Assembly: GCA_002070965.1 (NCBI GenBank)
Contig: MWEH01000151.1
Span: 2,252 to 66,251 of the forward strand
DNA from: Firmicutes bacterium ADurb.Bin080
GTDB lineage: Bacteria; Bacillota; Clostridia; Christensenellales; DTU072
Direction of reading: 5' to 3'
Length of the DNA: 64,000 nt
Made by a program: the position numbers and the translations under genes. This document shows, piece by piece, positions 1 to 64,000 of this stretch. The notes below the pieces were generated by a model, which had not been told where the DNA came from, made no database searches, and saw only the letters and a list, made by a program, of their open reading frames with translations. Within the stretch, counting starts at the first letter, position 1. Every line of letters begins with the position of its first letter.

Positions 1-1456
1 CGAGTTTCTGATAAATCCCAGAAGAAGAAAGGAACTGCAAATAGAAATGAACTTATAACCCCTAATACACTCGTCCATCTGATTATTGGGGAAGTAACAT
101 TAATGATGTCATACAGAACAGAAGTATCATTTATATAGCCGAAAGTTTTGTATATAAATGGGGTAACATATGCAAAAGCTATTCCAGCACCAGTTAATAT
201 CATGCTTGAAACCTGGGAAATAAAACCCTCCAACCTGTCTCCCGTCTTGTACTGTTGATAATCGTTAATCTGGGCCGATAAAGCTGGAGTGACAACAACA
301 TTTACCCCATTAGCAAGGGTTATCAAAAGAGACATGACATAAACTAAATAAGGTTCAGAAGGCCATATTACAATGGGAATCGTCATTATGGCACAAAATA
401 TCCCGCTCAAGATTGATAGAGCTTTTTTACCATACTTCTTAATAAGGACAGGGGCAAGTAACATACCAGGAACATTTGCTGATCCAATAAGAGTAATTAA
501 TAATGATTGACTCCACTCAGTTTTTATATAATATGTCGCTAACCATGCAGTATAAGTGGTACCCACTAGCCTGAATATCCCCAGAAAACCAGAGATTATG
601 GTCAGCCAAAAATACTTATTGATCGCAATATGTTTAATACCATCAATAAATTTTACTTTAAGTTGCGACTTTTCATTTAATACCATCCTTTCTTTTGTCC
701 CAAAAGCCGTAATCAATCCTAAAGAGAAGCATACTAGAGCAAAAATAGGAATTATCCATTTTAAGGCATCCATAGAGTTTATTCCCATTACTTCAATTTC
801 ACCCGAATTATTTTTTTGAGAAAACAGATAGTTCGCAAGTAATGGAAAAAGCATATTAATTAAAGACGGGCCCAATGAATATATGATAGAACCAAAGGAC
901 ATTAATTGAGTCCTTTCATTTGGACTAGGAGATATGACTTGAACCAGGGTATTAAAGGAAAGGGAATATAAGTTTACTAGAAACTGAAGAACGTTGAAAA
1001 ATATTACATAAGTAATGAACATCCAGGTGTAACTTGAATTTAGAGCCGAAGGTATGAATATTGTTGCAACAAAAGAAAGTAGAATGGGTATAGGCAATCT
1101 AACAATCCATGGACGGAACTTACCCATTTTAGACTTAGTGTTATCTATTATCATACTTACTAGCGGGCCTCTTAAAACTACAACAATACTCGAAATAATA
1201 CCGCTAAGAACTATATCATTAACACTAATTTTTAAAGCCGCTGCTATATATAATCCGGCAGTAAGTGTTAAAAAAGTGGGTAGCACGGTTCCTCCGCTAA
1301 CCCCCATACCTCCTAAACAATATAAAAAAACTCCTTAAAAGATAGAAATCTCCCTTTTGGGGGAGTTCTCCAGTACTTACGAACGTATTTAAAAGAATAA
1401 GATATTTTTGAAATTAGAGTTCTTTTTGTGAATGTTCGGGTACCATTATCAGACAT
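1..1456 (-). CDS. GPH-family (MelB/YicJ-like) sugar:cation symporter; C-terminal end lies outside the window and the N-terminal region is broken by an apparent 1-nt frameshift
   Basis: Hand translation of the minus strand; the gene is absent from the ORF track because no stop lies inside the window. ...LRGPLVSMIIDNTKSKMGKFRPWIV... matches the GPH signature D-x3-(K/R)-x-GK(F/L)RP(W/Y), and there are many hydrophobic TM stretches. ATG at 1456 is preceded by GGAGGAGGA (1461-1469). The first 47 codons end at TAG (1313-1315); the long frame re-opens across the A7 tract 1324-1330 and runs to position 1. Confidence 0.75.
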
Positions 1457-1495
1457 ATAATCCTCCTCCAGGGGTTAGTAGAAAATTCTTCAATT

Positions 1496-1514
1496 ATGAA
1501 CTCGTGGAGTTCAT
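1496..1514 (-). other. Intercistronic stem-loop between the epimerase stop and the transporter RBS
   Basis: atgaactc-gtg-gagttcat is a perfect 8-bp stem with a 3-nt loop. No U-tract directly follows on the minus strand, so it is not called a terminator. Confidence 0.3.
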
Positions 1515-1553
1515 CCTTTCGCAAAATAAGTGAATGATATTGGTCTTAAACTA

Positions 1554-2768
1554 TCAATAGTTATCGCAGTTAAATGGTTTTTTTATCAATTTGGATAATA
1601 TTCTTTCACTCTCGCTAAGCATCCTGATTAGATGAAATGGTCCCTTGTATGTGTGCCCCTTACAAGGAGGCTCGGTAGGCAATCCATCTCTTCTCAGATA
1701 GCCAAACCACTCTCCATATTCAGTATCTGCAAAATTCTTATTTGAATAATCATACACTTCATCAAACAACTCAAGGTATGTATCTTTTTTTGTATAATCA
1801 TAAAATTTAATGGCCGCGGTAAGAGCCTCAGTATGAACCCACCATAATTTCATATCGTGTTCATATGCTTCAACAGGCTTTAAAAATAAATCTTTAAAAT
1901 ACAAAATACCTCCGTATTTTTCATCTTTTCCAAAATTATATGCCTTCCAAAAAATATCTTCCGCTTCAAGAAGAAGATTGGGGTCTTCAAGCCAAACAGC
2001 CGAATCAGCTAAAAACCATGAAAGTTCAATACTGTGTCCTGGGTTAACAATTCTTCCAGTGGCGCTTTCAAAGAAATGTTCATCATTAGACAAAAGGTTT
2101 TCCAACATCAAGCCAGTTTCTTCATGTCTAAATTTCCTTATGTCGCGGATTAATCTCTTTGCAATATCCTTGTACTCGGATTCATTTTCCTTGTCACTCT
2201 CGGCCATAATATATGTTACATTAAGCAATATCATTGGATAAGCTAAGGATTTGGTTTCTCTGGTTGAAGAAATAAACTTAGGAGTAATTTTAAAGGGATC
2301 GCTTTCTGGATTATCGTATATTTTAAGCATTAAGTTATAATAGTTTCTTGCTTTTTCAAGAGAACTTTTATCCCCTGTCACAGAATACCTACGAGCATGG
2401 GCAATTGTATAGAACGATTCCGAAAAAATATACCTTCTTTTCCTTAGCGGTTTGCCTTCTGCAGTTACAGTAAAATACATGCGCCCGTCAGAATCATCAA
2501 TGCAATACTTGTCCAAAAAACATATACAACTATCGGCCATTTCCTTCCAATAAGGATCGATTCCGTACTGAAGACATAATGTATAAAAGATATATGCAGT
2601 TCGTCCTTGCATCCAAACACTTTTATCATAGGAATATATTTCCCCCTTTCTATCGAGACAGGTGAAAATCCCCCCATTTTTTTTATCTAAACCATTTTTG
2701 ATCCAAAAGGGGATTATATCCTGAAAAAGAGAGTTTTTCACTGAAAAATGTAATCTTAAAATATCCAT
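1554..2768 (-). CDS. N-acylglucosamine 2-epimerase (AGE) superfamily sugar epimerase/isomerase
   Basis: 404-aa ORF. The N-terminal pattern FW...D..NGG.F..LDR.G......K.VWMQGR and the overall size are typical of the (alpha/alpha)6-barrel AGE / cellobiose 2-epimerase / YihS family. Substrate is not assignable. Confidence 0.75.
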   Translation of the reverse strand: MDILRLHFSVKNSLFQDIIPFWIKNGLDKKNGGIFTCLDRKGEIYSYDKSVWMQGRTAYIFYTLCLQYGIDPYWKEMADSCICFLDKYCIDDSDGRMYFTVTAEGKPLRKRRYIFSESFYTIAHARRYSVTGDKSSLEKARNYYNLMLKIYDNPESDPFKITPKFISSTRETKSLAYPMILLNVTYIMAESDKENESEYKDIAKRLIRDIRKFRHEETGLMLENLLSNDEHFFESATGRIVNPGHSIELSWFLADSAVWLEDPNLLLEAEDIFWKAYNFGKDEKYGGILYFKDLFLKPVEAYEHDMKLWWVHTEALTAAIKFYDYTKKDTYLELFDEVYDYSNKNFADTEYGEWFGYLRRDGLPTEPPCKGHTYKGPFHLIRMLSESERILSKLIKKPFNCDNY

Positions 2769-2811
2769 GATAACCTCGCATTGAAGGTAATTTTAGCATG
2801 AAAAACAGATA

Positions 2812-2840
2812 TTGTAAATACGCCCCCTGTATAGTATAAT
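2812..2840 (+). promoter_or_regulatory. Sigma-70-type promoter, TTGTAA-17-TATAAT
   Basis: TTGTAA at 2812-2817, 17-nt spacer, TATAAT at 2835-2840. It lies about 30 nt upstream of the RBS/ATG of the 2873 transporter gene. Confidence 0.45.
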
Positions 2841-2872
2841 GACTTTATAGTTTTTGGAGGCTGGATTTTTAT

Positions 2873-4456
2873 ATGACTGATAAAGAAGACAATTTGTATG
2901 ATTCCCTTTTAGACCCTTTTGAAAATAATACAATAACATCTGCTGAATCCACGGAGAAGATTCCCCCTGGAGAATCCCCCGATGATATTAATGTTAAGCA
3001 AGATATTGTATCTTACTCGACTGACGAAGCAGAAATTCTCGAAAAAAATTATTTAACAAGATTTAATAAATTTGGTTTTGCTGCAGGTGGATTTGGGCAA
3101 AACCTTATTATCGGAGTTGTAAATACATACATACTTTTTTTCCTAACTGATATTGCGAGAATAGGTCTAGTTGCTACCTCTGCATTAATGCTAGGGGCAA
3201 GATTATTCGATGCTTTTAATGATCCAATCATGGGGACCTTAGTAGATAAGACTAAATCGAAAATAGGAAAGCTTCGACCATACCTTGCCTTTGCGCCCCT
3301 CCCTTTACTATTTCTTACTATTCTTCTTTATATGATACCTACTTATATTCCAATTGGGATTAGGGTGGCATACTATTCCACTATTTATGTACTTTGGGGA
3401 ATAATTTACACAATAGGGGATGTGCCGTTTTGGGGATTGGCTTCTGCTATGACTCCCAATCCAAAAGAGAGAGTGGGATTTATTACCTTTTCCAGACTGT
3501 TTCACTCAATTGGTGGAGCTCTTCCAATGCTTCTATTGCCAGTTTTTGAGTATTTTTTGGGAGAAAAGCAACCTGAGTCATATTTTGCGATGGGTATATT
3601 TACTGCTATAATTGGATCAGTATTTTTCTCTCTTGCATTTTTTGGAAGTACTGAAAGAATAAAAAATGATATACCTGCTCCGTCTTTTGTTAAGTGTTTC
3701 CAAGAAATGTTTAAGAATAAACCATTACTCGTAACAGTAGTTGCTAATGCCGCTGCTTTCGCAAGAGCTATTCCCATAACTGCTGGGCTTTATATAAGTA
3801 ATTATCTTATGACCGGGAAACCTGAAGGGCTTACCAACTCATTTGTGAATACACTACTTGTAGCTGGCTTCGGAGTCGCAGGTTTTTTGGGGATGCTCTT
3901 TACCCCGGCACTTGTGAAAAGATTTGAATATAGAAAGCTATACATTTGGTCTTGTATAGCCGGAGCAATTCCTATGGCATTACTTGCGATCTTAGGCTTT
4001 ACCATAGGCCCAAATATGATTCTTTTCGTCGCAATGTATTTGCTAATGGGACTTCCATATGGGTTAACAGGAAACTTAAATTATGCGATGATAGCAGAAA
4101 GTGTAGATTATGCTGAATGGAAGAGCGGTAGAAGAACGGAGGGTATTAGTGCATCAATGCAAACTTTTATGAATAAAATAATGACCACTCTTCAAAACGC
4201 TCTCATCCCCCTAATGCTTCTTATCTTCAATTTTACCGAACCGTCCGATTCCAATATAACTCCTGTTCAATCCTCTTTAACTAAAACAGGTCTCATGTTA
4301 ATCGCTTCGATTATACCTATGATAGCCTGGATTTTAAATCTACTAATTATCACAAAATACCCTTTACACGGAGATTATCGGAAAAATATGTATATCGAAC
4401 TTAACCAACAGAGAAAGGCGGCAAAGGAGAATCCCTCTCAAAGTATTATTATCTGA
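2873..4456 (+). CDS. GPH-family sugar:cation symporter (MFS fold) with an acidic N-terminal extension of about 60 aa
   Basis: 527-aa ORF with DAFNDPIMGTLVDKTKSKIGKLRPYL (GPH signature) and about 12 hydrophobic segments. RBS GGAGG lies upstream of the ATG. Confidence 0.85.
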   Translation: MTDKEDNLYDSLLDPFENNTITSAESTEKIPPGESPDDINVKQDIVSYSTDEAEILEKNYLTRFNKFGFAAGGFGQNLIIGVVNTYILFFLTDIARIGLVATSALMLGARLFDAFNDPIMGTLVDKTKSKIGKLRPYLAFAPLPLLFLTILLYMIPTYIPIGIRVAYYSTIYVLWGIIYTIGDVPFWGLASAMTPNPKERVGFITFSRLFHSIGGALPMLLLPVFEYFLGEKQPESYFAMGIFTAIIGSVFFSLAFFGSTERIKNDIPAPSFVKCFQEMFKNKPLLVTVVANAAAFARAIPITAGLYISNYLMTGKPEGLTNSFVNTLLVAGFGVAGFLGMLFTPALVKRFEYRKLYIWSCIAGAIPMALLAILGFTIGPNMILFVAMYLLMGLPYGLTGNLNYAMIAESVDYAEWKSGRRTEGISASMQTFMNKIMTTLQNALIPLMLLIFNFTEPSDSNITPVQSSLTKTGLMLIASIIPMIAWILNLLIITKYPLHGDYRKNMYIELNQQRKAAKENPSQSIII

Positions 4457-4497
4457 ACGTATTAAAGAATACTGTTTTTATAAAGGCTAGAATACAA

Positions 4498-4531
4498 TAA
4501 AAATCTCTGAGAAATTCTCAGAGATTTTTTA
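4498..4531. terminator. Bidirectional rho-independent terminator between convergent genes
   Basis: aaaaa-ATCTCTGAG-aaatt-CTCAGAGAT-ttttt: 9-bp perfect stem with an A-run on the left and a T-run on the right. Confidence 0.8.
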
Positions 4532-4568
4532 TTAATTATATCTAATCAACAAGATTTGGAATAGTGTT

Positions 4569-5948
4569 CTATCTGTTTTGCGGAATATCCGGTATACTGC
4601 TAAAACCTTTTTGAAGATCTTCGTCCGATAATTCAGTATCTTCCATTTTTCCCGCATTATACATTCTGTAAGCACTCATATCAAAATAACCCGTTCCAGT
4701 TAATCCAAAAATAATGGTCTTCTTTTCCCCACTCTCCTTGCACTTCAAAGCTTCATCAATAGCAATCTTAATAGCATGAGAGCTTTCTGGTGCGGGCAAA
4801 ATTCCTTCGCATTTTGAAAACATCGAAGCCGCATCAAAAACTGATTTCTGCCCGACTGCAACCGCCTCCAAATACCCATCATGATACAGCTTGCTGAGAA
4901 TTGGACTCATCCCGTGATATCTAAGCCCACCCGCATGAATAGGTGAAGGAATAAAACCATTTCCCAAAGTATACATTTTTAATAAAGGAGTAATTTTCCC
5001 GGTATCCCCAAAATCGTAAGCATATTTTCCTCTTGTAAATGAAGGACAGGATTTTGGCTCAACTGCAATAAACTTAATATTGTTTTTCCCCCTGATTTTA
5101 TCTCCCATATAAGGTCCAATAAGCCCACCTAAATTACTGCCACCCCCAGCACAACCTATTATAATGTCTGGTTTAATATCATATTTTTCACAAGCTGTCT
5201 TAAGCTCGATACCAATGATCGATTGATGAAGAAGTACGTAATCCAAGACGCTTCCAAGCACGTATTTACATGACTCTCGACTTGCACAGACCTCGATAGC
5301 TTCCGAAATGGCACACCCTAAAGACCCTGTCGTCCCTGGTTTTTCCTGTTGAATTCTCTTCCCTATTTCTGTTTTATTCGAAGGAGAAGGAGTAACACTT
5401 GCCCCATAGGTCTTCATTACTTCCAATCTATCAGGCTTTTGGTCCGCGCTTCCCTTGACCATGAAAATATCAACATCCAGGCCATAGAATGAGCAAGCCA
5501 TTGCAAGCGCAGTTCCCCATTGCCCGGCACCTGTTTCCGTCGTAATGGAATTGAGCCCCTGCTCTTTTGCATAATATGCCTGTGCTATTGCCGAATTAAG
5601 TTTATGAGAACCTGATGTATTTGTCCCTTCAAATTTATAATAAATCTCTGCGGGGGTTCCCAAAATTTTCTCTAGGAAATAAGCTCTGATCAAGGGAGAT
5701 GGTCTAATCATCCTATAGAAATTACAAACACTTTCTGGAATATCAATATACCTATCAGTAAAATTTAGTTCTTGTTTTGATAGTTCTTCGATAAAAATCC
5801 CACAAAGCTCCTCCAGTTTAATGGGGGCAAGGGTCCCGGGATGAAGGAAAGGATCGTGTTGCTCTTTCATGTCCGCACGCAGATTATACCACTGCCGCGG
5901 AAGCTCCTCTTCAGACAAATAGATTTTTGTTGGAATGTTCTTTGCCAT
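4569..5948 (-). CDS. TrpB-like PLP-dependent enzyme (TrpB2-class tryptophan synthase beta chain)
   Basis: 459-aa ORF. The long N-terminal extension ...LSEEELPRQWYNLRADM..., then GSHKLN (PLP lysine motif) and GCAGGGSNLGG (phosphate loop), are typical of the stand-alone TrpB2 group. RBS AGGAGG lies upstream. Confidence 0.85.
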   Translation of the reverse strand: MAKNIPTKIYLSEEELPRQWYNLRADMKEQHDPFLHPGTLAPIKLEELCGIFIEELSKQELNFTDRYIDIPESVCNFYRMIRPSPLIRAYFLEKILGTPAEIYYKFEGTNTSGSHKLNSAIAQAYYAKEQGLNSITTETGAGQWGTALAMACSFYGLDVDIFMVKGSADQKPDRLEVMKTYGASVTPSPSNKTEIGKRIQQEKPGTTGSLGCAISEAIEVCASRESCKYVLGSVLDYVLLHQSIIGIELKTACEKYDIKPDIIIGCAGGGSNLGGLIGPYMGDKIRGKNNIKFIAVEPKSCPSFTRGKYAYDFGDTGKITPLLKMYTLGNGFIPSPIHAGGLRYHGMSPILSKLYHDGYLEAVAVGQKSVFDAASMFSKCEGILPAPESSHAIKIAIDEALKCKESGEKKTIIFGLTGTGYFDMSAYRMYNAGKMEDTELSDEDLQKGFSSIPDIPQNR

Positions 5949-6017
5949 TTTTCTACCTCCTTATGGCGATTGCACTCTCGTGCGTATATTTGCTTCTCCT
6001 ATACGGAGTTAAAGCAC

Positions 6018-6235
6018 AAAAAAACCACGGTAAATTTCGCTTGGGACGAACTTCGCCGTGGTGCCACCCAATTTCACAGCTTTCGCTGTCTTGTAGGATA
6101 CTATCATATCCCTTCTCTGTTACGGGAGAACCCGTCAATCACTACTATCAGTTCGCAACTGCCCTCAACAGCCCATTCATATACCCTCTGTGCCCTTGTC
6201 TCACCAACCCAAGTCTCTCTCATCACCGATAAAGC
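6018..6235 (-). promoter_or_regulatory. T-box leader (tRNA-sensing riboswitch), probably Trp-specific, controlling the TrpB2-like gene
   Basis: The minus strand reads ...GUGAUGAGAGAGAC... (GA/K-turn-like start) ... GAA-UGG-G ... AAUUGGGUGGCACCACGG (T-box motif, plus coords 6056-6073). This overlaps the terminator CCACGG-N26-CCGUGG followed by U7 (6018-6061). Confidence 0.8.
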
Positions 6236-6389
6236 ATATTACTATTCTGTATCAACGGTTTATTTAATGAGCAAATCTTATCATTAGAAAATAGTTATGT
6301 CAACATTTTTTTAAACAACTTTAACGATTCAAAATCAAATTTCAATCCTTATCTTTGAAAAAACTCTCAACAATTAACTCAAATATATT

Positions 6390-7268
6390 TTATATATTCT
6401 TTCTTTTTAACATCATTATATAACCGTTAGGATTATTTGGAATACTTTCTCTATGTTCAACATACTGGGGAATCGCAGGAAGAATTTTTGTAATTAATGC
6501 ACTTGTATTCTTACATTCGTAGTTTTCAGGGACAAAATCACTATACTGTTTTTTCATTTTACTAGCAATTACGCTGTATAACGCGGATCCTTGTGTGTCT
6601 TCTATAGCAGTTTCAATTATATCTATCAATGTTTTTAATTGTTCATCAGGAATGATCGATTTATTTTTCGGAGTTCTTTTGGCTTGTTGCTTTCTAGCTT
6701 TAACTGGTTTAGAATTCGGAATATCCTTTTTGCTTATATCATTGTTAAGGGAATCAATTCCATTATTTTGTGAAAGTTCTTCTTTTTCTGAATCATCCAT
6801 TGATTCACCCAAATAAATAAACTCACTAAACGCATTAACAAATTCCTGAATCGCCTTATTCCTGTCCCCCATTCCAATTACCTCTTTGTTATTCTCTCTA
6901 AGTTCTTGCGTAAGCCTGGTAAAGTCACTATCGTTACTAACAAGACAAAAGGTGTTAATGAATGGTTTTTCAAACAAACATTTCATTGCTATAATCGTCA
7001 ATTGTATATCTGAAGTGTTCTTCCCACTTACATAACTGAAGGCCTGAGTTGCCGTCATTGAATGTTTATTAGCTTCCTTTCTCCATCCCTCTATTTGATA
7101 AGATCTTCCGCTCGTACCTTTTTTTGCACCAGTAATCTTTGTCCAATCCGCCACTATTGTCTTTACCACAATTGTTCCTTTAGCAGCCATTGTGTCAATG
7201 ATTTGTGTAGCATTTTTATAACTTACATTCTCTGCGTCAATCAATATTGCTATTCTTTTCTCTTCCAT
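6390..7268 (-). CDS. NYN (LabA-like) ribonuclease-domain protein with a C-terminal OST-HTH/LOTUS-like domain
   Basis: 292-aa ORF. N-terminus: IAILIDAENVS...LVSNDSDFTRL (NYN/LabA acidic motifs). A low-complexity linker is followed by a helical domain of about 70 aa resembling OST-HTH. Confidence 0.7.
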   Translation of the reverse strand: MEEKRIAILIDAENVSYKNATQIIDTMAAKGTIVVKTIVADWTKITGAKKGTSGRSYQIEGWRKEANKHSMTATQAFSYVSGKNTSDIQLTIIAMKCLFEKPFINTFCLVSNDSDFTRLTQELRENNKEVIGMGDRNKAIQEFVNAFSEFIYLGESMDDSEKEELSQNNGIDSLNNDISKKDIPNSKPVKARKQQAKRTPKNKSIIPDEQLKTLIDIIETAIEDTQGSALYSVIASKMKKQYSDFVPENYECKNTSALITKILPAIPQYVEHRESIPNNPNGYIMMLKRKNI

Positions 7269-7472
7269 ATTTCTCCTTTTTTTGTTTATTCTTATAGCAC
7301 TTATTCATATAACTTCATTCTTTTTTATGCTTCTAAATCTGCTTAGTCTTCTGGGTACATTGTAACATATTTATCTTGGAAAAACTTCCGGTGTAAAAAC
7401 CCATAAGGTTAATATTTATAAAACGGGATTCTTCCCAGGCAACACACTAAATAAGACTAAATAATATACCAA

Positions 7473-8354
7473 TTATTTATCAACTTCCTCTTCAGAGTTT
7501 TTTTGAAAATGTTCTCCATCTTTTATCTCAAACCCAACTAAATGCCCCGAAATTATCATTTCCCGGACAATTTTCAAAAAATCCTGTTTATTCTTCTTTT
7601 TCATAACGTTCATCAATTGGCTAACAGAATCTACTTCTCCCTTTTCAATTAAGCTAACCATTTTCATCAAGTCTTTAAGTCTTAATGTCAGAAATACTCC
7701 TCCAGTAAGAAGCATTAGTCCAAATATGATACTAAAAGTTAAATATCTCTCAACGTAAAAAACACCAAGGAGAACGACAAGGGGACACAGAGCAAAGATT
7801 AGGGATATTATCAATATATCCCCTTTAAAACTTTTCTTTGGACCCTTGTATTCCTTAACAGAAATAAATTCCCCTAAAGCAATTTTTTTTGCTTTTTCAA
7901 TCTCATTTTCTTTTTCTTCTTTCTTCTTATTCAAGACGGAAAGATAGGTTTCATATTTTGTTTCCAGTTCATATTTTATCATCGAGGGGGCTAGAAACTG
8001 TACCTTTTTGAAATCCCTGCTGTAACCGTTATCTTCGCAGAGATAATTATCAAGTATCCTGCAACGGCAGGTTCCCCACCATCCACGATAATCATTGGGA
8101 TCAATATTTATTGCCTTTGCAAAAGACTCAAAAGCGCTTGAAAATTCTTTCATCTCCAAATAAGCTTCGCCCTTCGCAATGTATTCAGTAATATCCTTAG
8201 AAACCTGAACAGGAAAAACTTTATCTTCATTTTCTCGAAGATCTTGAATATAAATCTCTTTATTCCCGCAAGCAGGACAAGTTGCACTCTTTCCTCCAGC
8301 ATCTAAATATAAAGGAGTCCCACACTTATCACATCTGTAATCGGTTTTTGACAT
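7473..8354 (-). CDS. Hypothetical membrane protein: N-terminal zinc ribbon, TPR-like segment, two TM helices
   Basis: 293-aa ORF with CDKCG...CPACG (CxxC-x14-CxxC), a TPR-like EAYLEMKEFSSAFESFAKAINIDPNDYRGWW, and two hydrophobic helices. It starts 17 nt after the metH stop. Confidence 0.55.
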   Translation of the reverse strand: MSKTDYRCDKCGTPLYLDAGGKSATCPACGNKEIYIQDLRENEDKVFPVQVSKDITEYIAKGEAYLEMKEFSSAFESFAKAINIDPNDYRGWWGTCRCRILDNYLCEDNGYSRDFKKVQFLAPSMIKYELETKYETYLSVLNKKKEEKENEIEKAKKIALGEFISVKEYKGPKKSFKGDILIISLIFALCPLVVLLGVFYVERYLTFSIIFGLMLLTGGVFLTLRLKDLMKMVSLIEKGEVDSVSQLMNVMKKKNKQDFLKIVREMIISGHLVGFEIKDGEHFQKNSEEEVDK

Positions 8355-8371
8355 TTTCCCCTCTTGATTCT

Positions 8372-10735
8372 TTACTTCTGCAACCCAAAAACTATACCCG
8401 CTATCCTTGCACTAGACATGGCATCTTTTGCATAGTAATTAGCGCCAATTTTTTCTGCATATTTTTCGGTAAGAACGGCCCCTCCCACCATAATAGGTAT
8501 AGAAATCCTTTTCTTTAAGTAGCCAATGGTTTTTTCCATATTTGTTACTGTAGTAGTCATCAAAGCGGATAGGCCGATTAAGCCCGCATTATTATCAAGC
8601 GAAGCCTGTAGTATTTCCTCTTTTTTCACATCTTTCCCTAAATCAATTACCCTATAACCATAGTTCTCAAGTATTACTTTCACAATATTTTTCCCAATGT
8701 CATGTATATCTCCCTCAACAGTTGCTAAAACAATCGTTCCCTTTGAGTCTGACATTGCATTTGTCCTGGTCAATTCATTTTTAATTACAAAAAAAGCTTC
8801 CTTGGCGCTATCTGCACTTTGTAATAATTGTGGTAGAAAAATGCTACCCATTTCAAAGTTTTTCCCGATTTTATCCAAGGTTGGAATAAGCAAGTTGTTC
8901 ACTATGTCTAAAGGCTCCTTCCCTGAAGATATTAATTCTCTAGTTAAGATTCCTGACTCCTTTCTTAATCCTTTTTCTATAGCTTTTTCTAAGGTTAACA
9001 CCTCTTCTAAATGTTTAACTTCAGAAGATGAAAATGTACTTAAATATGTTTCAAACTTTGAATCATTACCACTTAAAGCACAGTGAGCGTTATAAACATC
9101 GGTCATCGCCTTATTGGTTGGATCAACAATTCCCGCAGAAAGTCCCGCGGCTAAAGTTTGCGCAAAAAAGACCGCATTTATCAAAGCACGGTTAGGTAGC
9201 CCAAAGGAAATATTCGAAACACCAAGAACTGTATTAAGTCCCAGGTTGTATTTACATACGCGAATAACATCCAATACAATTGAAGCGTTGGCCTGTCCAG
9301 TGCTAATAGTCATAGCAAGTGGGTCAAAAAGAAATCTTTCTTTCGGGAGACCATATTTTGCGGCTTCTTTAATAATTCTCTTTGCTATATCCAATCTTCC
9401 TTCGGAGGTTTCCGGAATCCCTTTTTCATCCAGCATTAAAGCTACGCAAATGCCCCCATACTTTTCCATAAGCGGAAAAACAACTTCCATACTTTCTTTT
9501 TTCCCGTTCACAGAATTTATTAAAGGTATACCGTTGTATATTCTAATGGCTTGTTCCATCCCCTCCATATCGGCTGTATCTATTTGTAAAGGTCTGTCAG
9601 TAATCGCTTGAATATTTACTATTGATTCCTTAAGCATTTCTTTCTCTAAAATGTCTGGAAGGCCCACATTAACATCAAGAATATCGGCACCAGACTCAAC
9701 CTGACGAATGGCCTCAGCTTTAATATAATCGAAATTTTTGCTTCGCAGCGCTTCCTTAAGAGGAGCTTTTCCCGTCGGATTCAATCTTTCACCAATAATT
9801 CTTGGCTTTTCCCCAAAAGAAACCGTCTTAGCATATGAGCAAATCATCGGGACATATTTGTTTGTCCCTCTTTTCTTTGGGCTCTTATCTCGCAGTCTTG
9901 AAACTGCCTCGATGTAAGATGGAGTAGTTCCGCAACAACCCCCAATAAGACTGACTCCCATGTCAACGGCCTGTTCAATATATTCAGAAAAAGCGCGCTC
10001 ATCAGTATCATATTTAAGTTTGCCGTTAATTATATAAGGCATACCGGCATTTGGTTTAATCATTATTGGAATATTAACTTTACTAATTATTTCAGGTATC
10101 CAATCAAGCATCTTTTGCGGGCCAAACCCACAATTGAGGCCTAATACATCCACACCCAAACCCTCAATATAACAAGCCAAAGTGCTTAGATCAGCCCCTG
10201 TTAGTGTCTTCCCTGAAGAGTCTAAAGTAACGCTTGCAATAATAGGAAGATCTGAGTTTTCCTTACATGCTAATACAGCAGCTTTTAACTCATACAAATC
10301 AGTCATGGTTTCAATAACTAACAAGTCCGCGTTGTTTCCCGCCAAAACCATTTCTTTAAAAGTCTCATATGCTTGTTCAAATGAAAGGTCGCCAAAAGGA
10401 TAAATCAATTTACCTGTCGGGCCGATATCCAATCCAACATATACTTTCTTTGAAGACCCAACTGCAACGTTTTCTGCAATCTCTACAGCTTTTCCTACAA
10501 TCAGAGGAGCAAGTTCCCCAAATTTCAATCTGTTTGCGCCAAAGGTATTCGTTAATATAATGTCAGATCCAGCATCAACATAAAGTTTGTGCATTTCTTG
10601 TATTATTTCAGGGTGACTTAGACACCAGCTTTCCGGCTTCTCTCCTCCTTTCAGTCCATAATTGGTTTGAAGAAAGGTCCCGCAAGCCCCGTCCATAATC
10701 AATATTTCATTTTTTATTCTCTCTGATATTTTCAT
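8372..10735 (-). CDS. metH: Cobalamin-dependent methionine synthase (Hcy-binding, pterin-binding and B12-binding modules; no AdoMet reactivation domain)
   Basis: 787-aa ORF with GGCCGT (Hcy/zinc site) and EGDIHDIGKNIV (DxHxxG B12-binding motif). Its length is consistent with the three-module short MetH. Confidence 0.9.
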   Translation of the reverse strand: MKISERIKNEILIMDGACGTFLQTNYGLKGGEKPESWCLSHPEIIQEMHKLYVDAGSDIILTNTFGANRLKFGELAPLIVGKAVEIAENVAVGSSKKVYVGLDIGPTGKLIYPFGDLSFEQAYETFKEMVLAGNNADLLVIETMTDLYELKAAVLACKENSDLPIIASVTLDSSGKTLTGADLSTLACYIEGLGVDVLGLNCGFGPQKMLDWIPEIISKVNIPIMIKPNAGMPYIINGKLKYDTDERAFSEYIEQAVDMGVSLIGGCCGTTPSYIEAVSRLRDKSPKKRGTNKYVPMICSYAKTVSFGEKPRIIGERLNPTGKAPLKEALRSKNFDYIKAEAIRQVESGADILDVNVGLPDILEKEMLKESIVNIQAITDRPLQIDTADMEGMEQAIRIYNGIPLINSVNGKKESMEVVFPLMEKYGGICVALMLDEKGIPETSEGRLDIAKRIIKEAAKYGLPKERFLFDPLAMTISTGQANASIVLDVIRVCKYNLGLNTVLGVSNISFGLPNRALINAVFFAQTLAAGLSAGIVDPTNKAMTDVYNAHCALSGNDSKFETYLSTFSSSEVKHLEEVLTLEKAIEKGLRKESGILTRELISSGKEPLDIVNNLLIPTLDKIGKNFEMGSIFLPQLLQSADSAKEAFFVIKNELTRTNAMSDSKGTIVLATVEGDIHDIGKNIVKVILENYGYRVIDLGKDVKKEEILQASLDNNAGLIGLSALMTTTVTNMEKTIGYLKKRISIPIMVGGAVLTEKYAEKIGANYYAKDAMSSARIAGIVFGLQK

Positions 10736-10808
10736 TTTTTTCCTTGAATATAGATTTTCTGAAAAAATTTTCCTAAAAATAACTTCAAACTAGAATTTAT
10801 CTGTACTA

Positions 10809-11675
10809 CTAGTCCAGCATCGAGCAAATGTTTTCTTTAATCTTAATCGCAACATCAGGTTTATTCATGGTGTAAAGATGAATATTTTTAAATCCATTCG
10901 CAAGTAAATCCACAATTTGAGAGGTCGCGTATGCTATTCCAGCCTGTTTTAAAGAAATAGGATCATCAGAAAACCGACTAATTATTGCTCTAAAGTTTTG
11001 TGGAAGAGCCGTTCCATTTATTCCACATATTCTTTCACACTGCTTAACATTAGTTATGGGCATAATTCCTGCAACAATTGGAACATTTATCCCTCGTCTT
11101 AATAGCTTATACATATAGTTATACAAAATGTTATTATCAAAAAACATTTGTGTTGTCAAAAATTGACATCCGCTTTCAACTTTTTTCTTTATATTATCAA
11201 TGTCTTCATCCACAGATTTTGATTCGGGGTGCCCCTCTGGGTAACAAGCCCCCCCAACACAAAAACAACTCATTTCTCTAATTTCTTTTATTAGGTCAGA
11301 GGCATATCTATATCCCCCCGGTATAGGGAAGTTTAACCCTTCGGGAATGTCTCCTCTCAAGGCAAGTACATTCTCAATTCCGCATCCCTTTAACCCATCA
11401 AGTACATCCCGAACTTTTTGCTTATCTGAAGACACGCAAGTAAGATGTGCTAATGCAGTTATTCCATTTACACACTGTACTTCCTTTGCCATTTCTATTG
11501 TGTTATCACTATTATCTCCAGTCGAACCATAAGTCACGCTCATATAACTTGGATTGAGCAGCGCTAGGTCTTTTATCAATGTTTTTGCCCCACTAAGAGC
11601 AGTCCCCTTCTTTGGAGGGAAAATTTCAAGTGAAAATGATACTTTTTTTGATTCAAGAATATCCTTAATAGTCAT
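10809..11675 (-). CDS. metF: 5,10-methylenetetrahydrofolate reductase
   Basis: 288-aa ORF. SFEIFPPK near the N-terminus, HLTC and ALRGD motifs are typical of MetF. It lies immediately upstream of metH. Confidence 0.9.
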   Translation of the reverse strand: MTIKDILESKKVSFSLEIFPPKKGTALSGAKTLIKDLALLNPSYMSVTYGSTGDNSDNTIEMAKEVQCVNGITALAHLTCVSSDKQKVRDVLDGLKGCGIENVLALRGDIPEGLNFPIPGGYRYASDLIKEIREMSCFCVGGACYPEGHPESKSVDEDIDNIKKKVESGCQFLTTQMFFDNNILYNYMYKLLRRGINVPIVAGIMPITNVKQCERICGINGTALPQNFRAIISRFSDDPISLKQAGIAYATSQIVDLLANGFKNIHLYTMNKPDVAIKIKENICSMLD

Positions 11676-11727
11676 ATATAATCCTTTATGTTGTTCCGCG
11701 CTGTTTTGTGGAGACGATATACGTGAG

Positions 11728-11756
11728 ATTATAACAAATCATTGCTATTTTATCAA
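11728..11756 (-). promoter_or_regulatory. Sigma-70-type promoter TTGATA-17-TATAAT for metF-metH
   Basis: On the minus strand, TTGATA (11751-11756), 17-nt spacer, TATAAT (11728-11733). It sits about 50 nt upstream of the metF ATG. Confidence 0.55.
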
Positions 11757-11928
11757 CTTATGCCCCGTAATTTATATTCTTGAGCTTTTTTATTATGGAT
11801 TATTAGAACAATAAAGCACCAATTCTTAATTATTATATTTTTACTTATATGGGTTGATTACTTATTCGAATTATTAATTGTTAGACTTTCACGTTTTTGT
11901 TATTATATACGGAAGAAGGAATTAAAAC

Positions 11929-13479
11929 ATGAAGAAACCGCTAAATTTATTTGTTGCAATACTCGCTTGCTTGACATTATCTATCTTATCATCAGGTATT
12001 ATTTTATCTGAGATTTCTTTAGACAGTATTCCAATATATTCAATAGTGTCAATGGAGGAGAAATATGCAAACACAGATAACGAAGGATACTCCCCTATTT
12101 CTTTAGATGATATATACATCCCAAGCAATATACCTCAAAACACTTTTGGACTAAAGATATATAATGGTTCAAGCTGGCAACCATCCGAAATTGTTGAAAA
12201 CAATCCTTTCGACTATTCGAAACCCACAGTAATATATACTCATGGAATGGGAACCGGAAATGGCATCGACAATCCTGATATTTGGTTTTCAAAAGGGTAC
12301 AATGTCTGTCATTTTCTTTGGGGCGCATTTTCTGATGATTTGCCTACGAGTGGACAAGACAAAGTGTGGGCAAAAGGTAAATACCCAAACAGCGATAAAA
12401 ATATTTTGTCTTATACAGATGCTCCCTGGACATCCGGGGCAATAACAAGATACTTAACCGATGTTCCTGATCACTCTATTACTGAAATTTATGCTGCTTA
12501 TTACTTAGATTTAATCATGCGAGAGAATTATAATGGGAAAGAAATCAGATTCTTTGGGCACTCTTTAGGCGCTCATCTCAGCATGTCTCTAACTAATTAT
12601 TTAATGTTTTGTGTAGAAAAAAGAGAGATTCCTCCGTCAGTATTGCCTGATCGAGTGACTATGCTTGATCCGTATATCTCAGATTTTGTTTCAAACTTAA
12701 ATTGTTCTTGGAGTGGAGAGAGCATGAAAGAAGGCAGTTCAAAAAAAGCGTTGGAAACTTCTTTGAAAGCTCGAGATTTTGGAATAGCTTTTGAAGAGTT
12801 AAGAACTTCTCAATATGTCGGTATTGCAGCTTATGCGATGTTTATGGCTTCAGATCCTACAGCTAATCCGGACGACTCAGATTATGGTCTTTTCAAAAAA
12901 ATTATAATGTATTCTTACGTGAACACAAACTTTCTGGCAGATAAATTACCCTATATTTCTGCTGTAGAACGCATGCATTCTATTTCAGAGTATTGGTATG
13001 CAGAAATGATGAATCATGATTATCTTTATGAGCAAGACTCTTTAAGTTATGGAATGGCTCCATTTTCCGAAAAAGAATATGTTTATTCGCGGATGGGGAA
13101 TAAATATGAAATAAGTTTTTCTGAAACAGAATATGATACATCCGATGATTCGGTTGTATCAGATATAACACGAGCAAAGGTCTCTGGGTTTATTTTTGAG
13201 GATAAAAACAATAATGGGATTTTCGATGAACGTTTAAAGAGCCAGCTCCTGGGAGTAAAAATCTCTCTGATGGATGAAAACAACAATGAATTGGTATCTC
13301 AAACTACAGATTTAAATGGATATTATTCTTTCGATCTTGAGCTCGGAAAAAAATATAAGCTGAATATCATCGAAGACTCAAACTATAAACTCGGGGTTTT
13401 CTCTTCAGAATTATTTGAAGCATTAGAAAATAAAGAATTATTAATCCTAAACTTACCTATGATAAAGAACCTCTCTTAA
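11929..13479 (+). CDS. Secreted alpha/beta-hydrolase (lipase-like) with a C-terminal SdrD-B/Cna-B-like beta-sandwich domain
   Basis: 516-aa ORF with an N-terminal signal peptide, the GHSLGAH nucleophile elbow (GxSxG), and a C-terminus GFIFEDKNNNGIFDE...TTDLNGYYSF typical of SD-repeat B-type domains. Confidence 0.65.
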   Translation: MKKPLNLFVAILACLTLSILSSGIILSEISLDSIPIYSIVSMEEKYANTDNEGYSPISLDDIYIPSNIPQNTFGLKIYNGSSWQPSEIVENNPFDYSKPTVIYTHGMGTGNGIDNPDIWFSKGYNVCHFLWGAFSDDLPTSGQDKVWAKGKYPNSDKNILSYTDAPWTSGAITRYLTDVPDHSITEIYAAYYLDLIMRENYNGKEIRFFGHSLGAHLSMSLTNYLMFCVEKREIPPSVLPDRVTMLDPYISDFVSNLNCSWSGESMKEGSSKKALETSLKARDFGIAFEELRTSQYVGIAAYAMFMASDPTANPDDSDYGLFKKIIMYSYVNTNFLADKLPYISAVERMHSISEYWYAEMMNHDYLYEQDSLSYGMAPFSEKEYVYSRMGNKYEISFSETEYDTSDDSVVSDITRAKVSGFIFEDKNNNGIFDERLKSQLLGVKISLMDENNNELVSQTTDLNGYYSFDLELGKKYKLNIIEDSNYKLGVFSSELFEALENKELLILNLPMIKNLS

Positions 13480-13531
13480 TAATTTATCTTTTATTTGTTT
13501 GACGGGATTTTCCTTAATTCTTTCTTATTCT

Positions 13532-13706
13532 TTTGAGAATTATGTTACCAGAGAAGACGATTACACTCTTTTTTGTCTATTAAGACATATATCTTACTTT
13601 TTCAAGCAGTTCAAAATATATTTGAGAAATATGTTGTCGGAGTAAGTGAATACTCTTTTTGTCTATTAAGGCATATATCTTACTTTTTCAAACAGCTCAA
13701 AATATA
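13532..13706. repeat. Tandem direct repeat (89 + 86 nt) duplicating the 3' end and stop codon of the RimK-like gene
   Basis: Copy 1 at 13532-13620 and copy 2 at 13621-13706 align over their full length with a few substitutions and indels. Copy 2 contains the real stop (13680-13682) and the last 8 codons. Weaker similarity continues into the CDS (13707-13760). Confidence 0.85.
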
Positions 13707-14543
13707 TCTGGCATAGATTTCCGTTACCGGAACCCCAGTAATTTTTTCCATCGTTTGAGTAAGAGCGTTTGAATTTACCTCAGCAAGTACTGGACCCTTA
13801 TTACCGAAAAGTAAATCTACACCGCAATAGTCAAGCTTCAGTAACTTTGCACACTTTTCAGCGATTTTTATATACTCATTATCAGGAGAGTACTCCTCTC
13901 CTTTTCCTCCAGTGGCTATTCCACTTCTAAAATCACCTGAGTAATTTTCTCTCTTCATCCATGCGACAGCTTTTCCCCCAATAACTATTATTCTTAAATC
14001 TTTTCCTGAGCTTTCTGAAATAAAACTCTGGGCAAGATATCTGCCTCTACATGTTTCAAGCCTAGAAATGAATTCATTGTAGCTCTTGATTAGAAAAACG
14101 CCCATACCCAATGAGCTGTTATTTTCTTTTAATACAAATGGTCTTCCACATTGCTTTACTATATTTTCATAGTCATTCAATGTCGCATATGGTTCTCTAT
14201 AGACTATAGGTAGAGAGCATGTATCCGGTACAGTTACCCCCTTCCCCGAGAGTCGGATATAGGTCAACATCTTATCATCGCAAATTTCAATTGCTTCTGC
14301 TCTATTGAAAACTCTTATCCCTGCTTTCTCCAACATCCTTGCAAGCTCTATATCCTTGTCTAAAAAAATACAGAAGTCAGCATCAATCCCTAGTTCAACA
14401 TTGTTTTTAGATATCTTTGCAATTGTCAGATTGTTTCTCAGTATTTCTATAGAATGTCCCATATTTTCAAATGAGAGTTTTATAGAGTTGGCCTGCTTAT
14501 CTAAAGATAAATCCGTTTTGTTAAGTATAATTATCCCTTGCAT
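13680..14543 (-). CDS. RimK-family ATP-grasp ligase (alpha-L-glutamate ligase-like)
   Basis: 287-aa ORF. Size and ATP-grasp layout (…PFVLKENNSSLGMGVFL…, …DLRIIVIGGK…, …GVDLLF…AEVNSN…) resemble RimK/LysX ligases. Confidence 0.75.
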   Translation of the reverse strand: MQGIIILNKTDLSLDKQANSIKLSFENMGHSIEILRNNLTIAKISKNNVELGIDADFCIFLDKDIELARMLEKAGIRVFNRAEAIEICDDKMLTYIRLSGKGVTVPDTCSLPIVYREPYATLNDYENIVKQCGRPFVLKENNSSLGMGVFLIKSYNEFISRLETCRGRYLAQSFISESSGKDLRIIVIGGKAVAWMKRENYSGDFRSGIATGGKGEEYSPDNEYIKIAEKCAKLLKLDYCGVDLLFGNKGPVLAEVNSNALTQTMEKITGVPVTEIYARYILSCLKK

Positions 14544-14604
14544 TTATTCTCCAAAAATTTTTCGTTATATAGTAGCAATAGAATCGTTAATGCCAGCAGT
14601 TAAT

Positions 14605-14632
14605 TTGACAAATCAGTCGATAATGATATAAT
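14605..14632 (+). promoter_or_regulatory. Promoter TTGACA-16-TATAAT with extended -10 (TGaTATAAT) for trkAH
   Basis: TTGACA at 14605-14610, TG at 14624-14625, TATAAT at 14627-14632, about 50 nt before the trkA ATG. Confidence 0.55.
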
Positions 14633-14682
14633 AACATAACGTAAATATATATATAAACTATAAATTAACGATAAGGACTAAT

Positions 14683-16035
14683 ATGAATATAGTAATAGTT
14701 GGGGCTGGTAGCGTAGGTTCGGAATTGGTTGAACAACTTGCTCTTGAGGACCATAATATTGTAATAATTGACACTCAAGGCGAAGTAATAGAAAATTTAA
14801 TCAATTCATTCGATGTAAAAGGTATTTGTGGAAATGGAGCAAGCCACGAAATAATGTCTGAAGCTGAAGTCCACGACAGCGATTTATTGATTGCCTGCAC
14901 CCAAAATGATGAATTAAATATTTTGTGTTGTCTTCTCGCAAAAAGTTTCGGGGCCAGCGACACAATAGCCAGGGTGAGAAATCCTGAATATTTCAAATTA
15001 TTCACAGAGCGTAATATTAATCTGTCCATGATGATAAATGCAGAACTCGAAGCCGCTCTAGAAATTTCAAGAAGTTTACGATATCAACAAGCAATCATGA
15101 TTGAGCCTTTCGCCAACGGGAAAGTAGAAATTGTTGAAATAAAGGTAGAAGAAAAATCTCTTTTGGATGGCTTGAAGCTAATTGATATTCCCAGCAAGCT
15201 TGGAGTTAAGTTCCTTGTAACTGCCGTAGACCGAGGAGATGAAGTTATTATCCCTAGTGGATATTTTGAGCTTCATTCTAATGATAAGATCTATATTCTT
15301 GCTTCTAGCAAAGACATATTCCTTTTATTCAAGAAATTGGGAATCGCTCGAGGCGCAAAGAGCATTATGATTATCGGGGGTTCAAGGATTGCTTCCTACT
15401 TGGCAGATGAGCTTTCAAAAGTGGATATTAAAGTAAAAATAATTGAGAAAGATAAGTCTCGTTGTGAAGAACTTGATGAGGAACTTCCTAAGGCAGAAAT
15501 AATATGCGGAGATGGAACAAATCAGGATTTATTGATTGATGAAGGAATGCTAAATTGCGATGCGGTTGTATCTCTGTGTCCAATAGATGAACAAAATATC
15601 ATAATATCCCTTTTTGCTCTTTCAAAAAATATTGGAAAAATCATAACCAAGATTGACAAACCCACTTACAGTAAACTACTTTCCGCAAGTGGTCTAGATA
15701 GCATAGTATCGCTTAGAAAATCAACCTCTGACCAAATAATCCGATATGTCCGAAGTAAACAGAATTCTATGGGAAGCAAGATTAACCGACTTTACAGTAT
15801 ATTACAGGGTAAAGCGGAGGCAATCGAGTTCCAAGTTAATGATTCTTTCAAAGCTTGTTCCATACCTCTTAAAGATCTTAAAACTATTCAGGATATTTTG
15901 ATCGGAGGTATTGTCAGAAATGATAAGCTTATCATACCTGGAGGGAATGATACTATTGAAAATGGTGACAGTGTAATTATTGTTTCTGCTGTCAGAGCAG
16001 AACAACTCGACGATTTAAATGATATTTTGGAATAA
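14683..16035 (+). CDS. trkA: Trk potassium uptake system, NAD-binding peripheral subunit (tandem RCK domains)
   Basis: 450-aa ORF. It has two GxGxxG Rossmann motifs (IVGAGSVGSEL and IIGGSRIASYL), each followed by an RCK_C-like segment. trkH follows after 3 nt. Confidence 0.9.
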   Translation: MNIVIVGAGSVGSELVEQLALEDHNIVIIDTQGEVIENLINSFDVKGICGNGASHEIMSEAEVHDSDLLIACTQNDELNILCCLLAKSFGASDTIARVRNPEYFKLFTERNINLSMMINAELEAALEISRSLRYQQAIMIEPFANGKVEIVEIKVEEKSLLDGLKLIDIPSKLGVKFLVTAVDRGDEVIIPSGYFELHSNDKIYILASSKDIFLLFKKLGIARGAKSIMIIGGSRIASYLADELSKVDIKVKIIEKDKSRCEELDEELPKAEIICGDGTNQDLLIDEGMLNCDAVVSLCPIDEQNIIISLFALSKNIGKIITKIDKPTYSKLLSASGLDSIVSLRKSTSDQIIRYVRSKQNSMGSKINRLYSILQGKAEAIEFQVNDSFKACSIPLKDLKTIQDILIGGIVRNDKLIIPGGNDTIENGDSVIIVSAVRAEQLDDLNDILE

Positions 16036-16038
16036 GCA

Positions 16039-17505
16039 ATGAATTATAGAATGAGCCTATATCTGCTTGGCCAGATAAGCATAACAATAGCTTGCACACT
16101 AGTGATTCCTTTAGCATTATCCCTCGGTTATCAAGAAACTGGGACACCTATATGGTTTTCTATTTCGATAGCAATTCTTCTCTCATTTGGAATCCCATCA
16201 GTGGTAAAAAAGCCAAAAGATACCAACATGAAGGCAAAAGGGGGGTTCATAACAGTTGCAATAGCTTGGATATGGCTTTCTGCGGTTACTTGTTTGCCTT
16301 TTATTCTTAGTGGAGTTCTCCCCAATTTTTTTGATGCCTTTTTTGAGATTGTTTCTGGTTTCACCACCACTGGAGCAACAGTTTTAACTAACATAGAGAT
16401 AGTACCAAAGAGCTTGTTGTTCTGGAGAAGCTTCACAAACTGGCTGGGAGGAATGGGAATACTTGTATTCTTGGTTGCTGTAATGCCAAAAACAGATAAC
16501 TCTTTTGTACAAGTCTATAAGGCAGAAGTTCCTGGAATGAGTTTCGGGAAAATGGTTAGCAAACTAAGATTTACTGCCAGAATCCTCTATGCAATATACA
16601 TTTTTCTCACCATTCTGCTTTTCATTTTTCTAGTGTCTGGAGGTATGCCTGTTTTTGACTCAATAATTCATACCTTTTCTTCAGCTGGGACAGGAGGGTT
16701 TTCTAACAAAAACTTAAGTATTGCAGCCTATAACAATATATATTTTGAGATTGTGATCACTGTGTTTCTTCTTCTTTTTGCCATGAACTTTGAAGTATAC
16801 TTCCTAGTATTAATAGGACATCTTGGGTTAGCTTTTAAAAAGGAAGAATTAAGGGCACTTTTTGCTATTTATTTTGTTTCGGTCATTTCAATTACGGCTT
16901 CACTTTTCTCCCATCACATATATCCAAATTTTGGGGAGACCTTAAGATATTCGTCCTTTCAAGTTGCTTCTTTAATGAGCACCACAGGGTTTACCACCAC
17001 CGATTACACTACTTGGCCCCTATTCACGCAACTTATACTTTTGATACTCATGGTTATTGGAGGATCTTCTTCAAGTACGGCAGGAGGCATAAAAATATCT
17101 AGATTCATAACTTTAGCTAAGACAAGTATTAGAGACATAAGAAAGACAATTTCTCCAAGAACTGTAAAAAATGTTAAGTATGATGGAAAAATCATGACTG
17201 ACGATTTGACCTCATCCGTTACTAGTTTTTTCGTAATTTATATGGCAGTATTTGTTATTTCTGTTGCTTTGATTTCTGCAACAAATACACTTTCCGGAGG
17301 AGAAGGATTTTTAACGTATACCAGTGCAGTTATAGCTTGTTTAAGCAACACTGGACCCGGTCTTTCTTTAGTCGGCCCAGCATATAATTACTCCTTCTTT
17401 TCGGGTTTTTCAAAAATCATTTTATCTTTAAATATGCTTCTTGGAAGGTTAGAACTTTATCCCATACTTTTCCTTTTCTATCATAAAGCCTGGAAAAGAT
17501 ATTAG
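16039..17505 (+). CDS. trkH: Trk/Ktr-type potassium transporter membrane subunit
   Basis: 488-aa polytopic ORF with repeated selectivity-filter-like TTTG/STTGF/SAGTGGF motifs. It is translationally adjacent to trkA. Confidence 0.9.
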   Translation: MNYRMSLYLLGQISITIACTLVIPLALSLGYQETGTPIWFSISIAILLSFGIPSVVKKPKDTNMKAKGGFITVAIAWIWLSAVTCLPFILSGVLPNFFDAFFEIVSGFTTTGATVLTNIEIVPKSLLFWRSFTNWLGGMGILVFLVAVMPKTDNSFVQVYKAEVPGMSFGKMVSKLRFTARILYAIYIFLTILLFIFLVSGGMPVFDSIIHTFSSAGTGGFSNKNLSIAAYNNIYFEIVITVFLLLFAMNFEVYFLVLIGHLGLAFKKEELRALFAIYFVSVISITASLFSHHIYPNFGETLRYSSFQVASLMSTTGFTTTDYTTWPLFTQLILLILMVIGGSSSSTAGGIKISRFITLAKTSIRDIRKTISPRTVKNVKYDGKIMTDDLTSSVTSFFVIYMAVFVISVALISATNTLSGGEGFLTYTSAVIACLSNTGPGLSLVGPAYNYSFFSGFSKIILSLNMLLGRLELYPILFLFYHKAWKRY

Positions 17506-17610
17506 TTCAATAATTCCTCACGGATAGAAACATTACAAAGTTGAAAAGCATTTCGGGTAAAAACTTTCTTTTTGCTAAAAATAATATTCTAACACCTAAT
17601 TATAGGCAAT

Positions 17611-18390
17611 TTAATTCTGTAAATAAGGAACAAAAGCTTCCCTTCCATGCTTGCAAATTGGGCAGATAATATCGTCGGTAATTGGCCCATTATGTATATA
17701 CCCACACACTGTACAAATATATTTCTCTTCAGACTCCGAGGGGGCAGCTTTAGGCTTTTCCATTTTTTCCTCTTTCTTATAGCCTTTTAGAGGAACAAAG
17801 GCCTCTCTCCCGTGTTTACATATTGGACATATAATATCATCTGAAATTGGGCCTTTATGAATATATCCACAAATTGTACATATATATGCCTCGCCTTCTT
17901 CCTCAATCTTTTCTTGAGATGGCCTTGGCTTGATGTATTTCTGATAATATGAATATGTCAAAGGTTCATCCCCTTCCGAGAAAACCACTCTGTCTGTAGG
18001 CTGGCAAATGAATTGAGTGTGGGTTCCCATATCAACTTTACTAGACACTTTTAGGTCAAAATAGCCAATCACCCCATCCGTCGGAATCAAGCAGCCATTT
18101 TTGGCCCTTATTGCGGCTACCCCTTCATACTTATTCTCTGTTTTTCCACTTCTCATGCCAAAACCCTTAATAATATCAAAAGTTGCCTTCTCTGAAATTA
18201 TCGCACAACTTGCAATCCCAGTTTTCTCTATCATATCGTGTGTACAATTTAATTTGTTAACTGTTACCGTCAAAACCTCTGGGCTTGAGGTTTGTTGCAT
18301 TAGAGTATTTATTATGCAACCATTGTCTTTATCATTTTCATGGGCAGCTAAAACATATAATCCATAACTGATCTTAAAAAGTAAATTCAT
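17611..18390 (-). CDS. Flavin reductase-like domain fused to two tandem rubredoxin domains (high-molecular-weight rubredoxin type)
   Basis: 259-aa ORF. The N-terminal 150 aa or so look like an FMN-binding split-barrel flavin reductase. They are followed by two copies of YICTxCGYIHxGPIxDDIICPICKHGREAFVP (CxxC...CxxC). Confidence 0.8.
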   Translation of the reverse strand: MNLLFKISYGLYVLAAHENDKDNGCIINTLMQQTSSPEVLTVTVNKLNCTHDMIEKTGIASCAIISEKATFDIIKGFGMRSGKTENKYEGVAAIRAKNGCLIPTDGVIGYFDLKVSSKVDMGTHTQFICQPTDRVVFSEGDEPLTYSYYQKYIKPRPSQEKIEEEGEAYICTICGYIHKGPISDDIICPICKHGREAFVPLKGYKKEEKMEKPKAAPSESEEKYICTVCGYIHNGPITDDIICPICKHGREAFVPYLQN

Positions 18391-18480
18391 ATAGCGTCTC
18401 CTACTATTAATTATCTTCCTTATTTTATATCAACCTTCTCAAATTTTCAATACTGTATCCAACCTCGCTCCCGCTCGATA

Positions 18481-18682
18481 AACAAACAGTATTAATTATT
18501 TGATTAATTATCCATTTAACAAATAAACAGTGAAATTAATAATTCCTTCAATAATCGCTTTATATCTGATTAACGAATAAACAGAGAATTTTATAATTCT
18601 TTCAATATTCGCTTTAAATCTTATAAATGAATAAACAGTGAAATTTATACTTCTTTCAATATTCGCTCTAAATCTGAAACCG
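18481..18682. repeat. Tandem direct repeat, 54-nt unit x about 3.7, duplicating the 3' end and stop codon of the HAD hydrolase gene
   Basis: Units start at 18521, 18575 and 18629 (gaataaacag...ttcaatattcgct...), with a shortened copy at 18481-18520. The last unit contains the real stop (18645-18647) and the final 12 codons or so. Confidence 0.85.
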
Positions 18683-19304
18683 TTTCTGCTATATATTTTG
18701 GGCAATACTCAACAAGTTCTTCCTTCGTTCCATATCCAAAAAGCACACCCAAGCTATCAATTCCAACTTCATTAGCCCCAATCAGGTCGTGTTTTCTGTC
18801 TCCTATCATAAGATATTTTTTTAGATCCGACTCTCCAGCTATGGAAATAGCTTTTTTTATAACATTACTTTTTCGATGTTGTTTTTCCGACATCTCGGCT
18901 CCGCAAACTCCTTCGAAATAATTAAATAATCCGAAATGTTTTAGAATAATGTCTGCGTAAACAACTGGTTTAGAGGTCGCAACAAACATCCTTTTTCCAA
19001 TTAGCTTCATTTCCTCAAGTAAATCCTTTATTCCAGGATAAATATTATTTTCCAAAACACCCTTTTCCGAGTAATAATCTCTGTACTTATCTCGGGCAAT
19101 TAAAGCGTTTTCATAAGAAAAGCCACAAATATCCATATATCCATCTATCAGCGGAGGTCCAATAAATCCCCTGAGCTTTTTCATATCATTTTCCTCTATA
19201 CCAAAATAAGAAAGAGAATATTTAACAGCATTCGATATGCCTTCTTCTGGATCGGTCAGAGTTCCATCTAAATCAAAAAGCAAAATATCATATTTTTTTC
19301 TCAT
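18645..19304 (-). CDS. HAD-superfamily hydrolase (phosphoglycolate phosphatase / PGP-like subfamily IA)
   Basis: 219-aa ORF with the LFDLDGTLTD motif I, the S/T motif (VATSK) and a GDRKHD motif. Confidence 0.8.
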   Translation of the reverse strand: MRKKYDILLFDLDGTLTDPEEGISNAVKYSLSYFGIEENDMKKLRGFIGPPLIDGYMDICGFSYENALIARDKYRDYYSEKGVLENNIYPGIKDLLEEMKLIGKRMFVATSKPVVYADIILKHFGLFNYFEGVCGAEMSEKQHRKSNVIKKAISIAGESDLKKYLMIGDRKHDLIGANEVGIDSLGVLFGYGTKEELVEYCPKYIAETVSDLERILKEV

Positions 19305-19542
19305 CTAAAAAAATTACCCTTCTAGTATAATATTTGAATATTATCATAATTATCATAATTAGAAAACTAATTAGCCCCTTTGATACTCCGATTTACATTT
19401 AAGCAAGGTATTTCTCATCTTTGATGATTTCTTCATAAAATCCTTTAGTAACTAATCTCACATATTGACTTTTCCTTTCATTTATTTTACTTATATTCCT
19501 TCTTGTTGTATGATTTATACATTCTTTTTAAGGGAGTTTTTT

Positions 19543-20793
19543 ATGAAACAAGATCTTATTGCAATAATAGATATGGGAAGGGATGATAATTCTGCACTTG
19601 CAAGAAAAATCCGCGATTACGGGGTGTATTCCGAAGTTTATCCCCACGATTCATCATTAGAATCATTAAAGCTAAATGGGAATTTGAAAGGGATTATTCT
19701 TAACGGTACTGAAAAAGATGGAAATGAACTTAATTTATTAAAAGGTTTTTCTTCTATAGCACCCATAACCAACGCTGATAAGATTTATTCTTCATGTAAT
19801 CTCGAAGATTTCCTTTTTAAAACAGCTGTTTGCAATAAAAATTGGAATATGGAAAACTTCATTGAAGATCAAATTACATTAATAAGAAGAACAGTAGGAC
19901 AAGGAAAAGTACTACTTGCTCTTTCAGGCGGGGTGGATAGCTCTGTTGTAGCTGCATTACTCATAAAAGCAATCGGAGGAAACAATCTATTTTGTGTCCA
20001 TGTTAACCATGGCCTGTTAAGAAAAGGGGAGCCTGAACAAGTAATTGAAGTTTTTGGTAAAAACCTTAAACAAAATTTAATCTATGTTGATGCATCCGAA
20101 AGATTCCTATCAAAGCTAAAAGATGTTTCCGATCCCGAAAGAAAAAGAAAAATTATTGGAGCAGAATTCATCAGAGTATTTGAAGAAGAGGCACGCAAGC
20201 TAAATGGAATAGAGTTTCTTGGACAGGGGACAATTTACCCTGATATCGTAGAAAGTGGAACTAAAGCTGGAAAAGCCGTTAAGGCTCATCACAACGTGGG
20301 AGGACTTCCTGAAGATCTCACTTTTAAATTAATAGAACCACTAAAATATCTGTTTAAAGATGAAGTTAGAGCTTGTGGAAAAGCTTTAGGATTACCTGAC
20401 AATATGGTGTTCCGTCAACCATTCCCAGGGCCTGGACTTGGAGTTCGTTGCTTAGGCGCCATTACAAAAGAGCGGCTAGAGGCGGTTAGAGAGGCAGATG
20501 CAATACTTCGCGAAGAGTTTGAAAAGCATAATCTTTCGAGGAAAGTATGGCAGTATTTCACTTTGATTCCCGACATCAAATCCGTTGGAGTAAGAGATAA
20601 TATGCGTTCTCTTGGGTATCCCGTAATAATCCGTGCAGTAAATACGGTCGATGCTATGACCGCAACTATTGAACACATTGACTGGACAGTGCTAGATATT
20701 ATTACAAAGAGAATTATTAATGAGATTCCTTCGGTTAATCGTGTATGTTATGATCTTACCCCAAAACCAACAGGAACAATAGAATGGGAATAA
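19543..20793 (+). CDS. guaA: GMP synthase (ATP pyrophosphatase plus dimerisation domains) with a truncated, apparently inactive N-terminal glutamine amidotransferase remnant
   Basis: The start is moved to ATG 19543 (RBS AAGGGAG); the ORF-track start at 19465 is a TTG. SGGVDSSV P-loop, HHNVGGLP, a C-terminal ...PTGTIEWE. The N-terminal region is only about 115 aa and lacks the G-x-C-x-G nucleophile and the His/Glu motifs. Confidence 0.85.
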   Translation: MKQDLIAIIDMGRDDNSALARKIRDYGVYSEVYPHDSSLESLKLNGNLKGIILNGTEKDGNELNLLKGFSSIAPITNADKIYSSCNLEDFLFKTAVCNKNWNMENFIEDQITLIRRTVGQGKVLLALSGGVDSSVVAALLIKAIGGNNLFCVHVNHGLLRKGEPEQVIEVFGKNLKQNLIYVDASERFLSKLKDVSDPERKRKIIGAEFIRVFEEEARKLNGIEFLGQGTIYPDIVESGTKAGKAVKAHHNVGGLPEDLTFKLIEPLKYLFKDEVRACGKALGLPDNMVFRQPFPGPGLGVRCLGAITKERLEAVREADAILREEFEKHNLSRKVWQYFTLIPDIKSVGVRDNMRSLGYPVIIRAVNTVDAMTATIEHIDWTVLDIITKRIINEIPSVNRVCYDLTPKPTGTIEWE

Positions 20794-20814
20794 ACAATAG
20801 TACCTCAAGACATA

Positions 20815-20849
20815 ATTACTCCCCGGCCTTTGCTTGGGGAGTAATTTTT
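20815..20849 (+). terminator. Rho-independent terminator of guaA
   Basis: ATTACTCCCC-ggcctttgctt-GGGGAGTAAT followed by TTTTT. Confidence 0.8.
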
Positions 20850-20965
20850 AAATTATTAAAAGTTTCAGTTTTTAAAAGAAAAATATAATAATACAAGTAT
20901 ATTCGTGATAAATAAGGCTTTTTTTTATTACCTATTTGAAAAATAAGAATAACAAAAAATCAAAC

Positions 20966-21595
20966 TTATAATTTAATTGTTCTAGTTTGACAAGAGAACA
21001 TATCAACTAAAAGAACCTCTTCTCTCTCAAGAGCTCCAGCATTTGAAAGAAATTTCACCATTTGACAAACCTGTAATGCTGCAACTGTAGCAGGAATATA
21101 ACTGATAGTTTCTCTCGTAGGCTCAATTTTCCCCGAATAAAGTTTTGATAATGTCTTATCACCCGGTCTAACTACTGCAATTTGACCAAAATATGCATTT
21201 ATTGCCCCATGAATAACCGTAATTCCGCTTCGGATTGCTACTTGCTCAAGATATAGTCTTGCGTTCACATTATCTGTAGCATCAATAATGCAATCATATC
21301 CTTTGAGCAAGGGGAAATACTTCTCTTGGAAAAAATCTGGTATGGCTTCCGCATCTGAAATTCCAATTTTTCTTGTCTCTTCTGCAGCAACCTCGGCCTT
21401 ATTCTTTCCTAAAGTTAATTGGTTACAATAAAGTTGTCTGTTTATATTGCTTGAATCAAAAACATCTCCATCGAAAATTAGTATCTTTCCTATGCCTAAT
21501 CTAGAAATTAGGTTGACAATGTTGCCTCCTAATCCTCCGGCCCCTATCACAACGACTTTTTTGCTATGAAGCTTATCTAATAACTCGCTAAACAA
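20966..21595 (-). CDS. ThiF/MoeB/HesA-family E1-like adenylyltransferase (short form)
   Basis: 209-aa ORF with VVVIGAGGLGGN (nucleotide-binding loop) and D.D....SN.NRQ motifs. Confidence 0.8.
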   Translation of the reverse strand: MFSELLDKLHSKKVVVIGAGGLGGNIVNLISRLGIGKILIFDGDVFDSSNINRQLYCNQLTLGKNKAEVAAEETRKIGISDAEAIPDFFQEKYFPLLKGYDCIIDATDNVNARLYLEQVAIRSGITVIHGAINAYFGQIAVVRPGDKTLSKLYSGKIEPTRETISYIPATVAALQVCQMVKFLSNAGALEREEVLLVDMFSCQTRTIKL

Positions 21596-21628
21596 AAGTA
21601 ATCCTCTCTTTTTAATATTAAGGTTAAA

Positions 21629-21877
21629 TCATCCCCCAGATGCGGGACTCATAATAAGAACGTTGTCCCCATCTTTAAGCCTTGTTCGAAAGCGTCTCAA
21701 ATCCATTATATTTTTCCCATTAATGAGAATAATCGAGTCCTTAAGTTCTTTGTAAGAATAATATGAGTTATATTCACTCAGATTTTTTAAAAGATTATTA
21801 ATATCCGAAGCTTCGGTCTCCCAAGAAGACATTTTGTAGTTCAACCTATACAACCCGAAAAACTCAACCTTAATCAT
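21629..21877 (-). CDS. MoaD/ThiS-family ubiquitin-like sulfur-carrier protein (C-terminal Gly-Gly)
   Basis: 82-aa ORF ending ...SPASGG. Its start overlaps the AOR stop (ATGA-type overlap at 21874-21877). Confidence 0.7.
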   Translation of the reverse strand: MIKVEFFGLYRLNYKMSSWETEASDINNLLKNLSEYNSYYSYKELKDSIILINGKNIMDLRRFRTRLKDGDNVLIMSPASGG

Positions 21878-23874
21878 GCCTTCTTTTCCGCCTTAGGTTT
21901 TTCTTTTTTAGGTTTTGGCGGGATTACCTTTATTTCTTTTTGCTCTTCCAACTGTCTTGAATCAATCAAATCCAAATTAGTAAGGCCATAATATTTTAGA
22001 GTTTTCTCCCTAATTATTCCTTGAGAATCCCAGCCTCTTCCCTTGTAATATTTCTGTTTCAAGTAATCGAGAGGAACCTTACTTTGCGGATTTTTTTCAT
22101 CTTGAAGGGTATCAGTCAATCTTTTAGGGAGTTTATCATCCTTAGTGTCAATCCCAAGGCGAGCATTAATCATTCTTTCCAGATTAAATCCCCTTGCCCC
22201 AAGCTTCATCATTTCCCCCATGTTCATTTTTATTCCTGTAGCATACATTGTGCATGCCGGGTGCTGCAACATAGGAGTAATATTAAGTTGTAAAAGCCCA
22301 GGCCTTTTATTTATTATGCCCAGTATTGGCCCTAGATAAGGTAAAACCTTATTTACTGTCCTGGTAATAAATGAATTTGGCTTTCTAAAAAGAAATCCTG
22401 GGAAAAAAGCATAAGTTGTGAATAAACAATTACCAAAAGCAGAAGCAGCTTCCATAAGGTTCTGGAGCAATATTGCAATTTGTGCCTTACCTTTTGGTGT
22501 ATATTGATCAATTTGAAGGCCTAGTCCTTCCATTACTACTTCATAGCCAGCGTTTAAGTGACATCCTCCACGGTTTGAAACGGCATATCCAAGTCCCTGT
22601 CCGACGGCACTTCTTGGCTCATATGCAGCTAGCTCCATCCCTTTTGCTTGGATACAATAGTCTTCTCCACCAAACTGTTTCATTAGATATCTGCTACCAT
22701 TTGCCATCGCATCCCCCTCAGGTGTACTCCTGAAGGCAATTTCCTTTATTCTTTCCGAAATATTATCCGTTTTGCCAAATTCTAGCCCATTTTTCCATAG
22801 ACCATTTTCATTTAGCTCCATCGAAAAGGCAATGGTTCCTGCTGTTGAAATCGCGTCCATTCCCAGTTCATCTAACTCATAGTTCCATTTAATGATTAGT
22901 TCTAAATTGTCATTTAGAATATTTGCTCCTAGTAACCCCAAAGCCTCAACTTCAGGGCCCTTAACCTGTTTATCGCCTAACTTTACTACTCTTCCACATT
23001 GGATTGGGCAGGAGAAACACCCCTTATTTTTAACTAAATATTTTTCAGCCATCTCTTCGCCAGTAATACTTTTATATCCATCAAATTGACCAGCAGAAAA
23101 GTTTCTTGTGGCTAAGATTCTTTTTTGTTGCATTGAAGCAAGTAAAGCAGCTGTCCCCAGTTTGGGAAGTTGTTCGCCTGTCAATGGATGATCTCTTAAG
23201 TGTAAAGTCCAGCTCTTTCTAAGCTCATTAAACTTATCGGCGTTATATATAGGTTGATTAATCTTACCATCCGCTACTATCGCTTTAAGATTCTTGCTTC
23301 CAAATACAGCTCCTATTCCTCCCCTTCCTGCTGCTCTCTCTTCGCTGACAGCACAAGCATACCTAACCAGATTTTCCCCAGCGGGTCCTATAACCAACTT
23401 GCCAGATTTTCCGCCTAAAATTTGCTGGGTCTCACCTGTAAGTTTACCCTTCAGCATCTCTGCATCCTTGAACTGAACACTATTTTCTATTATTTCAATA
23501 TAAATAAGCTTTTCGCTCTTTCCGGTAATGATGAGCCCATCATATCCTGCCTTTTTTAGCCTAATTCCAAAATTCCCTCCACAATTACTGGAAGTCAATA
23601 TACCAGTCAACGGGGAAATCGTACTAATATTAAATCTTGAACTTGATGGGGCATTTGTATTGCTGAGTGGACCAGTTGTTATGACTAATATATTGTCTAT
23701 TCCTAAAGGATCTATAGGGCCAGAAATGAAGTCACTAATAATTCTTGCCGCTAGGATTTTCCCTCCGATAAAGGTCTTCCTATCAGCATCATTCAATGGG
23801 TATTCTCGATAGCTCTGGTCGGTTAGATTAAGTAATAAAACTTTCCCTGCATATGCTCCATATTTAGTAGCCAT
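21874..23874 (-). CDS. Aldehyde:ferredoxin oxidoreductase family (tungstopterin enzyme) with a Lys/Pro/Glu-rich C-terminal tail
   Basis: 666-aa ORF. It has the AOR N-terminal domain (GKVLLLNLTD...), a CxxCxxxC-type cluster motif (CFSCPIQC) and pterin-binding segments. The final 45 aa or so are low complexity (…KVIPPKPKKEKPKAEKKA). Confidence 0.85.
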   Translation of the reverse strand: MATKYGAYAGKVLLLNLTDQSYREYPLNDADRKTFIGGKILAARIISDFISGPIDPLGIDNILVITTGPLSNTNAPSSSRFNISTISPLTGILTSSNCGGNFGIRLKKAGYDGLIITGKSEKLIYIEIIENSVQFKDAEMLKGKLTGETQQILGGKSGKLVIGPAGENLVRYACAVSEERAAGRGGIGAVFGSKNLKAIVADGKINQPIYNADKFNELRKSWTLHLRDHPLTGEQLPKLGTAALLASMQQKRILATRNFSAGQFDGYKSITGEEMAEKYLVKNKGCFSCPIQCGRVVKLGDKQVKGPEVEALGLLGANILNDNLELIIKWNYELDELGMDAISTAGTIAFSMELNENGLWKNGLEFGKTDNISERIKEIAFRSTPEGDAMANGSRYLMKQFGGEDYCIQAKGMELAAYEPRSAVGQGLGYAVSNRGGCHLNAGYEVVMEGLGLQIDQYTPKGKAQIAILLQNLMEAASAFGNCLFTTYAFFPGFLFRKPNSFITRTVNKVLPYLGPILGIINKRPGLLQLNITPMLQHPACTMYATGIKMNMGEMMKLGARGFNLERMINARLGIDTKDDKLPKRLTDTLQDEKNPQSKVPLDYLKQKYYKGRGWDSQGIIREKTLKYYGLTNLDLIDSRQLEEQKEIKVIPPKPKKEKPKAEKKA

Positions 23875-23939
23875 TATTCCTCCTCAAATTAAATTCAAAT
23901 TAATTTTTGGGGGCTAAAAACCGTTGCCCACCAACTTTT

Positions 23940-23968
23940 ATTATATATTAAAGGGGGTCTTATATCAA
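23940..23968 (-). promoter_or_regulatory. Promoter TTGATA-17-TATAAT upstream of the AOR operon
   Basis: On the minus strand, TTGATA (23963-23968), 17-nt spacer, TATAAT (23940-23945). The leader of about 60 nt contains the hairpin uugGUGGG...CCCCCaa. Confidence 0.45.
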
Positions 23969-24049
23969 TATGCGAAGGGAAAACTATTTGCAAAACAATC
24001 TTTGAAAAATCATTATTCAAAAAAAACTAGTCTCCGAAGAGGAACTGTT

Positions 24050-24373
24050 TTACGAATTTAAATCTGTATTTTTCATCTCTTTCAGATTCATTTGTTTCTT
24101 AGCACGCGACTCAAGTTCTTTATCAATTTCAGATAAAGGAATATCCATTTGAGCTAACATGACCATAATGTGATAAATAAGGTCTGAAGTTTCCAGAACA
24201 ATCTCTTCTTTTTTAGCGTTTTTTGCGGCAATAATCATTTCAGAGCACTCTTCCCCGCACTTTTTCAATATTTTATCTATTCCTTTTTCAAATAGATAAC
24301 AGGTGTATGAGCCTTCGCTTTTTACATTTTTTCGTTCGTTTATTATTTTTTCAAGTTTTTCTAAAGAATCCAT
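24050..24373 (-). CDS. hisE: Phosphoribosyl-ATP pyrophosphatase
   Basis: 107-aa ORF. The MazG-like helical motifs (...SYT.YLF..G.DKI.KK.GEE..E..IA...) are typical of HisE. It is the last gene of the his cluster. Confidence 0.85.
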   Translation of the reverse strand: MDSLEKLEKIINERKNVKSEGSYTCYLFEKGIDKILKKCGEECSEMIIAAKNAKKEEIVLETSDLIYHIMVMLAQMDIPLSEIDKELESRAKKQMNLKEMKNTDLNS

Positions 24374-24384
24374 ATTTACCTCTT

Positions 24385-24699
24385 TTACAATATTTTATTA
24401 AAAAAACAGGATTTATTCCCAGTATGGCAAGCAGGTCCTGTCTGAATGACCTTAATCAATAAAGTGTCATTATCGCAGTCAGCAAAAATACTTACCACTT
24501 TTTGGATATTTCCAGAAGTCTCTCCCTTGTTCCAAAGTGCTTTTCTGCTTCTGCTGAAGAACCAGGTATACCCTGTATCAAGTGTTTTTTTAAGACTTTC
24601 TTTGTTCATATATGCCAACATTAGCACCTCATTTGTCCCGTGTTCCTGAATAATTGTTGGAATCAATTCTGATTTTTCAAATAAAAAATTATAATCCAT
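24385..24699 (-). CDS. hisI: Phosphoribosyl-AMP cyclohydrolase
   Basis: 104-aa ORF with ...IPTIIQ...VLMLAYMN..., SRSR..LW.KGETSG and C.TG..SCF motifs. Confidence 0.9.
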
Positions 24700-24702
24700 A
24701 TA

Positions 24703-25419
24703 TCACCTTCCCTCCGCGATCATAATAGCTTCTTTTAAAGAAAGGGTTCCCGCATATATGCTCTTACCACAGATAGCTCCAAAAATACCCTCTTGTTTCA
24801 ATAATTTAATATCTTCTATGTCCTTAACTCCACCACTGGCAATGATTTCACATGAAGCAATGTCTTTAATTCTTTTTATCCCTTCTATATTTACTCCTTG
24901 AAGAGTACCATCCTTTGAAATATCAGTGTAAGCAATGTACTTTACTCCCATTAACATCATATCTTCAATGAAGTCGATATAGTGTAATCCACTGTCAACA
25001 TTCCAACCGGAAGTCTTTACCCTATTGTCCCTGACGTCTACTCCAACAATAACGTTATCTGGATAGTTCTTAAGAAGTTCCGCAAGAAATACTTTATCTT
25101 CCACTGCCGCAGTTCCAATTACAAGTTTATCAACGCCTGCTTTTAGGCAAGTGTCAACACGATTCATGCTTCTTATTCCCCCTCCTGTATCGATTTTTAC
25201 AGGAAATTCACAAAGCCTTTTAATTATTTCGAAATTAACAGCTTGGTTCCCCCTGGCAGCATTCAAATCTACAACGTGAATATGTTTTGCCCCTTCATTC
25301 ATAAATCTTATAGCAGTTTCAAACGGATCTTTTGCGACTTCCTCGGACAAAGAATAATCTCCCTGGTACAACCTCACACATTTTCCATCGAGTAAATCGA
25401 TTGCAGGATATATTATCAT
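24703..25419 (-). CDS. hisA: ProFAR isomerase (1-(5-phosphoribosyl)-5-[(5-phosphoribosylamino)methylideneamino]imidazole-4-carboxamide isomerase)
   Basis: 238-aa ORF. MIIYPAIDLLDGKCVRLYQGDY and the late GGV/GK.IY motifs match HisA rather than HisF. Confidence 0.85.
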   Translation of the reverse strand: MIIYPAIDLLDGKCVRLYQGDYSLSEEVAKDPFETAIRFMNEGAKHIHVVDLNAARGNQAVNFEIIKRLCEFPVKIDTGGGIRSMNRVDTCLKAGVDKLVIGTAAVEDKVFLAELLKNYPDNVIVGVDVRDNRVKTSGWNVDSGLHYIDFIEDMMLMGVKYIAYTDISKDGTLQGVNIEGIKRIKDIASCEIIASGGVKDIEDIKLLKQEGIFGAICGKSIYAGTLSLKEAIMIAEGR

Positions 25420-25470
25420 TTAATCCTCCTATATAACAAAAACCTATCTCAATGTCTGAAACGAAATATA

Positions 25471-26049
25471 CTATATCATGCCTTTGGATGAAGGAATTCC
25501 GGAACTAGAAATCTTTACAGCCTCTTTCAAACATCTGGCACAAGCCTTGAATAACGCCTCAATTTTATGATGATCGTTATTCCCATTCAAACTCTTTATA
25601 TGTAATGTTATTTCTGCATTGTTGGCAAGAGCACGGAAAAACTCTGGAGTAGCATCTGTTTCGTAGTCCCCGCAGTTCTTATACAAAAAATCACCTTTAA
25701 AATCACAGAAACCCCTACCGGAAATATCTATGGCACAAAAAGCCAAGGATTCATCCATTGGTATAAAGCAATCTGAAAACCTGTTAATTCCTTTTCTATC
25801 TCCAAGGGCAACTTTTATTGCCTTACCCAATACAATTCCAATATCTTCAACGGTGTGGTGACAATCAACGCTTAAATCTCCTTTTACTTCCAAGAAAATA
25901 TCAATCCCTGAGTGGGTTGCAAAAGAGTTGACCATGTGATCGAAAAAACCTATTCCCGTTTGGCTTTTCACCCTTCCAGTTCCATCCAAATTAACTATGA
26001 TGGAAATATCTGTTTCACCTGTTTTTCGCTCAATTCTTGCTTCTCTCAT
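25471..26049 (-). CDS. hisB: Imidazoleglycerol-phosphate dehydratase (monofunctional)
   Basis: 192-aa ORF with R.T.ET.I...L.LDG, GFFDHM and HH..E motifs. Its start overlaps the hisC stop by 4 nt. Confidence 0.9.
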   Translation of the reverse strand: MREARIERKTGETDISIIVNLDGTGRVKSQTGIGFFDHMVNSFATHSGIDIFLEVKGDLSVDCHHTVEDIGIVLGKAIKVALGDRKGINRFSDCFIPMDESLAFCAIDISGRGFCDFKGDFLYKNCGDYETDATPEFFRALANNAEITLHIKSLNGNNDHHKIEALFKACARCLKEAVKISSSGIPSSKGMI

Positions 26050-27107
26050 TTCTCACCTCTATTTTTGAAAATATTATCTAAAGAAGAAAACAAAGCAGAT
26101 TGTTCCTCCTCATTTCCTGCAGAAATCCTTAAAGTATTATTATTGAAATATCTTATTGCTATTCCATCGCTTAACAACTTATCATATATCTCTTTTGCTC
26201 TTATAGTTGATACGTAAATAAAATTGCCTCCTGAAGGAAATACTTTTATTTCATCAGTATATCGCTGTAACCCAGCATAAAGATTGTCCCTCATTCTAAT
26301 AATTTTTTCTATTCTTTGTTTGTTTTCTTCTGAATGAGAAAGAAGTATAGAACCAAATTTTTGGGTTACTGAATTAATATTATAAGGAGCCTTAACTTTC
26401 TTCATTGTGGAAATTAACTCTCGATTTGATACTGCAAATCCTAATCTGATAGATGCTGCGGCAAAAGCCTTGCTCATAGTTCTTAAAACAATTACATTGG
26501 AAAAATCCTTAGCAATATTTAAAATTGATTGGTCAGAAAAATCCATGTACGCCTCATCGACAACGAACAAAATATTCGGACACTTTTGAAGTAATTTGAT
26601 TATATTATCTCTTGAAATAACCTGACCAGTTGGGTTGCATGGATTAGAAAATATTACAATCTTTGGCTTTGATTCTTCAATTGCCTGAATTAGTGCATAT
26701 ACATCAATCGGTTCATCATAAGGATTGTTAACTGAAATTACTTCTGCCCTTCGTAAATCAGAATAAAAACGATACATGGAAAAGTCTGGAGCTAACGTCA
26801 ACACTTTATCTCCGTCCTTCAAAAAAACTTGTATGATAAGATTTATTAACTCATCTGAACCGTTCCCAGCTATAACTGAATCAACATCGATGTCTTTGGA
26901 TCTTGCAAATCTGTAACACACTTCTTTTGAATATGGGTCAGGGTATCTGTTAAAGTCTATATCTTTCAAGGAAGATTCAAACTCTTTCAGAATATTATCG
27001 GGTATAGAAAAAAAAGACTCATTCGCATCTAGTCTGACTTTAAACTCCCCTTCTATTGGTTTATAGGGAATCATATCCAATAACCTTTTTTCTATTTCAT
27101 ACTTCAC
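26046..27107 (-). CDS. hisC: Histidinol-phosphate aminotransferase
   Basis: 353-aa class-II aminotransferase with LDANES, NPCNPTG and SKAF (PLP lysine) motifs, in his cluster context. Confidence 0.9.
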   Translation of the reverse strand: MKYEIEKRLLDMIPYKPIEGEFKVRLDANESFFSIPDNILKEFESSLKDIDFNRYPDPYSKEVCYRFARSKDIDVDSVIAGNGSDELINLIIQVFLKDGDKVLTLAPDFSMYRFYSDLRRAEVISVNNPYDEPIDVYALIQAIEESKPKIVIFSNPCNPTGQVISRDNIIKLLQKCPNILFVVDEAYMDFSDQSILNIAKDFSNVIVLRTMSKAFAAASIRLGFAVSNRELISTMKKVKAPYNINSVTQKFGSILLSHSEENKQRIEKIIRMRDNLYAGLQRYTDEIKVFPSGGNFIYVSTIRAKEIYDKLLSDGIAIRYFNNNTLRISAGNEEEQSALFSSLDNIFKNRGEK

Positions 27108-27158
27108 GAAACAACCTCATTGCTAATGTTTTTGTAATACTATTTTAACTGATTTCTT

Positions 27159-28433
27159 CTATTCAAGTCTAACTCTAATTGAATTAGCGTGGCCGGTTAG
27201 ACCTTCCCTCTCGGCAAATATTATAACACTCTTGGAGTCCTCAATAAATTTTGATTTAGAGTAAGAAATATACTGCATTTTTTTTGTAAAGCTTTCTACT
27301 GATAGGGGAGAAAAAAATCTTGCTGAACCACCTGTAGGAAGAACGTGATTACTTCCCGCAATATAATCCCCTATTGGCTCAGGGGTATATTCTCCAAGGA
27401 AGACTGATCCTGCATTATAAATTCTTTCCAATATAACTTCTGGCTTCTCAACCATAATTTCAAGATGCTCTGGGGAAATGTAATTTGCAATTTCTATACT
27501 CTCTTCAATGTCTTTGGTGATAATAATCACTCCATATTCCTCTAAAGCCTTGCTTGTTATCTCTGCTCTTTCAAGGCGAGATAGTTGATTTTTTAGTTCT
27601 TCTAATGTTCTCTTCGCAACTGCCTCTGAATCTGTTACCAAAATGGCTGAAGCAAGTTTATCGTGTTCTGCCTGAGAAATTAAATCAGCGGCAATGAACC
27701 TTTCCCTTCCTTTGTTGTCAGCAATTATCGTAATCTCAGAAGGTCCAGCAATCATATCTATATCACAAGTTCCATAAACCAATTTTTTGGCAGTAGCTAC
27801 ATATATATTCCCAGGCCCAACAATTTTATCAACCTTTCTTATGGTTTCAGTTCCATATGCTAAAGCCGCTATCCCGTGGGCCCCTCCAACCGTATAAAGA
27901 GAATTGACTCCAGCGATATATGCTGCGGCAAGTATATCCAAATTTACTCCATTTTTTGATGGAGGAGTAATTATAACTATCTCCTCTACTCCCGCAATTT
28001 TCGCGGGGATTGCATTCATTAAAACAGATGAAGGATATGAAGCAGTACCTCCGGGTACATATAACCCCACTCTTTTCAGGGGACGAATAATTTGCCCCAA
28101 TTCACTTCCCTCGTCAGTTATTTTTATCCCTTTTTGTATCTGCTCGTTGTGAAAAGCGCTTATCCTTTCTGTTGCTTTTATCAGAACATCTTTAAACTCC
28201 TCATCCAGAGAAGTAAAGGCTTCTTTAAAATCCTTACCAGTATACTCTTTTATTTCCTCAGTTCCATCAAACTTAAGTGCGTACCCTTTTAGCGCTTTAT
28301 CCTTATTCTTTCGCACATTTTCAAGTATTTCCCTAACAACGTTCTCAACATTCTTATTGTTGGTTAAAACCTTTTCTCTTTGCATATCGAGAAAATCAAA
28401 GATACTCTCTTTAGAGGTATTAATTATCTTCAT
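27159..28433 (-). CDS. hisD: Histidinol dehydrogenase
   Basis: 424-aa ORF with YVPGG.A.YPSSVLM, SQAEHD and GDY..G.NHVLPT motifs. Confidence 0.92.
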   Translation of the reverse strand: MKIINTSKESIFDFLDMQREKVLTNNKNVENVVREILENVRKNKDKALKGYALKFDGTEEIKEYTGKDFKEAFTSLDEEFKDVLIKATERISAFHNEQIQKGIKITDEGSELGQIIRPLKRVGLYVPGGTASYPSSVLMNAIPAKIAGVEEIVIITPPSKNGVNLDILAAAYIAGVNSLYTVGGAHGIAALAYGTETIRKVDKIVGPGNIYVATAKKLVYGTCDIDMIAGPSEITIIADNKGRERFIAADLISQAEHDKLASAILVTDSEAVAKRTLEELKNQLSRLERAEITSKALEEYGVIIITKDIEESIEIANYISPEHLEIMVEKPEVILERIYNAGSVFLGEYTPEPIGDYIAGSNHVLPTGGSARFFSPLSVESFTKKMQYISYSKSKFIEDSKSVIIFAEREGLTGHANSIRVRLE

Positions 28434-28529
28434 TTCGTTTTCCTTTTACTTTATTCTCTATTTTTCCGTATTTACATACTAATTGCTGGCACTAACCAGT
28501 GTTACATTCCCATGATACTATACAATACA

Positions 28530-29159
28530 CTATATATTCACTGATATCTTCCTGCAAAAACTAAGTATTTCTTCCTTTTTAGTTTTTAAACTTACTGGGT
28601 TTGATATCAGACGAGCTGAAATCTCGGCCACAGTTTCTATTACTTCAAGCCCATTTTCTCTTAGAGTCGAACCTGTTTCGACAATATCCACAATACCATC
28701 AGCAAGATTTAAAATTGGAGCAAGCTCAACTGACCCTTCGATTTTGACAATTTCAATCGGATAATCCTTAGTTTCAAAATACTCCTTAGTCACTTCTGGA
28801 TATTTTGTGGCAACAGTTTTTAAACTATACCCTGAATAAAACTTTTTTCCCTTCAATACCGCAAGAGCAAATCTACACTTTCCGAAAGGAAGAGCGGCTA
28901 TCTCGTTAACAGGTCTTTTCATTTCCATAAGAGTATCCTTTCCGACCACTCCTATATCAGACACTCCTCTTTCGACATATGTTACGACATCGCAGGCCTT
29001 TGCAAAAATAAAGCGATACACACCATCCACTTCAACCACTAACTTTCTCCCTTTGTCCACTAAGCAACCACATGCTATTCCAGCTTTCTCTAAGAGTTCA
29101 ACTGTTTTTTCCTCTAATCTTCCCTTTGTAAGTGCAATATTTAGCATTTTTTTCTCCAT
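28530..29159 (-). CDS. hisG: ATP phosphoribosyltransferase, short (HisZ-dependent) form
   Basis: 209-aa ORF. The more likely start is the second ATG at 29147 (GGAG RBS). It has L.IALTKGRL and IVETGSTL motifs and no C-terminal regulatory domain. Confidence 0.9.
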   Translation of the reverse strand: MEKKMLNIALTKGRLEEKTVELLEKAGIACGCLVDKGRKLVVEVDGVYRFIFAKACDVVTYVERGVSDIGVVGKDTLMEMKRPVNEIAALPFGKCRFALAVLKGKKFYSGYSLKTVATKYPEVTKEYFETKDYPIEIVKIEGSVELAPILNLADGIVDIVETGSTLRENGLEVIETVAEISARLISNPVSLKTKKEEILSFCRKISVNI

Positions 29160-29225
29160 TAATTCTTTTTGTTCAAGATATAAATTACATTATATATAAT
29201 AATATTCGTCTATATCCGTTATTAA

Positions 29226-30413
29226 CTATATGTCATTCTCCTTAATTTTCCCATCCTTATCTATTGTTATGACTATTTTTGCTTTTATCGCATTAGCCCA
29301 TTTTATTGTATCCTCTTCCGAATCGCATAATGAGACAACACATCTATATCCTCTTTCCTTTAATTCAACGAATATTGGATCTTCATAATTAACTTGAGCA
29401 CTAGAAGAGGAAAAAACCACTGCCTTTTTTCTATCTAAGTCGTCTATTTCCATTTTCGATAAAATTTCCAGAGCTTCGTTGAAATTAATTGCAAATCCGA
29501 TTGCAGGGATATTCAAGCCATAGTCACCATATAGAGAATCATATCTGCCCCCAGACATTACTTCTGTACCTACTCCATCCACAAAACATCTAAAAACCAT
29601 ACCTGTATAATATTGATAATCATTTAGTATTGATAAATCAAACAAAATATTATCCTGAAGTCCCTCGTTCATCAAACCCTGGTAAAGTTTTTCCAGCTCC
29701 AGTACTGCGGAAAAAGCTTGATTGTCTTTTAATATATTTTTTGCCTGAGACAATATCTCTTTCCCGCCAAAGAGACGTGCTATTTCTTTTAGAATTTTAC
29801 CTTTTTCTCCTAATTTTGAAGCAATTAAGTCAACCTCCGGGAAGTTTTTCTTAGAGATGGCACTTTTTGCAGCCTCTTTGAACTGTCCAAACGAGTCTAG
29901 AACTGAACCAATTATTCCCATATGTCCTATCTCGATAAAAAAATCGTCCCCGAATAATTCCTTCATGCTTTTTATCCCAAGAATCAGAATTTCTAAGTCA
30001 GATTTATAGCCAGTTCCTCCGATAAGTTCAATACCCATCTGAATGATTTCATCTGATTTCCGATTAAAACTCAAATTTCTCTTAAATACCGGTTGAGAAT
30101 AATATAATTTAATAGGAAGCACAAAATCTTTTAGTCTTGATGCAAAGAGTCTTGCGATTGGTTTTGTAGAGTCTGGTCTCATTGTTATGAGTCTTCCGCT
30201 ACCGTCAGTAAGTGTATAAAGCTCGTTCTGAGAAACTCTACCTACCCCTTCTGAAAATACATCATAAAACTCAAGACTGGTTGTCATTACTTCATCGTAT
30301 CCATAATTTTCAAATAAGTTTCTAACCCGGTTTTCGGCATTTTTTCTAATTTTGCACTCTTTAAAAAGATAGTCCATTGTGCCTTCGGGAGTAATTTTAT
30401 CATATCTTCTCAT
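29226..30413 (-). CDS. hisZ: ATP phosphoribosyltransferase regulatory subunit (HisRS paralogue)
   Basis: 395-aa class-II aaRS-like ORF without an anticodon-binding domain. It lies directly upstream of the short hisG. Confidence 0.85.
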   Translation of the reverse strand: MRRYDKITPEGTMDYLFKECKIRKNAENRVRNLFENYGYDEVMTTSLEFYDVFSEGVGRVSQNELYTLTDGSGRLITMRPDSTKPIARLFASRLKDFVLPIKLYYSQPVFKRNLSFNRKSDEIIQMGIELIGGTGYKSDLEILILGIKSMKELFGDDFFIEIGHMGIIGSVLDSFGQFKEAAKSAISKKNFPEVDLIASKLGEKGKILKEIARLFGGKEILSQAKNILKDNQAFSAVLELEKLYQGLMNEGLQDNILFDLSILNDYQYYTGMVFRCFVDGVGTEVMSGGRYDSLYGDYGLNIPAIGFAINFNEALEILSKMEIDDLDRKKAVVFSSSSAQVNYEDPIFVELKERGYRCVVSLCDSEEDTIKWANAIKAKIVITIDKDGKIKENDI

Positions 30414-30452
30414 CTTCTCTCCTTTATCGCATTAGCGTGCTAAAGTGCTTTG

Positions 30453-30481
30453 ATATTAACATGTATAATCGATTGTGTCAA
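30453..30481 (-). promoter_or_regulatory. Promoter TTGACA-17-TAATAT for the his operon
   Basis: On the minus strand, TTGACA (30476-30481), 17-nt spacer, TAATAT (30453-30458). The leader is only about 40 nt, which leaves no room for a T-box or attenuator. Confidence 0.55.
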
Positions 30482-30482
30482 T

Positions 30483-30515
30483 AAAAAATCAAGGATTTAG
30501 GCCCTTGACTTTTTT
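30483..30515 (-). terminator. Rho-independent terminator downstream of the ADP-ribosylglycohydrolase gene and its repeats
   Basis: aaaaaag-TCAAGG-gcctaaat-CCTTGA-tttttt on the minus strand (6-bp stem, U6). Confidence 0.6.
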
Positions 30516-30528
30516 CTTAACCAAATAT

Positions 30529-30759
30529 ATTGAAATTATATCAGTAAACTCCTGTCAATTCTTTCTGTTTTTAAACTTCTTTACTACTTCTTTTTCTTCC
30601 AAAGATTGAACTTATATCAACAAACTACTGTCAATTCTTTCTGTTTTTAAAACTTCTTTACCACTTCTTTTTCTTCCCAAGATTGAGCTTATATCAACAA
30701 ACTCCTGTCAATTCTTTCTGTTTTTTTAAACTGCTGTACTACTTCTCTTTCTTCCGAAG
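30529..30759. repeat. Tandem direct repeat (76 + 77 + 78 nt) made of three copies of the last 23 codons or so, plus stop, of the ADP-ribosylglycohydrolase gene
   Basis: Copies at 30529-30604, 30605-30681 and 30682-30759 align end to end with a handful of mismatches and 1-nt indels. Only the third is in frame with the CDS (real stop at 30689-30691). The second hits a premature stop after an indel. Confidence 0.9.
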
Positions 30760-31516
30760 AAAGAAAACTGAGAGCTTTAGAAACAATTCTTTGATTAATT
30801 TCTGGATAGAAGTAGAAAGCTTCTGCAATAGATCCAGTAATGGCTGCTAATGTGTCGCTGTCACCCCCCAATGATATGGCAGTTTGTATTGCATCTATAA
30901 AGCTTTTAGACTCTAAAAAAGCCCTGATAGCCTGAGGCACTGTACCTTGACAAGTTACATCATAAGTATAACTCTTCCTGATATCATCTATTCTAAAACT
31001 CATTGGATAGTAGTTATAGTGAACGTACTTTAGAATATACTCTTTACTTTTTCCTTGTCGACAAAGCAAAATACAGGCGGCTACTGCCTCTGCCCCTTTT
31101 ATTCCCTCGGGATGGTTATGGGTTACCTCAGTTACTTTCCTAGATAATTCTTTTAGTTGGTCCATATTCGAAGCAAACCATCCTACTGGACTAATTCTCA
31201 TTGCAGCACCATTCCCATAACTTTCGTAAGGCTCCGGATTTTCACTCTCAAGCCATTGTTTGAATGCTTGCCCGTAATCGCCGTTTGGGTTTTTACATCC
31301 AAAATACCTCATCCAATATACAGTTTTTTCTGATAGATCACTATAATCTTCCTTTGAATCCAGTAGAGCCTTGGCTACTGCAACAGTCATTATACTATCA
31401 TCAGTTGCGTAACTACCCTCTTTGAACCAAACAAAATCCTTTTCTTTGATATTGTTATATTCATATAAAGAACCTACTACATCCCCAATAATTGCTCCAA
31501 TCATATATTCCTCCAA
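30689..31516 (-). CDS. ADP-ribosylglycohydrolase family protein
   Basis: 275-aa ORF. GAIIGDVVGS..E near the N-terminus, a TDDS motif and GGDSDT near the C-terminus are typical of the DraG/ARH family. Confidence 0.8.
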   Translation of the reverse strand: MEEYMIGAIIGDVVGSLYEYNNIKEKDFVWFKEGSYATDDSIMTVAVAKALLDSKEDYSDLSEKTVYWMRYFGCKNPNGDYGQAFKQWLESENPEPYESYGNGAAMRISPVGWFASNMDQLKELSRKVTEVTHNHPEGIKGAEAVAACILLCRQGKSKEYILKYVHYNYYPMSFRIDDIRKSYTYDVTCQGTVPQAIRAFLESKSFIDAIQTAISLGGDSDTLAAITGSIAEAFYFYPEINQRIVSKALSFLSSEEREVVQQFKKTERIDRSLLI

Positions 31517-31591
31517 TATACTTTTGTTAATTATACATCTTTTTATAAGCTCTTTAAAGGATAAAAGAAACTGTTAACAAATAGTATAATG

Positions 31592-32119
31592 CTACGCTAT
31601 CGAAACCGTTAAAGAATTTAGTGTAATTGAGTTAGGAGTATTTAAGGTTACCCCAGACATTACTAAATAAACATATCCATCGTTTGCTAAAGAAAATGAA
31701 GAAAGGTTTAATGTTACATTTGCGGTTCTGTTAGTTCTAAAAGTAATATTGCTAGATGTTCTAATTAACGTCCCCGAAGAGTTATATAGAGAAAATCTTG
31801 CAGTACTATTTTTATTCTTTACTGTACTTCTATAGTTTATGGTAATTGAGAGAGAATTAACAGTGTTCCCAGTCAAGTTGTATACGTTAACACGATTAGT
31901 TCCTGCTAAGTATGCTTGTAGAGATACTGCTATCAACTGTGACTCCGAATTTTCTTCAGGGACAAATACATACGAATATCCTGCAGGGGGAGTTACCACT
32001 TTAAAATTGTATTGTTCCTCATAAGCATATTTTGCCCCAGTATAAGGTACAGTCAGTAAAAAAGTCATAAGTAAAACAATCGTGAGGATAATTAAGTTTT
32101 TCTTCAAAGTCATTTTCAT
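31592..32119 (-). CDS. Exported protein, divergent TasA/camelysin-like paralogue (putative minor fibre subunit)
   Basis: 175-aa ORF with an N-terminal TM/signal segment followed by TGAKYAYEE, related to the (A/G)-K-(F/Y)-(T/A) motif of the two upstream paralogues. It is Asn/Ser/Thr-rich with beta-strand-like composition. Its start overlaps the previous stop by 4 nt. Confidence 0.55.
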   Translation of the reverse strand: MKMTLKKNLIILTIVLLMTFLLTVPYTGAKYAYEEQYNFKVVTPPAGYSYVFVPEENSESQLIAVSLQAYLAGTNRVNVYNLTGNTVNSLSITINYRSTVKNKNSTARFSLYNSSGTLIRTSSNITFRTNRTANVTLNLSSFSLANDGYVYLVMSGVTLNTPNSITLNSLTVSIA

Positions 32120-32634
32120 TCTTCCACCTGCTTTTGAGTGGTAATAAAATCTAGATCCAGTGATTTTACAGGTCCCACTGGAGTACTTCCATAAAGAACA
32201 AACCTAACATACTTATACTCATCAACGGCCAGATCAAAAGAAAAAGGTAAGGAAGAAATCAAAGTCCCAGTACCTGAAGAGGAAGATCCCAGATCATATA
32301 TCGAATAGTTTGGAAGAGAATATCCAGAAACGGACAATACAGTCATGGCAACATTAACCGCTACCTCAGAATTCTCATTAGTAATTTTAAAAATATATTC
32401 TTGTGTTTGCGAATTTTGCAAAACAACAACACCATTATTTGATGCCTCAACTTGCGAGTCAATACATTCAACATTTACCGAATATCTGGCAACGCGTGCT
32501 GAATCACTTGCGTTAGTCGAATAGGTATATTTTCCAAGTGTTACCCCTACCGACACGACAAGGAGAAGTAATGCCGAATAAAGCATATACCTCAGAACCT
32601 TTTTTAATACTTTTGTCGAGAGCGGTTTTTTCAT
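32116..32634 (-). CDS. Exported TasA/camelysin-like protein with a SipW-type signal peptide
   Basis: 172-aa ORF. LGKYTYSTNASDSARVARYSV parallels LAKFTTSFNGSDTARVAKFEV of the 33427-34026 product. Confidence 0.6.
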   Translation of the reverse strand: MKKPLSTKVLKKVLRYMLYSALLLLVVSVGVTLGKYTYSTNASDSARVARYSVNVECIDSQVEASNNGVVVLQNSQTQEYIFKITNENSEVAVNVAMTVLSVSGYSLPNYSIYDLGSSSSGTGTLISSLPFSFDLAVDEYKYVRFVLYGSTPVGPVKSLDLDFITTQKQVEE

Positions 32635-32699
32635 TTGATTTTTTCTCAGTTTTTTTATTTTGTATGTTAGTTGCGAAAATTTCTTATTTGGTTATACGC

Positions 32700-33263
32700 T
32701 TACTTGATTTTACCTTCTTTTTTGTTTCTTGCTTTTATGGATTTCTTAATCCAAGCTACGATACTGTCTGAAAACAATAATGCCAGTAAGATTATGAGAG
32801 CAACAGCTATCCCAACTGGAGTTTGAAACCATCCGAGAACTTTTCCAATACCCTCTATTTTCCCTACAACTTTTCCAATAACATTTTCCGAGGCCACCGG
32901 ATCATCTGGAGTATTGTTAGCATCTCCTTGAGCAATATAGTTTTCTTCTGATATATCTACAATTCGATGAGTAACAAAAGAGTTCCCATGTTTATAAGTG
33001 ATTATTTCCCCAACCTTATAGCCCTGTTCTTGAGACTTAATTATCACCAGATCATCAACGGAGATCTCTGGTTCCATGCTACCTGATGTAACAATTGCAC
33101 TTGCATAACCAAATATTTTTGGCATCGGGTTTTTGAAGAAAAACTTTGATATAGCGTTATACACGCCTAGAATAAAAAGCATTATTACAAAGATTGAGAC
33201 TAAGGATATAAAAATCTTAGCAACAATTTTTAATATTTTCTTTTTTTTTAATGTTCTATCCAA
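32700..33263 (-). CDS. Signal peptidase I, SipW (ER/archaeal S26B) type
   Basis: 187-aa ORF with a TTG start. It has an N-terminal TM helix, SGSMEP (catalytic Ser), THRI (His instead of the Lys of P-type SPases), a GDAN motif and a C-terminal TM helix. Confidence 0.85.
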   Translation of the reverse strand: MDRTLKKKKILKIVAKIFISLVSIFVIMLFILGVYNAISKFFFKNPMPKIFGYASAIVTSGSMEPEISVDDLVIIKSQEQGYKVGEIITYKHGNSFVTHRIVDISEENYIAQGDANNTPDDPVASENVIGKVVGKIEGIGKVLGWFQTPVGIAVALIILLALLFSDSIVAWIKKSIKARNKKEGKIK

Positions 33264-33364
33264 GATGTTTTTCTCCTAAATATCAGTATACAACTATATT
33301 ATTATCCCTATACAATATTCCTTTTTCACCAAATAATTTGTCTTTTGGGGCCCTTAGCTCCGCA

Positions 33365-33399
33365 AAATCCCATGTCACGTCTGGCGCGCCATGGGATTT
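33365..33399 (-). other. GC-rich intercistronic hairpin after the putative major subunit gene
   Basis: AAATCCCATG-15 nt loop-CATGGGATTT: 10-bp perfect stem. There is no U-tract, and it lies 28 nt downstream of the 33427 stop. Confidence 0.6.
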
Positions 33400-33426
33400 G
33401 CTTTGTCACAATATTAAGCTACGCTA

Positions 33427-34026
33427 TTAGGCGGCAACCTGATCAGCCTTAACTGACAGTGTTACTGTTACCTCGGCAGTTCCATCACTTCCCAGCGCTG
33501 TATCAAATTCATCCGAAGCAGCACCATTTGAAAATACCCATCTCCAGTATACGCTTACAGCTGAAGTTGATGCTCCGGGAGCAAGTGTTTGGTTTAAAAC
33601 TGATGCTAGAGCTGAATCAAGAGCTACATCTCCGGCGTCATAGAAGTTTGTGTTGTCAACGCTATACTGTATTGGAACGCCTGCAACATTTGTTTCAGAT
33701 AGTGTAAGAGAAGAAACTGCAACTGATACCTCGGAGGCATTTGCAAATACTAACTCTATACTTCCACTAGTTCCGGGGGCAATAACCTTCTCAGTTGAAC
33801 TGACGGCAGAGCCATAAGCAAAATCGAACAAATCGACGGATCCTTCATTGAAGCCAGTTGTGGTTACTTCGAATTTGGCAACCCTTGCTGTATCGCTTCC
33901 GTTAAATGAAGTTGTAAACTTTGCAAGAGTATTGCTTACAAGCACTCCAGTTAGCATCGCCACAATCAATAAAACTACTGCCATTTTCAAAACTTTGTTT
34001 CCATTAAATCTAATTTTCTTTTCCAT
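33427..34026 (-). CDS. Exported TasA/camelysin-like protein with a SipW-type signal peptide (putative major fibre subunit)
   Basis: 199-aa ORF with a strong RBS (AAGGAGA). The signal/TM segment is followed by LAKFTTSFNGSDTARVAKFEV. The mature part is Ala/Ser/Thr/Val-rich with a VIAPGTSG motif, and the gene is visibly more G+C-rich than its neighbours. Confidence 0.65.
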   Translation of the reverse strand: MEKKIRFNGNKVLKMAVVLLIVAMLTGVLVSNTLAKFTTSFNGSDTARVAKFEVTTTGFNEGSVDLFDFAYGSAVSSTEKVIAPGTSGSIELVFANASEVSVAVSSLTLSETNVAGVPIQYSVDNTNFYDAGDVALDSALASVLNQTLAPGASTSAVSVYWRWVFSNGAASDEFDTALGSDGTAEVTVTLSVKADQVAA

Positions 34027-34147
34027 TTTTTTCTCCTTTTAAAGTCGTAACTTTTTTTTATTTTTCATTATTTTTACAATATCAGTTTTCCCTTAACTCT
34101 CATGTAACAATATCACCAATAATCAGCGGTATTGTGCTTAAGTCACA

Positions 34148-34897
34148 CTATTTATCCGGTTTCTCGGTGACTTCGTCACTTAGGCTGTCTTCTGATACTT
34201 TTTTACCCTCATCATCTGCCAAAATTATATGGATGGTATCTTCATTTCCAGCTTCGATTAATCTCATGGGTTGTGTATTTTTGCTTGATTCTAGGAGCTT
34301 ATTCTTTGCGATCTTTCTCCTGAGTAGGTCATATACAATTATCAGAAGTACAGGTATACCTAGGAAAAGAACCAGACCTATTGGCGTCTGCAGAGCAAGG
34401 GATATATACCCCAGATTTTTTATTTTTGAAGAATAGAGTCCTATTATTGAAGAGTCCCTCACTTTTGCGGGCTCCCCGTTTATTTCCATGTCGACGTTAT
34501 TGTTCGCATCTCCCTTTGTAATATAATATTTGCCTTGAGAGTCTTCACTTATTTCAACAACTCTATGGGTAATTACTACATTATCCTCCGTTAGAAAGGC
34601 AATTATCTCATTAACCTCAATAATGTTACCTTCTTTAATAGCCTGTATAATAATTAAGTCCCCACTTTTTATCGCTCCAACCTCTCCAGTGTCCATACTA
34701 TCTGACATTACTGACAAAGGTATTAATCCAATTACCGAGGGGGGCGTTTCCGGGTTTATCGCTCCTTTTATTATTAGGCTAAGGTTGGCCAAAATGAGTA
34801 ACACTAGTAAAGCACAAATAATAATCGCTATTACCTTAAAACACACAATTAGTGTCTTCTTGGTCTTATCATTTATCCTTATTTTTAAAGGGAACAT
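34148..34897 (-). CDS. Signal peptidase I, SipW type, with an acidic C-terminal extension of about 60 aa
   Basis: 249-aa ORF with an N-terminal TM helix, SDSMD (Ser), THRV (His), a GDANN motif and a second TM helix, followed by a charged tail. Confidence 0.8.
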   Translation of the reverse strand: MFPLKIRINDKTKKTLIVCFKVIAIIICALLVLLILANLSLIIKGAINPETPPSVIGLIPLSVMSDSMDTGEVGAIKSGDLIIIQAIKEGNIIEVNEIIAFLTEDNVVITHRVVEISEDSQGKYYITKGDANNNVDMEINGEPAKVRDSSIIGLYSSKIKNLGYISLALQTPIGLVLFLGIPVLLIIVYDLLRRKIAKNKLLESSKNTQPMRLIEAGNEDTIHIILADDEGKKVSEDSLSDEVTEKPDK

Positions 34898-35282
34898 TAC
34901 TCTTTTTTCTCCTATATGACTAACGCCATTTTATTATAAATCTTCCATTTGAGCCATTAAATTGCATAAATATTATAAATAAACATAAAATATTTTACTA
35001 TTATTTTATTGCATGTGAATTGATTTTTCACACTTCCGTTTGGACTAAGTTCGATATCTCTGATATCATCCTTTTCAGCCCCCGAAATCTCTTCACAAAA
35101 GTTTCAGAATTCTTTTTTTAAACGGATGTTTATTACAGTCTGTTTTATTAGATTTTTCGTGGGATGGAAAACCTTATGCCAAAAAAAATCTATTCTGATT
35201 GGGCCTATCTGATTGCCATTTTCCATATTGATTCAATCATGCGCATTTGTTAAAATTGAATAATAGTTAGAGGGGTATTATT

Positions 35283-37157
35283 ATGTTTTCTGATTTCAGT
35301 TTCGGATGTAATTATTGGGCGTCTTACTCAGGAACCAACATGTGGAGAGATTTCCAAATAGATGAGATTGATAAGGATCTTATCTCTCTTGAAAAAATTG
35401 GTGCCAAAATTTTGCGAGTATTTCCGCTTTGGAGTGATTTCCAACCAATTTCTCCTATCTTCACACAAGAGGGAAAACTTCTACAAGTAGTAGACAATCA
35501 CAATAACCCCGTTTTAGACAATGGGATTGATCCTGTAATGACTCAAAGATTAGCTTCTTTTTTAGACCTTGCTGAATCACATGGATTCAAAGTAATCATT
35601 TCATTATTGACTGGTTGGATGAGCGGTAGATTGTTTGTTCCTACTCTTTTTTTTAATCGGAACGTATTAACCGACCCTTTATGCCTAATTTGGGAAAAGA
35701 AATACGTGCAGGGTATAGTAAACGAGTTCAAGAGAAATAAGACCATAATCGCATGGGATTTGGGTAATGAATGCAATTGCATGGCAGAGGTTTCTAATCG
35801 CGAACAAGCCAGGCTCTGGACTTCTTTTATAGCCGATTCAATAAAAATTTTAGATAACAGACCTATAATTTCTGGAATGCATAGCCTGGATGCCTCTACT
35901 GAAGGAATATGGGTAATAGAAGATCAAGCAAACTATTGCGACGTGCTAACCACACATCCATACGACTACTGGGTCCCCTACTGTTTATCGGATTCAATTA
36001 ATTCCACTCGCTCTGTCCTGCATTCAGTTGGGGAATCCTGTCTATACTCATCAATAGGAGAAAAACCTTGCATCGTTGAAGAAATCGGAACTATGGGTCC
36101 CATGATAGCAGATGAAATATTCTCAGAAAACTATCTTAAAACAACACTTTTCTCTTGTTTTTTTAATGGTATAAAAACATATTTGTGGTGGTGCGCATTT
36201 GATCAAGATAATCTCACTTTCCCTCCTTATTCATACATGGGTTGCGAAAGAGAACTTGGATTAATGACTTCAGACAGAAAACTAAAGAATTTTGCAAAAA
36301 AGCTTCCCGATTATCTGAAGAGCATTGCGGAAATTAGTTTTCTTCCCTCAAAAGAATCCCCTTCAGTCGAATGTCTTCTTACCGATGGAATTGAGTCCTG
36401 GCCAGTATCCTTTGGCTCATATATTCTCGCCCGCCAATCGGGTTTAGATATCTCTTTTCGTTTGTCAAATCAATTATTTAAAAATAGAGCGAAAGCTTAT
36501 ATTCTGCCCTCAATAAAGGGAAACCGGGTTATCGCTAAAAAGAGTTATTCTATCTTGATGGATTATGTGAAGCTGGGCTCTTCTCTGTTGATAACATTGG
36601 ATGATGGATTTCTTTCTCCTTTTGAAAGTTTTACAGGGGTAAAAGTAAGCTCTTTTAAAAAAGCTCCGGCTAAAAAAACAATCCAGATGAAAGGTTTTCT
36701 GCATACTATTGAGATGGGTAGTGAATATGAATTAATCCCAACAACAGCGGAAATACTCGCCGAAAATGAGAGCGGACATCCTGTTTTCTTCCGAAATAAA
36801 TATGGGAAAGGGTGGGTATATACTTATGCTTATCCAATTGAAAAATACGTTGGGTCAACACCCGCAATCGCTTCGGATGAAATGAGTTCGCATTTTTCCG
36901 TTTATAAAGAGTTTTCTAACATTCTTGATAAAGCGTTCTTAAACAAAAATGAAAAGAATATCATTGTATCCGAACATATTGTCTCGGATACAGAAGTAAT
37001 AGTCTGTTTAATTAACTGCTCAAAATTAAATAAAGAAATTAAACTGGATTTAAACAACGGGTTTGTATTTAAGGAAGCAATAATTGGAAGCGTAAAAAAT
37101 AACATGCTCTTTATTAATACAATGGATATAGCTGTACTAAGGGTAATCAAAATTTAA
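35283..37157 (+). CDS. Clan GH-A (TIM-barrel) glycoside hydrolase, cellulase-like / GH5-GH42-like; specificity unknown
   Basis: 624-aa ORF with no signal peptide. FGCNYW..., the AWDLGNE acid/base motif and a later VEEIG (candidate nucleophile Glu). The C-terminal half resembles the accessory domains of GH42-type enzymes. Confidence 0.6.
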   Translation: MFSDFSFGCNYWASYSGTNMWRDFQIDEIDKDLISLEKIGAKILRVFPLWSDFQPISPIFTQEGKLLQVVDNHNNPVLDNGIDPVMTQRLASFLDLAESHGFKVIISLLTGWMSGRLFVPTLFFNRNVLTDPLCLIWEKKYVQGIVNEFKRNKTIIAWDLGNECNCMAEVSNREQARLWTSFIADSIKILDNRPIISGMHSLDASTEGIWVIEDQANYCDVLTTHPYDYWVPYCLSDSINSTRSVLHSVGESCLYSSIGEKPCIVEEIGTMGPMIADEIFSENYLKTTLFSCFFNGIKTYLWWCAFDQDNLTFPPYSYMGCERELGLMTSDRKLKNFAKKLPDYLKSIAEISFLPSKESPSVECLLTDGIESWPVSFGSYILARQSGLDISFRLSNQLFKNRAKAYILPSIKGNRVIAKKSYSILMDYVKLGSSLLITLDDGFLSPFESFTGVKVSSFKKAPAKKTIQMKGFLHTIEMGSEYELIPTTAEILAENESGHPVFFRNKYGKGWVYTYAYPIEKYVGSTPAIASDEMSSHFSVYKEFSNILDKAFLNKNEKNIIVSEHIVSDTEVIVCLINCSKLNKEIKLDLNNGFVFKEAIIGSVKNNMLFINTMDIAVLRVIKI

Positions 37158-37266
37158 TTCTAACCCTCGCTTCCCGATCAATTTATCATTATATTTCTAG
37201 TTTTTCGTCTAAAAAATAAGCTTATTGGACCCTCTTCGAGGGAAATAGTATACTGGTTTTTCAAGA

Positions 37267-37941
37267 TTATCTTAAGGTTTTTAGATAAGTCTTTCTTTCT
37301 TCACTTATTCTGAAGCTATCCACTGCCTTTTGTATAGTCTTTTTTTGCACAGATTTCGGTAACTTTCTTGATTCAATATATGGCAGTGTTTCCTCATATT
37401 TGTGGACTAAGGCATAGCTCAAAAACCAAGCGAGCCCCATATCAACATAATACTCCCCTGTATCGGCTTCCAACGCAATCTTAATAATTTCCGGGGAAAA
37501 ATTATCCTCCAAGAAAAACCTCATCAACATATTCAAGGCAAATCTTGAAACCCACGTACTTGCCCTAATCCACTCTTTTACTTTTTCAAGTAATTTTTCG
37601 GGATTCTTTGCAAAAACCTCCGGGGATAAGGTATCACAAACTGCCCAATTGTCAATATATGGGAAAAATCTTTCACATCCCTCTACCGCCCTATCAAAAT
37701 TATCTTTTTCCTGAGACAAAAAAGCAGCATGGAGAATATTCTCCTCGTAGTATTTATGGGGCAGATCATTCAAAAAATCCTTTGCATAGTCAGAATGAAT
37801 ATACTGCTTTACAATACTTCTTATTCCATTAGCCCTTATCCCAATAAAATTGTCAATATTTACTGTGGGCACGAGTTTCGAAATGAACAATTTATATTTA
37901 TCATCCTTTAATTCAAGCAATTTATTAAGGATTTCATTCAT
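37267..37941 (-). CDS. DNA alkylation repair protein (AlkD/AlkC-like HEAT-repeat family)
   Basis: The start is set at ATG 37941 (AGGAGG RBS 6 nt upstream) rather than the track start at 37974. It is a helical-repeat protein with a ...IRANGIRSIVKQ... and a WAVCD motif. Confidence 0.65.
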   Translation of the reverse strand: MNEILNKLLELKDDKYKLFISKLVPTVNIDNFIGIRANGIRSIVKQYIHSDYAKDFLNDLPHKYYEENILHAAFLSQEKDNFDRAVEGCERFFPYIDNWAVCDTLSPEVFAKNPEKLLEKVKEWIRASTWVSRFALNMLMRFFLEDNFSPEIIKIALEADTGEYYVDMGLAWFLSYALVHKYEETLPYIESRKLPKSVQKKTIQKAVDSFRISEERKTYLKTLR

Positions 37942-37984
37942 TGTTTTCCTCCTGAGCAAAAAAATATCTTTCATCCACTAAGTG

Positions 37985-38075
37985 TCAATGGAATTATACT
38001 ATGATTATTAACTTGTAAATACAAGAAATATCCTTTATCAACATGGAATAATTCTAAGATTATTAACTTGTAAAA
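37985..38075. repeat. Two imperfect direct repeats of about 35 nt (period about 53) in a divergent promoter region
   Basis: tcaATGGAATtATaCTAtGATTATTAACTTGTAAA (from 37985) matches tcaacATGGAATaATtCTAaGATTATTAACTTGTAAA (from 38038). Confidence 0.7.
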
Positions 38076-38194
38076 ATTTTATCTTGATTATACCACAAGC
38101 TTTTTCCAAAAAATAAACATGTTAGATATTTTGCTTCTTGAATACAATATACTATTTGTAGTAGTATATAAAAATAGGTTATAAGGAGGCACTA

Positions 38195-39445
38195 ATGAAA
38201 ATTAATAATGAACTTAAACAACAGGCAGTTGACTACTCAATGGATTCGATTAAACAAATCTGCGAAACCATAGGTCCAAGGGAGTCGGGGATGCCCGCCG
38301 AACTAAAATGTCAAGAATGGATAAAAAAGGAACTCGAAGACAAAAAATGGGTTGATTCTGCAGAAATAGAGCCCTTTAAAATGGCGAGATACGGGCTTCT
38401 TTCTTTTGGCCCAGTAATAGGCACACTAATGATGATTGCGGCAATTTTTCAAGTAATTGCATACTTTATCCCATCAAGTGGATTAGTTCTTGCTGCTAAC
38501 ATAATAACGATATCTTTTTCTATTTTGTCTTTTATAATCGGAGTTCTGCAATTTCTTTTTTACAAACAGTTTTTAGATGTTTTTCTTCCGAAACTTGAGT
38601 CACATAACCTTTATGGAAAAATAAAACCCGAAGGAGAAATGAAAAGACGAGTTGTCATCGGAGGACACTGCGATTCTGCTTATGAATTTACTATCATGAA
38701 AATTCACCAGAATGTAATGGTTGCCTCAATAGCAATTAATATCATTTTTGTCCTTGTTGGAATTGTTATGGCCGCTATTAGTCTAGGAAGTCTTGCTAAA
38801 GAGATTCCACTATGGAGTATGATAATTTTCGCAGTTTCTGCAGTATTATATATCACTTTCTTTCTTCTTTTCGATTTCACAACTGTTGTACCTGGTGCAA
38901 ATGACAACCTTACAGGTACTTTTGTTGCAGTATCTGTTGCGAAGTGTCTAAAAGAAAGTGGAGTTAAACTACAGAACACTCAAGTAGAAATTCTTCTAAC
39001 CGGGTCTGAGGAGGCTGGCCTTCGCGGAGCAAACGCTTGGTCGAAAAAATACAAGCCCGTATTTGATGCTGAAGGAGTGGAAACTGTATTTATTGCTTTT
39101 GACAGTATGAGAGACTTTGACTGGATGACAATTTATCATAAAGATATGAGTGGTATAGTAACTAACTCCCCAAGAGCGGTAAAATTACTTGATAAAGCCG
39201 GGGAGCGATTGGGGTTAAAATTACCGCATGGCGTAGTCCCTGCAGGTGCTTCCGATGCAGCAGCTGTCTCTAAAAACGGTCTTCATGCTGTATGTGTCGC
39301 AGCTCAAAACCCACACGGAGCCCCCTATTACCATAATACTAGAGATACTGCCGACAATATGGATCCGAAAACCTTCGCCCTCGGGCTTGATATAGCTTTA
39401 TCAGCTATTGAAGTCTTTGATGAGGAAGGACTTCCTGAAGTATAA
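38195..39445 (+). CDS. Membrane-embedded M28-family metallopeptidase
   Basis: 416-aa ORF with GGHCDS, NDNLTG and SEEAGLRGA motifs (M28 zinc ligands). Four hydrophobic helices are inserted in the middle. Confidence 0.75.
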   Translation: MKINNELKQQAVDYSMDSIKQICETIGPRESGMPAELKCQEWIKKELEDKKWVDSAEIEPFKMARYGLLSFGPVIGTLMMIAAIFQVIAYFIPSSGLVLAANIITISFSILSFIIGVLQFLFYKQFLDVFLPKLESHNLYGKIKPEGEMKRRVVIGGHCDSAYEFTIMKIHQNVMVASIAINIIFVLVGIVMAAISLGSLAKEIPLWSMIIFAVSAVLYITFFLLFDFTTVVPGANDNLTGTFVAVSVAKCLKESGVKLQNTQVEILLTGSEEAGLRGANAWSKKYKPVFDAEGVETVFIAFDSMRDFDWMTIYHKDMSGIVTNSPRAVKLLDKAGERLGLKLPHGVVPAGASDAAAVSKNGLHAVCVAAQNPHGAPYYHNTRDTADNMDPKTFALGLDIALSAIEVFDEEGLPEV

Positions 39446-39466
39446 TCTGAACCAATAAATAGCACG

Positions 39467-39497
39467 AAAGGTATCCAAAAACTGGATACCTTTTTTA
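39467..39497. terminator. Bidirectional rho-independent terminator between convergent genes
   Basis: aAAGGTATCC-aaaaact-GGATACCTT-ttttatt. Confidence 0.8.
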
Positions 39498-39522
39498 TTG
39501 CTTTAATATTCTTAGCAAGAAT

Positions 39523-40521
39523 CTATGGTATATTTACAGGGTTTTTATTTGTTCCGTAGTTGAATTCAACCACCATTTTAGATGCCTCTACACGATCTCC
39601 GAACCAAGACACTACGTTTTCGTTATTCCAGATTTGGTTTATTGACCTTTGATATGAATGAATTATTTCAGAATTGTATTCAACCTGAAGCACTTTGTCT
39701 CTTTTTGCTGTTACACAGATATTGTTAATCAATATACCGTTGATGAGTTGCCAATCAACAGAAAAATCCTCTTCCAATCCTTCCGCATTTTCACTTAAAG
39801 AAAATGGCACATAATCGTTATTATTCCCTATTATGTCAATAGTTTTGTATAGACTTATTTTTTGAGCAAATAATGTCCTGTTTTGGGTGGAAAAAACCGA
39901 GTCTAAAAACGACGATAGATCCGAATATTTTTTCATTATACTAAGTATTAGATTTGGATTAATGTGCACATCAAATAACTGCAATACTCTCTTATCATAA
40001 CTGCTTGGGTCGAAGTCATCGCTGGCCCCGGAGAATTCAATTATTCCGTCAACCTTTACAGTAAATATTCCATCAGTTTTGCTGTATTCGGCTATGCTTT
40101 CCTGAATGAATATCGGGTTTTTATTCTTCTCATCCTCAAACATCGGCATATTGCTTTCATCTTTCTGAACATCCGTAAAAGAAATCTTCACATACTCGCT
40201 TCCCGAAATCTTTGCGTAATAATAAGTGATTTTAGGTTTATACCATTTTTTATCTTCAGGATTATCCTTGTAATTGGGCATTTCTTTGTTTGTATAATCG
40301 AAATTAGCCAGGGTTTCGTTGTAGATATCCACGGTATACTCGTATTCCTCTGATGCGGTAAGCAAATCTAAGGCTTCATTATACTTTATTGATGTCTTAT
40401 TGGCCTCTTCGTGTATATTGCTTATTAGCTCTGCCTCAGATAAATTTGCATTACATGCGGAAAGAAGAAGGGAACCAATTAATAGAAGTAAAGTTAAGAC
40501 AAATGATATTGATCTTCTCAT
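39523..40521 (-). CDS. Hypothetical lipoprotein
   Basis: 332-aa ORF. It has a signal peptide ending in the lipobox LLLSAC. Its start overlaps the stop of the upstream GPH transporter by 4 nt. Confidence 0.6.
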   Translation of the reverse strand: MRRSISFVLTLLLLIGSLLLSACNANLSEAELISNIHEEANKTSIKYNEALDLLTASEEYEYTVDIYNETLANFDYTNKEMPNYKDNPEDKKWYKPKITYYYAKISGSEYVKISFTDVQKDESNMPMFEDEKNKNPIFIQESIAEYSKTDGIFTVKVDGIIEFSGASDDFDPSSYDKRVLQLFDVHINPNLILSIMKKYSDLSSFLDSVFSTQNRTLFAQKISLYKTIDIIGNNNDYVPFSLSENAEGLEEDFSVDWQLINGILINNICVTAKRDKVLQVEYNSEIIHSYQRSINQIWNNENVVSWFGDRVEASKMVVEFNYGTNKNPVNIP

Positions 40522-41984
40522 AAGTCACTACTCTCACTATCAACACAAATTTCTTGTGAGGAACCAAAAACCTCAGGACTATTCTCCTCTAGTTTTTCTA
40601 GCAGATTTTCTGAATCACTTTCTCTTTTTGTTTGGAGTCTTTTCTGTATATCAAGCATTCTATTGCCAGAAAGTTTATAAAAGAACATCGGAATGATAGA
40701 AGCAAGATTTAGAACAGCAGGAATAATCGTAAAGAGCATAAAAATCCCACTCTGAGTAAACTCCAATTGCCAAGGAGAATGGTCATTTATAGTCGTCAGA
40801 GGAGTAGAAAACATAAAGTAAGTCAAAAAAGAAGCCAGGACAAAATCCTTTAACGCGCTCGAAACTTTTCCCCTTAACGAAATTATAGAGAAGGTAACTC
40901 CCTCTTGTCTTCTTCCAGTTTTGTCTTCCCAATAATCTAGGGTATCCATAGCCATCAGGTGAGGAACTACATTAAGTATGCCTACTGGAAGCATTGCAAG
41001 AAACATCAATGCAGATGTAACTATCCAAGGAACCTTATACCCCACAATAAAGACCAAAAGCAGTGCTAATGAGTGGAAAATAGTTGAGAAAATAAATAAC
41101 TGTTTTGCATCCATTTTCTTTTTAAGTTTAGGTGCAAAAAGCATTCCTAACATTGCTGCGACAGCTCCTGGAAGAGCAAAAGCAATATTCAGGGAGCCGT
41201 TTCCATAAATATATGAAACTACATATATGATAGAAGCCGATACTAGATTTCTAAAAAAAGTAAGTAGATTGGAGATAATCATTATCCCAAACTGTTTGTT
41301 TTGGAAGAGATATTTAAACCCATCAAGTAATTTTGTGGTATCAAGTGTGGGTTTAATCCTTTCTTTAATAGAAAAAGCTCCCATTAACATGAATACTGGA
41401 GCTATCAGCCCGATAATTATACCCATGGTCATATAGCTATATTTCATATTCATGAATATTGCAAACAATGAATATAGAACTAGAGCGGACTGCTCACCTA
41501 TCGACCCTACCACTCTACTTATAGAAATAAGTTTAGTTCTTTCATCGTTGTTTGGGGAGGCAACCGCTGGTAAACCATCGAGAGGAACTCCAACAATTGA
41601 CCCGACAAAACCATATAGAAGGTAGGTTACATACATGTAAACCAATTTTAACTCTGATCCAAAAGAGTTTATGGGTAAAAAAAGGAGTATCGTTATTATT
41701 CCAAACGGAATAGCCCCAAAAATCAAATATGGTCTTAATTTCCCCCACCTTGTTCGTGTTTTATCAATAAAACTGCCCATTATTGGGTCATCAACACCAT
41801 CAAAAATTTTGGAAATAAGAAACATTATTCCAACTGAAACAGGTTTTACACCTAAAACTGCTGTGTAAAAAATCAATAGATACCCTTGAGCAAGACCGCT
41901 AACTGCCGAAGCTGCAAAACGAGCCATAGAAAAGGTAATATAATCCTTTTTCTTTAAATATTTTTTCTCTGCAACATTTTCCAT
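40518..41984 (-). CDS. GPH-family sugar:cation symporter
   Basis: 488-aa polytopic ORF with DGVDDPIMGSFIDKTRTRWGKLRPYL. Confidence 0.85.
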   Translation of the reverse strand: MENVAEKKYLKKKDYITFSMARFAASAVSGLAQGYLLIFYTAVLGVKPVSVGIMFLISKIFDGVDDPIMGSFIDKTRTRWGKLRPYLIFGAIPFGIITILLFLPINSFGSELKLVYMYVTYLLYGFVGSIVGVPLDGLPAVASPNNDERTKLISISRVVGSIGEQSALVLYSLFAIFMNMKYSYMTMGIIIGLIAPVFMLMGAFSIKERIKPTLDTTKLLDGFKYLFQNKQFGIMIISNLLTFFRNLVSASIIYVVSYIYGNGSLNIAFALPGAVAAMLGMLFAPKLKKKMDAKQLFIFSTIFHSLALLLVFIVGYKVPWIVTSALMFLAMLPVGILNVVPHLMAMDTLDYWEDKTGRRQEGVTFSIISLRGKVSSALKDFVLASFLTYFMFSTPLTTINDHSPWQLEFTQSGIFMLFTIIPAVLNLASIIPMFFYKLSGNRMLDIQKRLQTKRESDSENLLEKLEENSPEVFGSSQEICVDSESSDL

Positions 41985-42130
41985 AAAAATACCATCAATA
42001 AATAAATTGCTTCTGACATTAAAACTTATTTTACTATAACATACCTGATATGTCCATATATGATAATCTTTTCAGTTTATGTCCGATATTCTTCTCTATT
42101 TAACTAACTAAAACCAACTTAGAGCTCTAT

Positions 42131-42162
42131 CTTGACACCTTGTACACTTGTATTATCTTGTA
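42131..42162 (+). promoter_or_regulatory. Array of four CTTG(A/T)(C/A) direct repeats overlapping the -35 region of the sulfatase promoter
   Basis: CTTGAC at 42131, CTTGTA at 42139, 42147 and 42157 (spacing 8, 8, 10 nt). A TTGTAT-17-TATAAT promoter ends at about 42175. Confidence 0.35.
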
Positions 42163-42199
42163 ATATATCTTATAATTTTAAAAAATCTAGGAGCAATAA

Positions 42200-44098
42200 A
42201 TGAACGAAAAGATCAGAGAGTTTTTATCAATAATTTCTTCAAAACTTCCTTTTTCCTTTTTTTGCATCATAAGTATTTTCTTCCTAGTAATGATTATCGG
42301 CGGATTCAACTTTTTAAGCATGGTTGCGATTGTGATTGCGATGATTATTCCGATTATTATGATTCCTTTTGTTGTTAAGAAAAGCTCATCTATTATCTGG
42401 ATATTCTTTTCTTATTTAGTAATCGTCTTAGGAAATTTTATTTTTTATTTAGTCTGGGGTGCTGACCCTTTTCTAACCAGAGGATTGAATAATCTCGCAT
42501 TAACTATAGCACCAGTAGTATTAGCTATATTGTTTTGGTTTTTGCCTCGAATAATGGAAGCTAATGACTATAGATGGATTGCCATTATTATTTTAATAGC
42601 AATGACTATATCCAATCTTTTATCTTTTTTTGCTACCGTTTTTCGGGTGAGACCTAGAGTAGAATCAATGAAATCCGGACACGATGAATACCTTGCTTCC
42701 ATTACTGATACTTCAGCCAACTCTCCAAACATATTGATAGTTTTAATGGATGACATGGGTTACTCGGATCTGTCAAGTTATAGCTATTTAGGCGAATCGG
42801 AAGCTACGATTAAAACCCCTAATATCGATGCGCTTGCAGACGATGGGGTTCTGATGGAGAACTTTTATTCGGCCTCTCCTGTTTGTTCCCCCTCTCGTTT
42901 CTCTCTACTAACTGGTAGATATTGTTCGAGAGGATATTTGGACGAAGTCGTTTTTCCAACCAAATTATCATGGAACCCTTTTGGAACAACAAGGTTTTTT
43001 AATCCCTTTCTATTTAAAAACAACGTAGATGGCATTCTAGGAGATGAAATAACAATTGCCGAAGCCCTGAAAAGCGCTGGCTACAATACTGGAGCAATTG
43101 GAAAATGGAATTTAGGAGATTATGGACAATATCTTCCCACCAATCAAGGGTTTAACTATTTTTATGGGAGCCATTATGTAAACGATATGACTCCATATAA
43201 TTGGGTCAGGGAAGTAAACGGAGAACCTGTAGAGGTATTAAGCCATCATGATATCGAAGACCAATCAGAAACATCGAAAATGCTCACTCAGGAGGTCAAT
43301 GGATTTATAAACTCATCAATCGATAACAACCAAAAGTTTTTTGCCTACTATGCTACTCCATGGCCACATTATCCTATTTTTTCGGGAGTAAAGGGAGACA
43401 CTTCCGATGACTGTTATATTGACTGTATCGAGGAATTTGACTCTTACTTAGGTACAATAATTCAAAATCTTAAAGATCGCGGAGTATATGATGATACCCT
43501 TATTATTTTCTCCAGTGATAATGGACCTGGAAGAGAAGGCTCATCTGGAGCATTGAGGGGTAGGAAGGGAACAACTTTCGAAGGCGGGCAAAAAGTCCCT
43601 TTCATAGCAACTTACGTGAATGGAGGAATCGGAAAAGGAGGTACACTGCCAGTAAGCAATGTAATAGAATCTTCAGCAATGAACATAGATTTATTCCCAA
43701 CCATTCTTTCTTATGCCGGGATAGACAACTTGCCATCTGATAGAATTATTGACGGAGTTAACATCCGGAACCTTTTAGAAGGAACTATACCTGTCAACCA
43801 ACCTGTTCATGAATCCTTGTACTACATTGCTAAAGGAAATGTTTTGGCTGTTCAAAAAGCTCTTTCAGATGGAGAAAATACCTCGGTTTTCAAATATTAC
43901 GAAAAAGTGCGATCCGAAAACACCGCATTTTTTGACCAAGTATATAAGAATTACCTCTTTAATCTTTCCCTTGACCCTATTGAGGCATATAACATTTCAA
44001 TGGCACATCCGGAAATCTCACAATCTTTAAACGAAGACCTCCTCTTTTTTAGAGAACAACTCAAAGAGAACCAAAGAGGAATTATTAAGGATAATTGA
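42200..44098 (+). CDS. Membrane-anchored Cys-type (formylglycine) sulfatase
   Basis: 632-aa ORF. Five N-terminal TM helices are followed by a sulfatase domain with LMDDMGYSD and the FGly motif SPVCSPSRFSLLTGR (C-x-P-x-R), then GKWNLG and SDNGP motifs. Confidence 0.85.
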   Translation: MNEKIREFLSIISSKLPFSFFCIISIFFLVMIIGGFNFLSMVAIVIAMIIPIIMIPFVVKKSSSIIWIFFSYLVIVLGNFIFYLVWGADPFLTRGLNNLALTIAPVVLAILFWFLPRIMEANDYRWIAIIILIAMTISNLLSFFATVFRVRPRVESMKSGHDEYLASITDTSANSPNILIVLMDDMGYSDLSSYSYLGESEATIKTPNIDALADDGVLMENFYSASPVCSPSRFSLLTGRYCSRGYLDEVVFPTKLSWNPFGTTRFFNPFLFKNNVDGILGDEITIAEALKSAGYNTGAIGKWNLGDYGQYLPTNQGFNYFYGSHYVNDMTPYNWVREVNGEPVEVLSHHDIEDQSETSKMLTQEVNGFINSSIDNNQKFFAYYATPWPHYPIFSGVKGDTSDDCYIDCIEEFDSYLGTIIQNLKDRGVYDDTLIIFSSDNGPGREGSSGALRGRKGTTFEGGQKVPFIATYVNGGIGKGGTLPVSNVIESSAMNIDLFPTILSYAGIDNLPSDRIIDGVNIRNLLEGTIPVNQPVHESLYYIAKGNVLAVQKALSDGENTSVFKYYEKVRSENTAFFDQVYKNYLFNLSLDPIEAYNISMAHPEISQSLNEDLLFFREQLKENQRGIIKDN

Positions 44099-44178
44099 TA
44101 CTACTTTATCTATTCTTTTAAGAAAACGGGATAATTGATACTTTTTTTAACTATTTATTAAACGAAAAAGGAGAATCC

Positions 44179-45249
44179 ATGCCCCCTATCTCAGTAATGC
44201 TAAAACCCTCTTCAGCTATCTGTAACATGAAATGCCTTTATTGTTTTTATCACTCTTTAGCTAGCCAAAGGGAAAGCTTCTCACTAGGATTTATGAATGA
44301 AGAGATTCTAGAAGAAACGATAAAGAAAGTCTTTTCCTATTCTGATGGAAGCAGAGTATATTTGTCTTTTCAGGGAGGAGAACCTCTGCTAGCAGGAATT
44401 GATTTTTTTGACAGAGCCATGCTTTTTATCGAAAGATACAATACAAAAAACAGTGAAACAGAAATAGTAATTCAAACCAACGGGCTTTTAATCAATGAGG
44501 ATTGGTGTGTGTTTTTTAAAAAGCACAATATTCTTATCGGACTTTCTTTGGATGGGGACGAAATTCATAATATCAATAGAATAAGTATTAATGGGGAACC
44601 TACTTTTAATCAAGTTCTAAAGAATGCAAAACTTCTTCAGAAAAATAATATTTCATTTAATATTCTAACAGTTGTTACTCCCCAAATTGCAAAGGACATT
44701 AAGGAAATTTACGGTTTTTTTAAGGATAATAATTTTAAATACCTTCAATTTATCCCTTGCTTAAAAGCATTAGGAAGTTTAGAAAGCCGTTTTTGTCTTT
44801 CTTCAAAACAGTATGGTGATTTTTTAATCACACTATTTTCTTTGTATATGGCTGACATTATGAATAATAATTATACTAGCATAAGACTTTTCGACAACTT
44901 TGCCCTTCTCGCAAAAAGGTTACCCGCAAACCAATGTGGAATGAACGGACATTGCACCCATCAGTATGTGGTGGAAGGTAATGGGTCTGTTTATCCTTGT
45001 GATTTTTATTGTCTTGATCAGTACAAACTCGGCAACATTAAAGATGAGGATTTTTCCAGCTTATCAAAGAGCCCGATTGCTAAAAATTTCATATCTGAGT
45101 CTCTATTACTCCTAGATAAATGCAAAAAGTGCTCTTACTTTTCTCTCTGTCGTGGAGGGTGCAAAAGAGAATCTTTGGATCTTGATAAATGTGAGGCTTA
45201 CCACAGATTTTTTTCAAATGCCCTTCCCTATCTTGAGAATATATATTAA
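44179..45249 (+). CDS. Anaerobic sulfatase-maturating enzyme (radical SAM, SPASM domain)
   Basis: 356-aa ORF with CNMKCLYCFY (CxxxCxxC) near the N-terminus and Cys-rich C-terminal auxiliary-cluster motifs (CDFYC..., CKKCSYFSLCRGGC). It lies directly downstream of the Cys-type sulfatase. Confidence 0.85.
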   Translation: MPPISVMLKPSSAICNMKCLYCFYHSLASQRESFSLGFMNEEILEETIKKVFSYSDGSRVYLSFQGGEPLLAGIDFFDRAMLFIERYNTKNSETEIVIQTNGLLINEDWCVFFKKHNILIGLSLDGDEIHNINRISINGEPTFNQVLKNAKLLQKNNISFNILTVVTPQIAKDIKEIYGFFKDNNFKYLQFIPCLKALGSLESRFCLSSKQYGDFLITLFSLYMADIMNNNYTSIRLFDNFALLAKRLPANQCGMNGHCTHQYVVEGNGSVYPCDFYCLDQYKLGNIKDEDFSSLSKSPIAKNFISESLLLLDKCKKCSYFSLCRGGCKRESLDLDKCEAYHRFFSNALPYLENIY

Positions 45250-45334
45250 ACTATTACTATCTTCTCTTACTTTTAATATTTTTTAAACACACAACAGAGG
45301 TACTTAATACATTCCCATGCTAAGGAGGGATCTA

Positions 45335-45895
45335 ATGAGACTATACGACCATGAAATAATTAATCTGATAAAAGAGCGCTGGTCTCCTCGGGCTATTTCC
45401 AGCGATCCAGTTGACAAAAAAGATATTGTCGCAGTTCTTGAAGCAGCTAGATTTGCTCCATCGTGTTTCAATGAGCAGCCTTGGAGGTTTATCGTAGCTA
45501 ACGATGAAAAGTCTTTAAAAAAAATGAGAAATCTATTAGCAACTTCAAATCAAGTTTGGGCTAATTCAGCACCGGTTTTGATTCTTGTTCTTGCATTCAA
45601 CAAGTTTGCTTACAATGGTAAAGATAACTTCTGGGCAAAATTTGATACTGGGACATCGTGGGGTTTTATGTCGCTTGAGGCGGTAAACCGTGGCCTTGTT
45701 ACACATGCTATGGGAGGATTTAACCGAAAAGAAGCTGCCGCCGTGTATTCCCTTGATGAAAATACCGAACCCATTGCTATTGTAGCTCTTGGAAAGTATG
45801 GTAACGCACAAGATCTTCCAGAGGAATTAAGAGAAAGAGAATATCCTTCTGAGAGAAATAGTCAGGAAAAATTTGTAGTATGGGATACAGAATAA
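45335..45895 (+). CDS. Nitroreductase-family FMN oxidoreductase
   Basis: The start is set at ATG 45335 (AAGGAGG 7 nt upstream). RWSPRA, APS..N.QPWRF motifs. Confidence 0.8.
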   Translation: MRLYDHEIINLIKERWSPRAISSDPVDKKDIVAVLEAARFAPSCFNEQPWRFIVANDEKSLKKMRNLLATSNQVWANSAPVLILVLAFNKFAYNGKDNFWAKFDTGTSWGFMSLEAVNRGLVTHAMGGFNRKEAAAVYSLDENTEPIAIVALGKYGNAQDLPEELREREYPSERNSQEKFVVWDTE

Positions 45896-45896
45896 T

Positions 45897-46742
45897 ATGA
45901 GTAGATTTGTAAAATCAATTATAATTGGACAAAACACTATCGATGGAGCAGGAGTTAAACTAAAGCGGATATTGAACAATAAAACCGCTATTGAATTTGA
46001 CCCATTTTTGATGTTGGATGTTTTCGATTCAAAAGATCCGTACGAATATATCAAAGGTTTTCCATGGCACCCCCACAGAGGGATAGAAACTATAACTTAT
46101 CTAATAACCGGGGAACTCGAACATGGAGACAGCCTGGGTAATAAAGGGAAGATTTTCTCTGGTTCTTGCCAATGGATGACTGCTGGTTCGGGTATTCTTC
46201 ATTGGGAAATGCCCCAACCTTCGGAACACTTTATGGGAATTCAACTATGGCTGAATCTTCCTAGAAAGGATAAATATGCTGAGCCAAAATACTTCGACAT
46301 AAAAAGTGATAGTATCCCCGAACTTAAAACCATATCCTCCTCTGTAAAGATAATATCCGGGAGTTATAAAGGCATTTCAGGCCCCGCTTTTGGAGACTAT
46401 GTGAAACTAGTCTTTTTGGATATAAGTCTGGGGCCCGAAACCACTTGGGATTTTGATTTAGATTCAGACGATACCTGCTTTTTATACATTATTGATGGGG
46501 ATATATGTTTAGGAAAAAACGTACTATCGAGATATGAAAGGGGTAGAGTTCTCCTTTTTAGCCAGGGGCCAAATCTTGAAGTTTCATCTTCTAAGTCGGG
46601 AGCAAGGTTTTTACTGTTTTCAGCAAAACCCACTAATGAACCCATTGCTTGGGGTGGGCCAATAGTAATGAACTCCAAGGAAGAACTTAACGCTGCATTT
46701 GAAGAATTAGATTTAGGGACATTTATCAAACATCAAAAATGA
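45897..46742 (+). CDS. Pirin-family (bicupin) protein
   Basis: 281-aa ORF with HPHRG.ETITY...G...H.D..G motifs. It starts 1 nt after the nitroreductase stop. Confidence 0.85.
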   Translation: MSRFVKSIIIGQNTIDGAGVKLKRILNNKTAIEFDPFLMLDVFDSKDPYEYIKGFPWHPHRGIETITYLITGELEHGDSLGNKGKIFSGSCQWMTAGSGILHWEMPQPSEHFMGIQLWLNLPRKDKYAEPKYFDIKSDSIPELKTISSSVKIISGSYKGISGPAFGDYVKLVFLDISLGPETTWDFDLDSDDTCFLYIIDGDICLGKNVLSRYERGRVLLFSQGPNLEVSSSKSGARFLLFSAKPTNEPIAWGGPIVMNSKEELNAAFEELDLGTFIKHQK

Positions 46743-46833
46743 AAGTTTAACCCTATCTGGTAGGTAATGTATTGCCTTTTTATGCTATTGAAAATTTAAA
46801 TCTATCTGGTCTATAATGTATTACTTTTTTGTG

Positions 46834-46848
46834 TTATAATTATAATAA
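46834..46848. promoter_or_regulatory. PerR/Fur-type box-like palindrome overlapping an extended -10 promoter (TGtTATAAT) of dfx-rub
   Basis: TTATAATTATAATAA differs at one position from the 7-1-7 consensus TTATAATnATTATAA. TG at 46832-46833 and TATAAT at 46835-46840. In AT-rich DNA a chance match is possible. Confidence 0.35.
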
Positions 46849-46872
46849 TTTTAAAAATAAGGAGATAATAAA

Positions 46873-47265
46873 ATGGCTAAAGCAAGACAAAATTTTTATA
46901 TTTGCGAAGTATGTGGTAATATTGTGGGCTTAATTAATGATGCTGGAATTCCCCTTGTTTGTTGTGGAGAAGATATGAAGGAATTGGTTCCCAATGGCGT
47001 TGAAGCCAAGACCGATTATCATATTCCTGCTGTTTCAGTAGACGGGAACATTGTTACCGTAAAAGTAGGTTCTTTACCTCATCCAATGACTGAACAACAT
47101 CATATAAGTTGGGTATACCTTCAAACAGAGAAAGGTGGCCAGAGAAAAATTCTCAAACCCAACCAAGAGCCAGTTCTGAAGTTTGCACTGACCGAGGATG
47201 ATAGACCTGAAATTGCTTATGCTTATTGTACCCTTCATGGGCTTTGGAAATCAGATATAAAATAA
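46873..47265 (+). CDS. dfx: Desulfoferrodoxin (2Fe superoxide reductase)
   Basis: 130-aa ORF. The N-terminal desulforedoxin motif is CEVCGN...CCG. The C-terminal neelaredoxin domain has H...H...C..HG ligands (…YCTLHGLW…). Confidence 0.9.
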   Translation: MAKARQNFYICEVCGNIVGLINDAGIPLVCCGEDMKELVPNGVEAKTDYHIPAVSVDGNIVTVKVGSLPHPMTEQHHISWVYLQTEKGGQRKILKPNQEPVLKFALTEDDRPEIAYAYCTLHGLWKSDIK

Positions 47266-47285
47266 TTAAATGGAGGAAATAAAAA

Positions 47286-47447
47286 ATGAAAAAATATTTA
47301 TGTGAAATATGTGGTTACGTATATGATGAAGCTGATGGGGATCCAGATAGTGGAATAGCCCCTGGTACCAAATGGGAAGATGTCCCCGAAGATTGGGAGT
47401 GCCCGGTGTGCGGAGCAGCCAAATCAGAATTTAAAGAGATAGAATAA
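47286..47447 (+). CDS. Rubredoxin
   Basis: Not in the ORF track (53 aa). Hand translation: [53 protein letters not shown]. It has two CxxCG knuckles, and an RBS GGAGGA lies upstream. Confidence 0.9.
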
Positions 47448-47465
47448 TATATTTAATTATTTGTT

Positions 47466-47496
47466 AGAGCGGAGGTTTTTCTCCGCTCTTTTTTTT
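47466..47496 (+). terminator. Rho-independent terminator of dfx-rub
   Basis: AGAGCGGAG-gttttt-CTCCGCTCT followed by T8. Confidence 0.85.
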
Positions 47497-47601
47497 AAGT
47501 TTTTTCTTATATGTTAGCCTGATCTCGGGCCCCTATATTGACACTTATCTATTTTAGTGCCAAAATTGGTTTATGAGTACATTATCTTTAAGGAGGAATA
47601 T

Positions 47602-49488
47602 ATGAAAGCAGCAACTTCGGATACGATAGTTGATTCTATCGAAGCTACAAGAGTTAAGCAGTTCAACAAAAACAAATGGTTTTTCTCCCTTGGGGGAATA
47701 GGCAGGGACATGTCATATCAGCTAATCAATGCGTTCCTACTTACTTATGTACAATTTGGGGTCTCGCTTGAGCTTGTTCAATTCACAACATTAAGCATTA
47801 TAATTGGAGTTGGCGGAAGACTTTGGGATGCTGTTAACGATCCTGTCATGGGCGCTATTATAGAAGGCTCTCACCTAAAGTGGGGAAAATTCAAGCCATG
47901 GATTATGATAGGTGCGATAGGCTGCGGAGCAATCATCATATTAATGTTTACGTTAAGAGTGTTTACCGGTTGGGCTTTTGTCGCATTTTTGGTTGTGGCA
48001 TACCTTCTTTGGGAAACAACCTACACTATGAATGACATCGGTTATTGGGCAATGCTCCCTTCTCTTTCTTCAAAAGAAAAAGAGAGAAATCAGGTTACTA
48101 TGCTAACCGTAATTTTTGCTGGATTGGGTGCCTTCATCGGACAGGGATTAATCACTTTTTTCACCCCTGGAAATGTCGTTGTCGGATATCGCAATATGTC
48201 AATAATTATTGTTGCCTCTCTAATTCTATGCCAGGCATTAACCACATTTTTCGTTAAGGAAACGCCAAGAACTGAAGAGGAAAAACAATCTAAAATTTCT
48301 CTTAAAAAAATGTGGAAAACAATAAAAAACAACGATCAGTTATTATGGATGGCTTTATCTTTAATCTGTTATAGTGTCGGGAGTGGTCTCCTTGTGGCCC
48401 TTGCATACAACCTGTATTATCTTGAAGTTGGGTATGACAATCAGGCTTTTTACTTCATTGTTATTTTTGGTGTCTGCAGTATCGCTGCAAATGCTCTATA
48501 TACTCTTCTCGCGAATAAATTAGGAAGAAAAAAACTGCAACTTTTAAGCGCAGCTCTTGCAATTTTGGGTTACATAGGTGTCGCTTTACTTGGATGGACC
48601 TCAATTTTACCTTTCAACATTCTCACCCTCGCAATATTTGGAGTACTAATATTCACCGGCCAGACTTTATTCTATATGGCAACAATTATTAATATGACAA
48701 ACTGTGTTGAATACAATGAATACACTCAGGGAGAAAGAAACGAGGCTGTAGTATCAACGCTAAGACCCTTTGTCGCTAAATTTTCTTCAGCTCTTCAATA
48801 CGGAATAGTAACCCTTGTTCTCGTCGCATCGGGTATATACATCTTAAGCCAGAATATTTCTACCATGGAATCTCAAAAGAATTTTCTTTCAGGGATTAAA
48901 ACATCCACCGAACAAATCGATTACATAAGTGATATTCAAGATTACTTTGAAATTTATGAGAACGCTCTGGATAAAGGTGATGCTAACAATCAAATAGAAA
49001 CCCTTATTGCACAAGACGGATTAACAAAATATCAGCTGAAAGTTAGCTATTTACAGTCTCTTGCTGATTGTAAAATATTTCGTACGACCTTCGTTAACGG
49101 AGAGCAAGTAGGCGATCCGGTTGATCTTGGTATATGGAAAAACATTGATGGTAGTGTTTTATTATCCGATAGTGGCACCACCACTTATGTATATTCAATG
49201 GAACTAATCGCCGGAGGCTATAATGCTGCGAATCTCAATTTCAAAGAATCCGGGACTCTAGAGATGCGGATATGGATGAGAATTGCAGTTTGTGGACTAC
49301 CTATAATTCTTATTGCAGTTGCATGGCTAATTCAGAATAAAAAATTCAAGATAGACGAAAAGTTCTATAACCAAATGTTAGAAACTATTGCCGCTAGGCA
49401 TACGGAGACCCTAGATACAACCAATAGCAAAGAAGCGAGCGAAGATAATCTGAATGAAAAACCCGAAGATAGTGTAAATAAAATGTAA
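47602..49488 (+). CDS. GPH-family sugar:cation symporter with a large soluble insertion before the last TM helix
   Basis: The start is set at ATG 47602 (AAGGAGG upstream). DAVNDPVMGAIIEGSHLKWGKFKPW signature. A hydrophilic segment of about 140 aa (roughly 48847-49270) is followed by a final TM helix. Confidence 0.8.
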   Translation: MKAATSDTIVDSIEATRVKQFNKNKWFFSLGGIGRDMSYQLINAFLLTYVQFGVSLELVQFTTLSIIIGVGGRLWDAVNDPVMGAIIEGSHLKWGKFKPWIMIGAIGCGAIIILMFTLRVFTGWAFVAFLVVAYLLWETTYTMNDIGYWAMLPSLSSKEKERNQVTMLTVIFAGLGAFIGQGLITFFTPGNVVVGYRNMSIIIVASLILCQALTTFFVKETPRTEEEKQSKISLKKMWKTIKNNDQLLWMALSLICYSVGSGLLVALAYNLYYLEVGYDNQAFYFIVIFGVCSIAANALYTLLANKLGRKKLQLLSAALAILGYIGVALLGWTSILPFNILTLAIFGVLIFTGQTLFYMATIINMTNCVEYNEYTQGERNEAVVSTLRPFVAKFSSALQYGIVTLVLVASGIYILSQNISTMESQKNFLSGIKTSTEQIDYISDIQDYFEIYENALDKGDANNQIETLIAQDGLTKYQLKVSYLQSLADCKIFRTTFVNGEQVGDPVDLGIWKNIDGSVLLSDSGTTTYVYSMELIAGGYNAANLNFKESGTLEMRIWMRIAVCGLPIILIAVAWLIQNKKFKIDEKFYNQMLETIAARHTETLDTTNSKEASEDNLNEKPEDSVNKM

Positions 49489-49507
49489 TCGAAATATAAA
49501 CATTTTT

Positions 49508-49536
49508 AAAGGAGCCCTCGTACGGCTCCTTTTTTA
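49508..49536. terminator. Bidirectional rho-independent terminator between convergent genes
   Basis: AAAGGAGCC-ctcgtac-GGCTCCTTT-ttt. Confidence 0.8.
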
Positions 49537-49565
49537 TATAAGATTCATATTACAAAATTCATTTT

Positions 49566-50867
49566 TCACATCCATATCAACCATATGAGTATGTATCCCG
49601 AAATAACTGCTATTAAGGTAAATGGAATACTGATTTTCATAAACTGCCAAGCTTTGACATTATGCCCATCCTTTCTCAAAATACCTAATGCGGCAATATT
49701 TGCCGATGCTCCAATCGGAGTAAGATTGCCTCCAAGTGTTGCTCCTGAAAGTAATCCAAAATACAACACTGTTGGATCAACGCCCATTAGAGCGGCTATT
49801 CCAGAAACTACTGGTAACATTGTTGCGATATAGGGAATATTGTCAATAAAAGCGGATAGTAAAACAGAAAACCATACAATAATTGAATATATGGCAAAAA
49901 GGTTTCCTCCAGATATTTTCACAAACAACTCACTTAATTTATCTATTACGCCGGCCTCTCTTATCCCCGCAATGACCACAAAAAGACTGCCTAATAAAAG
50001 CAAGGTAAAAAAGTCTATTTCTTTAATTGTTTTTACCACTGTTTTAATATTCTTTTCAGATATGATTTCCTTAATAATCCCGATAAGCAACAGACTGATA
50101 CAAATCACTCCGTTTGTAATATCGAGTTCCCCTGCCATTATTTTAAAATTATTGGGTAGGAATGAGGCAATTATTAAGAGCATAATCATTAGGATGAGCA
50201 AAATAGAGGGGAAAAAATCCTTTACTTCTGTCTTGTTTTCAACAATAATCTTTTGTTTATCCTTTCTAAATACAAAAAATAGTAAGAGAGTAGCTAATAT
50301 GGCACTAATCTGAACCACAAAAAAAAGGCCCATGTTCCCCTTGAAAACAAAGAAGTCTAAAAAAGTCATGTCTGCATAGCCACCAAGCATAATGGATGTT
50401 GTGTCGCCTACAAGAGTAGCTGCGCCCTGGAGATTAGAAGATATTGCAATAGCAATAATACAATTTACTGGAGAAATGTTTAATTTTTTACAAATTGTTA
50501 AAGCAATAGGAGCAATCATTAGTACGGTCGCTACGTTGTCTATGAATGCCGAAACAATACCTGCAAAAAACGCTAACGATATAACAGCCCATCTGACATC
50601 TGGGGTTTTTGCAATGATTTTTTCGGCTAAAAGAGAAGGCATTTCGGATTTGATAAAAAGAGCAACGATTCCCATTGTACCCCCAATCATCATCAATACA
50701 TTCCAATCCACAGAACCGAAAAATTTATTTATAGGTAATATTCCAATAGAAATATATAGTACCGCAGAAACTAAAGCAACATAAGCTCTATATTTGGGCA
50801 GAACTAATAATAATACATAAGTTAATGCAAACAATACTATCGCAATAATAAATTTGGTCTCCATCAC
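49566..50867 (-). CDS. ArsB/NhaD-superfamily (YbiR/citrate-transporter-like) anion permease
   Basis: 433-aa polytopic ORF with internal two-fold repeat architecture and IDN(V/I) motifs typical of this permease superfamily. Substrate unknown. Confidence 0.65.
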   Translation of the reverse strand: MMETKFIIAIVLFALTYVLLLVLPKYRAYVALVSAVLYISIGILPINKFFGSVDWNVLMMIGGTMGIVALFIKSEMPSLLAEKIIAKTPDVRWAVISLAFFAGIVSAFIDNVATVLMIAPIALTICKKLNISPVNCIIAIAISSNLQGAATLVGDTTSIMLGGYADMTFLDFFVFKGNMGLFFVVQISAILATLLLFFVFRKDKQKIIVENKTEVKDFFPSILLILMIMLLIIASFLPNNFKIMAGELDITNGVICISLLLIGIIKEIISEKNIKTVVKTIKEIDFFTLLLLGSLFVVIAGIREAGVIDKLSELFVKISGGNLFAIYSIIVWFSVLLSAFIDNIPYIATMLPVVSGIAALMGVDPTVLYFGLLSGATLGGNLTPIGASANIAALGILRKDGHNVKAWQFMKISIPFTLIAVISGYILIWLIWM

Positions 50868-51044
50868 TCAAAGTCTCCAATAATTAATACTTATGGTATT
50901 ATATACCCTTAAATTAGATTTTGCACCATATATAAATAATCTCTGTATTGACTGAACCTTTCTATTATGATAGTCTTGAAACATTCTATTTAACTAAAAA
51001 TTTAAATCAAGTAATTACTTATCTTATCTAACAAGGAGAAAAAC

Positions 51045-51308
51045 ATGAAAGAAATTACATACTTCTATCTTCAAGGGTGTCCTTACTGCAAACAAGCAGA
51101 CAGATTAATTGAGGAATTATGCAATGAAAATCCAAAGTATTCAAGTATAAAAATCAATAAAGTCGAGGAGAGAGAAAATCGAGCTTTTGCCAATTCTTTT
51201 GATTACTTTTATGTCCCATGTCTCTGGATTGAAAAAAATAAAGTTCACGAAGGTCCTGCGACTAAAGAAACCATAAAAAAAGCACTAGATGCCGCGTTGA
51301 AAGACTGA
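51045..51308 (+). CDS. Glutaredoxin-like thioredoxin-fold protein (CPYC active site)
   Basis: 87-aa ORF with GCPYCKQA near the N-terminus. Confidence 0.75.
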   Translation: MKEITYFYLQGCPYCKQADRLIEELCNENPKYSSIKINKVEERENRAFANSFDYFYVPCLWIEKNKVHEGPATKETIKKALDAALKD

Positions 51309-51375
51309 GTTGAATACACTCTTCTTTTTTCTTTCATAATAATTCAATATACTCTTTTCTGCGAAAAAACCATAA

Positions 51376-51401
51376 AAAAAGGCCTTTTTGGGGCCTTTTT
51401 T
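51376..51401. terminator. Bidirectional rho-independent terminator
   Basis: AAAAAGGCC-tttttgg-GGCCTTTTT. Confidence 0.7.
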
Positions 51402-51424
51402 AAAAACCTAATGCATTAATGATT

Positions 51425-52723
51425 TTAATTCATAAAAATGGTATTAAGTTTATTTTCCCATTTCAAAAAATCTTTTTCCGAATACACACTTGGAATTCTA
51501 TTAGCAATTTTCATCGCCCTTTTCCCATTATTTAAAGTATTCAATAAAGAAATAAGTAAACCGGGGTTGGAAAAACCTTGTCTAGCTTTTTTAATCATAG
51601 AACAAAACGACAATTCAAAGGGTTTACCGGATGCAACTAAAGCCATTTCCTCTGCATTCACAAGGCCTTTATCTGAGATAAAGGAAATGTCTGTTAATTT
51701 TGCCTTTAGAAGCCATCTTTTCATAATGTCCACTGCAAAATGCTGGTATAAGAAGTCCTTATAGCATCTAACTTGGTAATCCCACAAATTCTCTTGCTGG
51801 AAATTACATTCGCACTTAACGATTGTTTCAGAGAGTATTTTCCCACATCTAAGTGAACTGTGAATACCTGAACCTAACATTGGTATCGTCATAAATGCGG
51901 AATCTCCCAACAGGACATAACCATTCCAAATCATTTTTCTTATAGGACTACTTACTGGGATTACATATTTCCCTTCCGATATTGTCTTTTCGCCTATAAT
52001 GGGATTATCATTTTTTAAATCGATTAAAGCTTCATCTATTTCTTTGTCTGAAATTCCTTCTATGCTACCAATTAAAATATCCACTTCAGAATTCTTATCT
52101 ATCGCCCAAGAAATTCCCTTCCTTCCCATATGTCTTAGATATGCCTTGTTAGTATGAAATGCTCTTTCGAGATCATTTTTTCTCTCCCAAAATGCTCTGT
52201 ATACGTAAAAAACATCCTCCTCGGAATAATCTTGTTTGATTAGTGCTTCATCTGGTAATTGAGATCTTAATGGAGAATTATATCCACAATTGTCTATTAC
52301 AAGATCTGCAAAAAAATTGCCATTATTGGTGGTTACCCCTATAACACAAGAATCCTTAATAATGGGTTTTTGAATTAAATGAGAAAACAAAAATTTTGTA
52401 TTTAAACATTGAGAGAGAAGAATTTTCGCAAGAGATCTCCTATGAATAGATAAATCTTTTAAGTCATCTGGGATCGAAATTCTTGTAACATTTTTACTCC
52501 CAAACATTAAAAATGACCAATCCTGCTTAAGATGATAGTCAAGATTATCAATTGGGATGTCTGCTTCGACAAAAGTATTTCTTTCTACATCATCGTGCCA
52601 ATCATAACTTATTTGATCTCTTGAGTTTTTTTCGATTACCGTTACATCGTATCCTTTTCTTTCAAGTATCCAGGCAAGATAAAGCCCCCCTACTCCTGCC
52701 CCGGCTATTATTATACTTGTCAT
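51425..52723 (-). CDS. FAD-dependent oxidoreductase (geranylgeranyl-reductase-like Rossmann fold)
   Basis: 432-aa ORF with IIIAGAGVGGLYLA...VTVIEK (GxGxxG plus an acidic end). Substrate unknown. Confidence 0.65.
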   Translation of the reverse strand: MTSIIIAGAGVGGLYLAWILERKGYDVTVIEKNSRDQISYDWHDDVERNTFVEADIPIDNLDYHLKQDWSFLMFGSKNVTRISIPDDLKDLSIHRRSLAKILLSQCLNTKFLFSHLIQKPIIKDSCVIGVTTNNGNFFADLVIDNCGYNSPLRSQLPDEALIKQDYSEEDVFYVYRAFWERKNDLERAFHTNKAYLRHMGRKGISWAIDKNSEVDILIGSIEGISDKEIDEALIDLKNDNPIIGEKTISEGKYVIPVSSPIRKMIWNGYVLLGDSAFMTIPMLGSGIHSSLRCGKILSETIVKCECNFQQENLWDYQVRCYKDFLYQHFAVDIMKRWLLKAKLTDISFISDKGLVNAEEMALVASGKPFELSFCSMIKKARQGFSNPGLLISLLNTLNNGKRAMKIANRIPSVYSEKDFLKWENKLNTIFMN

Positions 52724-52731
52724 AAAACCCC

Positions 52732-53409
52732 CTAGTTCTTTGGAACATTCCCATCATCAAACATTGAAATAAGGTGAGACGCATCACAAAATGGTATATT
52801 CCTTGATTTTCCGCACCTACATAACGCAACAGAGTCCCGAGTTTCGTATATTTGCCCATCTTCAGACTCAATTGGAATCCCGCCTCTTACAAATATTGCA
52901 GCGCTCACTCCTTTTTCTGGATCCTGGACTATCTCAATGCACGGCTTATTTTTAATTTCATGTCTATACCCATTTTTTTCTATAGCAATCAATCTTCCAG
53001 CTGGACATTCAATAGCCCCAATAATAGCTTCGCTTTTATTTAACGGGTTATATGATCTTTCCGTCAGCTCCCATGCATCCCCTCTGTCGCGATGACAAAA
53101 TCTTGCCATGGCACATCTTCCATCATCCATTAAGTCTAAATCTGGGCCTTTTAGTATTTCAGCCCTCTCGTCATATGTTTTTCTACTTGCTGTTTCGCTA
53201 CCATCAAACCCATTCTTCAAATGTATTCCATCACAAAAGGGAGGTATGCTCGTTTCCCCGCATCGACAAAGTATATATTTTTCTTTTTGCGGAAGAGCTC
53301 TGCCATCTTGTAGTACATAATGGTCCCCGACTGGAACTATTATTTTTTCGTATAGCGGCACGCCACCCGTAACAATATAAGGCCCATTCTTTAAAATCTT
53401 TATCTTCAT
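52732..53409 (-). CDS. CDGSH iron-sulfur domain protein (two CDGSH-type motifs flanking a central Cys-containing domain)
   Basis: 225-aa ORF with CRCGETSIPPFCDGIH and CRCGKSRNIPFCDASH (C-x-C-x2-S-x3-P-x-C-D-x-x-H pattern), plus central Cys residues (CAMARFCH...CP). Confidence 0.7.
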   Translation of the reverse strand: MKIKILKNGPYIVTGGVPLYEKIIVPVGDHYVLQDGRALPQKEKYILCRCGETSIPPFCDGIHLKNGFDGSETASRKTYDERAEILKGPDLDLMDDGRCAMARFCHRDRGDAWELTERSYNPLNKSEAIIGAIECPAGRLIAIEKNGYRHEIKNKPCIEIVQDPEKGVSAAIFVRGGIPIESEDGQIYETRDSVALCRCGKSRNIPFCDASHLISMFDDGNVPKN

Positions 53410-53564
53410 ATAATATCCTGCAAAAAATCTAATAGTATTATACTATATATTTGTGTATTTTCAAAAAATACTAAAAACCACAATTGGCTTTAGTATTAGT
53501 GTTTTATCAAAAAAATACTTGTATGTAAACCGTTCATACTTAAATCGATTTATTCAAATCTATT

Positions 53565-54287
53565 TTAATCAACGTGCAAACCAACGCCAGAAAAAGCCAC
53601 ATAAAAAAGATAAAGAGCGAAGGCAAGAAGCAATATACCCATTACAATGTTGATAATTTTCCCTGCTTTCTCGAACTTGGGATTCCGAGAAAGGCCTTTT
53701 ACCCAACCAACTGAAGTTCCAGCGGCAACTGCAAGAATGCTGTGCCCAATCGCATAAGTTAGTAACATTATTGCACCCATCGCAATTGATTGACCAGTTG
53801 ATACCACGGCAACTATAGCGATAAGAACGGGAGTTGAACAGGGTGAAGCAAAAACCGAACTAACCATGCCAACGAGAAGGGCCCCTATTGCCCCTTTTTT
53901 CTTTCCTACGGGAGAAGGACCACATTTATGCTTGAAGATATGTATTATTCCAAAGGACTGAAGGGACATTACTACCATCAATAAGCCCAAAAAAATGTAC
54001 CAATACATCTGAATTCCCAAGAATAAATGTCCGACAAAGGCAGCTATTATTCCCATTATCGTAAATACAATTATGCTTCCTACTGCATACATTAAACTAT
54101 AGAAAAAAGCCTTCTTCCGGTCTTCTGAATATCCTCCGACATAACCTATAATCAAAGGCAAACTCGAAAGACAACAGGGAGTAAAAGAAGCTATTATTCC
54201 CGCAGCAAAGGAAATCAAAGGGCCCAGCCATATGTACTGAGTTAGTAAATTGCTTAATTGAGCAAGCCAAGTATCTATCATATCCAC
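53565..54287 (-). CDS. ccdA: Cytochrome c biogenesis protein CcdA / DsbD-type transmembrane thiol-disulfide electron transporter
   Basis: 240-aa, 6-TM ORF with the two conserved Cys-containing motifs (FTPCCLS and ASPCSTP). Confidence 0.8.
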   Translation of the reverse strand: MDMIDTWLAQLSNLLTQYIWLGPLISFAAGIIASFTPCCLSSLPLIIGYVGGYSEDRKKAFFYSLMYAVGSIIVFTIMGIIAAFVGHLFLGIQMYWYIFLGLLMVVMSLQSFGIIHIFKHKCGPSPVGKKKGAIGALLVGMVSSVFASPCSTPVLIAIVAVVSTGQSIAMGAIMLLTYAIGHSILAVAAGTSVGWVKGLSRNPKFEKAGKIINIVMGILLLAFALYLFYVAFSGVGLHVD

Positions 54288-54757
54288 CCCAACTTTTCAA
54301 AATCAGATTCGATTTGAGACTGATTTCTATATCCAACAGTCCTGTATACTTCCACCCCATCTTTTAAGAAGACCAAGGTCGGAATACTTTGAACATTATA
54401 TTCACTCGCTAGGCTAGCTCCTTTAGAAGAGAAACTAACATCATAAGAAAGAATATCTATCTCCCCAGAATATTTGCTTTTTAATGCATCAACCACCGGT
54501 TTCAATTGTCTACACGGTTCACATGTAACAGTACTGCCTAAGTTTAATACAACATACTGAGTCTCTGTTTCACCATCTATCAATTCTTGATTATTTATTC
54601 CCTCAGAGTCTTTGTTAAAAACCACCGAAAAAACAATAACCCCCACGATTGCAAGCAAAACCACAGATATTATTAGCGACTTAACTATCAAATCCTTTCT
54701 GCGAATCTTAGTATTTCGTTCAGCCTGCGCTTTTTTTTGAAGATCTCTGTTTGCCAT
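54278..54757 (-). CDS. Membrane-anchored thioredoxin-family protein (CxxC = CEPC)
   Basis: 159-aa ORF with an N-terminal TM anchor and a thioredoxin fold with a CEPC motif. It overlaps the ccdA start by 10 nt. Confidence 0.75.
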   Translation of the reverse strand: MANRDLQKKAQAERNTKIRRKDLIVKSLIISVVLLAIVGVIVFSVVFNKDSEGINNQELIDGETETQYVVLNLGSTVTCEPCRQLKPVVDALKSKYSGEIDILSYDVSFSSKGASLASEYNVQSIPTLVFLKDGVEVYRTVGYRNQSQIESDFEKLGWI

Positions 54758-54882
54758 CTAACACCTCGTCAAATGTAGTAATACAAAGATATTCTACAAC
54801 TCATTATACACCTGTGTATGTGAGAACAGCACATTAATTGTACTATAAATGTTTTAAAAAAGGTAAAAGAAATTTATATCTT

Positions 54883-55311
54883 TTATTTGTTATAGAAATA
54901 TTCCAAAGCTTCTGAATATCCTTGAAAACCTTTGCCCAATATTATCTTCTCTGCATACAAGGAAATGAAAGAAAAATGTCTGAACTCCTCACGCTTAGAA
55001 ATATCAGTTAAATGAACCTCAACTGTGGGAATATTAACCGCTTTTAATGCATCAAGTATTGCCAAGCTTGTATGAGTAAAAGCTCCTGCGTTTATTATAA
55101 TACCATCATATCTTCCCAAAGCGTTTTGAATCAAAGTCACTATCTCTCCCTCATAGTTGCTTTGAAATGCCTCAGCTTTGATCCCCCTAATTTGAGCTTG
55201 TTCATAAATATGATTTACTAGATCATCATAGGTCTTATTTCCGTAAATATCTCTTTCTCGTATCCCTAACATATTTATATTGGGACCATTAATAACTAAT
55301 ATCGTTTTCAT
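54883..55311 (-). CDS. aroQ: 3-dehydroquinate dehydratase, type II
   Basis: 142-aa ORF with ILVINGPN.N.LG.RE..IYG, a later NAGA.THTS motif. Confidence 0.92.
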   Translation of the reverse strand: MKTILVINGPNINMLGIRERDIYGNKTYDDLVNHIYEQAQIRGIKAEAFQSNYEGEIVTLIQNALGRYDGIIINAGAFTHTSLAILDALKAVNIPTVEVHLTDISKREEFRHFSFISLYAEKIILGKGFQGYSEALEYFYNK

Positions 55312-56527
55312 AAATCTCCTTTATTTCTTTTGCGACTTCAAGATTAATTGAGTTATTTAAAACTGAAACATTGGATATATCTGCATATAGGTGCATTCTA
55401 TCTGACTCAATCTTTTTCAAAGCGTTAATGTCCCTCGACAAGGGTCTTCCTTCCATTTCCAAGTCCGAAATATCCCTTCTTATCCATACTACATATCCAT
55501 TTCTTCTAATAGAATCCCTGTTGTCTTCTTTTAATACGGCTCCGCCTCCAGTAGCAATTACATACCCCAAATTACTACAGGCTTCATTCAATAATTGGCT
55601 CTCTATTTCCCTAAAATAGGTTTCTCCCTTAAGTTCGAAAAGATCAGGAATTTTCCTCCCCTCTTTTTTCTCTATCTGCTCGTCTATATCTATGAATGGT
55701 CGATTCATTAATCTTGCCAGTTCTTTACCAATAGTAGTCTTTCCAGACCCAGGCATTCCAACAAGGACCAGATTAGTATGAGCAATAAGTGTTTTTCTGA
55801 AAAGCTCTTCTGTCAGTGTATCTGGCAATATTTTTCCAAGATACAACTCCGCCGCCTTTTTTGCTTGAGCTACAAGCATATAAAGCCCGTTTGCTGATGG
55901 TATTTTAATTTTTTCTGCTTCTTCTTTAAGCTTGGTTTTCAATGGGTTGTATACAGCATCATACACCCCGGAGAGTCTTGGAAAACGTTTTAAATCAATC
56001 GGAATTTCGTTTGTTATCGGGAACATTCCAACTGGCGTCGTGTTTATGATAATATCTGTACAGTTGTATTCATAGCAATTGTTATAATTGATTTCACCCT
56101 CGCGAGAAACCTTAACAATGCTTGCAGCTGCTTCGCTTCGCGAAAAGTATTCCGCAGTGGCAGCGGTGCCCCCGGTTCCCAATATTAAAACATTCTTTCC
56201 CCATATAGAAATACCCGCTTTCTTAAACGCTTGTCTCATCCCTTCTACATCGGTGTTGTATCCATAACTCTTGCCATCTTTTTTTACAACAGTATTGACT
56301 GCTCCAACCTTTTTTGCAATATCATCCACATAGTCCAGATGACTAATAATCGATTTTTTGTAAGGGATAGTAACGTTGTATCCATCATAAGTGTTATTTA
56401 CCACAAAATTTTTTAACTCTGTTTCATCAACTAATTCACTTACCCCGTAATCAAAACCCATGTTCTTATATAAGAATGGGGAAAGTGTATGTGGTAGCTT
56501 TTTCCCTATTACACAATACTTAGCCAA
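55289..56527 (-). CDS. Bifunctional shikimate dehydrogenase / shikimate kinase fusion
   Basis: 412-aa ORF. The N-terminal 250 aa or so are AroE-like (SPF.., NVT.P.K, NTD, GTGG). The C-terminal 160 aa or so are AroK-like (LVGMPGSGKTTIG Walker A, GGG motif). Confidence 0.88.
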   Translation of the reverse strand: MAKYCVIGKKLPHTLSPFLYKNMGFDYGVSELVDETELKNFVVNNTYDGYNVTIPYKKSIISHLDYVDDIAKKVGAVNTVVKKDGKSYGYNTDVEGMRQAFKKAGISIWGKNVLILGTGGTAATAEYFSRSEAAASIVKVSREGEINYNNCYEYNCTDIIINTTPVGMFPITNEIPIDLKRFPRLSGVYDAVYNPLKTKLKEEAEKIKIPSANGLYMLVAQAKKAAELYLGKILPDTLTEELFRKTLIAHTNLVLVGMPGSGKTTIGKELARLMNRPFIDIDEQIEKKEGRKIPDLFELKGETYFREIESQLLNEACSNLGYVIATGGGAVLKEDNRDSIRRNGYVVWIRRDISDLEMEGRPLSRDINALKKIESDRMHLYADISNVSVLNNSINLEVAKEIKEIYENDISY

Positions 56528-56591
56528 TTTATCACCTCAATATTTTTCATTATAAAATAAAGCAAAAACTTTCGGAAGATGTTAATTTAAA

Positions 56592-57734
56592 CTAGTCGAC
56601 TTCTCTGTAACATCCCAAAAATACAAATTGTTCTGTATTTAGATCAAGTTCAGCAAGTAAGTTTTGAACAACCATATTTTCTATTTCAGCATCAAAATCA
56701 AAATAAAAGCCAAATTCAAAAACACTATCTGGTATAGGCCTACTTTCAAGTTTTGTCAGATTAAGCCCAAGAGTTGCAAATTTGTTAAGCATTTTATTTA
56801 GACTTCCCGCTCGATGGGGAAGATGTACAAATATACTTATCTTTTCGGATTTTTCATATATTTGTAACTCGGGAGCAATAACTATAAACCTCGTATAATT
56901 ATTATCCTTATCCTGAATATACTGTTTGACCACTGACAAACCATAAAGCTCAGCACACTCTTTTGAGGAAATACACGCAATATCCCTTCTCTCCGAATCA
57001 CGTACGATTTTTGCCGCTACTGCAGTATTACTAACCACAGTTACCTTTACATCTTTTAATGATTTTAAGAATATTGCGCTTTGAGCAATTGCTTGTTCAT
57101 GAGAAAAAATTTCTTTTATATCCTTTATCTCCACTCCTCTTTTTGCAAGAAGGTTATGCTTAACATGAAGTTTTATACTTCTGACAATATAAAACCTGTG
57201 CTTTCTCATCAAATCATAGACTTCATTGATGCTTCCTACTGAACTATTTTCTATAGGAAGAATCCCGAACTGACAAAATTTCTTTTCAATGGCCCCGAAA
57301 ACTCCCTCAAAATCCTTAAAATACATAATGTTATTAATTGGGAAAACTTTGTCTGCGGCCATATTTGAATAAGATCCTTCAGCCCCTTGACAAGCGACAT
57401 TTGCATTTACAGGAAACTTCAATATTCCTTTTGTGATTTTTTCTTTAATTTCCGTAAGTAAATCTGATTTTAGCTCAAGATATCCACTCTGATAGGCCTT
57501 GCTTGTCTCGAATAATGTTTCAAAAAACTGCTTTGCGTAAAGTTTTATTTCGTCTTCAAGACTCTCTGTAACACGATTAATAATCTCCTTTTCTCTTTGT
57601 GGATTTTCCAAAGGAGACCCCGTTTTTTTCTTGAAAAGTGCGACTTCCTTAGCGAGAATCATCCTTTTTTCATACAAGGAAACCATATTATCATCAATTT
57701 CATCTATTTTTTTTCGTATTTCATCCAATTCCAT
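56592..57734 (-). CDS. pheA: Bifunctional chorismate mutase / prephenate dehydratase (P-protein) with a C-terminal ACT domain
   Basis: 380-aa ORF. It has an N-terminal AroQ-class CM helix (LDEIRKKIDEIDDNMVSLYEKR), a PDT domain (…GILPIENSS.G…) and an ACT-like end with an ESRP motif. Confidence 0.88.
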   Translation of the reverse strand: MELDEIRKKIDEIDDNMVSLYEKRMILAKEVALFKKKTGSPLENPQREKEIINRVTESLEDEIKLYAKQFFETLFETSKAYQSGYLELKSDLLTEIKEKITKGILKFPVNANVACQGAEGSYSNMAADKVFPINNIMYFKDFEGVFGAIEKKFCQFGILPIENSSVGSINEVYDLMRKHRFYIVRSIKLHVKHNLLAKRGVEIKDIKEIFSHEQAIAQSAIFLKSLKDVKVTVVSNTAVAAKIVRDSERRDIACISSKECAELYGLSVVKQYIQDKDNNYTRFIVIAPELQIYEKSEKISIFVHLPHRAGSLNKMLNKFATLGLNLTKLESRPIPDSVFEFGFYFDFDAEIENMVVQNLLAELDLNTEQFVFLGCYREVD

Positions 57735-57794
57735 TTTTCTCTCCCTTTTTACTTATATATTGTTAGTTCCCATAAAGAAATATACCTAAGAATT

Positions 57795-58874
57795 TCATTT
57801 TTTATCCAAAATAGCATCCATTATCGCAAGTGCAACAGCCGACTCTATGCAAGGAACCGCTCTTGGTACAATACAAGCATCATGTCTGCCTTTAATACTT
57901 ATTTGTACTTCTTCTCCAGTTTTCAAATTAACCGTATTCTGAATCTTCCCAATTGAGGGTGTTGGACGTATCGCGACTCTTAGAGTAATAGGCATCCCAT
58001 TGGAAATTCCGCCATTTATTCCCCCGCTGTTATTTGTCTTTGTTTCAACTTTCCCACCTCTCATTATAAAGGGATCATTCGCTTCACTCCCTCTCATCTC
58101 CGTAATATCAAACCCTCGGCCAAATTCAATTGCCTTAACTGCAGGAACACCAAATACTGAAGAGGAAATCCTGCTCTCCATCCCTAATTGCATTGTATCC
58201 CCAATACCAGCGGTCAAACCAAAGACTATGCATTCTATTATTCCGCCGACGCTGTCCATTTCCTTTTTAGCTTTTTCAACTTCAGCCCTCATTTTTTCTC
58301 TTGAATCATCCTCGAAAGCCGGGATTGGGAAATTTTGTATGGATCTTATCTCATTTAGGGATATTTCCCTCTCCTGGTAACTTAATCCCTTAATTTTTCC
58401 AATTGACGTTACATAAGCCAAAACTTCGATCCCTTTTTTTGATAAATATTCTTTAGCTATATATCCAGCGATGCAAAATGGGGCAGTCATTCTTCCCGAA
58501 AACCTTCCTCCACCAGTTGAAAACCCCTTCTTCCCCGATTGAATATATGAAACATAATCAGCGTGAGAGGGTCTTGGGGTAAACGAAAGTTCATCGTAGG
58601 GAGTAGCTTTTATATCTGTATTTTTTATAATTGCCTTCAATGACTCTCCATTGGTCTCATTGTTGGTCAGCCCTTCCAAAAAAATGGGAATATCAGCCTC
58701 TTTTCTCTCAGTACTGTGAGCACCTTTACCTGCTTTTCTCCTGTCTAAAAATAAATTTAATTTTTCAATATCAACTTGAATTCCTTCGGGTGCACCTTGA
58801 AATACCAAACCTATTTCAGCAGAGTGTGATTCTCCGAAAATATCGATTTCTATATTTCTGTAATTTGATTTCAC
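57795..58874 (-). CDS. aroC: Chorismate synthase
   Basis: 359-aa ORF with GESHS, RPSHAD, GGGR.S.R and RHD.C motifs. Confidence 0.92.
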   Translation of the reverse strand: MKSNYRNIEIDIFGESHSAEIGLVFQGAPEGIQVDIEKLNLFLDRRKAGKGAHSTERKEADIPIFLEGLTNNETNGESLKAIIKNTDIKATPYDELSFTPRPSHADYVSYIQSGKKGFSTGGGRFSGRMTAPFCIAGYIAKEYLSKKGIEVLAYVTSIGKIKGLSYQEREISLNEIRSIQNFPIPAFEDDSREKMRAEVEKAKKEMDSVGGIIECIVFGLTAGIGDTMQLGMESRISSSVFGVPAVKAIEFGRGFDITEMRGSEANDPFIMRGGKVETKTNNSGGINGGISNGMPITLRVAIRPTPSIGKIQNTVNLKTGEEVQISIKGRHDACIVPRAVPCIESAVALAIMDAILDKK

Positions 58875-58954
58875 TTTTCTCTCCCATGTGGTGTTTAATA
58901 TATTAATTACTCTAAAACTATTTTCTATTTTCCTAAACTAACCCTTCTTGAGTA

Positions 58955-59066
58955 CTTATTCTCTGTATCGGATGGTATTAATAATCTCGTAGATATTTCG
59001 TTTTTTAGCACTTATTCTCTGTATCGGATGCTATTAATTATCTCGTATATATTTAATTTATTATTA
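58955..59066. repeat. Tandem direct repeat, 56-nt unit x 2, abutting the aroA stop codon
   Basis: Units at 58955-59010 and 59011-59066 share the first 44 nt or so (cttattctctgtatcggatgNtattaatNatctcgtaNatattt) with 3 mismatches. The second unit ends on the aroA stop (59064-59066). Confidence 0.8.
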
Positions 59067-60350
59067 AAATTCTTCAACAGTTCCCCCCAGCATTTCGAAG
59101 TCGCGGAAAAAATCAGGATATGATTTGTTAATTGCCTGAGCCCCCCATATCGATACTGTCTCTTGTGTTCCGACTACCGCTATGGCCTCGCTCATAACCA
59201 TCCGATGGTCATTAAACCCTGGAAGTTCTCCTCCTTTAATTTGTCCCCCGATGATATATAATTTATCATCCTCACTCTCAGCATCGACTCCAAACACCCT
59301 TAGTATCTCTAATATAGCAGATAATCTGTCACTTTCCTTTAAGCGAAGTCTTTCTGTCTCAGCGATAATGGATTTTCCCTCTGCTCTTGCAAGCAGTATG
59401 GACATTATGGGCACTATATCTGGGCAATTCTTTGCAGAAAATTCCAAGCTCTCTATTTTTCCTTGAGAAAATACTATGCCATTGTTCTCGACTAGTACAT
59501 TCCCACCAGCTTTTTTAAGTAGATCCATTACTATTCTATCCCCTTGTTTGGAAAGCGGGTTTAGTCCAAATATCTTAATTCTTCCTGAAAGAGCACCTGC
59601 AACAGCATAAAAACAAGCACCGCTCCAATCTGCTTCTAAAGAAATCTCACCTGGAGAAGTATATCTCTCATTCCCTTTTATTATGAATCCATCGGAGGTT
59701 TTTTGGGGGAAAATTCCAAATTGATTCAATACATCTAGAGTAATATCTAAATAACTTGCCGAAACTGCATTACCTTGTACCGTTATTCTACTTTCTTTTC
59801 CAAGAATTGGTAAGGATAATAACAATCCAGTGATATACTGCGAGCTAATTTCCCCATTTATTTCATAGTCTCCGGGAACCAATTTTCCACAAACGGAAAA
59901 GGGTATCTCCTCACGGTCGAAATTTGCTCCGTGTCTTTTCAATGAGTCTACGAGCTCGGAGATAGGTCTTTTACTTAATCGTTCACTCCCTTTGAAGCGA
60001 GCAGACACTCCAAGAGCCGCAGCAAGTGGAAGCATAAAACGTAAGGTTGAGCCACTTTCTGAAACATTTAGTACAGGTCTATCGATTCTTATACTATTCA
60101 ATGGATAAATAACAGTTTTGTTCTCTGATTTACGATCGAATACGACACCCAGAGAGGACAAGCAATCTATGGTCGCCTTAATATCTTCTCCAATTAGCCT
60201 TCCATTCACAGTGGTTGGACGGTCAGATAGAGCACATGCAATTAAAACCCTATGTGCATAAGACTTAGAAATAGGTACTGTTATCTCCCCATTCAATCCT
60301 TTTTTTGCACTTAATCTTAAGTTTATATCTTTTATCTCATTCATAATCAA
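59064..60350 (-). CDS. aroA: 3-phosphoshikimate 1-carboxyvinyltransferase (EPSP synthase)
   Basis: 428-aa ORF with SKSYAHR, ESGSTLRF and DHRM motifs. Confidence 0.92.
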   Translation of the reverse strand: MIMNEIKDINLRLSAKKGLNGEITVPISKSYAHRVLIACALSDRPTTVNGRLIGEDIKATIDCLSSLGVVFDRKSENKTVIYPLNSIRIDRPVLNVSESGSTLRFMLPLAAALGVSARFKGSERLSKRPISELVDSLKRHGANFDREEIPFSVCGKLVPGDYEINGEISSQYITGLLLSLPILGKESRITVQGNAVSASYLDITLDVLNQFGIFPQKTSDGFIIKGNERYTSPGEISLEADWSGACFYAVAGALSGRIKIFGLNPLSKQGDRIVMDLLKKAGGNVLVENNGIVFSQGKIESLEFSAKNCPDIVPIMSILLARAEGKSIIAETERLRLKESDRLSAILEILRVFGVDAESEDDKLYIIGGQIKGGELPGFNDHRMVMSEAIAVVGTQETVSIWGAQAINKSYPDFFRDFEMLGGTVEEF

Positions 60351-60434
60351 ACCATCATAACCTTTTTCCCTGAAAGTAAAACCTCTCTTTCTATATCGAA
60401 AATATGTCTTCCTTTCAGAATTACAACTTTTTTA

Positions 60435-61502
60435 CTAGTTTATTTTTCTGTTTGGGTCGTGTCCAAAAAACCGACATAACTCATCCTGGCTCAGATTAAC
60501 TAGTTCGCAATTACCTATTCCTTTTACGGTTACAATATTTATTTTATTTCCTGGTTCAGCTTTTTTATCATTTCGAGCGGCTGAAAGCAAATCTCCACAC
60601 TTATATGGTACAGTAACATCAAATTTATATTTTTTTATTAGATTTATTATTCTTTCTCTTTCATGTTTAGCAAGTGCGACAGCACCTGGAGCCGTAATTA
60701 ACATATATAGACCTTTTACTACGGCTAGTCCGTGAGGAACTGTGTATTTTGAAAGCTTTTCAATCGCATGCCCCATAGTGTGGCCTAAGTTTAAAATCAT
60801 CCTGTTTCCTCTTTCTCTTTCATCATTCTCTACAACACTTGCTTTGTACTTTATACATAGTTCCAAGAATCTATCTTCATTACTTTCATCTAAGCCTTTT
60901 TCTAAAATTTCTAAAATTTCACCTCCCGCCAATACTGCATATTTTATCCCTTCTCCTATTCCGTTAATTTTTTCTTCGTTGGGTAAATCCCGGAATGTGT
61001 CAGTATCGCACAATACCAATTTGGGTTGATAAAAAGTCCCTACATAGTTTTTCCCTTCGGGGAGATCAATTCCATTTTTCCCTCCGATTGCAGCATCGAT
61101 TGCAGAAAGAAGCGTTGTAGGGATTTGTATGAAATCTATCCCTCTCATATATGTACTTGCAACAAAACCAGTTATATCTCCGACAACACCCCCACCAAGT
61201 GCTATTAATGCGTCTTTCCTTGTATACTCCCTGGCGGCCATGTCTCTTACTATTTGGACATATGTTCCAATGTTTTTACTTTTTTCTCCAACCTTAATGG
61301 GATAAATGCAGGCATCTAAACCCGCTTTTTCTAGAGAAGAGAGTAGTTTAGTCCCGTATAGTTTTGCGACTTTTTCATCGCTAATAACCATGATTTTTCT
61401 TGCTGGTGAAATCAAATTAACATAGTTTCCTGCTTCGCATATAAGTCCCTTTGAAATCAGAACTTTATACCCTTTTACAGTATTCACTTTTATCTCTATC
61501 AT
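60435..61502 (-). CDS. aroB: 3-dehydroquinate synthase
   Basis: 355-aa ORF with GGGVVGD.TGF.A, LNLGHT.GHA and HG.AV motifs. Confidence 0.92.
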   Translation of the reverse strand: MIEIKVNTVKGYKVLISKGLICEAGNYVNLISPARKIMVISDEKVAKLYGTKLLSSLEKAGLDACIYPIKVGEKSKNIGTYVQIVRDMAAREYTRKDALIALGGGVVGDITGFVASTYMRGIDFIQIPTTLLSAIDAAIGGKNGIDLPEGKNYVGTFYQPKLVLCDTDTFRDLPNEEKINGIGEGIKYAVLAGGEILEILEKGLDESNEDRFLELCIKYKASVVENDERERGNRMILNLGHTMGHAIEKLSKYTVPHGLAVVKGLYMLITAPGAVALAKHERERIINLIKKYKFDVTVPYKCGDLLSAARNDKKAEPGNKINIVTVKGIGNCELVNLSQDELCRFFGHDPNRKIN

Positions 61503-61547
61503 ATTTTCCTCCTTGTCATTTGAAATATATATCTCAATTTACATTAT

Positions 61548-61716
61548 TCTTTTTCCACTAATAACCCATTCATTTAACTGATCTTTACCTTAGGTAATTA
61601 GTTTTTCCCAATTTTATTAACTGGTTCGTTTTTACTCACTAATCTTTTTTTTACTTTAGATACTTAGTTATTCCCCAATGTGATTAAACTGGTTCGTATT
61701 TACTCACTAATCTTTT
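61548..61716. repeat. Tandem direct repeat, 66-nt unit x about 2.5, duplicating the 3' end and stop codon of tyrA
   Basis: Units start at about 61584 and about 61650 (tttacYttagRtaMttagtt.ttcccaat.t.attaaactggttcgtWtttactcactaatctttt), with a partial copy at 61548-61583. The second unit carries the real stop (61700-61702) and the last 5 codons or so. Confidence 0.8.
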
Positions 61717-62557
61717 CCTTGGCAAGTTTATCCGCATACTCCTTCCGTTTCACCCCTTCAGACAATAATCTTTCGAGTTCCTGGAAATTCTCCCCTGAAA
61801 TAGCTTCTTTATACTCCGACAAGTGTTCTATTAATTGAGAAATCTCCTCAAGAAGATAATCCTTATTAGACATAAACAGCTGTGTCCACATATTGGGGTT
61901 TAATTTCGCTACCCTTGTTAAATCTTTAAAGCTTCCTGCTGAAAAGCCATGGTGTTCCTTTGACATTGGACTTTTCACATAGGAGCTTGACACTATGTGA
62001 GCAAGCTGAGAGGTATATGCTATTACCTTATCGTGATAATCTGCAGATGCAGTGACTACACCTTCACATCCTATTTCTTTAAAAAGGTTCTTTACTTTCA
62101 CTAAAGCCTCAATTCCAGTGTGAACGGGAGTTATTATGAAATAAGCTTTTTCAAAAAGAGATGTAGTTGAGTGCGCTATCCCGGAAAATTCCCTTCCAGC
62201 CATAGGATGAACTCCCAAAAACTCAACTTCAGGATAAATTTTCTTGAGCTCCTCCATTTTTGAAACAATTGTTCTCTTAACCCCGCAAGTATCAGTAATA
62301 ACCGCACCTCGCTTAAGCTTCGCGGGAAGTTCTTCAAGCAAATTCAGTGTCTGGTATGGGTTGACTGCAATTATTACTAAGTCCGCCCTAGAAATATTAT
62401 TATCATCTATCTCTTCATGGTATGCTCCCAGCATTTTAGCCTTTAGCATTGACGAAGGATCAATGTCACAAGCTATAACATAATGTTTGGTGTTTTTTAC
62501 AATGGTTCTACCAATTGATCCACCAATTAGACCCATTCCATATATTGCAATTATCAT
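61700..62557 (-). CDS. tyrA: Prephenate dehydrogenase
   Basis: 285-aa ORF with IAIYGMGLIGGS (Rossmann), HPMAG and a helical C-terminal dimerisation domain. Confidence 0.88.
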   Translation of the reverse strand: MIIAIYGMGLIGGSIGRTIVKNTKHYVIACDIDPSSMLKAKMLGAYHEEIDDNNISRADLVIIAVNPYQTLNLLEELPAKLKRGAVITDTCGVKRTIVSKMEELKKIYPEVEFLGVHPMAGREFSGIAHSTTSLFEKAYFIITPVHTGIEALVKVKNLFKEIGCEGVVTASADYHDKVIAYTSQLAHIVSSSYVKSPMSKEHHGFSAGSFKDLTRVAKLNPNMWTQLFMSNKDYLLEEISQLIEHLSEYKEAISGENFQELERLLSEGVKRKEYADKLAKEKISE

Positions 62558-62620
62558 ATTCTACCCCTAAATACTTTTTCTCATTTTATATAATCAGACT
62601 AAAGCGCGAATTATGTTCCG

Positions 62621-63634
62621 TTAACTTCTGATTTTATTAACCAAAGGAAGCATTACATCCATTTTTCTCTGAAGCGCCAGAAATTGCTCAGGAGTTATGG
62701 CTTGTGGGCCGTCGCACAGAGCACACGCAGGATTGTTGTGAACCTCGATCATTAATCCGTCTGCCCCAGCTCCTATAGAGGCAAGGGACATAGGTTCAAC
62801 CAGTCTTGAAAGACCTGATGCATGAGACGGATCTACAATGACTGGAAGATGTGTCTTCTCTTTCACTAAAGGTATTGCTGATAAGTCAAGAGTGTTTCTT
62901 GTATATGTTTCGAAGGTCCTTATTCCTCTTTCGCATAGTATCACTTCCATATTTCCACCACTCATAATATATTCAGCACTCATAAGCCATTCTTCTATAG
63001 TATTTGCAAGGCCCCTTTTTAAGAGAATTGGTTTTTTAAGTTTTCCAAGTTCCTTAAGAAGTTCAAAATTTTGCATATTTCTTGCTCCAACCTGGATAAC
63101 ATCCACATCCAAAAAGGCATCGATATACTTCTCGCTCATTATTTCTGTAACAATGGGCATTCCTGTTTCTTCTCTCGCCTTTTTTAGTATTTCTAAACCA
63201 TCTAGTTTCATGCCTTGGAAGGAATAAGGCGAAGTCCTTGGTTTGAATGCTCCCCCTCTTAATAGCCCCGCTCCAGCTTCCTTGACAGCTTCAGCGATTG
63301 AAATAACCTGTTCCTCGGACTCAACTGCACAAGGTCCAGCTATTACTTGGAAGTATTTCCCACCGAATTTTCGCCCTGAAACATCTATAATTGTGTCATC
63401 CGGATGGAATTTCCTATTTGCATTCTTATATGGTTCTTGTATTCTAGTTACTGATTCGACGATATCCAAAGACCTAACCAAGTCAATATCAACCTTTGAC
63501 GTATCTCCAATTAGTCCAATTACTGCAGTCTTTTCTCCTTGACTAAAATGTATCCCAAGTCCTAAACTCTTTATCCAGTTTGTCAGGTTTTCTATTTGTT
63601 TTTTTTCTTGATTATCTTTTATTACTATTATCAT
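62621..63634 (-). CDS. aroF: 3-deoxy-7-phosphoheptulonate (DAHP) synthase, type I-beta, with an N-terminal ferredoxin-like regulatory domain
   Basis: 337-aa ORF. An N-terminal FL/ACT-like domain of about 65 aa is followed by AGPC.VES, KPRTSPY.FQG and a DPSH motif. Confidence 0.9.
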   Translation of the reverse strand: MIIVIKDNQEKKQIENLTNWIKSLGLGIHFSQGEKTAVIGLIGDTSKVDIDLVRSLDIVESVTRIQEPYKNANRKFHPDDTIIDVSGRKFGGKYFQVIAGPCAVESEEQVISIAEAVKEAGAGLLRGGAFKPRTSPYSFQGMKLDGLEILKKAREETGMPIVTEIMSEKYIDAFLDVDVIQVGARNMQNFELLKELGKLKKPILLKRGLANTIEEWLMSAEYIMSGGNMEVILCERGIRTFETYTRNTLDLSAIPLVKEKTHLPVIVDPSHASGLSRLVEPMSLASIGAGADGLMIEVHNNPACALCDGPQAITPEQFLALQRKMDVMLPLVNKIRS

Positions 63635-63653
63635 AATTTCCTCCCTAAGTTAT

Positions 63654-63677
63654 AAAAAAACCACCTATTTGGTGGCC
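63654..63677 (-). terminator. Attenuator terminator in the aro operon leader
   Basis: On the minus strand, GG-CCACC-aaata-GGTGG-UUUUUUU: 5 G/C-rich pairs plus 2 possible G-U pairs, followed by U7. It ends 20 nt before the aroF RBS. Confidence 0.6.
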
Positions 63678-63720
63678 TTATCCATTAATCTTTAATTTAA
63701 TTAATTAAACTTGACCACAA

Positions 63721-63789
63721 CTAAAAAGGGCTTCTAAAATAGTAGCCGTAAAAATAATTGAAGGTCATTTTGCTTTTTTGCAAGTTCAT
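63721..63789 (-). CDS. Candidate leader peptide MNLQKSKMTFNYFYGYYFRSPF (22 aa, 4 Phe + 4 Tyr)
   Basis: Hand translation. ATG at 63789 lies 6 nt after AGGAGA, and TAG is at 63721-63723. Seven of nine consecutive residues (FNYFYGYYF) are aromatic. It is located between a promoter and a terminator upstream of the aro/pheA/tyrA operon. Confidence 0.6.
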   Translation of the reverse strand: MNLQKSKMTFNYFYGYYFRSPF

Positions 63790-63811
63790 TTTCTCTCCTG
63801 AATGTATTATT

Positions 63812-63841
63812 AGTATATTCTTAGCCTAGTTCTTTTGTCAA
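63812..63841 (-). promoter_or_regulatory. Promoter TTGACA-18-TATACT of the aro operon leader
   Basis: On the minus strand, TTGACA (63836-63841), 18-nt spacer, TATACT (63812-63817). Confidence 0.5.
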
Positions 63842-64000
63842 TACTTATTTTTTTAGGTAGTTCTGGCGTTTATCACTATGAAGCTTTGAAACTTCAAAAA
63901 TAACATATCTGCAATTATCTCAATGAAAAAATTATCTCACCAATATACTATTTTTCTCCCCCTTGGAACCCATCTATCCTCTTTCCTATTTTCTCTGAAA

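Follow-up and report, generated by a model that had tools for sequence, protein, structure and literature searches.

What could have set three copies of one gene's end head to tail, and what has allowed them to persist, is the question raised by the ADP-ribosylglycohydrolase (ARH) gene in the window analyzed here, a 64,000-nt stretch of the genome of Firmicutes bacterium ADurb.Bin080. The genome is a 202-contig MAG of 2.65 Mb from an uncultured digester Clostridia bacterium, in which genes were called with a custom ORF and codon-score caller that gives exact stops and approximate starts. The initial annotation described a tandem triplication of the gene's final 23 codons or so together with the stop, in copies of 76 to 78 nt, and offered two readings: either short tandem duplications arise at an elevated rate and selection filters them, or repeated modules in the 3' UTR serve a function. 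The description itself was borne out. TRF reported an array at 30529-30760 (period 77, 3.0 copies, 89% matches, score 360), and a direct-repeat search gave copy spacings of 76/77 and 77/78 nt. The copies lie head to tail and are 86 to 94% alike, with copies 2 and 3 inserted between the stop and an intact terminator (Table 1).

Table 1. Positions of features at the ARH locus and of other repeat loci in the window
Feature	Position	Strand	Remarks
ARH gene	30689-31516	-	275 aa; Pfam PF03747 ADP_ribosyl_GH, E=1.6e-38; ORF call
Array copy 1, last 72 nt of ARH gene	30689-30760	-	Native C terminus
Array copy 2, 77 nt, decayed gene end	30612-30688	-	No counterpart in sister species G001
Array copy 3, ~76 nt	30535-30611	-	94% identical to copy 2, ~86% to copy 1
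Flank 3' of copy 3 (TTCAATATATTTGG...)	30521-30534	-	Imperfect likeness to unit start
Bidirectional intrinsic terminator 3' of array, a hairpin flanked by an A-run and a T-run	30489-30508	.	Kept in G001
hisZ promoter-like site (TTGACA, 17 nt, TG-TAATAT)	30453-30481	-	Untouched by array; motif also in G001
86-nt unit x1.6, across RimK-like ATP-grasp stop (13680-82)	13570-13710	-	Single copy in G001
54-nt unit x3, across HAD hydrolase stop (18645-47)	18509-18677	-	TRF; single copy in G001
68-nt unit x2, across prephenate dehydrogenase (tyrA) stop (61700-02)	61584-61716	-	TRF; within aro operon
56-nt unit x2, spacer 3' of aroA	58945-59056	-	Starts ~8 nt past aroA stop (59064-66), stop excluded
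49-nt unit x2 (79% identical)	46740-46837	+	TRF; starts at TGA stop of pirin gene; absent from initial annotation
55-nt unit x2 in divergent (5'/5') spacer	37988-38074	.	Absent from initial annotation
Two in-frame rubredoxin-like modules, C terminus of flavin reductase	17611-17890	-	Common to G001

The gene ends in ...SSEEREVVQQFKKTERIDRSLLI and a stop codon at 30689-30691. That the upstream-most copy is the true C terminus, as had been proposed, was supported by the sister species (G001; 91% amino acid identity), in which the ARH gene ends in RIDRSLLI-stop in one copy, followed by the same terminator and hisZ promoter. This ending is conserved in three congeners as RIDRSLLI-stop, RINRSYLI-stop, and RINRSFLI-stop. 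The downstream copies do carry substitutions and indels, and copy 2 indeed reads SWEEKEVVKKF-stop, its early stop resulting from a 1-nt insertion. Copy 3 is closer to copy 2 than to copy 1, which indicates that the downstream copy was itself duplicated later, in a second event. Judging from its imperfect likeness to the unit start, the flank 3' of copy 3 is probably the original downstream sequence that gave the junction homology.

Arrays of this kind could conceivably be products of short-read metagenome assembly, through concatenated strain variants or k-mer-sized false duplications. The genome being a MAG in 202 contigs, the position of units of 30 to 130 nt within the range of assembler k-mers, and two suspicious 127-nt perfect repeats in the sister MAG (G001) would fit such an origin. 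However, the copies differ by 6 to 20% and by indels, which is beyond an assembler's invention, and independently assembled Logan contigs of seven metagenomes from seven studies (2016 to 2025) contained the same three diverged ARH copies, in gapless matches over 701 nt with 0 to 1 differences. Likewise, the arrays at 13.5 kb and 18.5 kb were identical in independently assembled metagenomes, and no indels were found in the three arrays at 13 to 31 kb (contigs X4, X5, X6, and X19 over 12000-31900; X1, X4, X10, and X13 over the ARH array). Considering also that the strong dependence of the arrays on reading frame and gene boundaries (described below) is biological, we regard an assembly artefact as extremely improbable. 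The sampled population was nearly clonal, with 4 to 10 SNPs per 19.9 kb, and no copy-number polymorphism was seen in the seven metagenome assemblies, whose contigs hide rare variants.

The same architecture had been reported to recur elsewhere in the window. Three recurrences were recovered across stop codons, with an 86-nt period over the RimK-like stop (13532-13706), three 54-nt units over the HAD hydrolase stop (18481-18682), and two 68-nt units over the tyrA stop (61548-61716). The probable case at 58955-59066 proved to be a real duplication of two 56-nt units, but its first unit starts ~8 nt past the aroA stop, which is left out of the duplication. Similarly, the in-frame duplication inside 17611-17890 is present, but its rubredoxin-like modules are shared with the sister species and represent an older domain duplication. 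The miniature case at 44089-44142 had to be abandoned, being a 14-nt direct repeat with members 39 nt apart that is not significant (~0.3 chance matches per 64 kb by a rough estimate). Two further arrays, one at the pirin stop and one in a divergent spacer, were added, and the position of the latter indicates that the duplication process is not tied to 3' ends. Overall, the window contains four stop-spanning loci, where the genome-wide average predicts 1.09 (P=0.025). An Rfam search of the window returned a T-box at 6039-6264 as its sole match.

Comparison of orthologous loci, as the initial annotation had advised, revealed that the ARH, HAD, RimK, aroA, and tyrA arrays are all absent from G001. 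The HAD and RimK sites are single copy there, the tyrA site has no recognizable second copy, and the aroA spacer is ~80 nt shorter and lacks the duplication. Conversely, G001 has its own stop-spanning duplication (two 55-nt units) at a 488-aa gene, where the source genome (G000) has none. In another genome (G003), four of the six large arrays examined were stop spanning. The arrays are thus lineage specific and recent, the native gene end having been copied after speciation. Their formation also seems to be ongoing, as suggested by these between-species differences together with the spread of copy identities.

To place these loci in a genomic context, near-tandem repeats were counted over the whole genome. 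A total of 128 loci were found, versus none in shuffled sequence, with units of 30 to 180 nt (median, ~70 nt); both this count and that of the window agree with the earlier claim that such arrays are more frequent than chance. They included 42 stop-spanning, 49 intergenic, 24 internal, and 7 start-spanning arrays, for which 2,000 position shuffles gave expectations of 9.8 ± 3.0 (maximum, 21), 9.6, 92.9, and 10.4, respectively, so that the suggested enrichment at stops over a position-shuffled null was evident. The difference between stop- and start-spanning arrays was pronounced (42:7; binomial P=3.6e-7). Since a called start lies within 75 nt of at most 3 to 4 of the 24 internal arrays, this asymmetry stands and does not reflect hidden start-spanning events. 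The period was divisible by 3 in all 24 internal loci, while stop-spanning periods were split 11/17/14, with no frame preference.

Unit-level survival relative to intergenic arrays, calculated for the collapsed genome, was 1.62 for arrays across stops, 0.26 for those across starts, and 0.05 for those inside genes. In other words, internal arrays were depleted 20-fold and start-spanning arrays 4-fold, while the density of stop-spanning arrays, per available position, was only 1.6 times that of purely intergenic arrays (P=0.03). The initial annotation had named equal frequencies of tandem repeats at 5' ends, inside genes, and in spacers as evidence against its reading; for spacers, this is nearly the case.

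These densities bear on the possibility of a mutational hotspot at gene 3' ends, where replication-transcription conflicts, stalled RNA polymerase, R-loops, or terminator hairpins would provoke template switching and the association with stops would be partly mechanistic. Such a hotspot could account for the 1.62-fold density of stop-spanning over intergenic arrays, for the 42:7 ratio of stops to starts, and for the end of the ARH array only ~15 nt ahead of a terminator hairpin. It is difficult to reconcile with the 49 purely intergenic arrays, which are spread evenly throughout co-directional spacers, and with the 13 arrays in divergent promoter-side spacers, where the density per kilobase was highest. 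Moreover, the first unit showed no anchor point, the portion of it inside the gene making up anywhere from ~5% to 100% of the period; 28 of the 42 stop-spanning arrays neither contained a terminator-like hairpin nor were followed by one; and 33 of the 42 were in co-directional spacers. A 3'-end hotspot is therefore an unlikely explanation. Given a density only 1.6-fold that of intergenic arrays and the 13 arrays in divergent spacers, the stop codon is not a mechanistic hotspot and is merely a harmless place. We ascribe the residual 1.6-fold excess (P=0.03) to regulatory constraint acting on spacers; a mild mutational bias toward 3' ends is the alternative.

What is repeated at each locus is a local segment. 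As determined by TRF, direct-repeat search, and register alignment, the copies lie head to tail with no foreign DNA between them. In an all-against-all BLAST of the 128 units, no stop-spanning unit matched any other unit at E<=1e-3, and the nine related pairs that were found were protein repeats or belonged to one small intergenic family. The units are thus mutually unrelated, as had been noted for those in the window, and dispersed repeat families such as REP/BIME, MIRU, and BOX were rejected on the same ground, there being no consensus in many copies. Likewise, terminator duplication was rejected as the purpose of the arrays, since a terminator-like hairpin with a T-run occurred inside only 4 of the 42 stop-spanning arrays. 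Adjacent copies were 80 to 99% identical, with 2 of the 128 loci reaching 99%, and downstream copies contained frameshifts and early stops.

Islands are known that integrate into the 3' ends of genes, and a target-healing cassette, or serial site-specific integration, would bring a replacement gene end and push the old one downstream, leaving the architecture seen here, in which the live gene end is followed by a stack of others. Such a module would have to be shared among loci, which is at odds with the unrelated units, with the lack of a hairpin plus T-run in 38 of the 42 arrays, and with an ARH array RNA that folded no better than shuffles (z=+0.38). Besides, the copies abut with 0 to 7 nt of microhomology, and similar arrays occur in spacers without any gene end. 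The order of events also points the other way: copy 1 of the ARH array is ancestral, being found in G001 as well, and derived changes are common to copies 2 and 3, which places the new DNA downstream rather than upstream. Hence, we give the cassette reading hardly any credence.

A functional interpretation, in which repeated gene tails are kept as 3' UTR modules for mRNA stability, insulation from 3' exonucleases, tuning of termination or translational coupling, or factor binding, would draw on the transcription of the arrays and on their fixation. One of two low-depth metatranscriptome contigs (X27, 30522-30827) covers the entire ARH array, which is suggestive of its transcription and makes this probable, the contigs being without strand information and DNA carry-over being possible; the aro operon transcript includes the tyrA array; and the arrays are fixed and identical in seven metagenomes. 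Nevertheless, the sister species has none of the five window arrays but another of its own, and no array was conserved between species. The unrelated units, the 38 of 42 arrays without a terminator-like hairpin, and the ARH array RNA that is unstructured beyond shuffles argue in the same direction. In addition, copies diverge like neutral DNA, with indels and frameshifts, and the host genes are unrelated housekeeping enzymes. This second reading of the initial annotation is thus largely refuted and very improbable, and the arrays most probably have no function of their own.

Taken together, microhomology-mediated tandem duplication combined with a purifying-selection filter probably explains the arrays, the ARH array being one of ~130. 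This corresponds to the first reading, for which the in-frame periods of all 24 internal arrays, the depletion at starts, the lineage specificity, and the ~5- to 10-fold density (described below) all speak. In 14 clean two-copy arrays, junction microhomology measured 0, 0, 1, 1, 1, 1, 1, 2, 4, 6, 7, 13, 14, and 18 nt, reaching at least 1 nt in 12 of the 14 (25% expected by chance) and at least 4 nt in 6 of the 14 (0.4% expected); these 14 were the arrays in which it was scorable, as older arrays could not be scored. The first duplication would accordingly be a slipped-strand or template-switch replication error between very short homologies, and once two copies were present, misalignment between them could add more, as with copy 3 of the ARH array, which arose from copy 2. 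The input of duplications would be roughly uniform along the chromosome. Inside genes, out-of-frame duplications are purged completely and in-frame ones mostly, and those spanning start codons are largely purged; we argue that selection accounts for the 4-fold deficit of the latter. A duplication with one breakpoint in a gene is harmless only if it includes the stop, in which case the first copy encodes the full protein and the extra copies lengthen the 3' untranslated region. Stop-spanning duplications persist because the protein is left unchanged, and survivors accumulate across stops and in spacers and then decay as neutral DNA.

Microhomology-mediated tandem duplications (MTDs), first shown in Schizosaccharomyces pombe (PMC8639346), arise across all domains of life, and their evolution is mostly neutral, with depletion in coding regions (PMC13167724; bioRxiv 10.64898/2026.02.28.708716). 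The arrays described here resemble them in the head-to-tail repetition of a local single-copy segment, the above-chance microhomology, units of tens of bases, expansion to at least three copies, coding depletion by purifying selection, and single-copy state in close relatives. Unlike the subclonal and reversible MTDs, the present arrays are old (80 to 99% identity) and fixed, and their density is lineage-specifically high. Stop-spanning arrays as the main surviving gene-touching class are not described in the MTD papers, in whose main text "stop codon" and "intergenic" are nowhere found (PMC13167724; bioRxiv 10.64898/2026.02.28.708716). The published genetic handle on MTD, Rad27/FEN, comes from yeast (PMC13167724; bioRxiv 10.64898/2026.02.28.708716; PMC8639346); it has no obvious counterpart here, and the Pol I 5'-nuclease domain is present.

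Borg elements of Methanoperedens (PMC9879509) are similar in having many locus-specific, mutually unrelated tandem repeat regions per genome that are absent from related genomes, with units that are always divisible by 3 in ORFs and not in intergenic regions, flanking partial repeats, and a first unit that often lies in a gene end. Borg repeats are perfect, recent, population variable, and enriched in A (PMC9879509), whereas the copies here are 1 to 20% diverged (at least 99% identity in 2 of 128 loci), the A content of arrays is close to that of all 3' spacers (37.4% versus 36.0%), and no copy-number variation was seen. The host is also different, a bacterial chromosome here and an archaeal extrachromosomal element in the case of Borgs. 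VNTRs or minisatellites (MLVA) and mycobacterial MIRUs share units of 30 to 100 nt that lie mostly in spacers and sometimes overlap gene ends; however, VNTRs are defined by between-strain copy-number variation, of which none was seen in this nearly clonal population, and MIRUs form a dispersed sequence family, in contrast to the unrelated units found here. The VR/TR pairs of diversity-generating retroelements (DGRs) likewise repeat a gene's 3' end nearby with substitutions. DGR-like mutagenesis was rejected, as the spectrum of 248 mismatches was symmetric and not adenine specific (A in the downstream copy in 85 and in the genic copy in 79); furthermore, the arrays involve dozens of unrelated housekeeping genes, and their copies are strictly head to tail, including the stop and noncoding bases. 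In our literature search, no earlier account of stop-spanning duplications across a bacterial genome was found, and the closest work was that on Borgs and MTDs. The arrays are thus a mutational signature filtered by selection and no new genetic device, a striking pattern with an ordinary cause.

For annotation, short ORFs or "pseudo C termini" 3' of genes in this clade should be treated as duplication debris rather than as genes or regulatory modules, and units that are multiples of 3 can create spurious repetitive ORFs. The class counts also provide a natural measure of the tolerance for insertions of ~70 nt in a compact bacterial genome (1.6 at stops, 0.26 at starts, and 0.05 inside genes, relative to spacers), with no out-of-frame internal survivors. 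The genus is accordingly a candidate for studying the rate and persistence of microhomology-mediated duplication in bacteria.

High array numbers characterize this genus and also part of its family. Array density in the genus was ~5 to 10 times that of four other families of the order, as read by eye from repeat listings of 140- to 200-kb samples. We consider it possible, though rather doubtful, that the genus and part of its PolC-less family constitute a duplication-prone or duplication-retaining lineage owing to a heritable change in replication or lagging-strand processing, with an effect of ~5- to 10-fold; the uniform age spectrum and the pile-up at stop codons may then be a neutral read-out, and the lineage would be a natural experiment on the control of bacterial duplication via microhomology. 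Demography alone is at least as likely to be the cause, since near-clonality of the population points to a low effective size, at which slightly deleterious insertions could drift to fixation. PolC was absent from all 25 genomes of the family and from five other families. Its loss was rejected as a sufficient cause of high density, because PolC-less G031 had 0 arrays in 200 kb, as did PolC-positive G026. Loss of MutS1, the Pol I 5'-nuclease domain, RecJ, or XseA was also rejected, since the genus has all of them; the C terminus of XseA diverges in G000, G001, and G002, but the protein is full length in the repeat-rich G003.

TRF recovered the triplicated end of the ADP-ribosylglycohydrolase (ARH) gene as 3.0 copies of period 77 with 89% matches and a score of 360, and a direct-repeat search placed the starts 76/77 and 77/78 nt apart (see the table). 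When printed in gene orientation, copy 1 was the live gene end (...SSEEREVVQQFKKTERIDRSLLI*), and copy 2 reads SWEEKEVVKKF*, as initially annotated, owing to a 1-nt insertion. Copy 3 was 94% identical to copy 2 and ~86% identical to copy 1, pointing to two rounds of growth, of which the later one duplicated the downstream copy. Two metatranscriptome contigs, both of depth 3 to 6 and without strand information, cover the region: X27 carries the 3' end of ARH with the three copies as far as the terminator, and X25 runs from hisZ past the terminator into copy 3 and on into copy 2, weakly suggesting that a transcript includes the array.

Features discussed in the text (window positions unless a genome and contig are named; C, contig; G000, genome under study; G001, sister species)
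Feature	Location	Strand	Details
ARH ORF	30689..31516	-	275 aa; PF03747, E=1.6e-38
ARH array	30529-30760		three tandem gene-end copies
X27	30522-30827		metatranscriptome contig
X25	30073-30626		metatranscriptome contig
Hairpin	30489-30508		A-run and T-run flanks; after ARH copy 3
hisZ promoter-like site	30481-30453		TTGACA-17-TAATAT; beyond hairpin, before hisZ
hisZ	29226..30413		next after promoter-like site
RimK-like gene array	13570-13710		86-nt unit across stop
HAD hydrolase gene array	18509-18677		54 nt x3 across stop
tyrA array	61584-61716		68 nt x2 across stop
aroA duplication	58945-59056		56 nt; begins ~8 nt past stop
Short repeat	44089-44142		14 nt
In-frame duplication	17611-17890		within flavin reductase (17611-18390); PF21349 x2
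Pirin array	46740-46837		49 nt x2, 79% identical; begins exactly at TGA stop
Divergent-spacer array	37988-38074		55 nt x2, 91% identical; promoter region between genes 37267..37974(-) and 38195..39445(+)
Stretch compared among metagenomes	12000-31900		19.9 kb; also holds the 13.5-kb and 18.5-kb arrays
T-box leader	6039-6264	-	RF00230, 114 bits
~88-nt family	G000:C182 645-1127, 1616-1739, 3851-3972; C120 2635-2990, 3077-...; C64 490-814		themselves tandem
127-nt direct repeats	G001:C39 (L016 8300-8653, 13545-13898)		two pairs, 100% identical, spacing exactly 227 nt
PolC-related ORF	G000:C92:63429-63935		equivalents in G001-G024, G031, G034, G036, G039, G040
XseA	G000:C92:4816-5688		exonuclease VII large subunit

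Gene order around ARH is kept in the closest genome, G001 (MAG: Clostridia bacterium STF1_234; 91% amino acid identity in ARH), where a single gene end (...RIDRSLLI*) is directly followed by the same terminator and hisZ promoter. Considering also the ends in two more distant congeners (RINRSYLI* and RINRSFLI*), copy 1 is the native terminus, as the initial annotation proposed for the most upstream copy, and the extra copies are derived. The HAD and RimK gene ends are also single copy in G001, the aroA spacer is shorter and without duplication, and no second tyrA end was recognisable at the orthologous site. G001 has its own array (55 nt x2) across the stop of a 488-aa gene, where G000 has one copy, and four of six large arrays examined in the congener G003 (~61% identity) showed the stop-spanning layout. 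The process has therefore acted independently and repeatedly throughout the genus.

Because G000 is a MAG of 202 contigs (2.65 Mb, 36% GC, 92.6% completeness), an assembly artefact needed to be excluded. Copies 6 to 20% apart could not be invented by an assembler, and across 701 nt, Logan contigs of seven metagenomes, each from a different study (digesters, bioreactors, sludge, and wastewater, 2016 to 2025; one may be the MAG's own source sample), matched the ARH array with 0 to 1 differences and without gaps. Over 19.9 kb, contigs of different studies differed by 4 to 10 SNPs, with no indels in any array of this stretch and no copy-number variation among the contigs compared, the population being nearly clonal, which points to either a recent sweep or a very small effective population. 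The 127-nt repeats of G001 resemble k=127 assembler artefacts, unlike the diverged arrays of G000.

Elsewhere in the window, the stop-spanning arrays claimed at the RimK-like, HAD hydrolase, and tyrA genes held in TRF and repeat searches. The probable case at aroA is a real duplication that does not include the stop, the "miniature" case is merely a short repeat, not significant by itself, and the in-frame case is indeed a duplication, though an older domain event: both C-terminal rubredoxin-like modules of the flavin reductase occur in G001 and thus predate the species split. The pirin and divergent-spacer arrays had been missed. The tyrA array occupies most of the spacer to the next gene within the aro operon; the G001 spacer is of similar length and unrelated sequence, so that length is conserved and content is not.

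Genome wide, TRF (period of ≥25) found 108 arrays, and a custom detector (ungapped near-tandem, ≥30 nt, ≥80% identity, spacing 25 to 300) found 128 loci, versus none in block-shuffled sequence. With genes called by a simple ORF-plus-codon-score caller (2,139 genes, 87.7% coding), 42 loci spanned stop codons versus 9.8 ± 3.0 in a position-shuffled null (maximum 21 in 2,000), revealing the enrichment that the initial annotation had proposed looking for; 7 spanned starts (null 10.4), 49 were intergenic (9.6), and 24 were gene internal (92.9). The period was divisible by 3 in all internal arrays, while stop-spanning periods split 11/17/14 modulo 3; in all stop-spanning arrays found by TRF, the in-gene part was at most one unit (~5% to 100% of the period). 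In all, the initial observation was confirmed and reaches beyond the window to the whole genome and genus.

Two explanations had been offered, namely, frequent duplication filtered by selection for intact ORFs and a function of repeated 3' UTR modules. When arrays were collapsed to one unit and units of the observed lengths dropped at random, stop-spanning arrays had an implied survival of 1.62 relative to purely intergenic loci, start-spanning arrays one of 0.26, and internal arrays one of 0.05; the stop-spanning excess was modest (P = 0.03). Intergenic arrays lay at any position along codirectional spacers, with 13 in divergent promoter spacers, and no more than 3 to 4 of the internal arrays could be unrecognised start duplications that are in frame. 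This class pattern is the prediction of uniform mutational input plus purifying selection, and class counts, frame, and survival ratios support the first explanation. A duplication with one breakpoint within a gene would survive only if the stop codon were copied along. The start deficit is the part needing a selective argument: an upstream partial copy could create a decoy RBS-start-ORF that may extend into or overlap the real start.

A function of 3' UTR modules was not supported. Stop-spanning units matched no other unit at E ≤ 1e-3, in agreement with the initial annotation, which rules out a dispersed family or cassette, and the host genes are unrelated housekeeping enzymes. As for terminator modules, a terminator follows the array in 10 of the 42 stop-spanning cases, ARH among them, and a hairpin with a T-run was absent from 38 of the arrays themselves. 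The ARH array plus terminator folded like shuffles or worse (z = +0.38), arguing against a structured RNA; no Rfam family was found in the arrays of the window, the T-box leader elsewhere being the sole match above threshold there. Diversity-generating (DGR) repeats were rejected because mismatches between the genic copy and those downstream form a symmetric spectrum. The sole noncoding unit family common to several loci was a small dispersed intergenic one of ~88-nt repeats.

Young arrays are clean head-to-tail duplications, and junction microhomology in the 14 two-copy arrays scorable without gaps (0, 0, 1, 1, 1, 1, 1, 2, 4, 6, 7, 13, 14, and 18 nt) was far over chance, matching microhomology-mediated tandem duplication (MTD). 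MTD occurs de novo in bacteria, archaea, fungi, and viruses, and its evolution is mostly neutral with coding regions depleted; stop codons are unmentioned in either paper (PMC13167724; bioRxiv 10.64898/2026.02.28.708716). In Borgs, extrachromosomal elements of Methanoperedens, repeat units within ORFs are in frame only (PMC9879509). Borg repeats are perfect, young, and A-rich, whereas the G000 arrays show 80 to 99% identity and the A content of ordinary spacers (37.4% versus 36.0% in all 3' spacers). Adjacent-copy identities were spread fairly evenly over this range, with only 2 loci reaching 99%, indicating that arrays accumulate and decay slowly rather than turning over fast. The phenomenon is an instance of a process already described, here viewed from an unfamiliar side and in a lineage with an exceptionally high frequency of it.

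What makes the genus repeat-rich is the sole part with real potential for novelty. With the same repeat-search settings on genome samples, counted by eye, clear head-to-tail arrays numbered ~15 per 200 kb in G003, ~5 per 140 kb in G023 (same family), ~2 to 4 per 200 kb in G028 and G033, and none per 200 kb in G026 and G031 (all four from other families of the order); the custom detector gave ~9.7 per 200 kb over the 2.65 Mb of G000. Full-length PolC was absent from 25/25 genomes of the family and from five further families of the order, which have only an ORF of ~510 to 540 aa matching TIGR01405 positions ~180 to 360, while a PolC of 1,400 aa is present in another eleven genomes of the order. 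G031 lacks PolC yet is repeat free; PolC loss is thus not sufficient and does not follow repeat richness. Loss of MutS1, the Pol I 5'-nuclease domain, RecJ, or XseA was rejected as the cause, all being present in the genus. Faster formation, slower deletion, and drift in a nearly clonal population are candidates for the high density. Separately, XseA of G003 and G004 matched the full-length model, and in G000, G001, and G002, the match of the 378- to 455-aa ORF was confined to model positions 1 to 295 of 389, its C-terminal part being divergent or replaced.

Follow-up and report, generated by a model that had tools for sequence, protein, structure and literature searches.

Transcription of the aroF-tyrA-aroB-aroA-aroC-pheA-aroE/K-aroQ operon is very probably controlled by a ribosome-mediated attenuator of the trpL/pheL type, which would sense the charging of the tRNAs for phenylalanine and tyrosine. 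The leader preceding aroF has the sequence anatomy of such an element and folds into mutually exclusive structures, and across relatives it is conserved and covaries. The operon occupies positions 54883..63634 of the minus strand of the window (the whole 64-kb stretch of DNA that was analysed), and its genes were assigned through NCBIfam matches: aroF (62621-63634), tyrA (61700-62557), aroB (60435-61502), aroA (59064-60350), aroC (57795-58874), pheA encoding CM-PDT (56592-57734), an aroE/aroK fusion (55289-56527), and aroQ (54883-55311), all on the minus strand. The codons of the leader match this gene content, as the original prediction had proposed; pheA and tyrA are present, trp genes are absent from the operon, and Trp codons are absent from the leader.

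All elements that had been predicted for this leader were found on the minus strand, exactly where they had been placed. A -35 hexamer TTGACA (63836..63841) and a -10 hexamer TATACT (63812..63817) together form a promoter match with a spacer of 18 nt and 11 of 12 consensus positions, and TATACT is found at a similar distance 5′ of the leader ATG in the relatives L016, L019, L021, L025, and L028. The Shine-Dalgarno sequence AGGAG (63795..63799), located 5 nt before the ATG and with a similar site in the same place in most relatives, precedes an ORF of 22 codons plus UAG (63721..63789; MNLQKSKMTFNYFYGYYFRSPF), which is presumably translated. The ORF does contain the four Phe, four Tyr, and no Trp codons claimed for it, and seven of the aromatic residues fall within the nine codons of the regulatory run (codons 10-18, F N Y F Y G Y Y F; 63736..63762). 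Placed directly 5′ of the F/Y run is region 1, the 5′ strand of an anti-antiterminator (UGACC..CAAUUA, codons 8-12; 63755..63767), which in the ribosome-free MFE structure pairs with region 2 (UAGUUGUGGUCA; 63712..63723). Region 2, which overlaps the stop codon, can pair with region 1 or region 3 and includes the GUGGUC that had been noticed 2 nt past the stop, the order being UAG (63723-63721), UU, and GUGGUC (63718-63713). The spacer that follows (63680..63710) lengthens the antiterminator stem in the predicted fold (GUUUA:UGGAU and UUAAUU:GAUUAA). Region 3, GGCCACC (63671..63677), is at once the 5′ arm of the terminator and the 3′ strand of the antiterminator, as judged from sequence, folding, and covariation; it is separated by the loop AAAUA from region 4, GGUGG (63665-63661), which with the adjacent U7 (63660-63654) makes up the 3′ arm and tail of the terminator (63654..63665). 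The structure GGCCACC-AAAUA-GGUGG-U7 is thus present as it had been described. The Shine-Dalgarno sequence of aroF, GGGAGG (63640..63645), and its ATG at 63634 lie downstream of the terminator, and the order of promoter, Shine-Dalgarno sequence, leader ORF, region 2, terminator, and aroF is the one that an attenuator requires.

With this arrangement transcription would begin a few nucleotides past the TATACT box, and a ribosome would load at AGGAG and translate the 22-codon leader while RNA polymerase advances. When Phe-tRNA and Tyr-tRNA are both plentiful, the ribosome should reach the UAG, where its footprint would mask region 2; GGCCACC would then be left to pair with GGUGG, and transcription would stop at U7, which predicts a premature 3′ end there. 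When either charged tRNA is scarce, the ribosome would stall within F-N-Y-F-Y-G-Y-Y-F and mask region 1, so that a free region 2 could capture region 3 as it emerges, the terminator would be blocked, and the operon would be transcribed. Without translation, regions 1 and 2 would pair and the terminator would form. Since codons for both amino acids are mixed within the run, a lack of just one of them is expected to open the switch (OR logic), which would suit an operon producing both.

The helices GUGGUC:GGCCAC and CCACC:GGUGG had been proposed to exclude each other, and folding shows that they do. This antiterminator/terminator part of the two-helix scheme stands, but the scheme had overlooked region 1; its segments UGACC and CAAUUA (63767-63755) pair with UAGUUG and GGUCA (63723-63712), which completes the classical 1:2/2:3/3:4 design. 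The ribosome-free MFE structure of the window leader consists of the 1:2 helix plus the terminator; in the folds of this leader region 2 has only one partner at a time, region 1 or region 3, and all three helices (1:2, 2:3, and 3:4) occur in its MFE structures. Their energies are -12.8 kcal/mol for the antiterminator segment (63720-63671), -10.8 kcal/mol for the terminator, and -11.3 kcal/mol for the 1:2 duplex. With region 2 overlapping the stop codon and region 1 at codons 8-12, simulated ribosome footprints flip the fold: an A site on any of codons 12-15 yields an MFE structure in which GUGGUC:GGCCAC is formed and the terminator is lost, and an A site on the stop codon lets the terminator return, in agreement with what had been foreseen for a stalled ribosome and for one at the stop, respectively. 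In the same simple model a ribosome that stalls on codons 16-18 allows the 1:2 helix to re-form behind it, which is probably sterically impossible.

The terminator of the window is a weak hairpin, with five core pairs plus G-U and A-U extensions and a ΔG of -8.7 to -10.8 kcal/mol, the latter value being that of the terminator segment folded alone. A consensus terminator scan did not call it, which probably reflects the stem-extension rule of that scan, and the hairpin was therefore assessed by its folding energies. A hairpin with a U-run is found before aroF in all of the 57 related leaders.

The F/Y-rich ORF is not due to chance. When the window leader (206 nt) was subjected to 2000 dinucleotide shuffles, an ATG ORF with at least seven aromatic residues in nine codons never arose, and the leader ORF is the only one of such aromatic density on both strands of the 64-kb window. 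The search for aromatic-rich ORFs upstream of aroF orthologs, which had been suggested together with the original prediction, recovered them in 57 of 81 genome loci (criterion, an ATG ORF upstream of aroF with at least 6/9 F/Y), compared to 0.9 % in shuffles. A metagenome sample, which served as an independent replication of the genome-locus count, had them at 49 of 73 loci; the leader is found in about two thirds of the ~150 aroF loci sampled. The reverse complements contained no such ORF (0/81 and 0/73, respectively). In three further loci the leader is located ~400 nt upstream, and several of the loci without a proximal leader have either this arrangement or aroF inside a longer operon; T-boxes were sought in the loci without a proximal leader and were not found. 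Among the 504 residues in the best nine-codon windows of 56 leaders are 199 Tyr, 189 Phe, and a single Trp, so that F and Y make up 77 %. The Phe:Tyr ratio of the leader may also be linked to whether tyrA neighbours aroF; phylogeny confounds this comparison.

The relatives have in common the F/Y codon content of one reading frame; the nucleotide sequence, the peptide length (15-45 aa), and the hairpin sequences vary, and outside of the F/Y run the peptide sequence is poorly conserved. Still, some peptides of relatives appear homologous to that of the window, for example, those of L025 (MFNKAYFYFGYYFRRPYC) and L086 (MKSFNYFYYAYFFRRPY); the Oscillospiraceae-type loci share the motif (F)AAEYFYFYF, and in the clade of the window a Pro is found two to three residues ahead of the leader stop. 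Codon differences in the three closest locus pairs are six synonymous and no non-synonymous, and those of a fourth, diverged pair are zero and nine, a comparison which is underpowered with only four independent close pairs.

Complementarity between the regions is also conserved. Across loci the 2:3 duplex has an energy of -9.3 kcal/mol versus -6.9 when shuffled and -7.4 when arms are swapped (Wilcoxon, 2.5e-7 and 8e-5, respectively), and for the 1:2 complementarity in 56 loci the mean is -14.1 versus -9.1 shuffled and -10.0 swapped (2.5e-9 and 2.2e-7). Region 1 usually precedes the first F/Y codon by 10-25 nt, and in the clade of the window the start of region 2 is 3-11 nt downstream of the first stop-codon base. 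No relative above 78 % AroF identity was found, and none above 74 % in the metagenome scan, which leaves the window's own 1:2 helix without direct comparative support. Equilibrium folding of full-length leaders with a simulated ribosome gave a clean switch in the window and in ~15 relatives; many relatives retain the terminator at equilibrium under every simulated ribosome position, and in those the switch must be kinetic. Because equilibrium folding gives no information on leaders with a very stable terminator, a test with truncated RNAs was added. In this test the 5′ arm is less sequestered with the ribosome at the stop codon than with a stalled one, a contrast which in part follows from the masking model itself.

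A covariance model (R1) made from nine relatives, with the window left out, matches the window at 63649-63787 of the minus strand with 40.1 bits (E 8e-6), the next-best match in the 64 kb scoring 15.9 bits; in the 81 sources R1 has 19 matches. An alignment of 24 leaders by MAFFT with RNAalifold was dropped as it put regions 2 and 3 out of register; in its place the duplex statistics with their controls and an alignment derived from the covariance model were used, the latter being fitted to the terminator, not to the 2:3 helix. On this terminator-fitted alignment 75.6 % of the antiterminator columns are paired, compared to 33-50 % when they are slid. Within the 2:3 helix, pairs that are U-A and C-G in the relatives are G-C and U-A in the window, with corresponding changes in the 3′ arm of the terminator. 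The pair 86:161 is UA in seven, GC in four, and AU in one. Column-wise covariation is modest, with 20-22 of 500 shuffles reaching the observed values.

Other explanations of the leader can be put forward. A chance ORF in AT-rich DNA beside an unrelated hairpin would draw on the fact that TTT, TTC, TAT, and TAC are common triplets in DNA of 36 % GC, but the shuffles of the window leader, the shuffles and reverse complements of the related loci, and the E value of the R1 match all speak against this reading, the probability of which is next to nil and which is refuted by the comparative data. More serious, if still unlikely, is the view that the leader ORF is translated and the hairpin is a constitutive partial terminator or stability element, the control by Phe and Tyr being exerted elsewhere, for example, through feedback inhibition of DAHP synthase or a DNA-binding repressor. 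The weakness of the window terminator, which the consensus scan did not call, would agree with this view, as would its retention at equilibrium in every simulated state in many relatives; it leaves unexplained, however, why F/Y codons are enriched solely in frame and solely on this strand in ~110 loci, and why segments complementary to the 5′ arm of the terminator, and to one another, show conservation and covariation.

Since alternative hairpins by themselves do not reveal the sensor, the fold might also be chosen by a trans-acting factor, be it a T-box-like contact to tRNA, a TRAP- or PyrR-like protein, or a small molecule bound by a riboswitch, with the ORF being incidental; a T-box is indeed encoded elsewhere in the same genome (window 6039-6264). 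Such a factor is very unlikely given that no Rfam family reached threshold on the window leader or on 39 related loci, that the five (G/U)AG triplets of the leader are irregularly spaced and do not form a TRAP-type array, and that the conserved part is F/Y codons in one frame, not a nucleotide or hairpin sequence. Highly improbable, too, is a function of the F/Y-rich peptide itself, either as a TnaC-like arrest peptide sensing free Phe or Tyr within the ribosome tunnel or as a hydrophobic micro-protein. The short motifs shared within the Oscillospiraceae-type loci and, near the stop, within the clade of the window may point in this direction, but stalling induced by an excess of amino acid would turn a biosynthetic operon on amid abundant product, which is the wrong logic, and neither the length nor the non-F/Y sequence of the peptides is well conserved. 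Moreover, the AAE motif coincides with the RNA of region 1 (GCAGCUGAA) and is accounted for by an RNA constraint, the pairing of region 1 with region 2.

An attenuator responding to Phe and Tyr is itself a textbook mechanism; the value of the finding lies in annotation and scope. Among the carriers sampled are MAGs labelled as Christensenellaceae, Oscillospiraceae, Acutalibacteraceae, and Lachnospiraceae, Angelakisella massiliensis, and at least one Treponema MAG. In Bacilli the aromatic pathways are under T-box control. A broader reading, which we consider evenly balanced between right and wrong, is that the leaders form a large uncatalogued family of Phe-OR-Tyr attenuators which is the default control of shikimate/aro operons in gut Clostridia, uncultured as well as cultured, where it would replace T-boxes, which is partly leaderless, and which would explain the termination observed at aroF of C. 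difficile. Some of the members, those at L001, L002, L003, L008, L012, and L084, appear to be leaderless, with the AUG of the peptide at or next to the 5′ end of the transcript, in which case attenuation would need leaderless initiation. In a wide range of gut Clostridia a single unannotated element of 150 nt appears to set the expression of the whole aromatic amino-acid pathway. The recognition of such leader ORFs would avert their annotation as hypothetical proteins, and a compact switch responsive to Phe and Tyr may be usable in engineering anaerobes.

Like a T-box, the aroF leader would make a terminator dependent on the charging of tRNA. A T-box does so by binding the tRNA directly, independently of translation, and each such element responds to one tRNA; with interleaved codons, two amino acids can be integrated in one leader, which is beyond a single T-box. 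The T-box family (RF00230) had no match in 63500-64000 even at E values up to 10, and the only T-box of the window is the Trp T-box already mentioned; with a Trp T-box for trpB2 and an F/Y leader for the aro operon, the same genome would exhibit a division of labour.

The pheL-pheA and pheM-pheST systems of gamma-proteobacteria (RF01859) share with the window leader the logic, the four-region design, and the run of aromatic codons. The pheL and pheM leaders have 14-15 codons, and pheL, which has codons for Phe only, controls just one gene; the window leader, by contrast, has Phe codons interspersed with Tyr codons and would control the entire common pathway together with its two terminal branches. 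Phe_leader (RF01859) is the best sub-threshold Rfam match of the window leader, but its 24.1 bits (E 0.09) lie below the gathering score of 55 and the leader is thus not a member of this family; most of the score stems from the terminator and the U-rich codons. Matches obtained at permissive thresholds in general (Phe_leader, Trp_leader, rseX, and others) were sub-threshold and terminator-driven, and were rejected as evidence of membership.

In Firmicutes, leader-peptide attenuators of his operons have been predicted in the B. cereus group, in C. difficile and other Peptostreptococcaceae, and in Erysipelotrichales (PMC2965389, PMC9413887), which indicates that Firmicutes with T-boxes also employ classical attenuation by leader peptides; the his attenuators differ from the aroF leader in the amino acid and the operons concerned, and are bioinformatic predictions only. 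A literature search, which was not exhaustive, found no paper describing an F/Y aroF leader in Clostridia. In C. difficile, premature termination has been observed upstream of aroF with no known element assigned to it (PMC8237595), for which an F/Y leader offers a simple explanation; it is the one experimental hint that relates to the 3′ end predicted for the window leader.

Two systems upstream of aroF itself come closer. In C. glutamicum, aroF is preceded by the aroR leader with F-Y-F codons (Neshat et al. 2014, as cited in the review PMC11802643; predicted by Mentz et al. 2013, PMC4046766); according to the review, a stalled ribosome raises transcription under Phe limitation and Tyr supply is without effect. 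Like the window leader, aroR is a short ORF that contains both Phe and Tyr codons and precedes aroF, the gene for DAHP synthase; it differs in belonging to Actinobacteria and in having three regulatory codons versus 7/9 in the window; the two are likely of independent origin. The uORFC-13-1 motif (Brewer et al. 2021, RNA Biol, PMC8632094) occurs solely upstream of aroF, in 24 sequences from low-GC Acholeplasma and unassigned environmental sources, and comprises promoter boxes, an RBS, a start codon, a U-rich stretch coding for Phe, and an adjacent intrinsic terminator, for which a ribosome-mediated attenuator was proposed. Its description speaks of "at least one Phe" and mentions neither Tyr codons nor a 1:2/2:3 scheme (PMC8632094), and Rfam 15 scans of the window leader and related loci matched no uORFC-13-1-like family. 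Compared by description, the window leader shows every feature described for uORFC-13-1 (PMC8632094). The his predictions in Firmicutes (PMC2965389, PMC9413887), the aroF uORF of Acholeplasma (PMC8632094), and the F-Y-F leader of C. glutamicum (PMC11802643, PMC4046766) mean that the original prediction overstated its case in calling such control unusual in low-GC Gram-positives.

Each of the elements on which the original prediction was built, that is, promoter, ribosome-binding site (RBS), ORF, GUGGUC, hairpin with U7 tract and aroF RBS, was found when the minus strand of 63400-64000 was read. The -35 (TTGACA, 63841-63836) and -10 (TATACT, 63817-63812) elements, with their 18-nt spacer, agree with the consensus at 11 of 12 positions and constitute the top promoter-like site of this region; downstream, a Shine-Dalgarno sequence (AGGAG, 63799-63795) lies 5 nt before the ATG of the leader ORF (63789-63721), the product of which is MNLQKSKMTFNYFYGYYFRSPF. 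Two nucleotides (UU) separate its stop codon UAG (63723-63721) from GUGGUC (63718-63713); further on lie the terminator 5′ arm GGCCACC (63677-63671), the loop AAAUA, the 3′ arm GGUGG (63665-63661) and, directly 3′ of it, the U7 tract (63660-63654), ahead of the aroF RBS (GGGAGG, 63645-63640) and ATG (63634). The operon encodes DAHP synthase, prephenate dehydrogenase, AroB, AroA, AroC, chorismate mutase/prephenate dehydratase, a shikimate dehydrogenase/kinase fusion and type II dehydroquinase; the pheA and tyrA functions claimed for it are there, and trp genes are absent from the genes downstream of the leader. The fusion is one ORF of 412 aa with a TTG start (55289-56527, minus strand), whose 3′ end shares 23 nt with the start of aroQ (54883-55311, minus strand); immediately 3′ of aroQ, a thioredoxin-domain protein, a DsbD-type transmembrane protein and a CDGSH iron-sulfur protein are encoded on the same strand (52732-54757).

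The aromatic density of the leader ORF is not explained by base composition, since none of 2000 dinucleotide shuffles of the leader yielded an ATG ORF with seven aromatic residues in nine; neither strand of the 64-kb window holds a second ORF of such density. For comparison, 80 aroF loci were collected from species-representative genomes with AroF as query (62-78 % identity); the sample comprises uncultured Clostridia and MAGs that bear the labels Christensenellaceae, Oscillospiraceae, Acutalibacteraceae and Lachnospiraceae, together with a single cultured species, Angelakisella massiliensis, and a small number of Treponema/Spirochaetales MAGs. An ORF with an ATG start, 15-45 codons and at least six Phe/Tyr in nine, at most 350 nt upstream of aroF, is present in 57 of 81 loci, versus 0.9 % in shuffles and none of the 81 reverse complements; three additional loci carry one about 400 nt upstream. 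As a separate metagenome set of 80 loci gave 49 of 73, with none on the reverse strand, the conserved aromatic-rich ORF before aroF orthologues that the prediction had called for was encountered in both collections. Where the leader is lacking, aroF mostly lies directly behind another ORF on the same strand, and no T-box was found in these loci. Across the leaders, the best 9-codon windows contain 199 Tyr and 189 Phe (77 % of residues) and a single Trp. The window's peptide resembles those of six related loci, L025 (MFNKAYFYFGYYFRRPYC), L021, L017, L009, L086 and L084; in the closest three locus pairs, a small sample, the codon differences are six synonymous and none non-synonymous.

Several leaders show peculiarities of their own. 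In L022, L024 and L026 a comparable leader, MKKYNSYFYFYFNSKV or a variant of it, stops unusually far (380-430 nt) upstream of aroF, with no large ORF in the gap. L063, a Treponema sp. MAG whose AroF is 68 % identical to that of the window, has a Phe/Tyr-rich ORF with a different start (…GNFYYSAYYYYSYYATGKGSK; about 2340-2422) ending 79 nt upstream of aroF, which suggests that operon and leader spread horizontally, or mis-binning. Leaders of the window's clade (window, 63724-63735; L009, L014, L017, L021, L025, L028, L029, L086) commonly have Pro two to three codons before the stop (ends RSPF, RRPYC, KPYF, FRPY, KPDC, KPY, EPIS, RRPY); because CCAUAU of these codons can pair in relatives with AUAUCGG of region 2 (see below), this conservation may reflect a constraint on RNA rather than peptide. 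Where aroB directly follows aroF and tyrA is not adjacent (L044, L048, L053, L055, L060, L067), leaders are Phe-biased, with Y/(F+Y) of 0.17-0.31 versus about 0.5 in the window's clade, a difference confounded with phylogeny. In L001 (2313-2330), L002, L003, L008 and L012, also L006, L015, L020 and L084, the promoter TTGACA-17-TA(T/A/C)A(C/A)T reaches to within about 6 nt of the leader ATG and a Shine-Dalgarno sequence is absent, so that the mRNA would be leaderless there; most other loci, like the window, have a regular Shine-Dalgarno sequence.

All 57 leaders have a hairpin and U-run between ORF and aroF. The predicted competition of GUGGUC:GGCCAC (regions 2 and 3) with the terminator (3:4) stands; region 1 (UGACC..CAAUUA in the window), which the prediction had missed, has to be added. 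Region 2, taken in each locus as the stretch with the best complementarity to the terminator 5′ arm (region 3), forms duplexes with it of -9.3 kcal/mol on average, versus -6.9 with the intervening sequence shuffled (Wilcoxon 2.5e-7) and -7.4 with arms swapped between loci (8e-5); region 1, typically 10-25 nt 5′ of the first Phe/Tyr codon, pairs with region 2 and its flanks at -14.1, versus -9.1 and -10.0 (2.5e-9, 2.2e-7). By these regularities the classical four-region design is common to the entire family. Region 2 starts, in the window's clade, 3-11 nt past nucleotide 1 of the stop codon, where a terminating ribosome would cover it.

A covariance model built from nine relatives, the window left out and the terminator helix as sole structure, recovers the window leader with 40.1 bits (E 8e-6; second-best in 64 kb, 15.9 bits) and matches 19 among 81 sources. 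The alignment derived from it took no account of the antiterminator (one made of 24 leaders with plain MAFFT was out of register and left unused). In it, pairing over the 11 proposed 2:3 pairs amounts to 75.6 %, versus 33-50 % with the partner slid by 1-3 columns, and their covariation score is 0.206 versus 0.05-0.13; 20-22 of 500 shuffles attain the observed values. Pair 86:161 occurs as U-A seven times, G-C four times and A-U once; relatives have U-A and C-G where the window has G-C and U-A, and the terminator 3′ arm varies accordingly, so that the covariation is three-way. Overall, covariation support for 2:3 is moderate rather than overwhelming.

Folding of the window leader from about +1 to the U-tract, with the ribosome as a 27-nt footprint kept unpaired, bore out the expected alternation of antiterminator and terminator in minimum-energy folds. 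Without a ribosome, UGACC:GGUCA and CAAUUA:UAGUUG (1:2) form together with the terminator AAGGCCACC:GGUGGUUUU. With the A site at codons 12-15 the terminator gives way to GUGGUC:GGCCAC, lengthened by GUUUA:UGGAU and UUAAUU:GAUUAA; with the A site at the stop codon it is back. Terminator probability is 0.98 ribosome-free, 0.07 at the most effective stalls and 0.97 at the stop codon; as isolated segments, the antiterminator (-12.8 kcal/mol) is slightly stabler than the terminator (-10.8), and the 1:2 duplex has -11.3. With the ribosome stalled at codons 16-18, 1:2 can re-form around it in this simple model, which seems sterically implausible. When just the RNA existing before synthesis of the terminator 3′ arm was folded across loci, the 5′ arm was sequestered at 0.74 stalled, 0.63 ribosome-free and 0.49 at the stop, the predicted direction, the stalled-versus-stop contrast being partly inherent in the masking.

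No T-box signal was detected in the leader, and its five (G/U)AG triplets are too irregularly spaced to resemble a TRAP site. Neither the leader nor any of 39 related loci gave an Rfam match that reached the family threshold; the gamma-proteobacterial Phe_leader reached, as best permissive match, 24.1 bits versus a gathering score of 55, mostly from the terminator. A T-box leader (114 bits) does lie elsewhere in the window (6039-6264, minus strand), upstream of a TrpB-like PLP enzyme (4569-5948, minus strand; NF009057, 661 bits); its specifier loop GAA-UGG-G denotes Trp, so that in one genome Trp would be sensed by a T-box, and Phe and Tyr by a leader peptide.

Ribosome-mediated transcription attenuation is very probably the mechanism, and we infer translation of the leader ORF, a premature 3′ end and a physiological response. 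When Phe-tRNA and Tyr-tRNA are both in good supply, the ribosome would reach UAG and cover region 2, the 3:4 hairpin would form and transcription would end at U7. If either tRNA is poorly charged, a ribosome stalled in the F-N-Y-F-Y-G-Y-Y-F run would cover region 1, region 2 would bind region 3, and polymerase would enter aroF; without translation, 1:2 plus 3:4 would form. The interleaved Phe and Tyr codons imply OR logic, which suits an operon with both pheA and tyrA.

While the reading as an attenuator is upheld, its novelty has to be toned down, as Firmicutes already have predicted classical leader peptides, namely those of his genes (PMC2965389; PMC9413887). The literature searched, which did not cover older FEMS work by Panina and Vitreschak, describes no such Phe/Tyr leader in Clostridia. 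It did yield one unassigned termination event: in the RNA atlas of C. difficile 630, aroF is one of the genes whose transcription terminates prematurely, upstream of the coding region, with no known element (PMC8237595), and this event may represent the clostridial family in experimental data. In C. glutamicum, aroF is reported to be under leader-peptide control by the F-Y-F peptide aroR (PMC11802643; PMC4046766). The candidate aroF uORF motif uORFC-13-1, known from 24 sequences of Acholeplasma and of environmental DNA without assignment, combines a U-run that encodes Phe with an adjoining terminator (PMC8632094); in both points its description fits the clostridial leaders. The family, apparently without an Rfam entry, is widespread in gut Clostridia, and the window leader is a well-supported new member of an established class of regulators, the ribosome-mediated attenuators.
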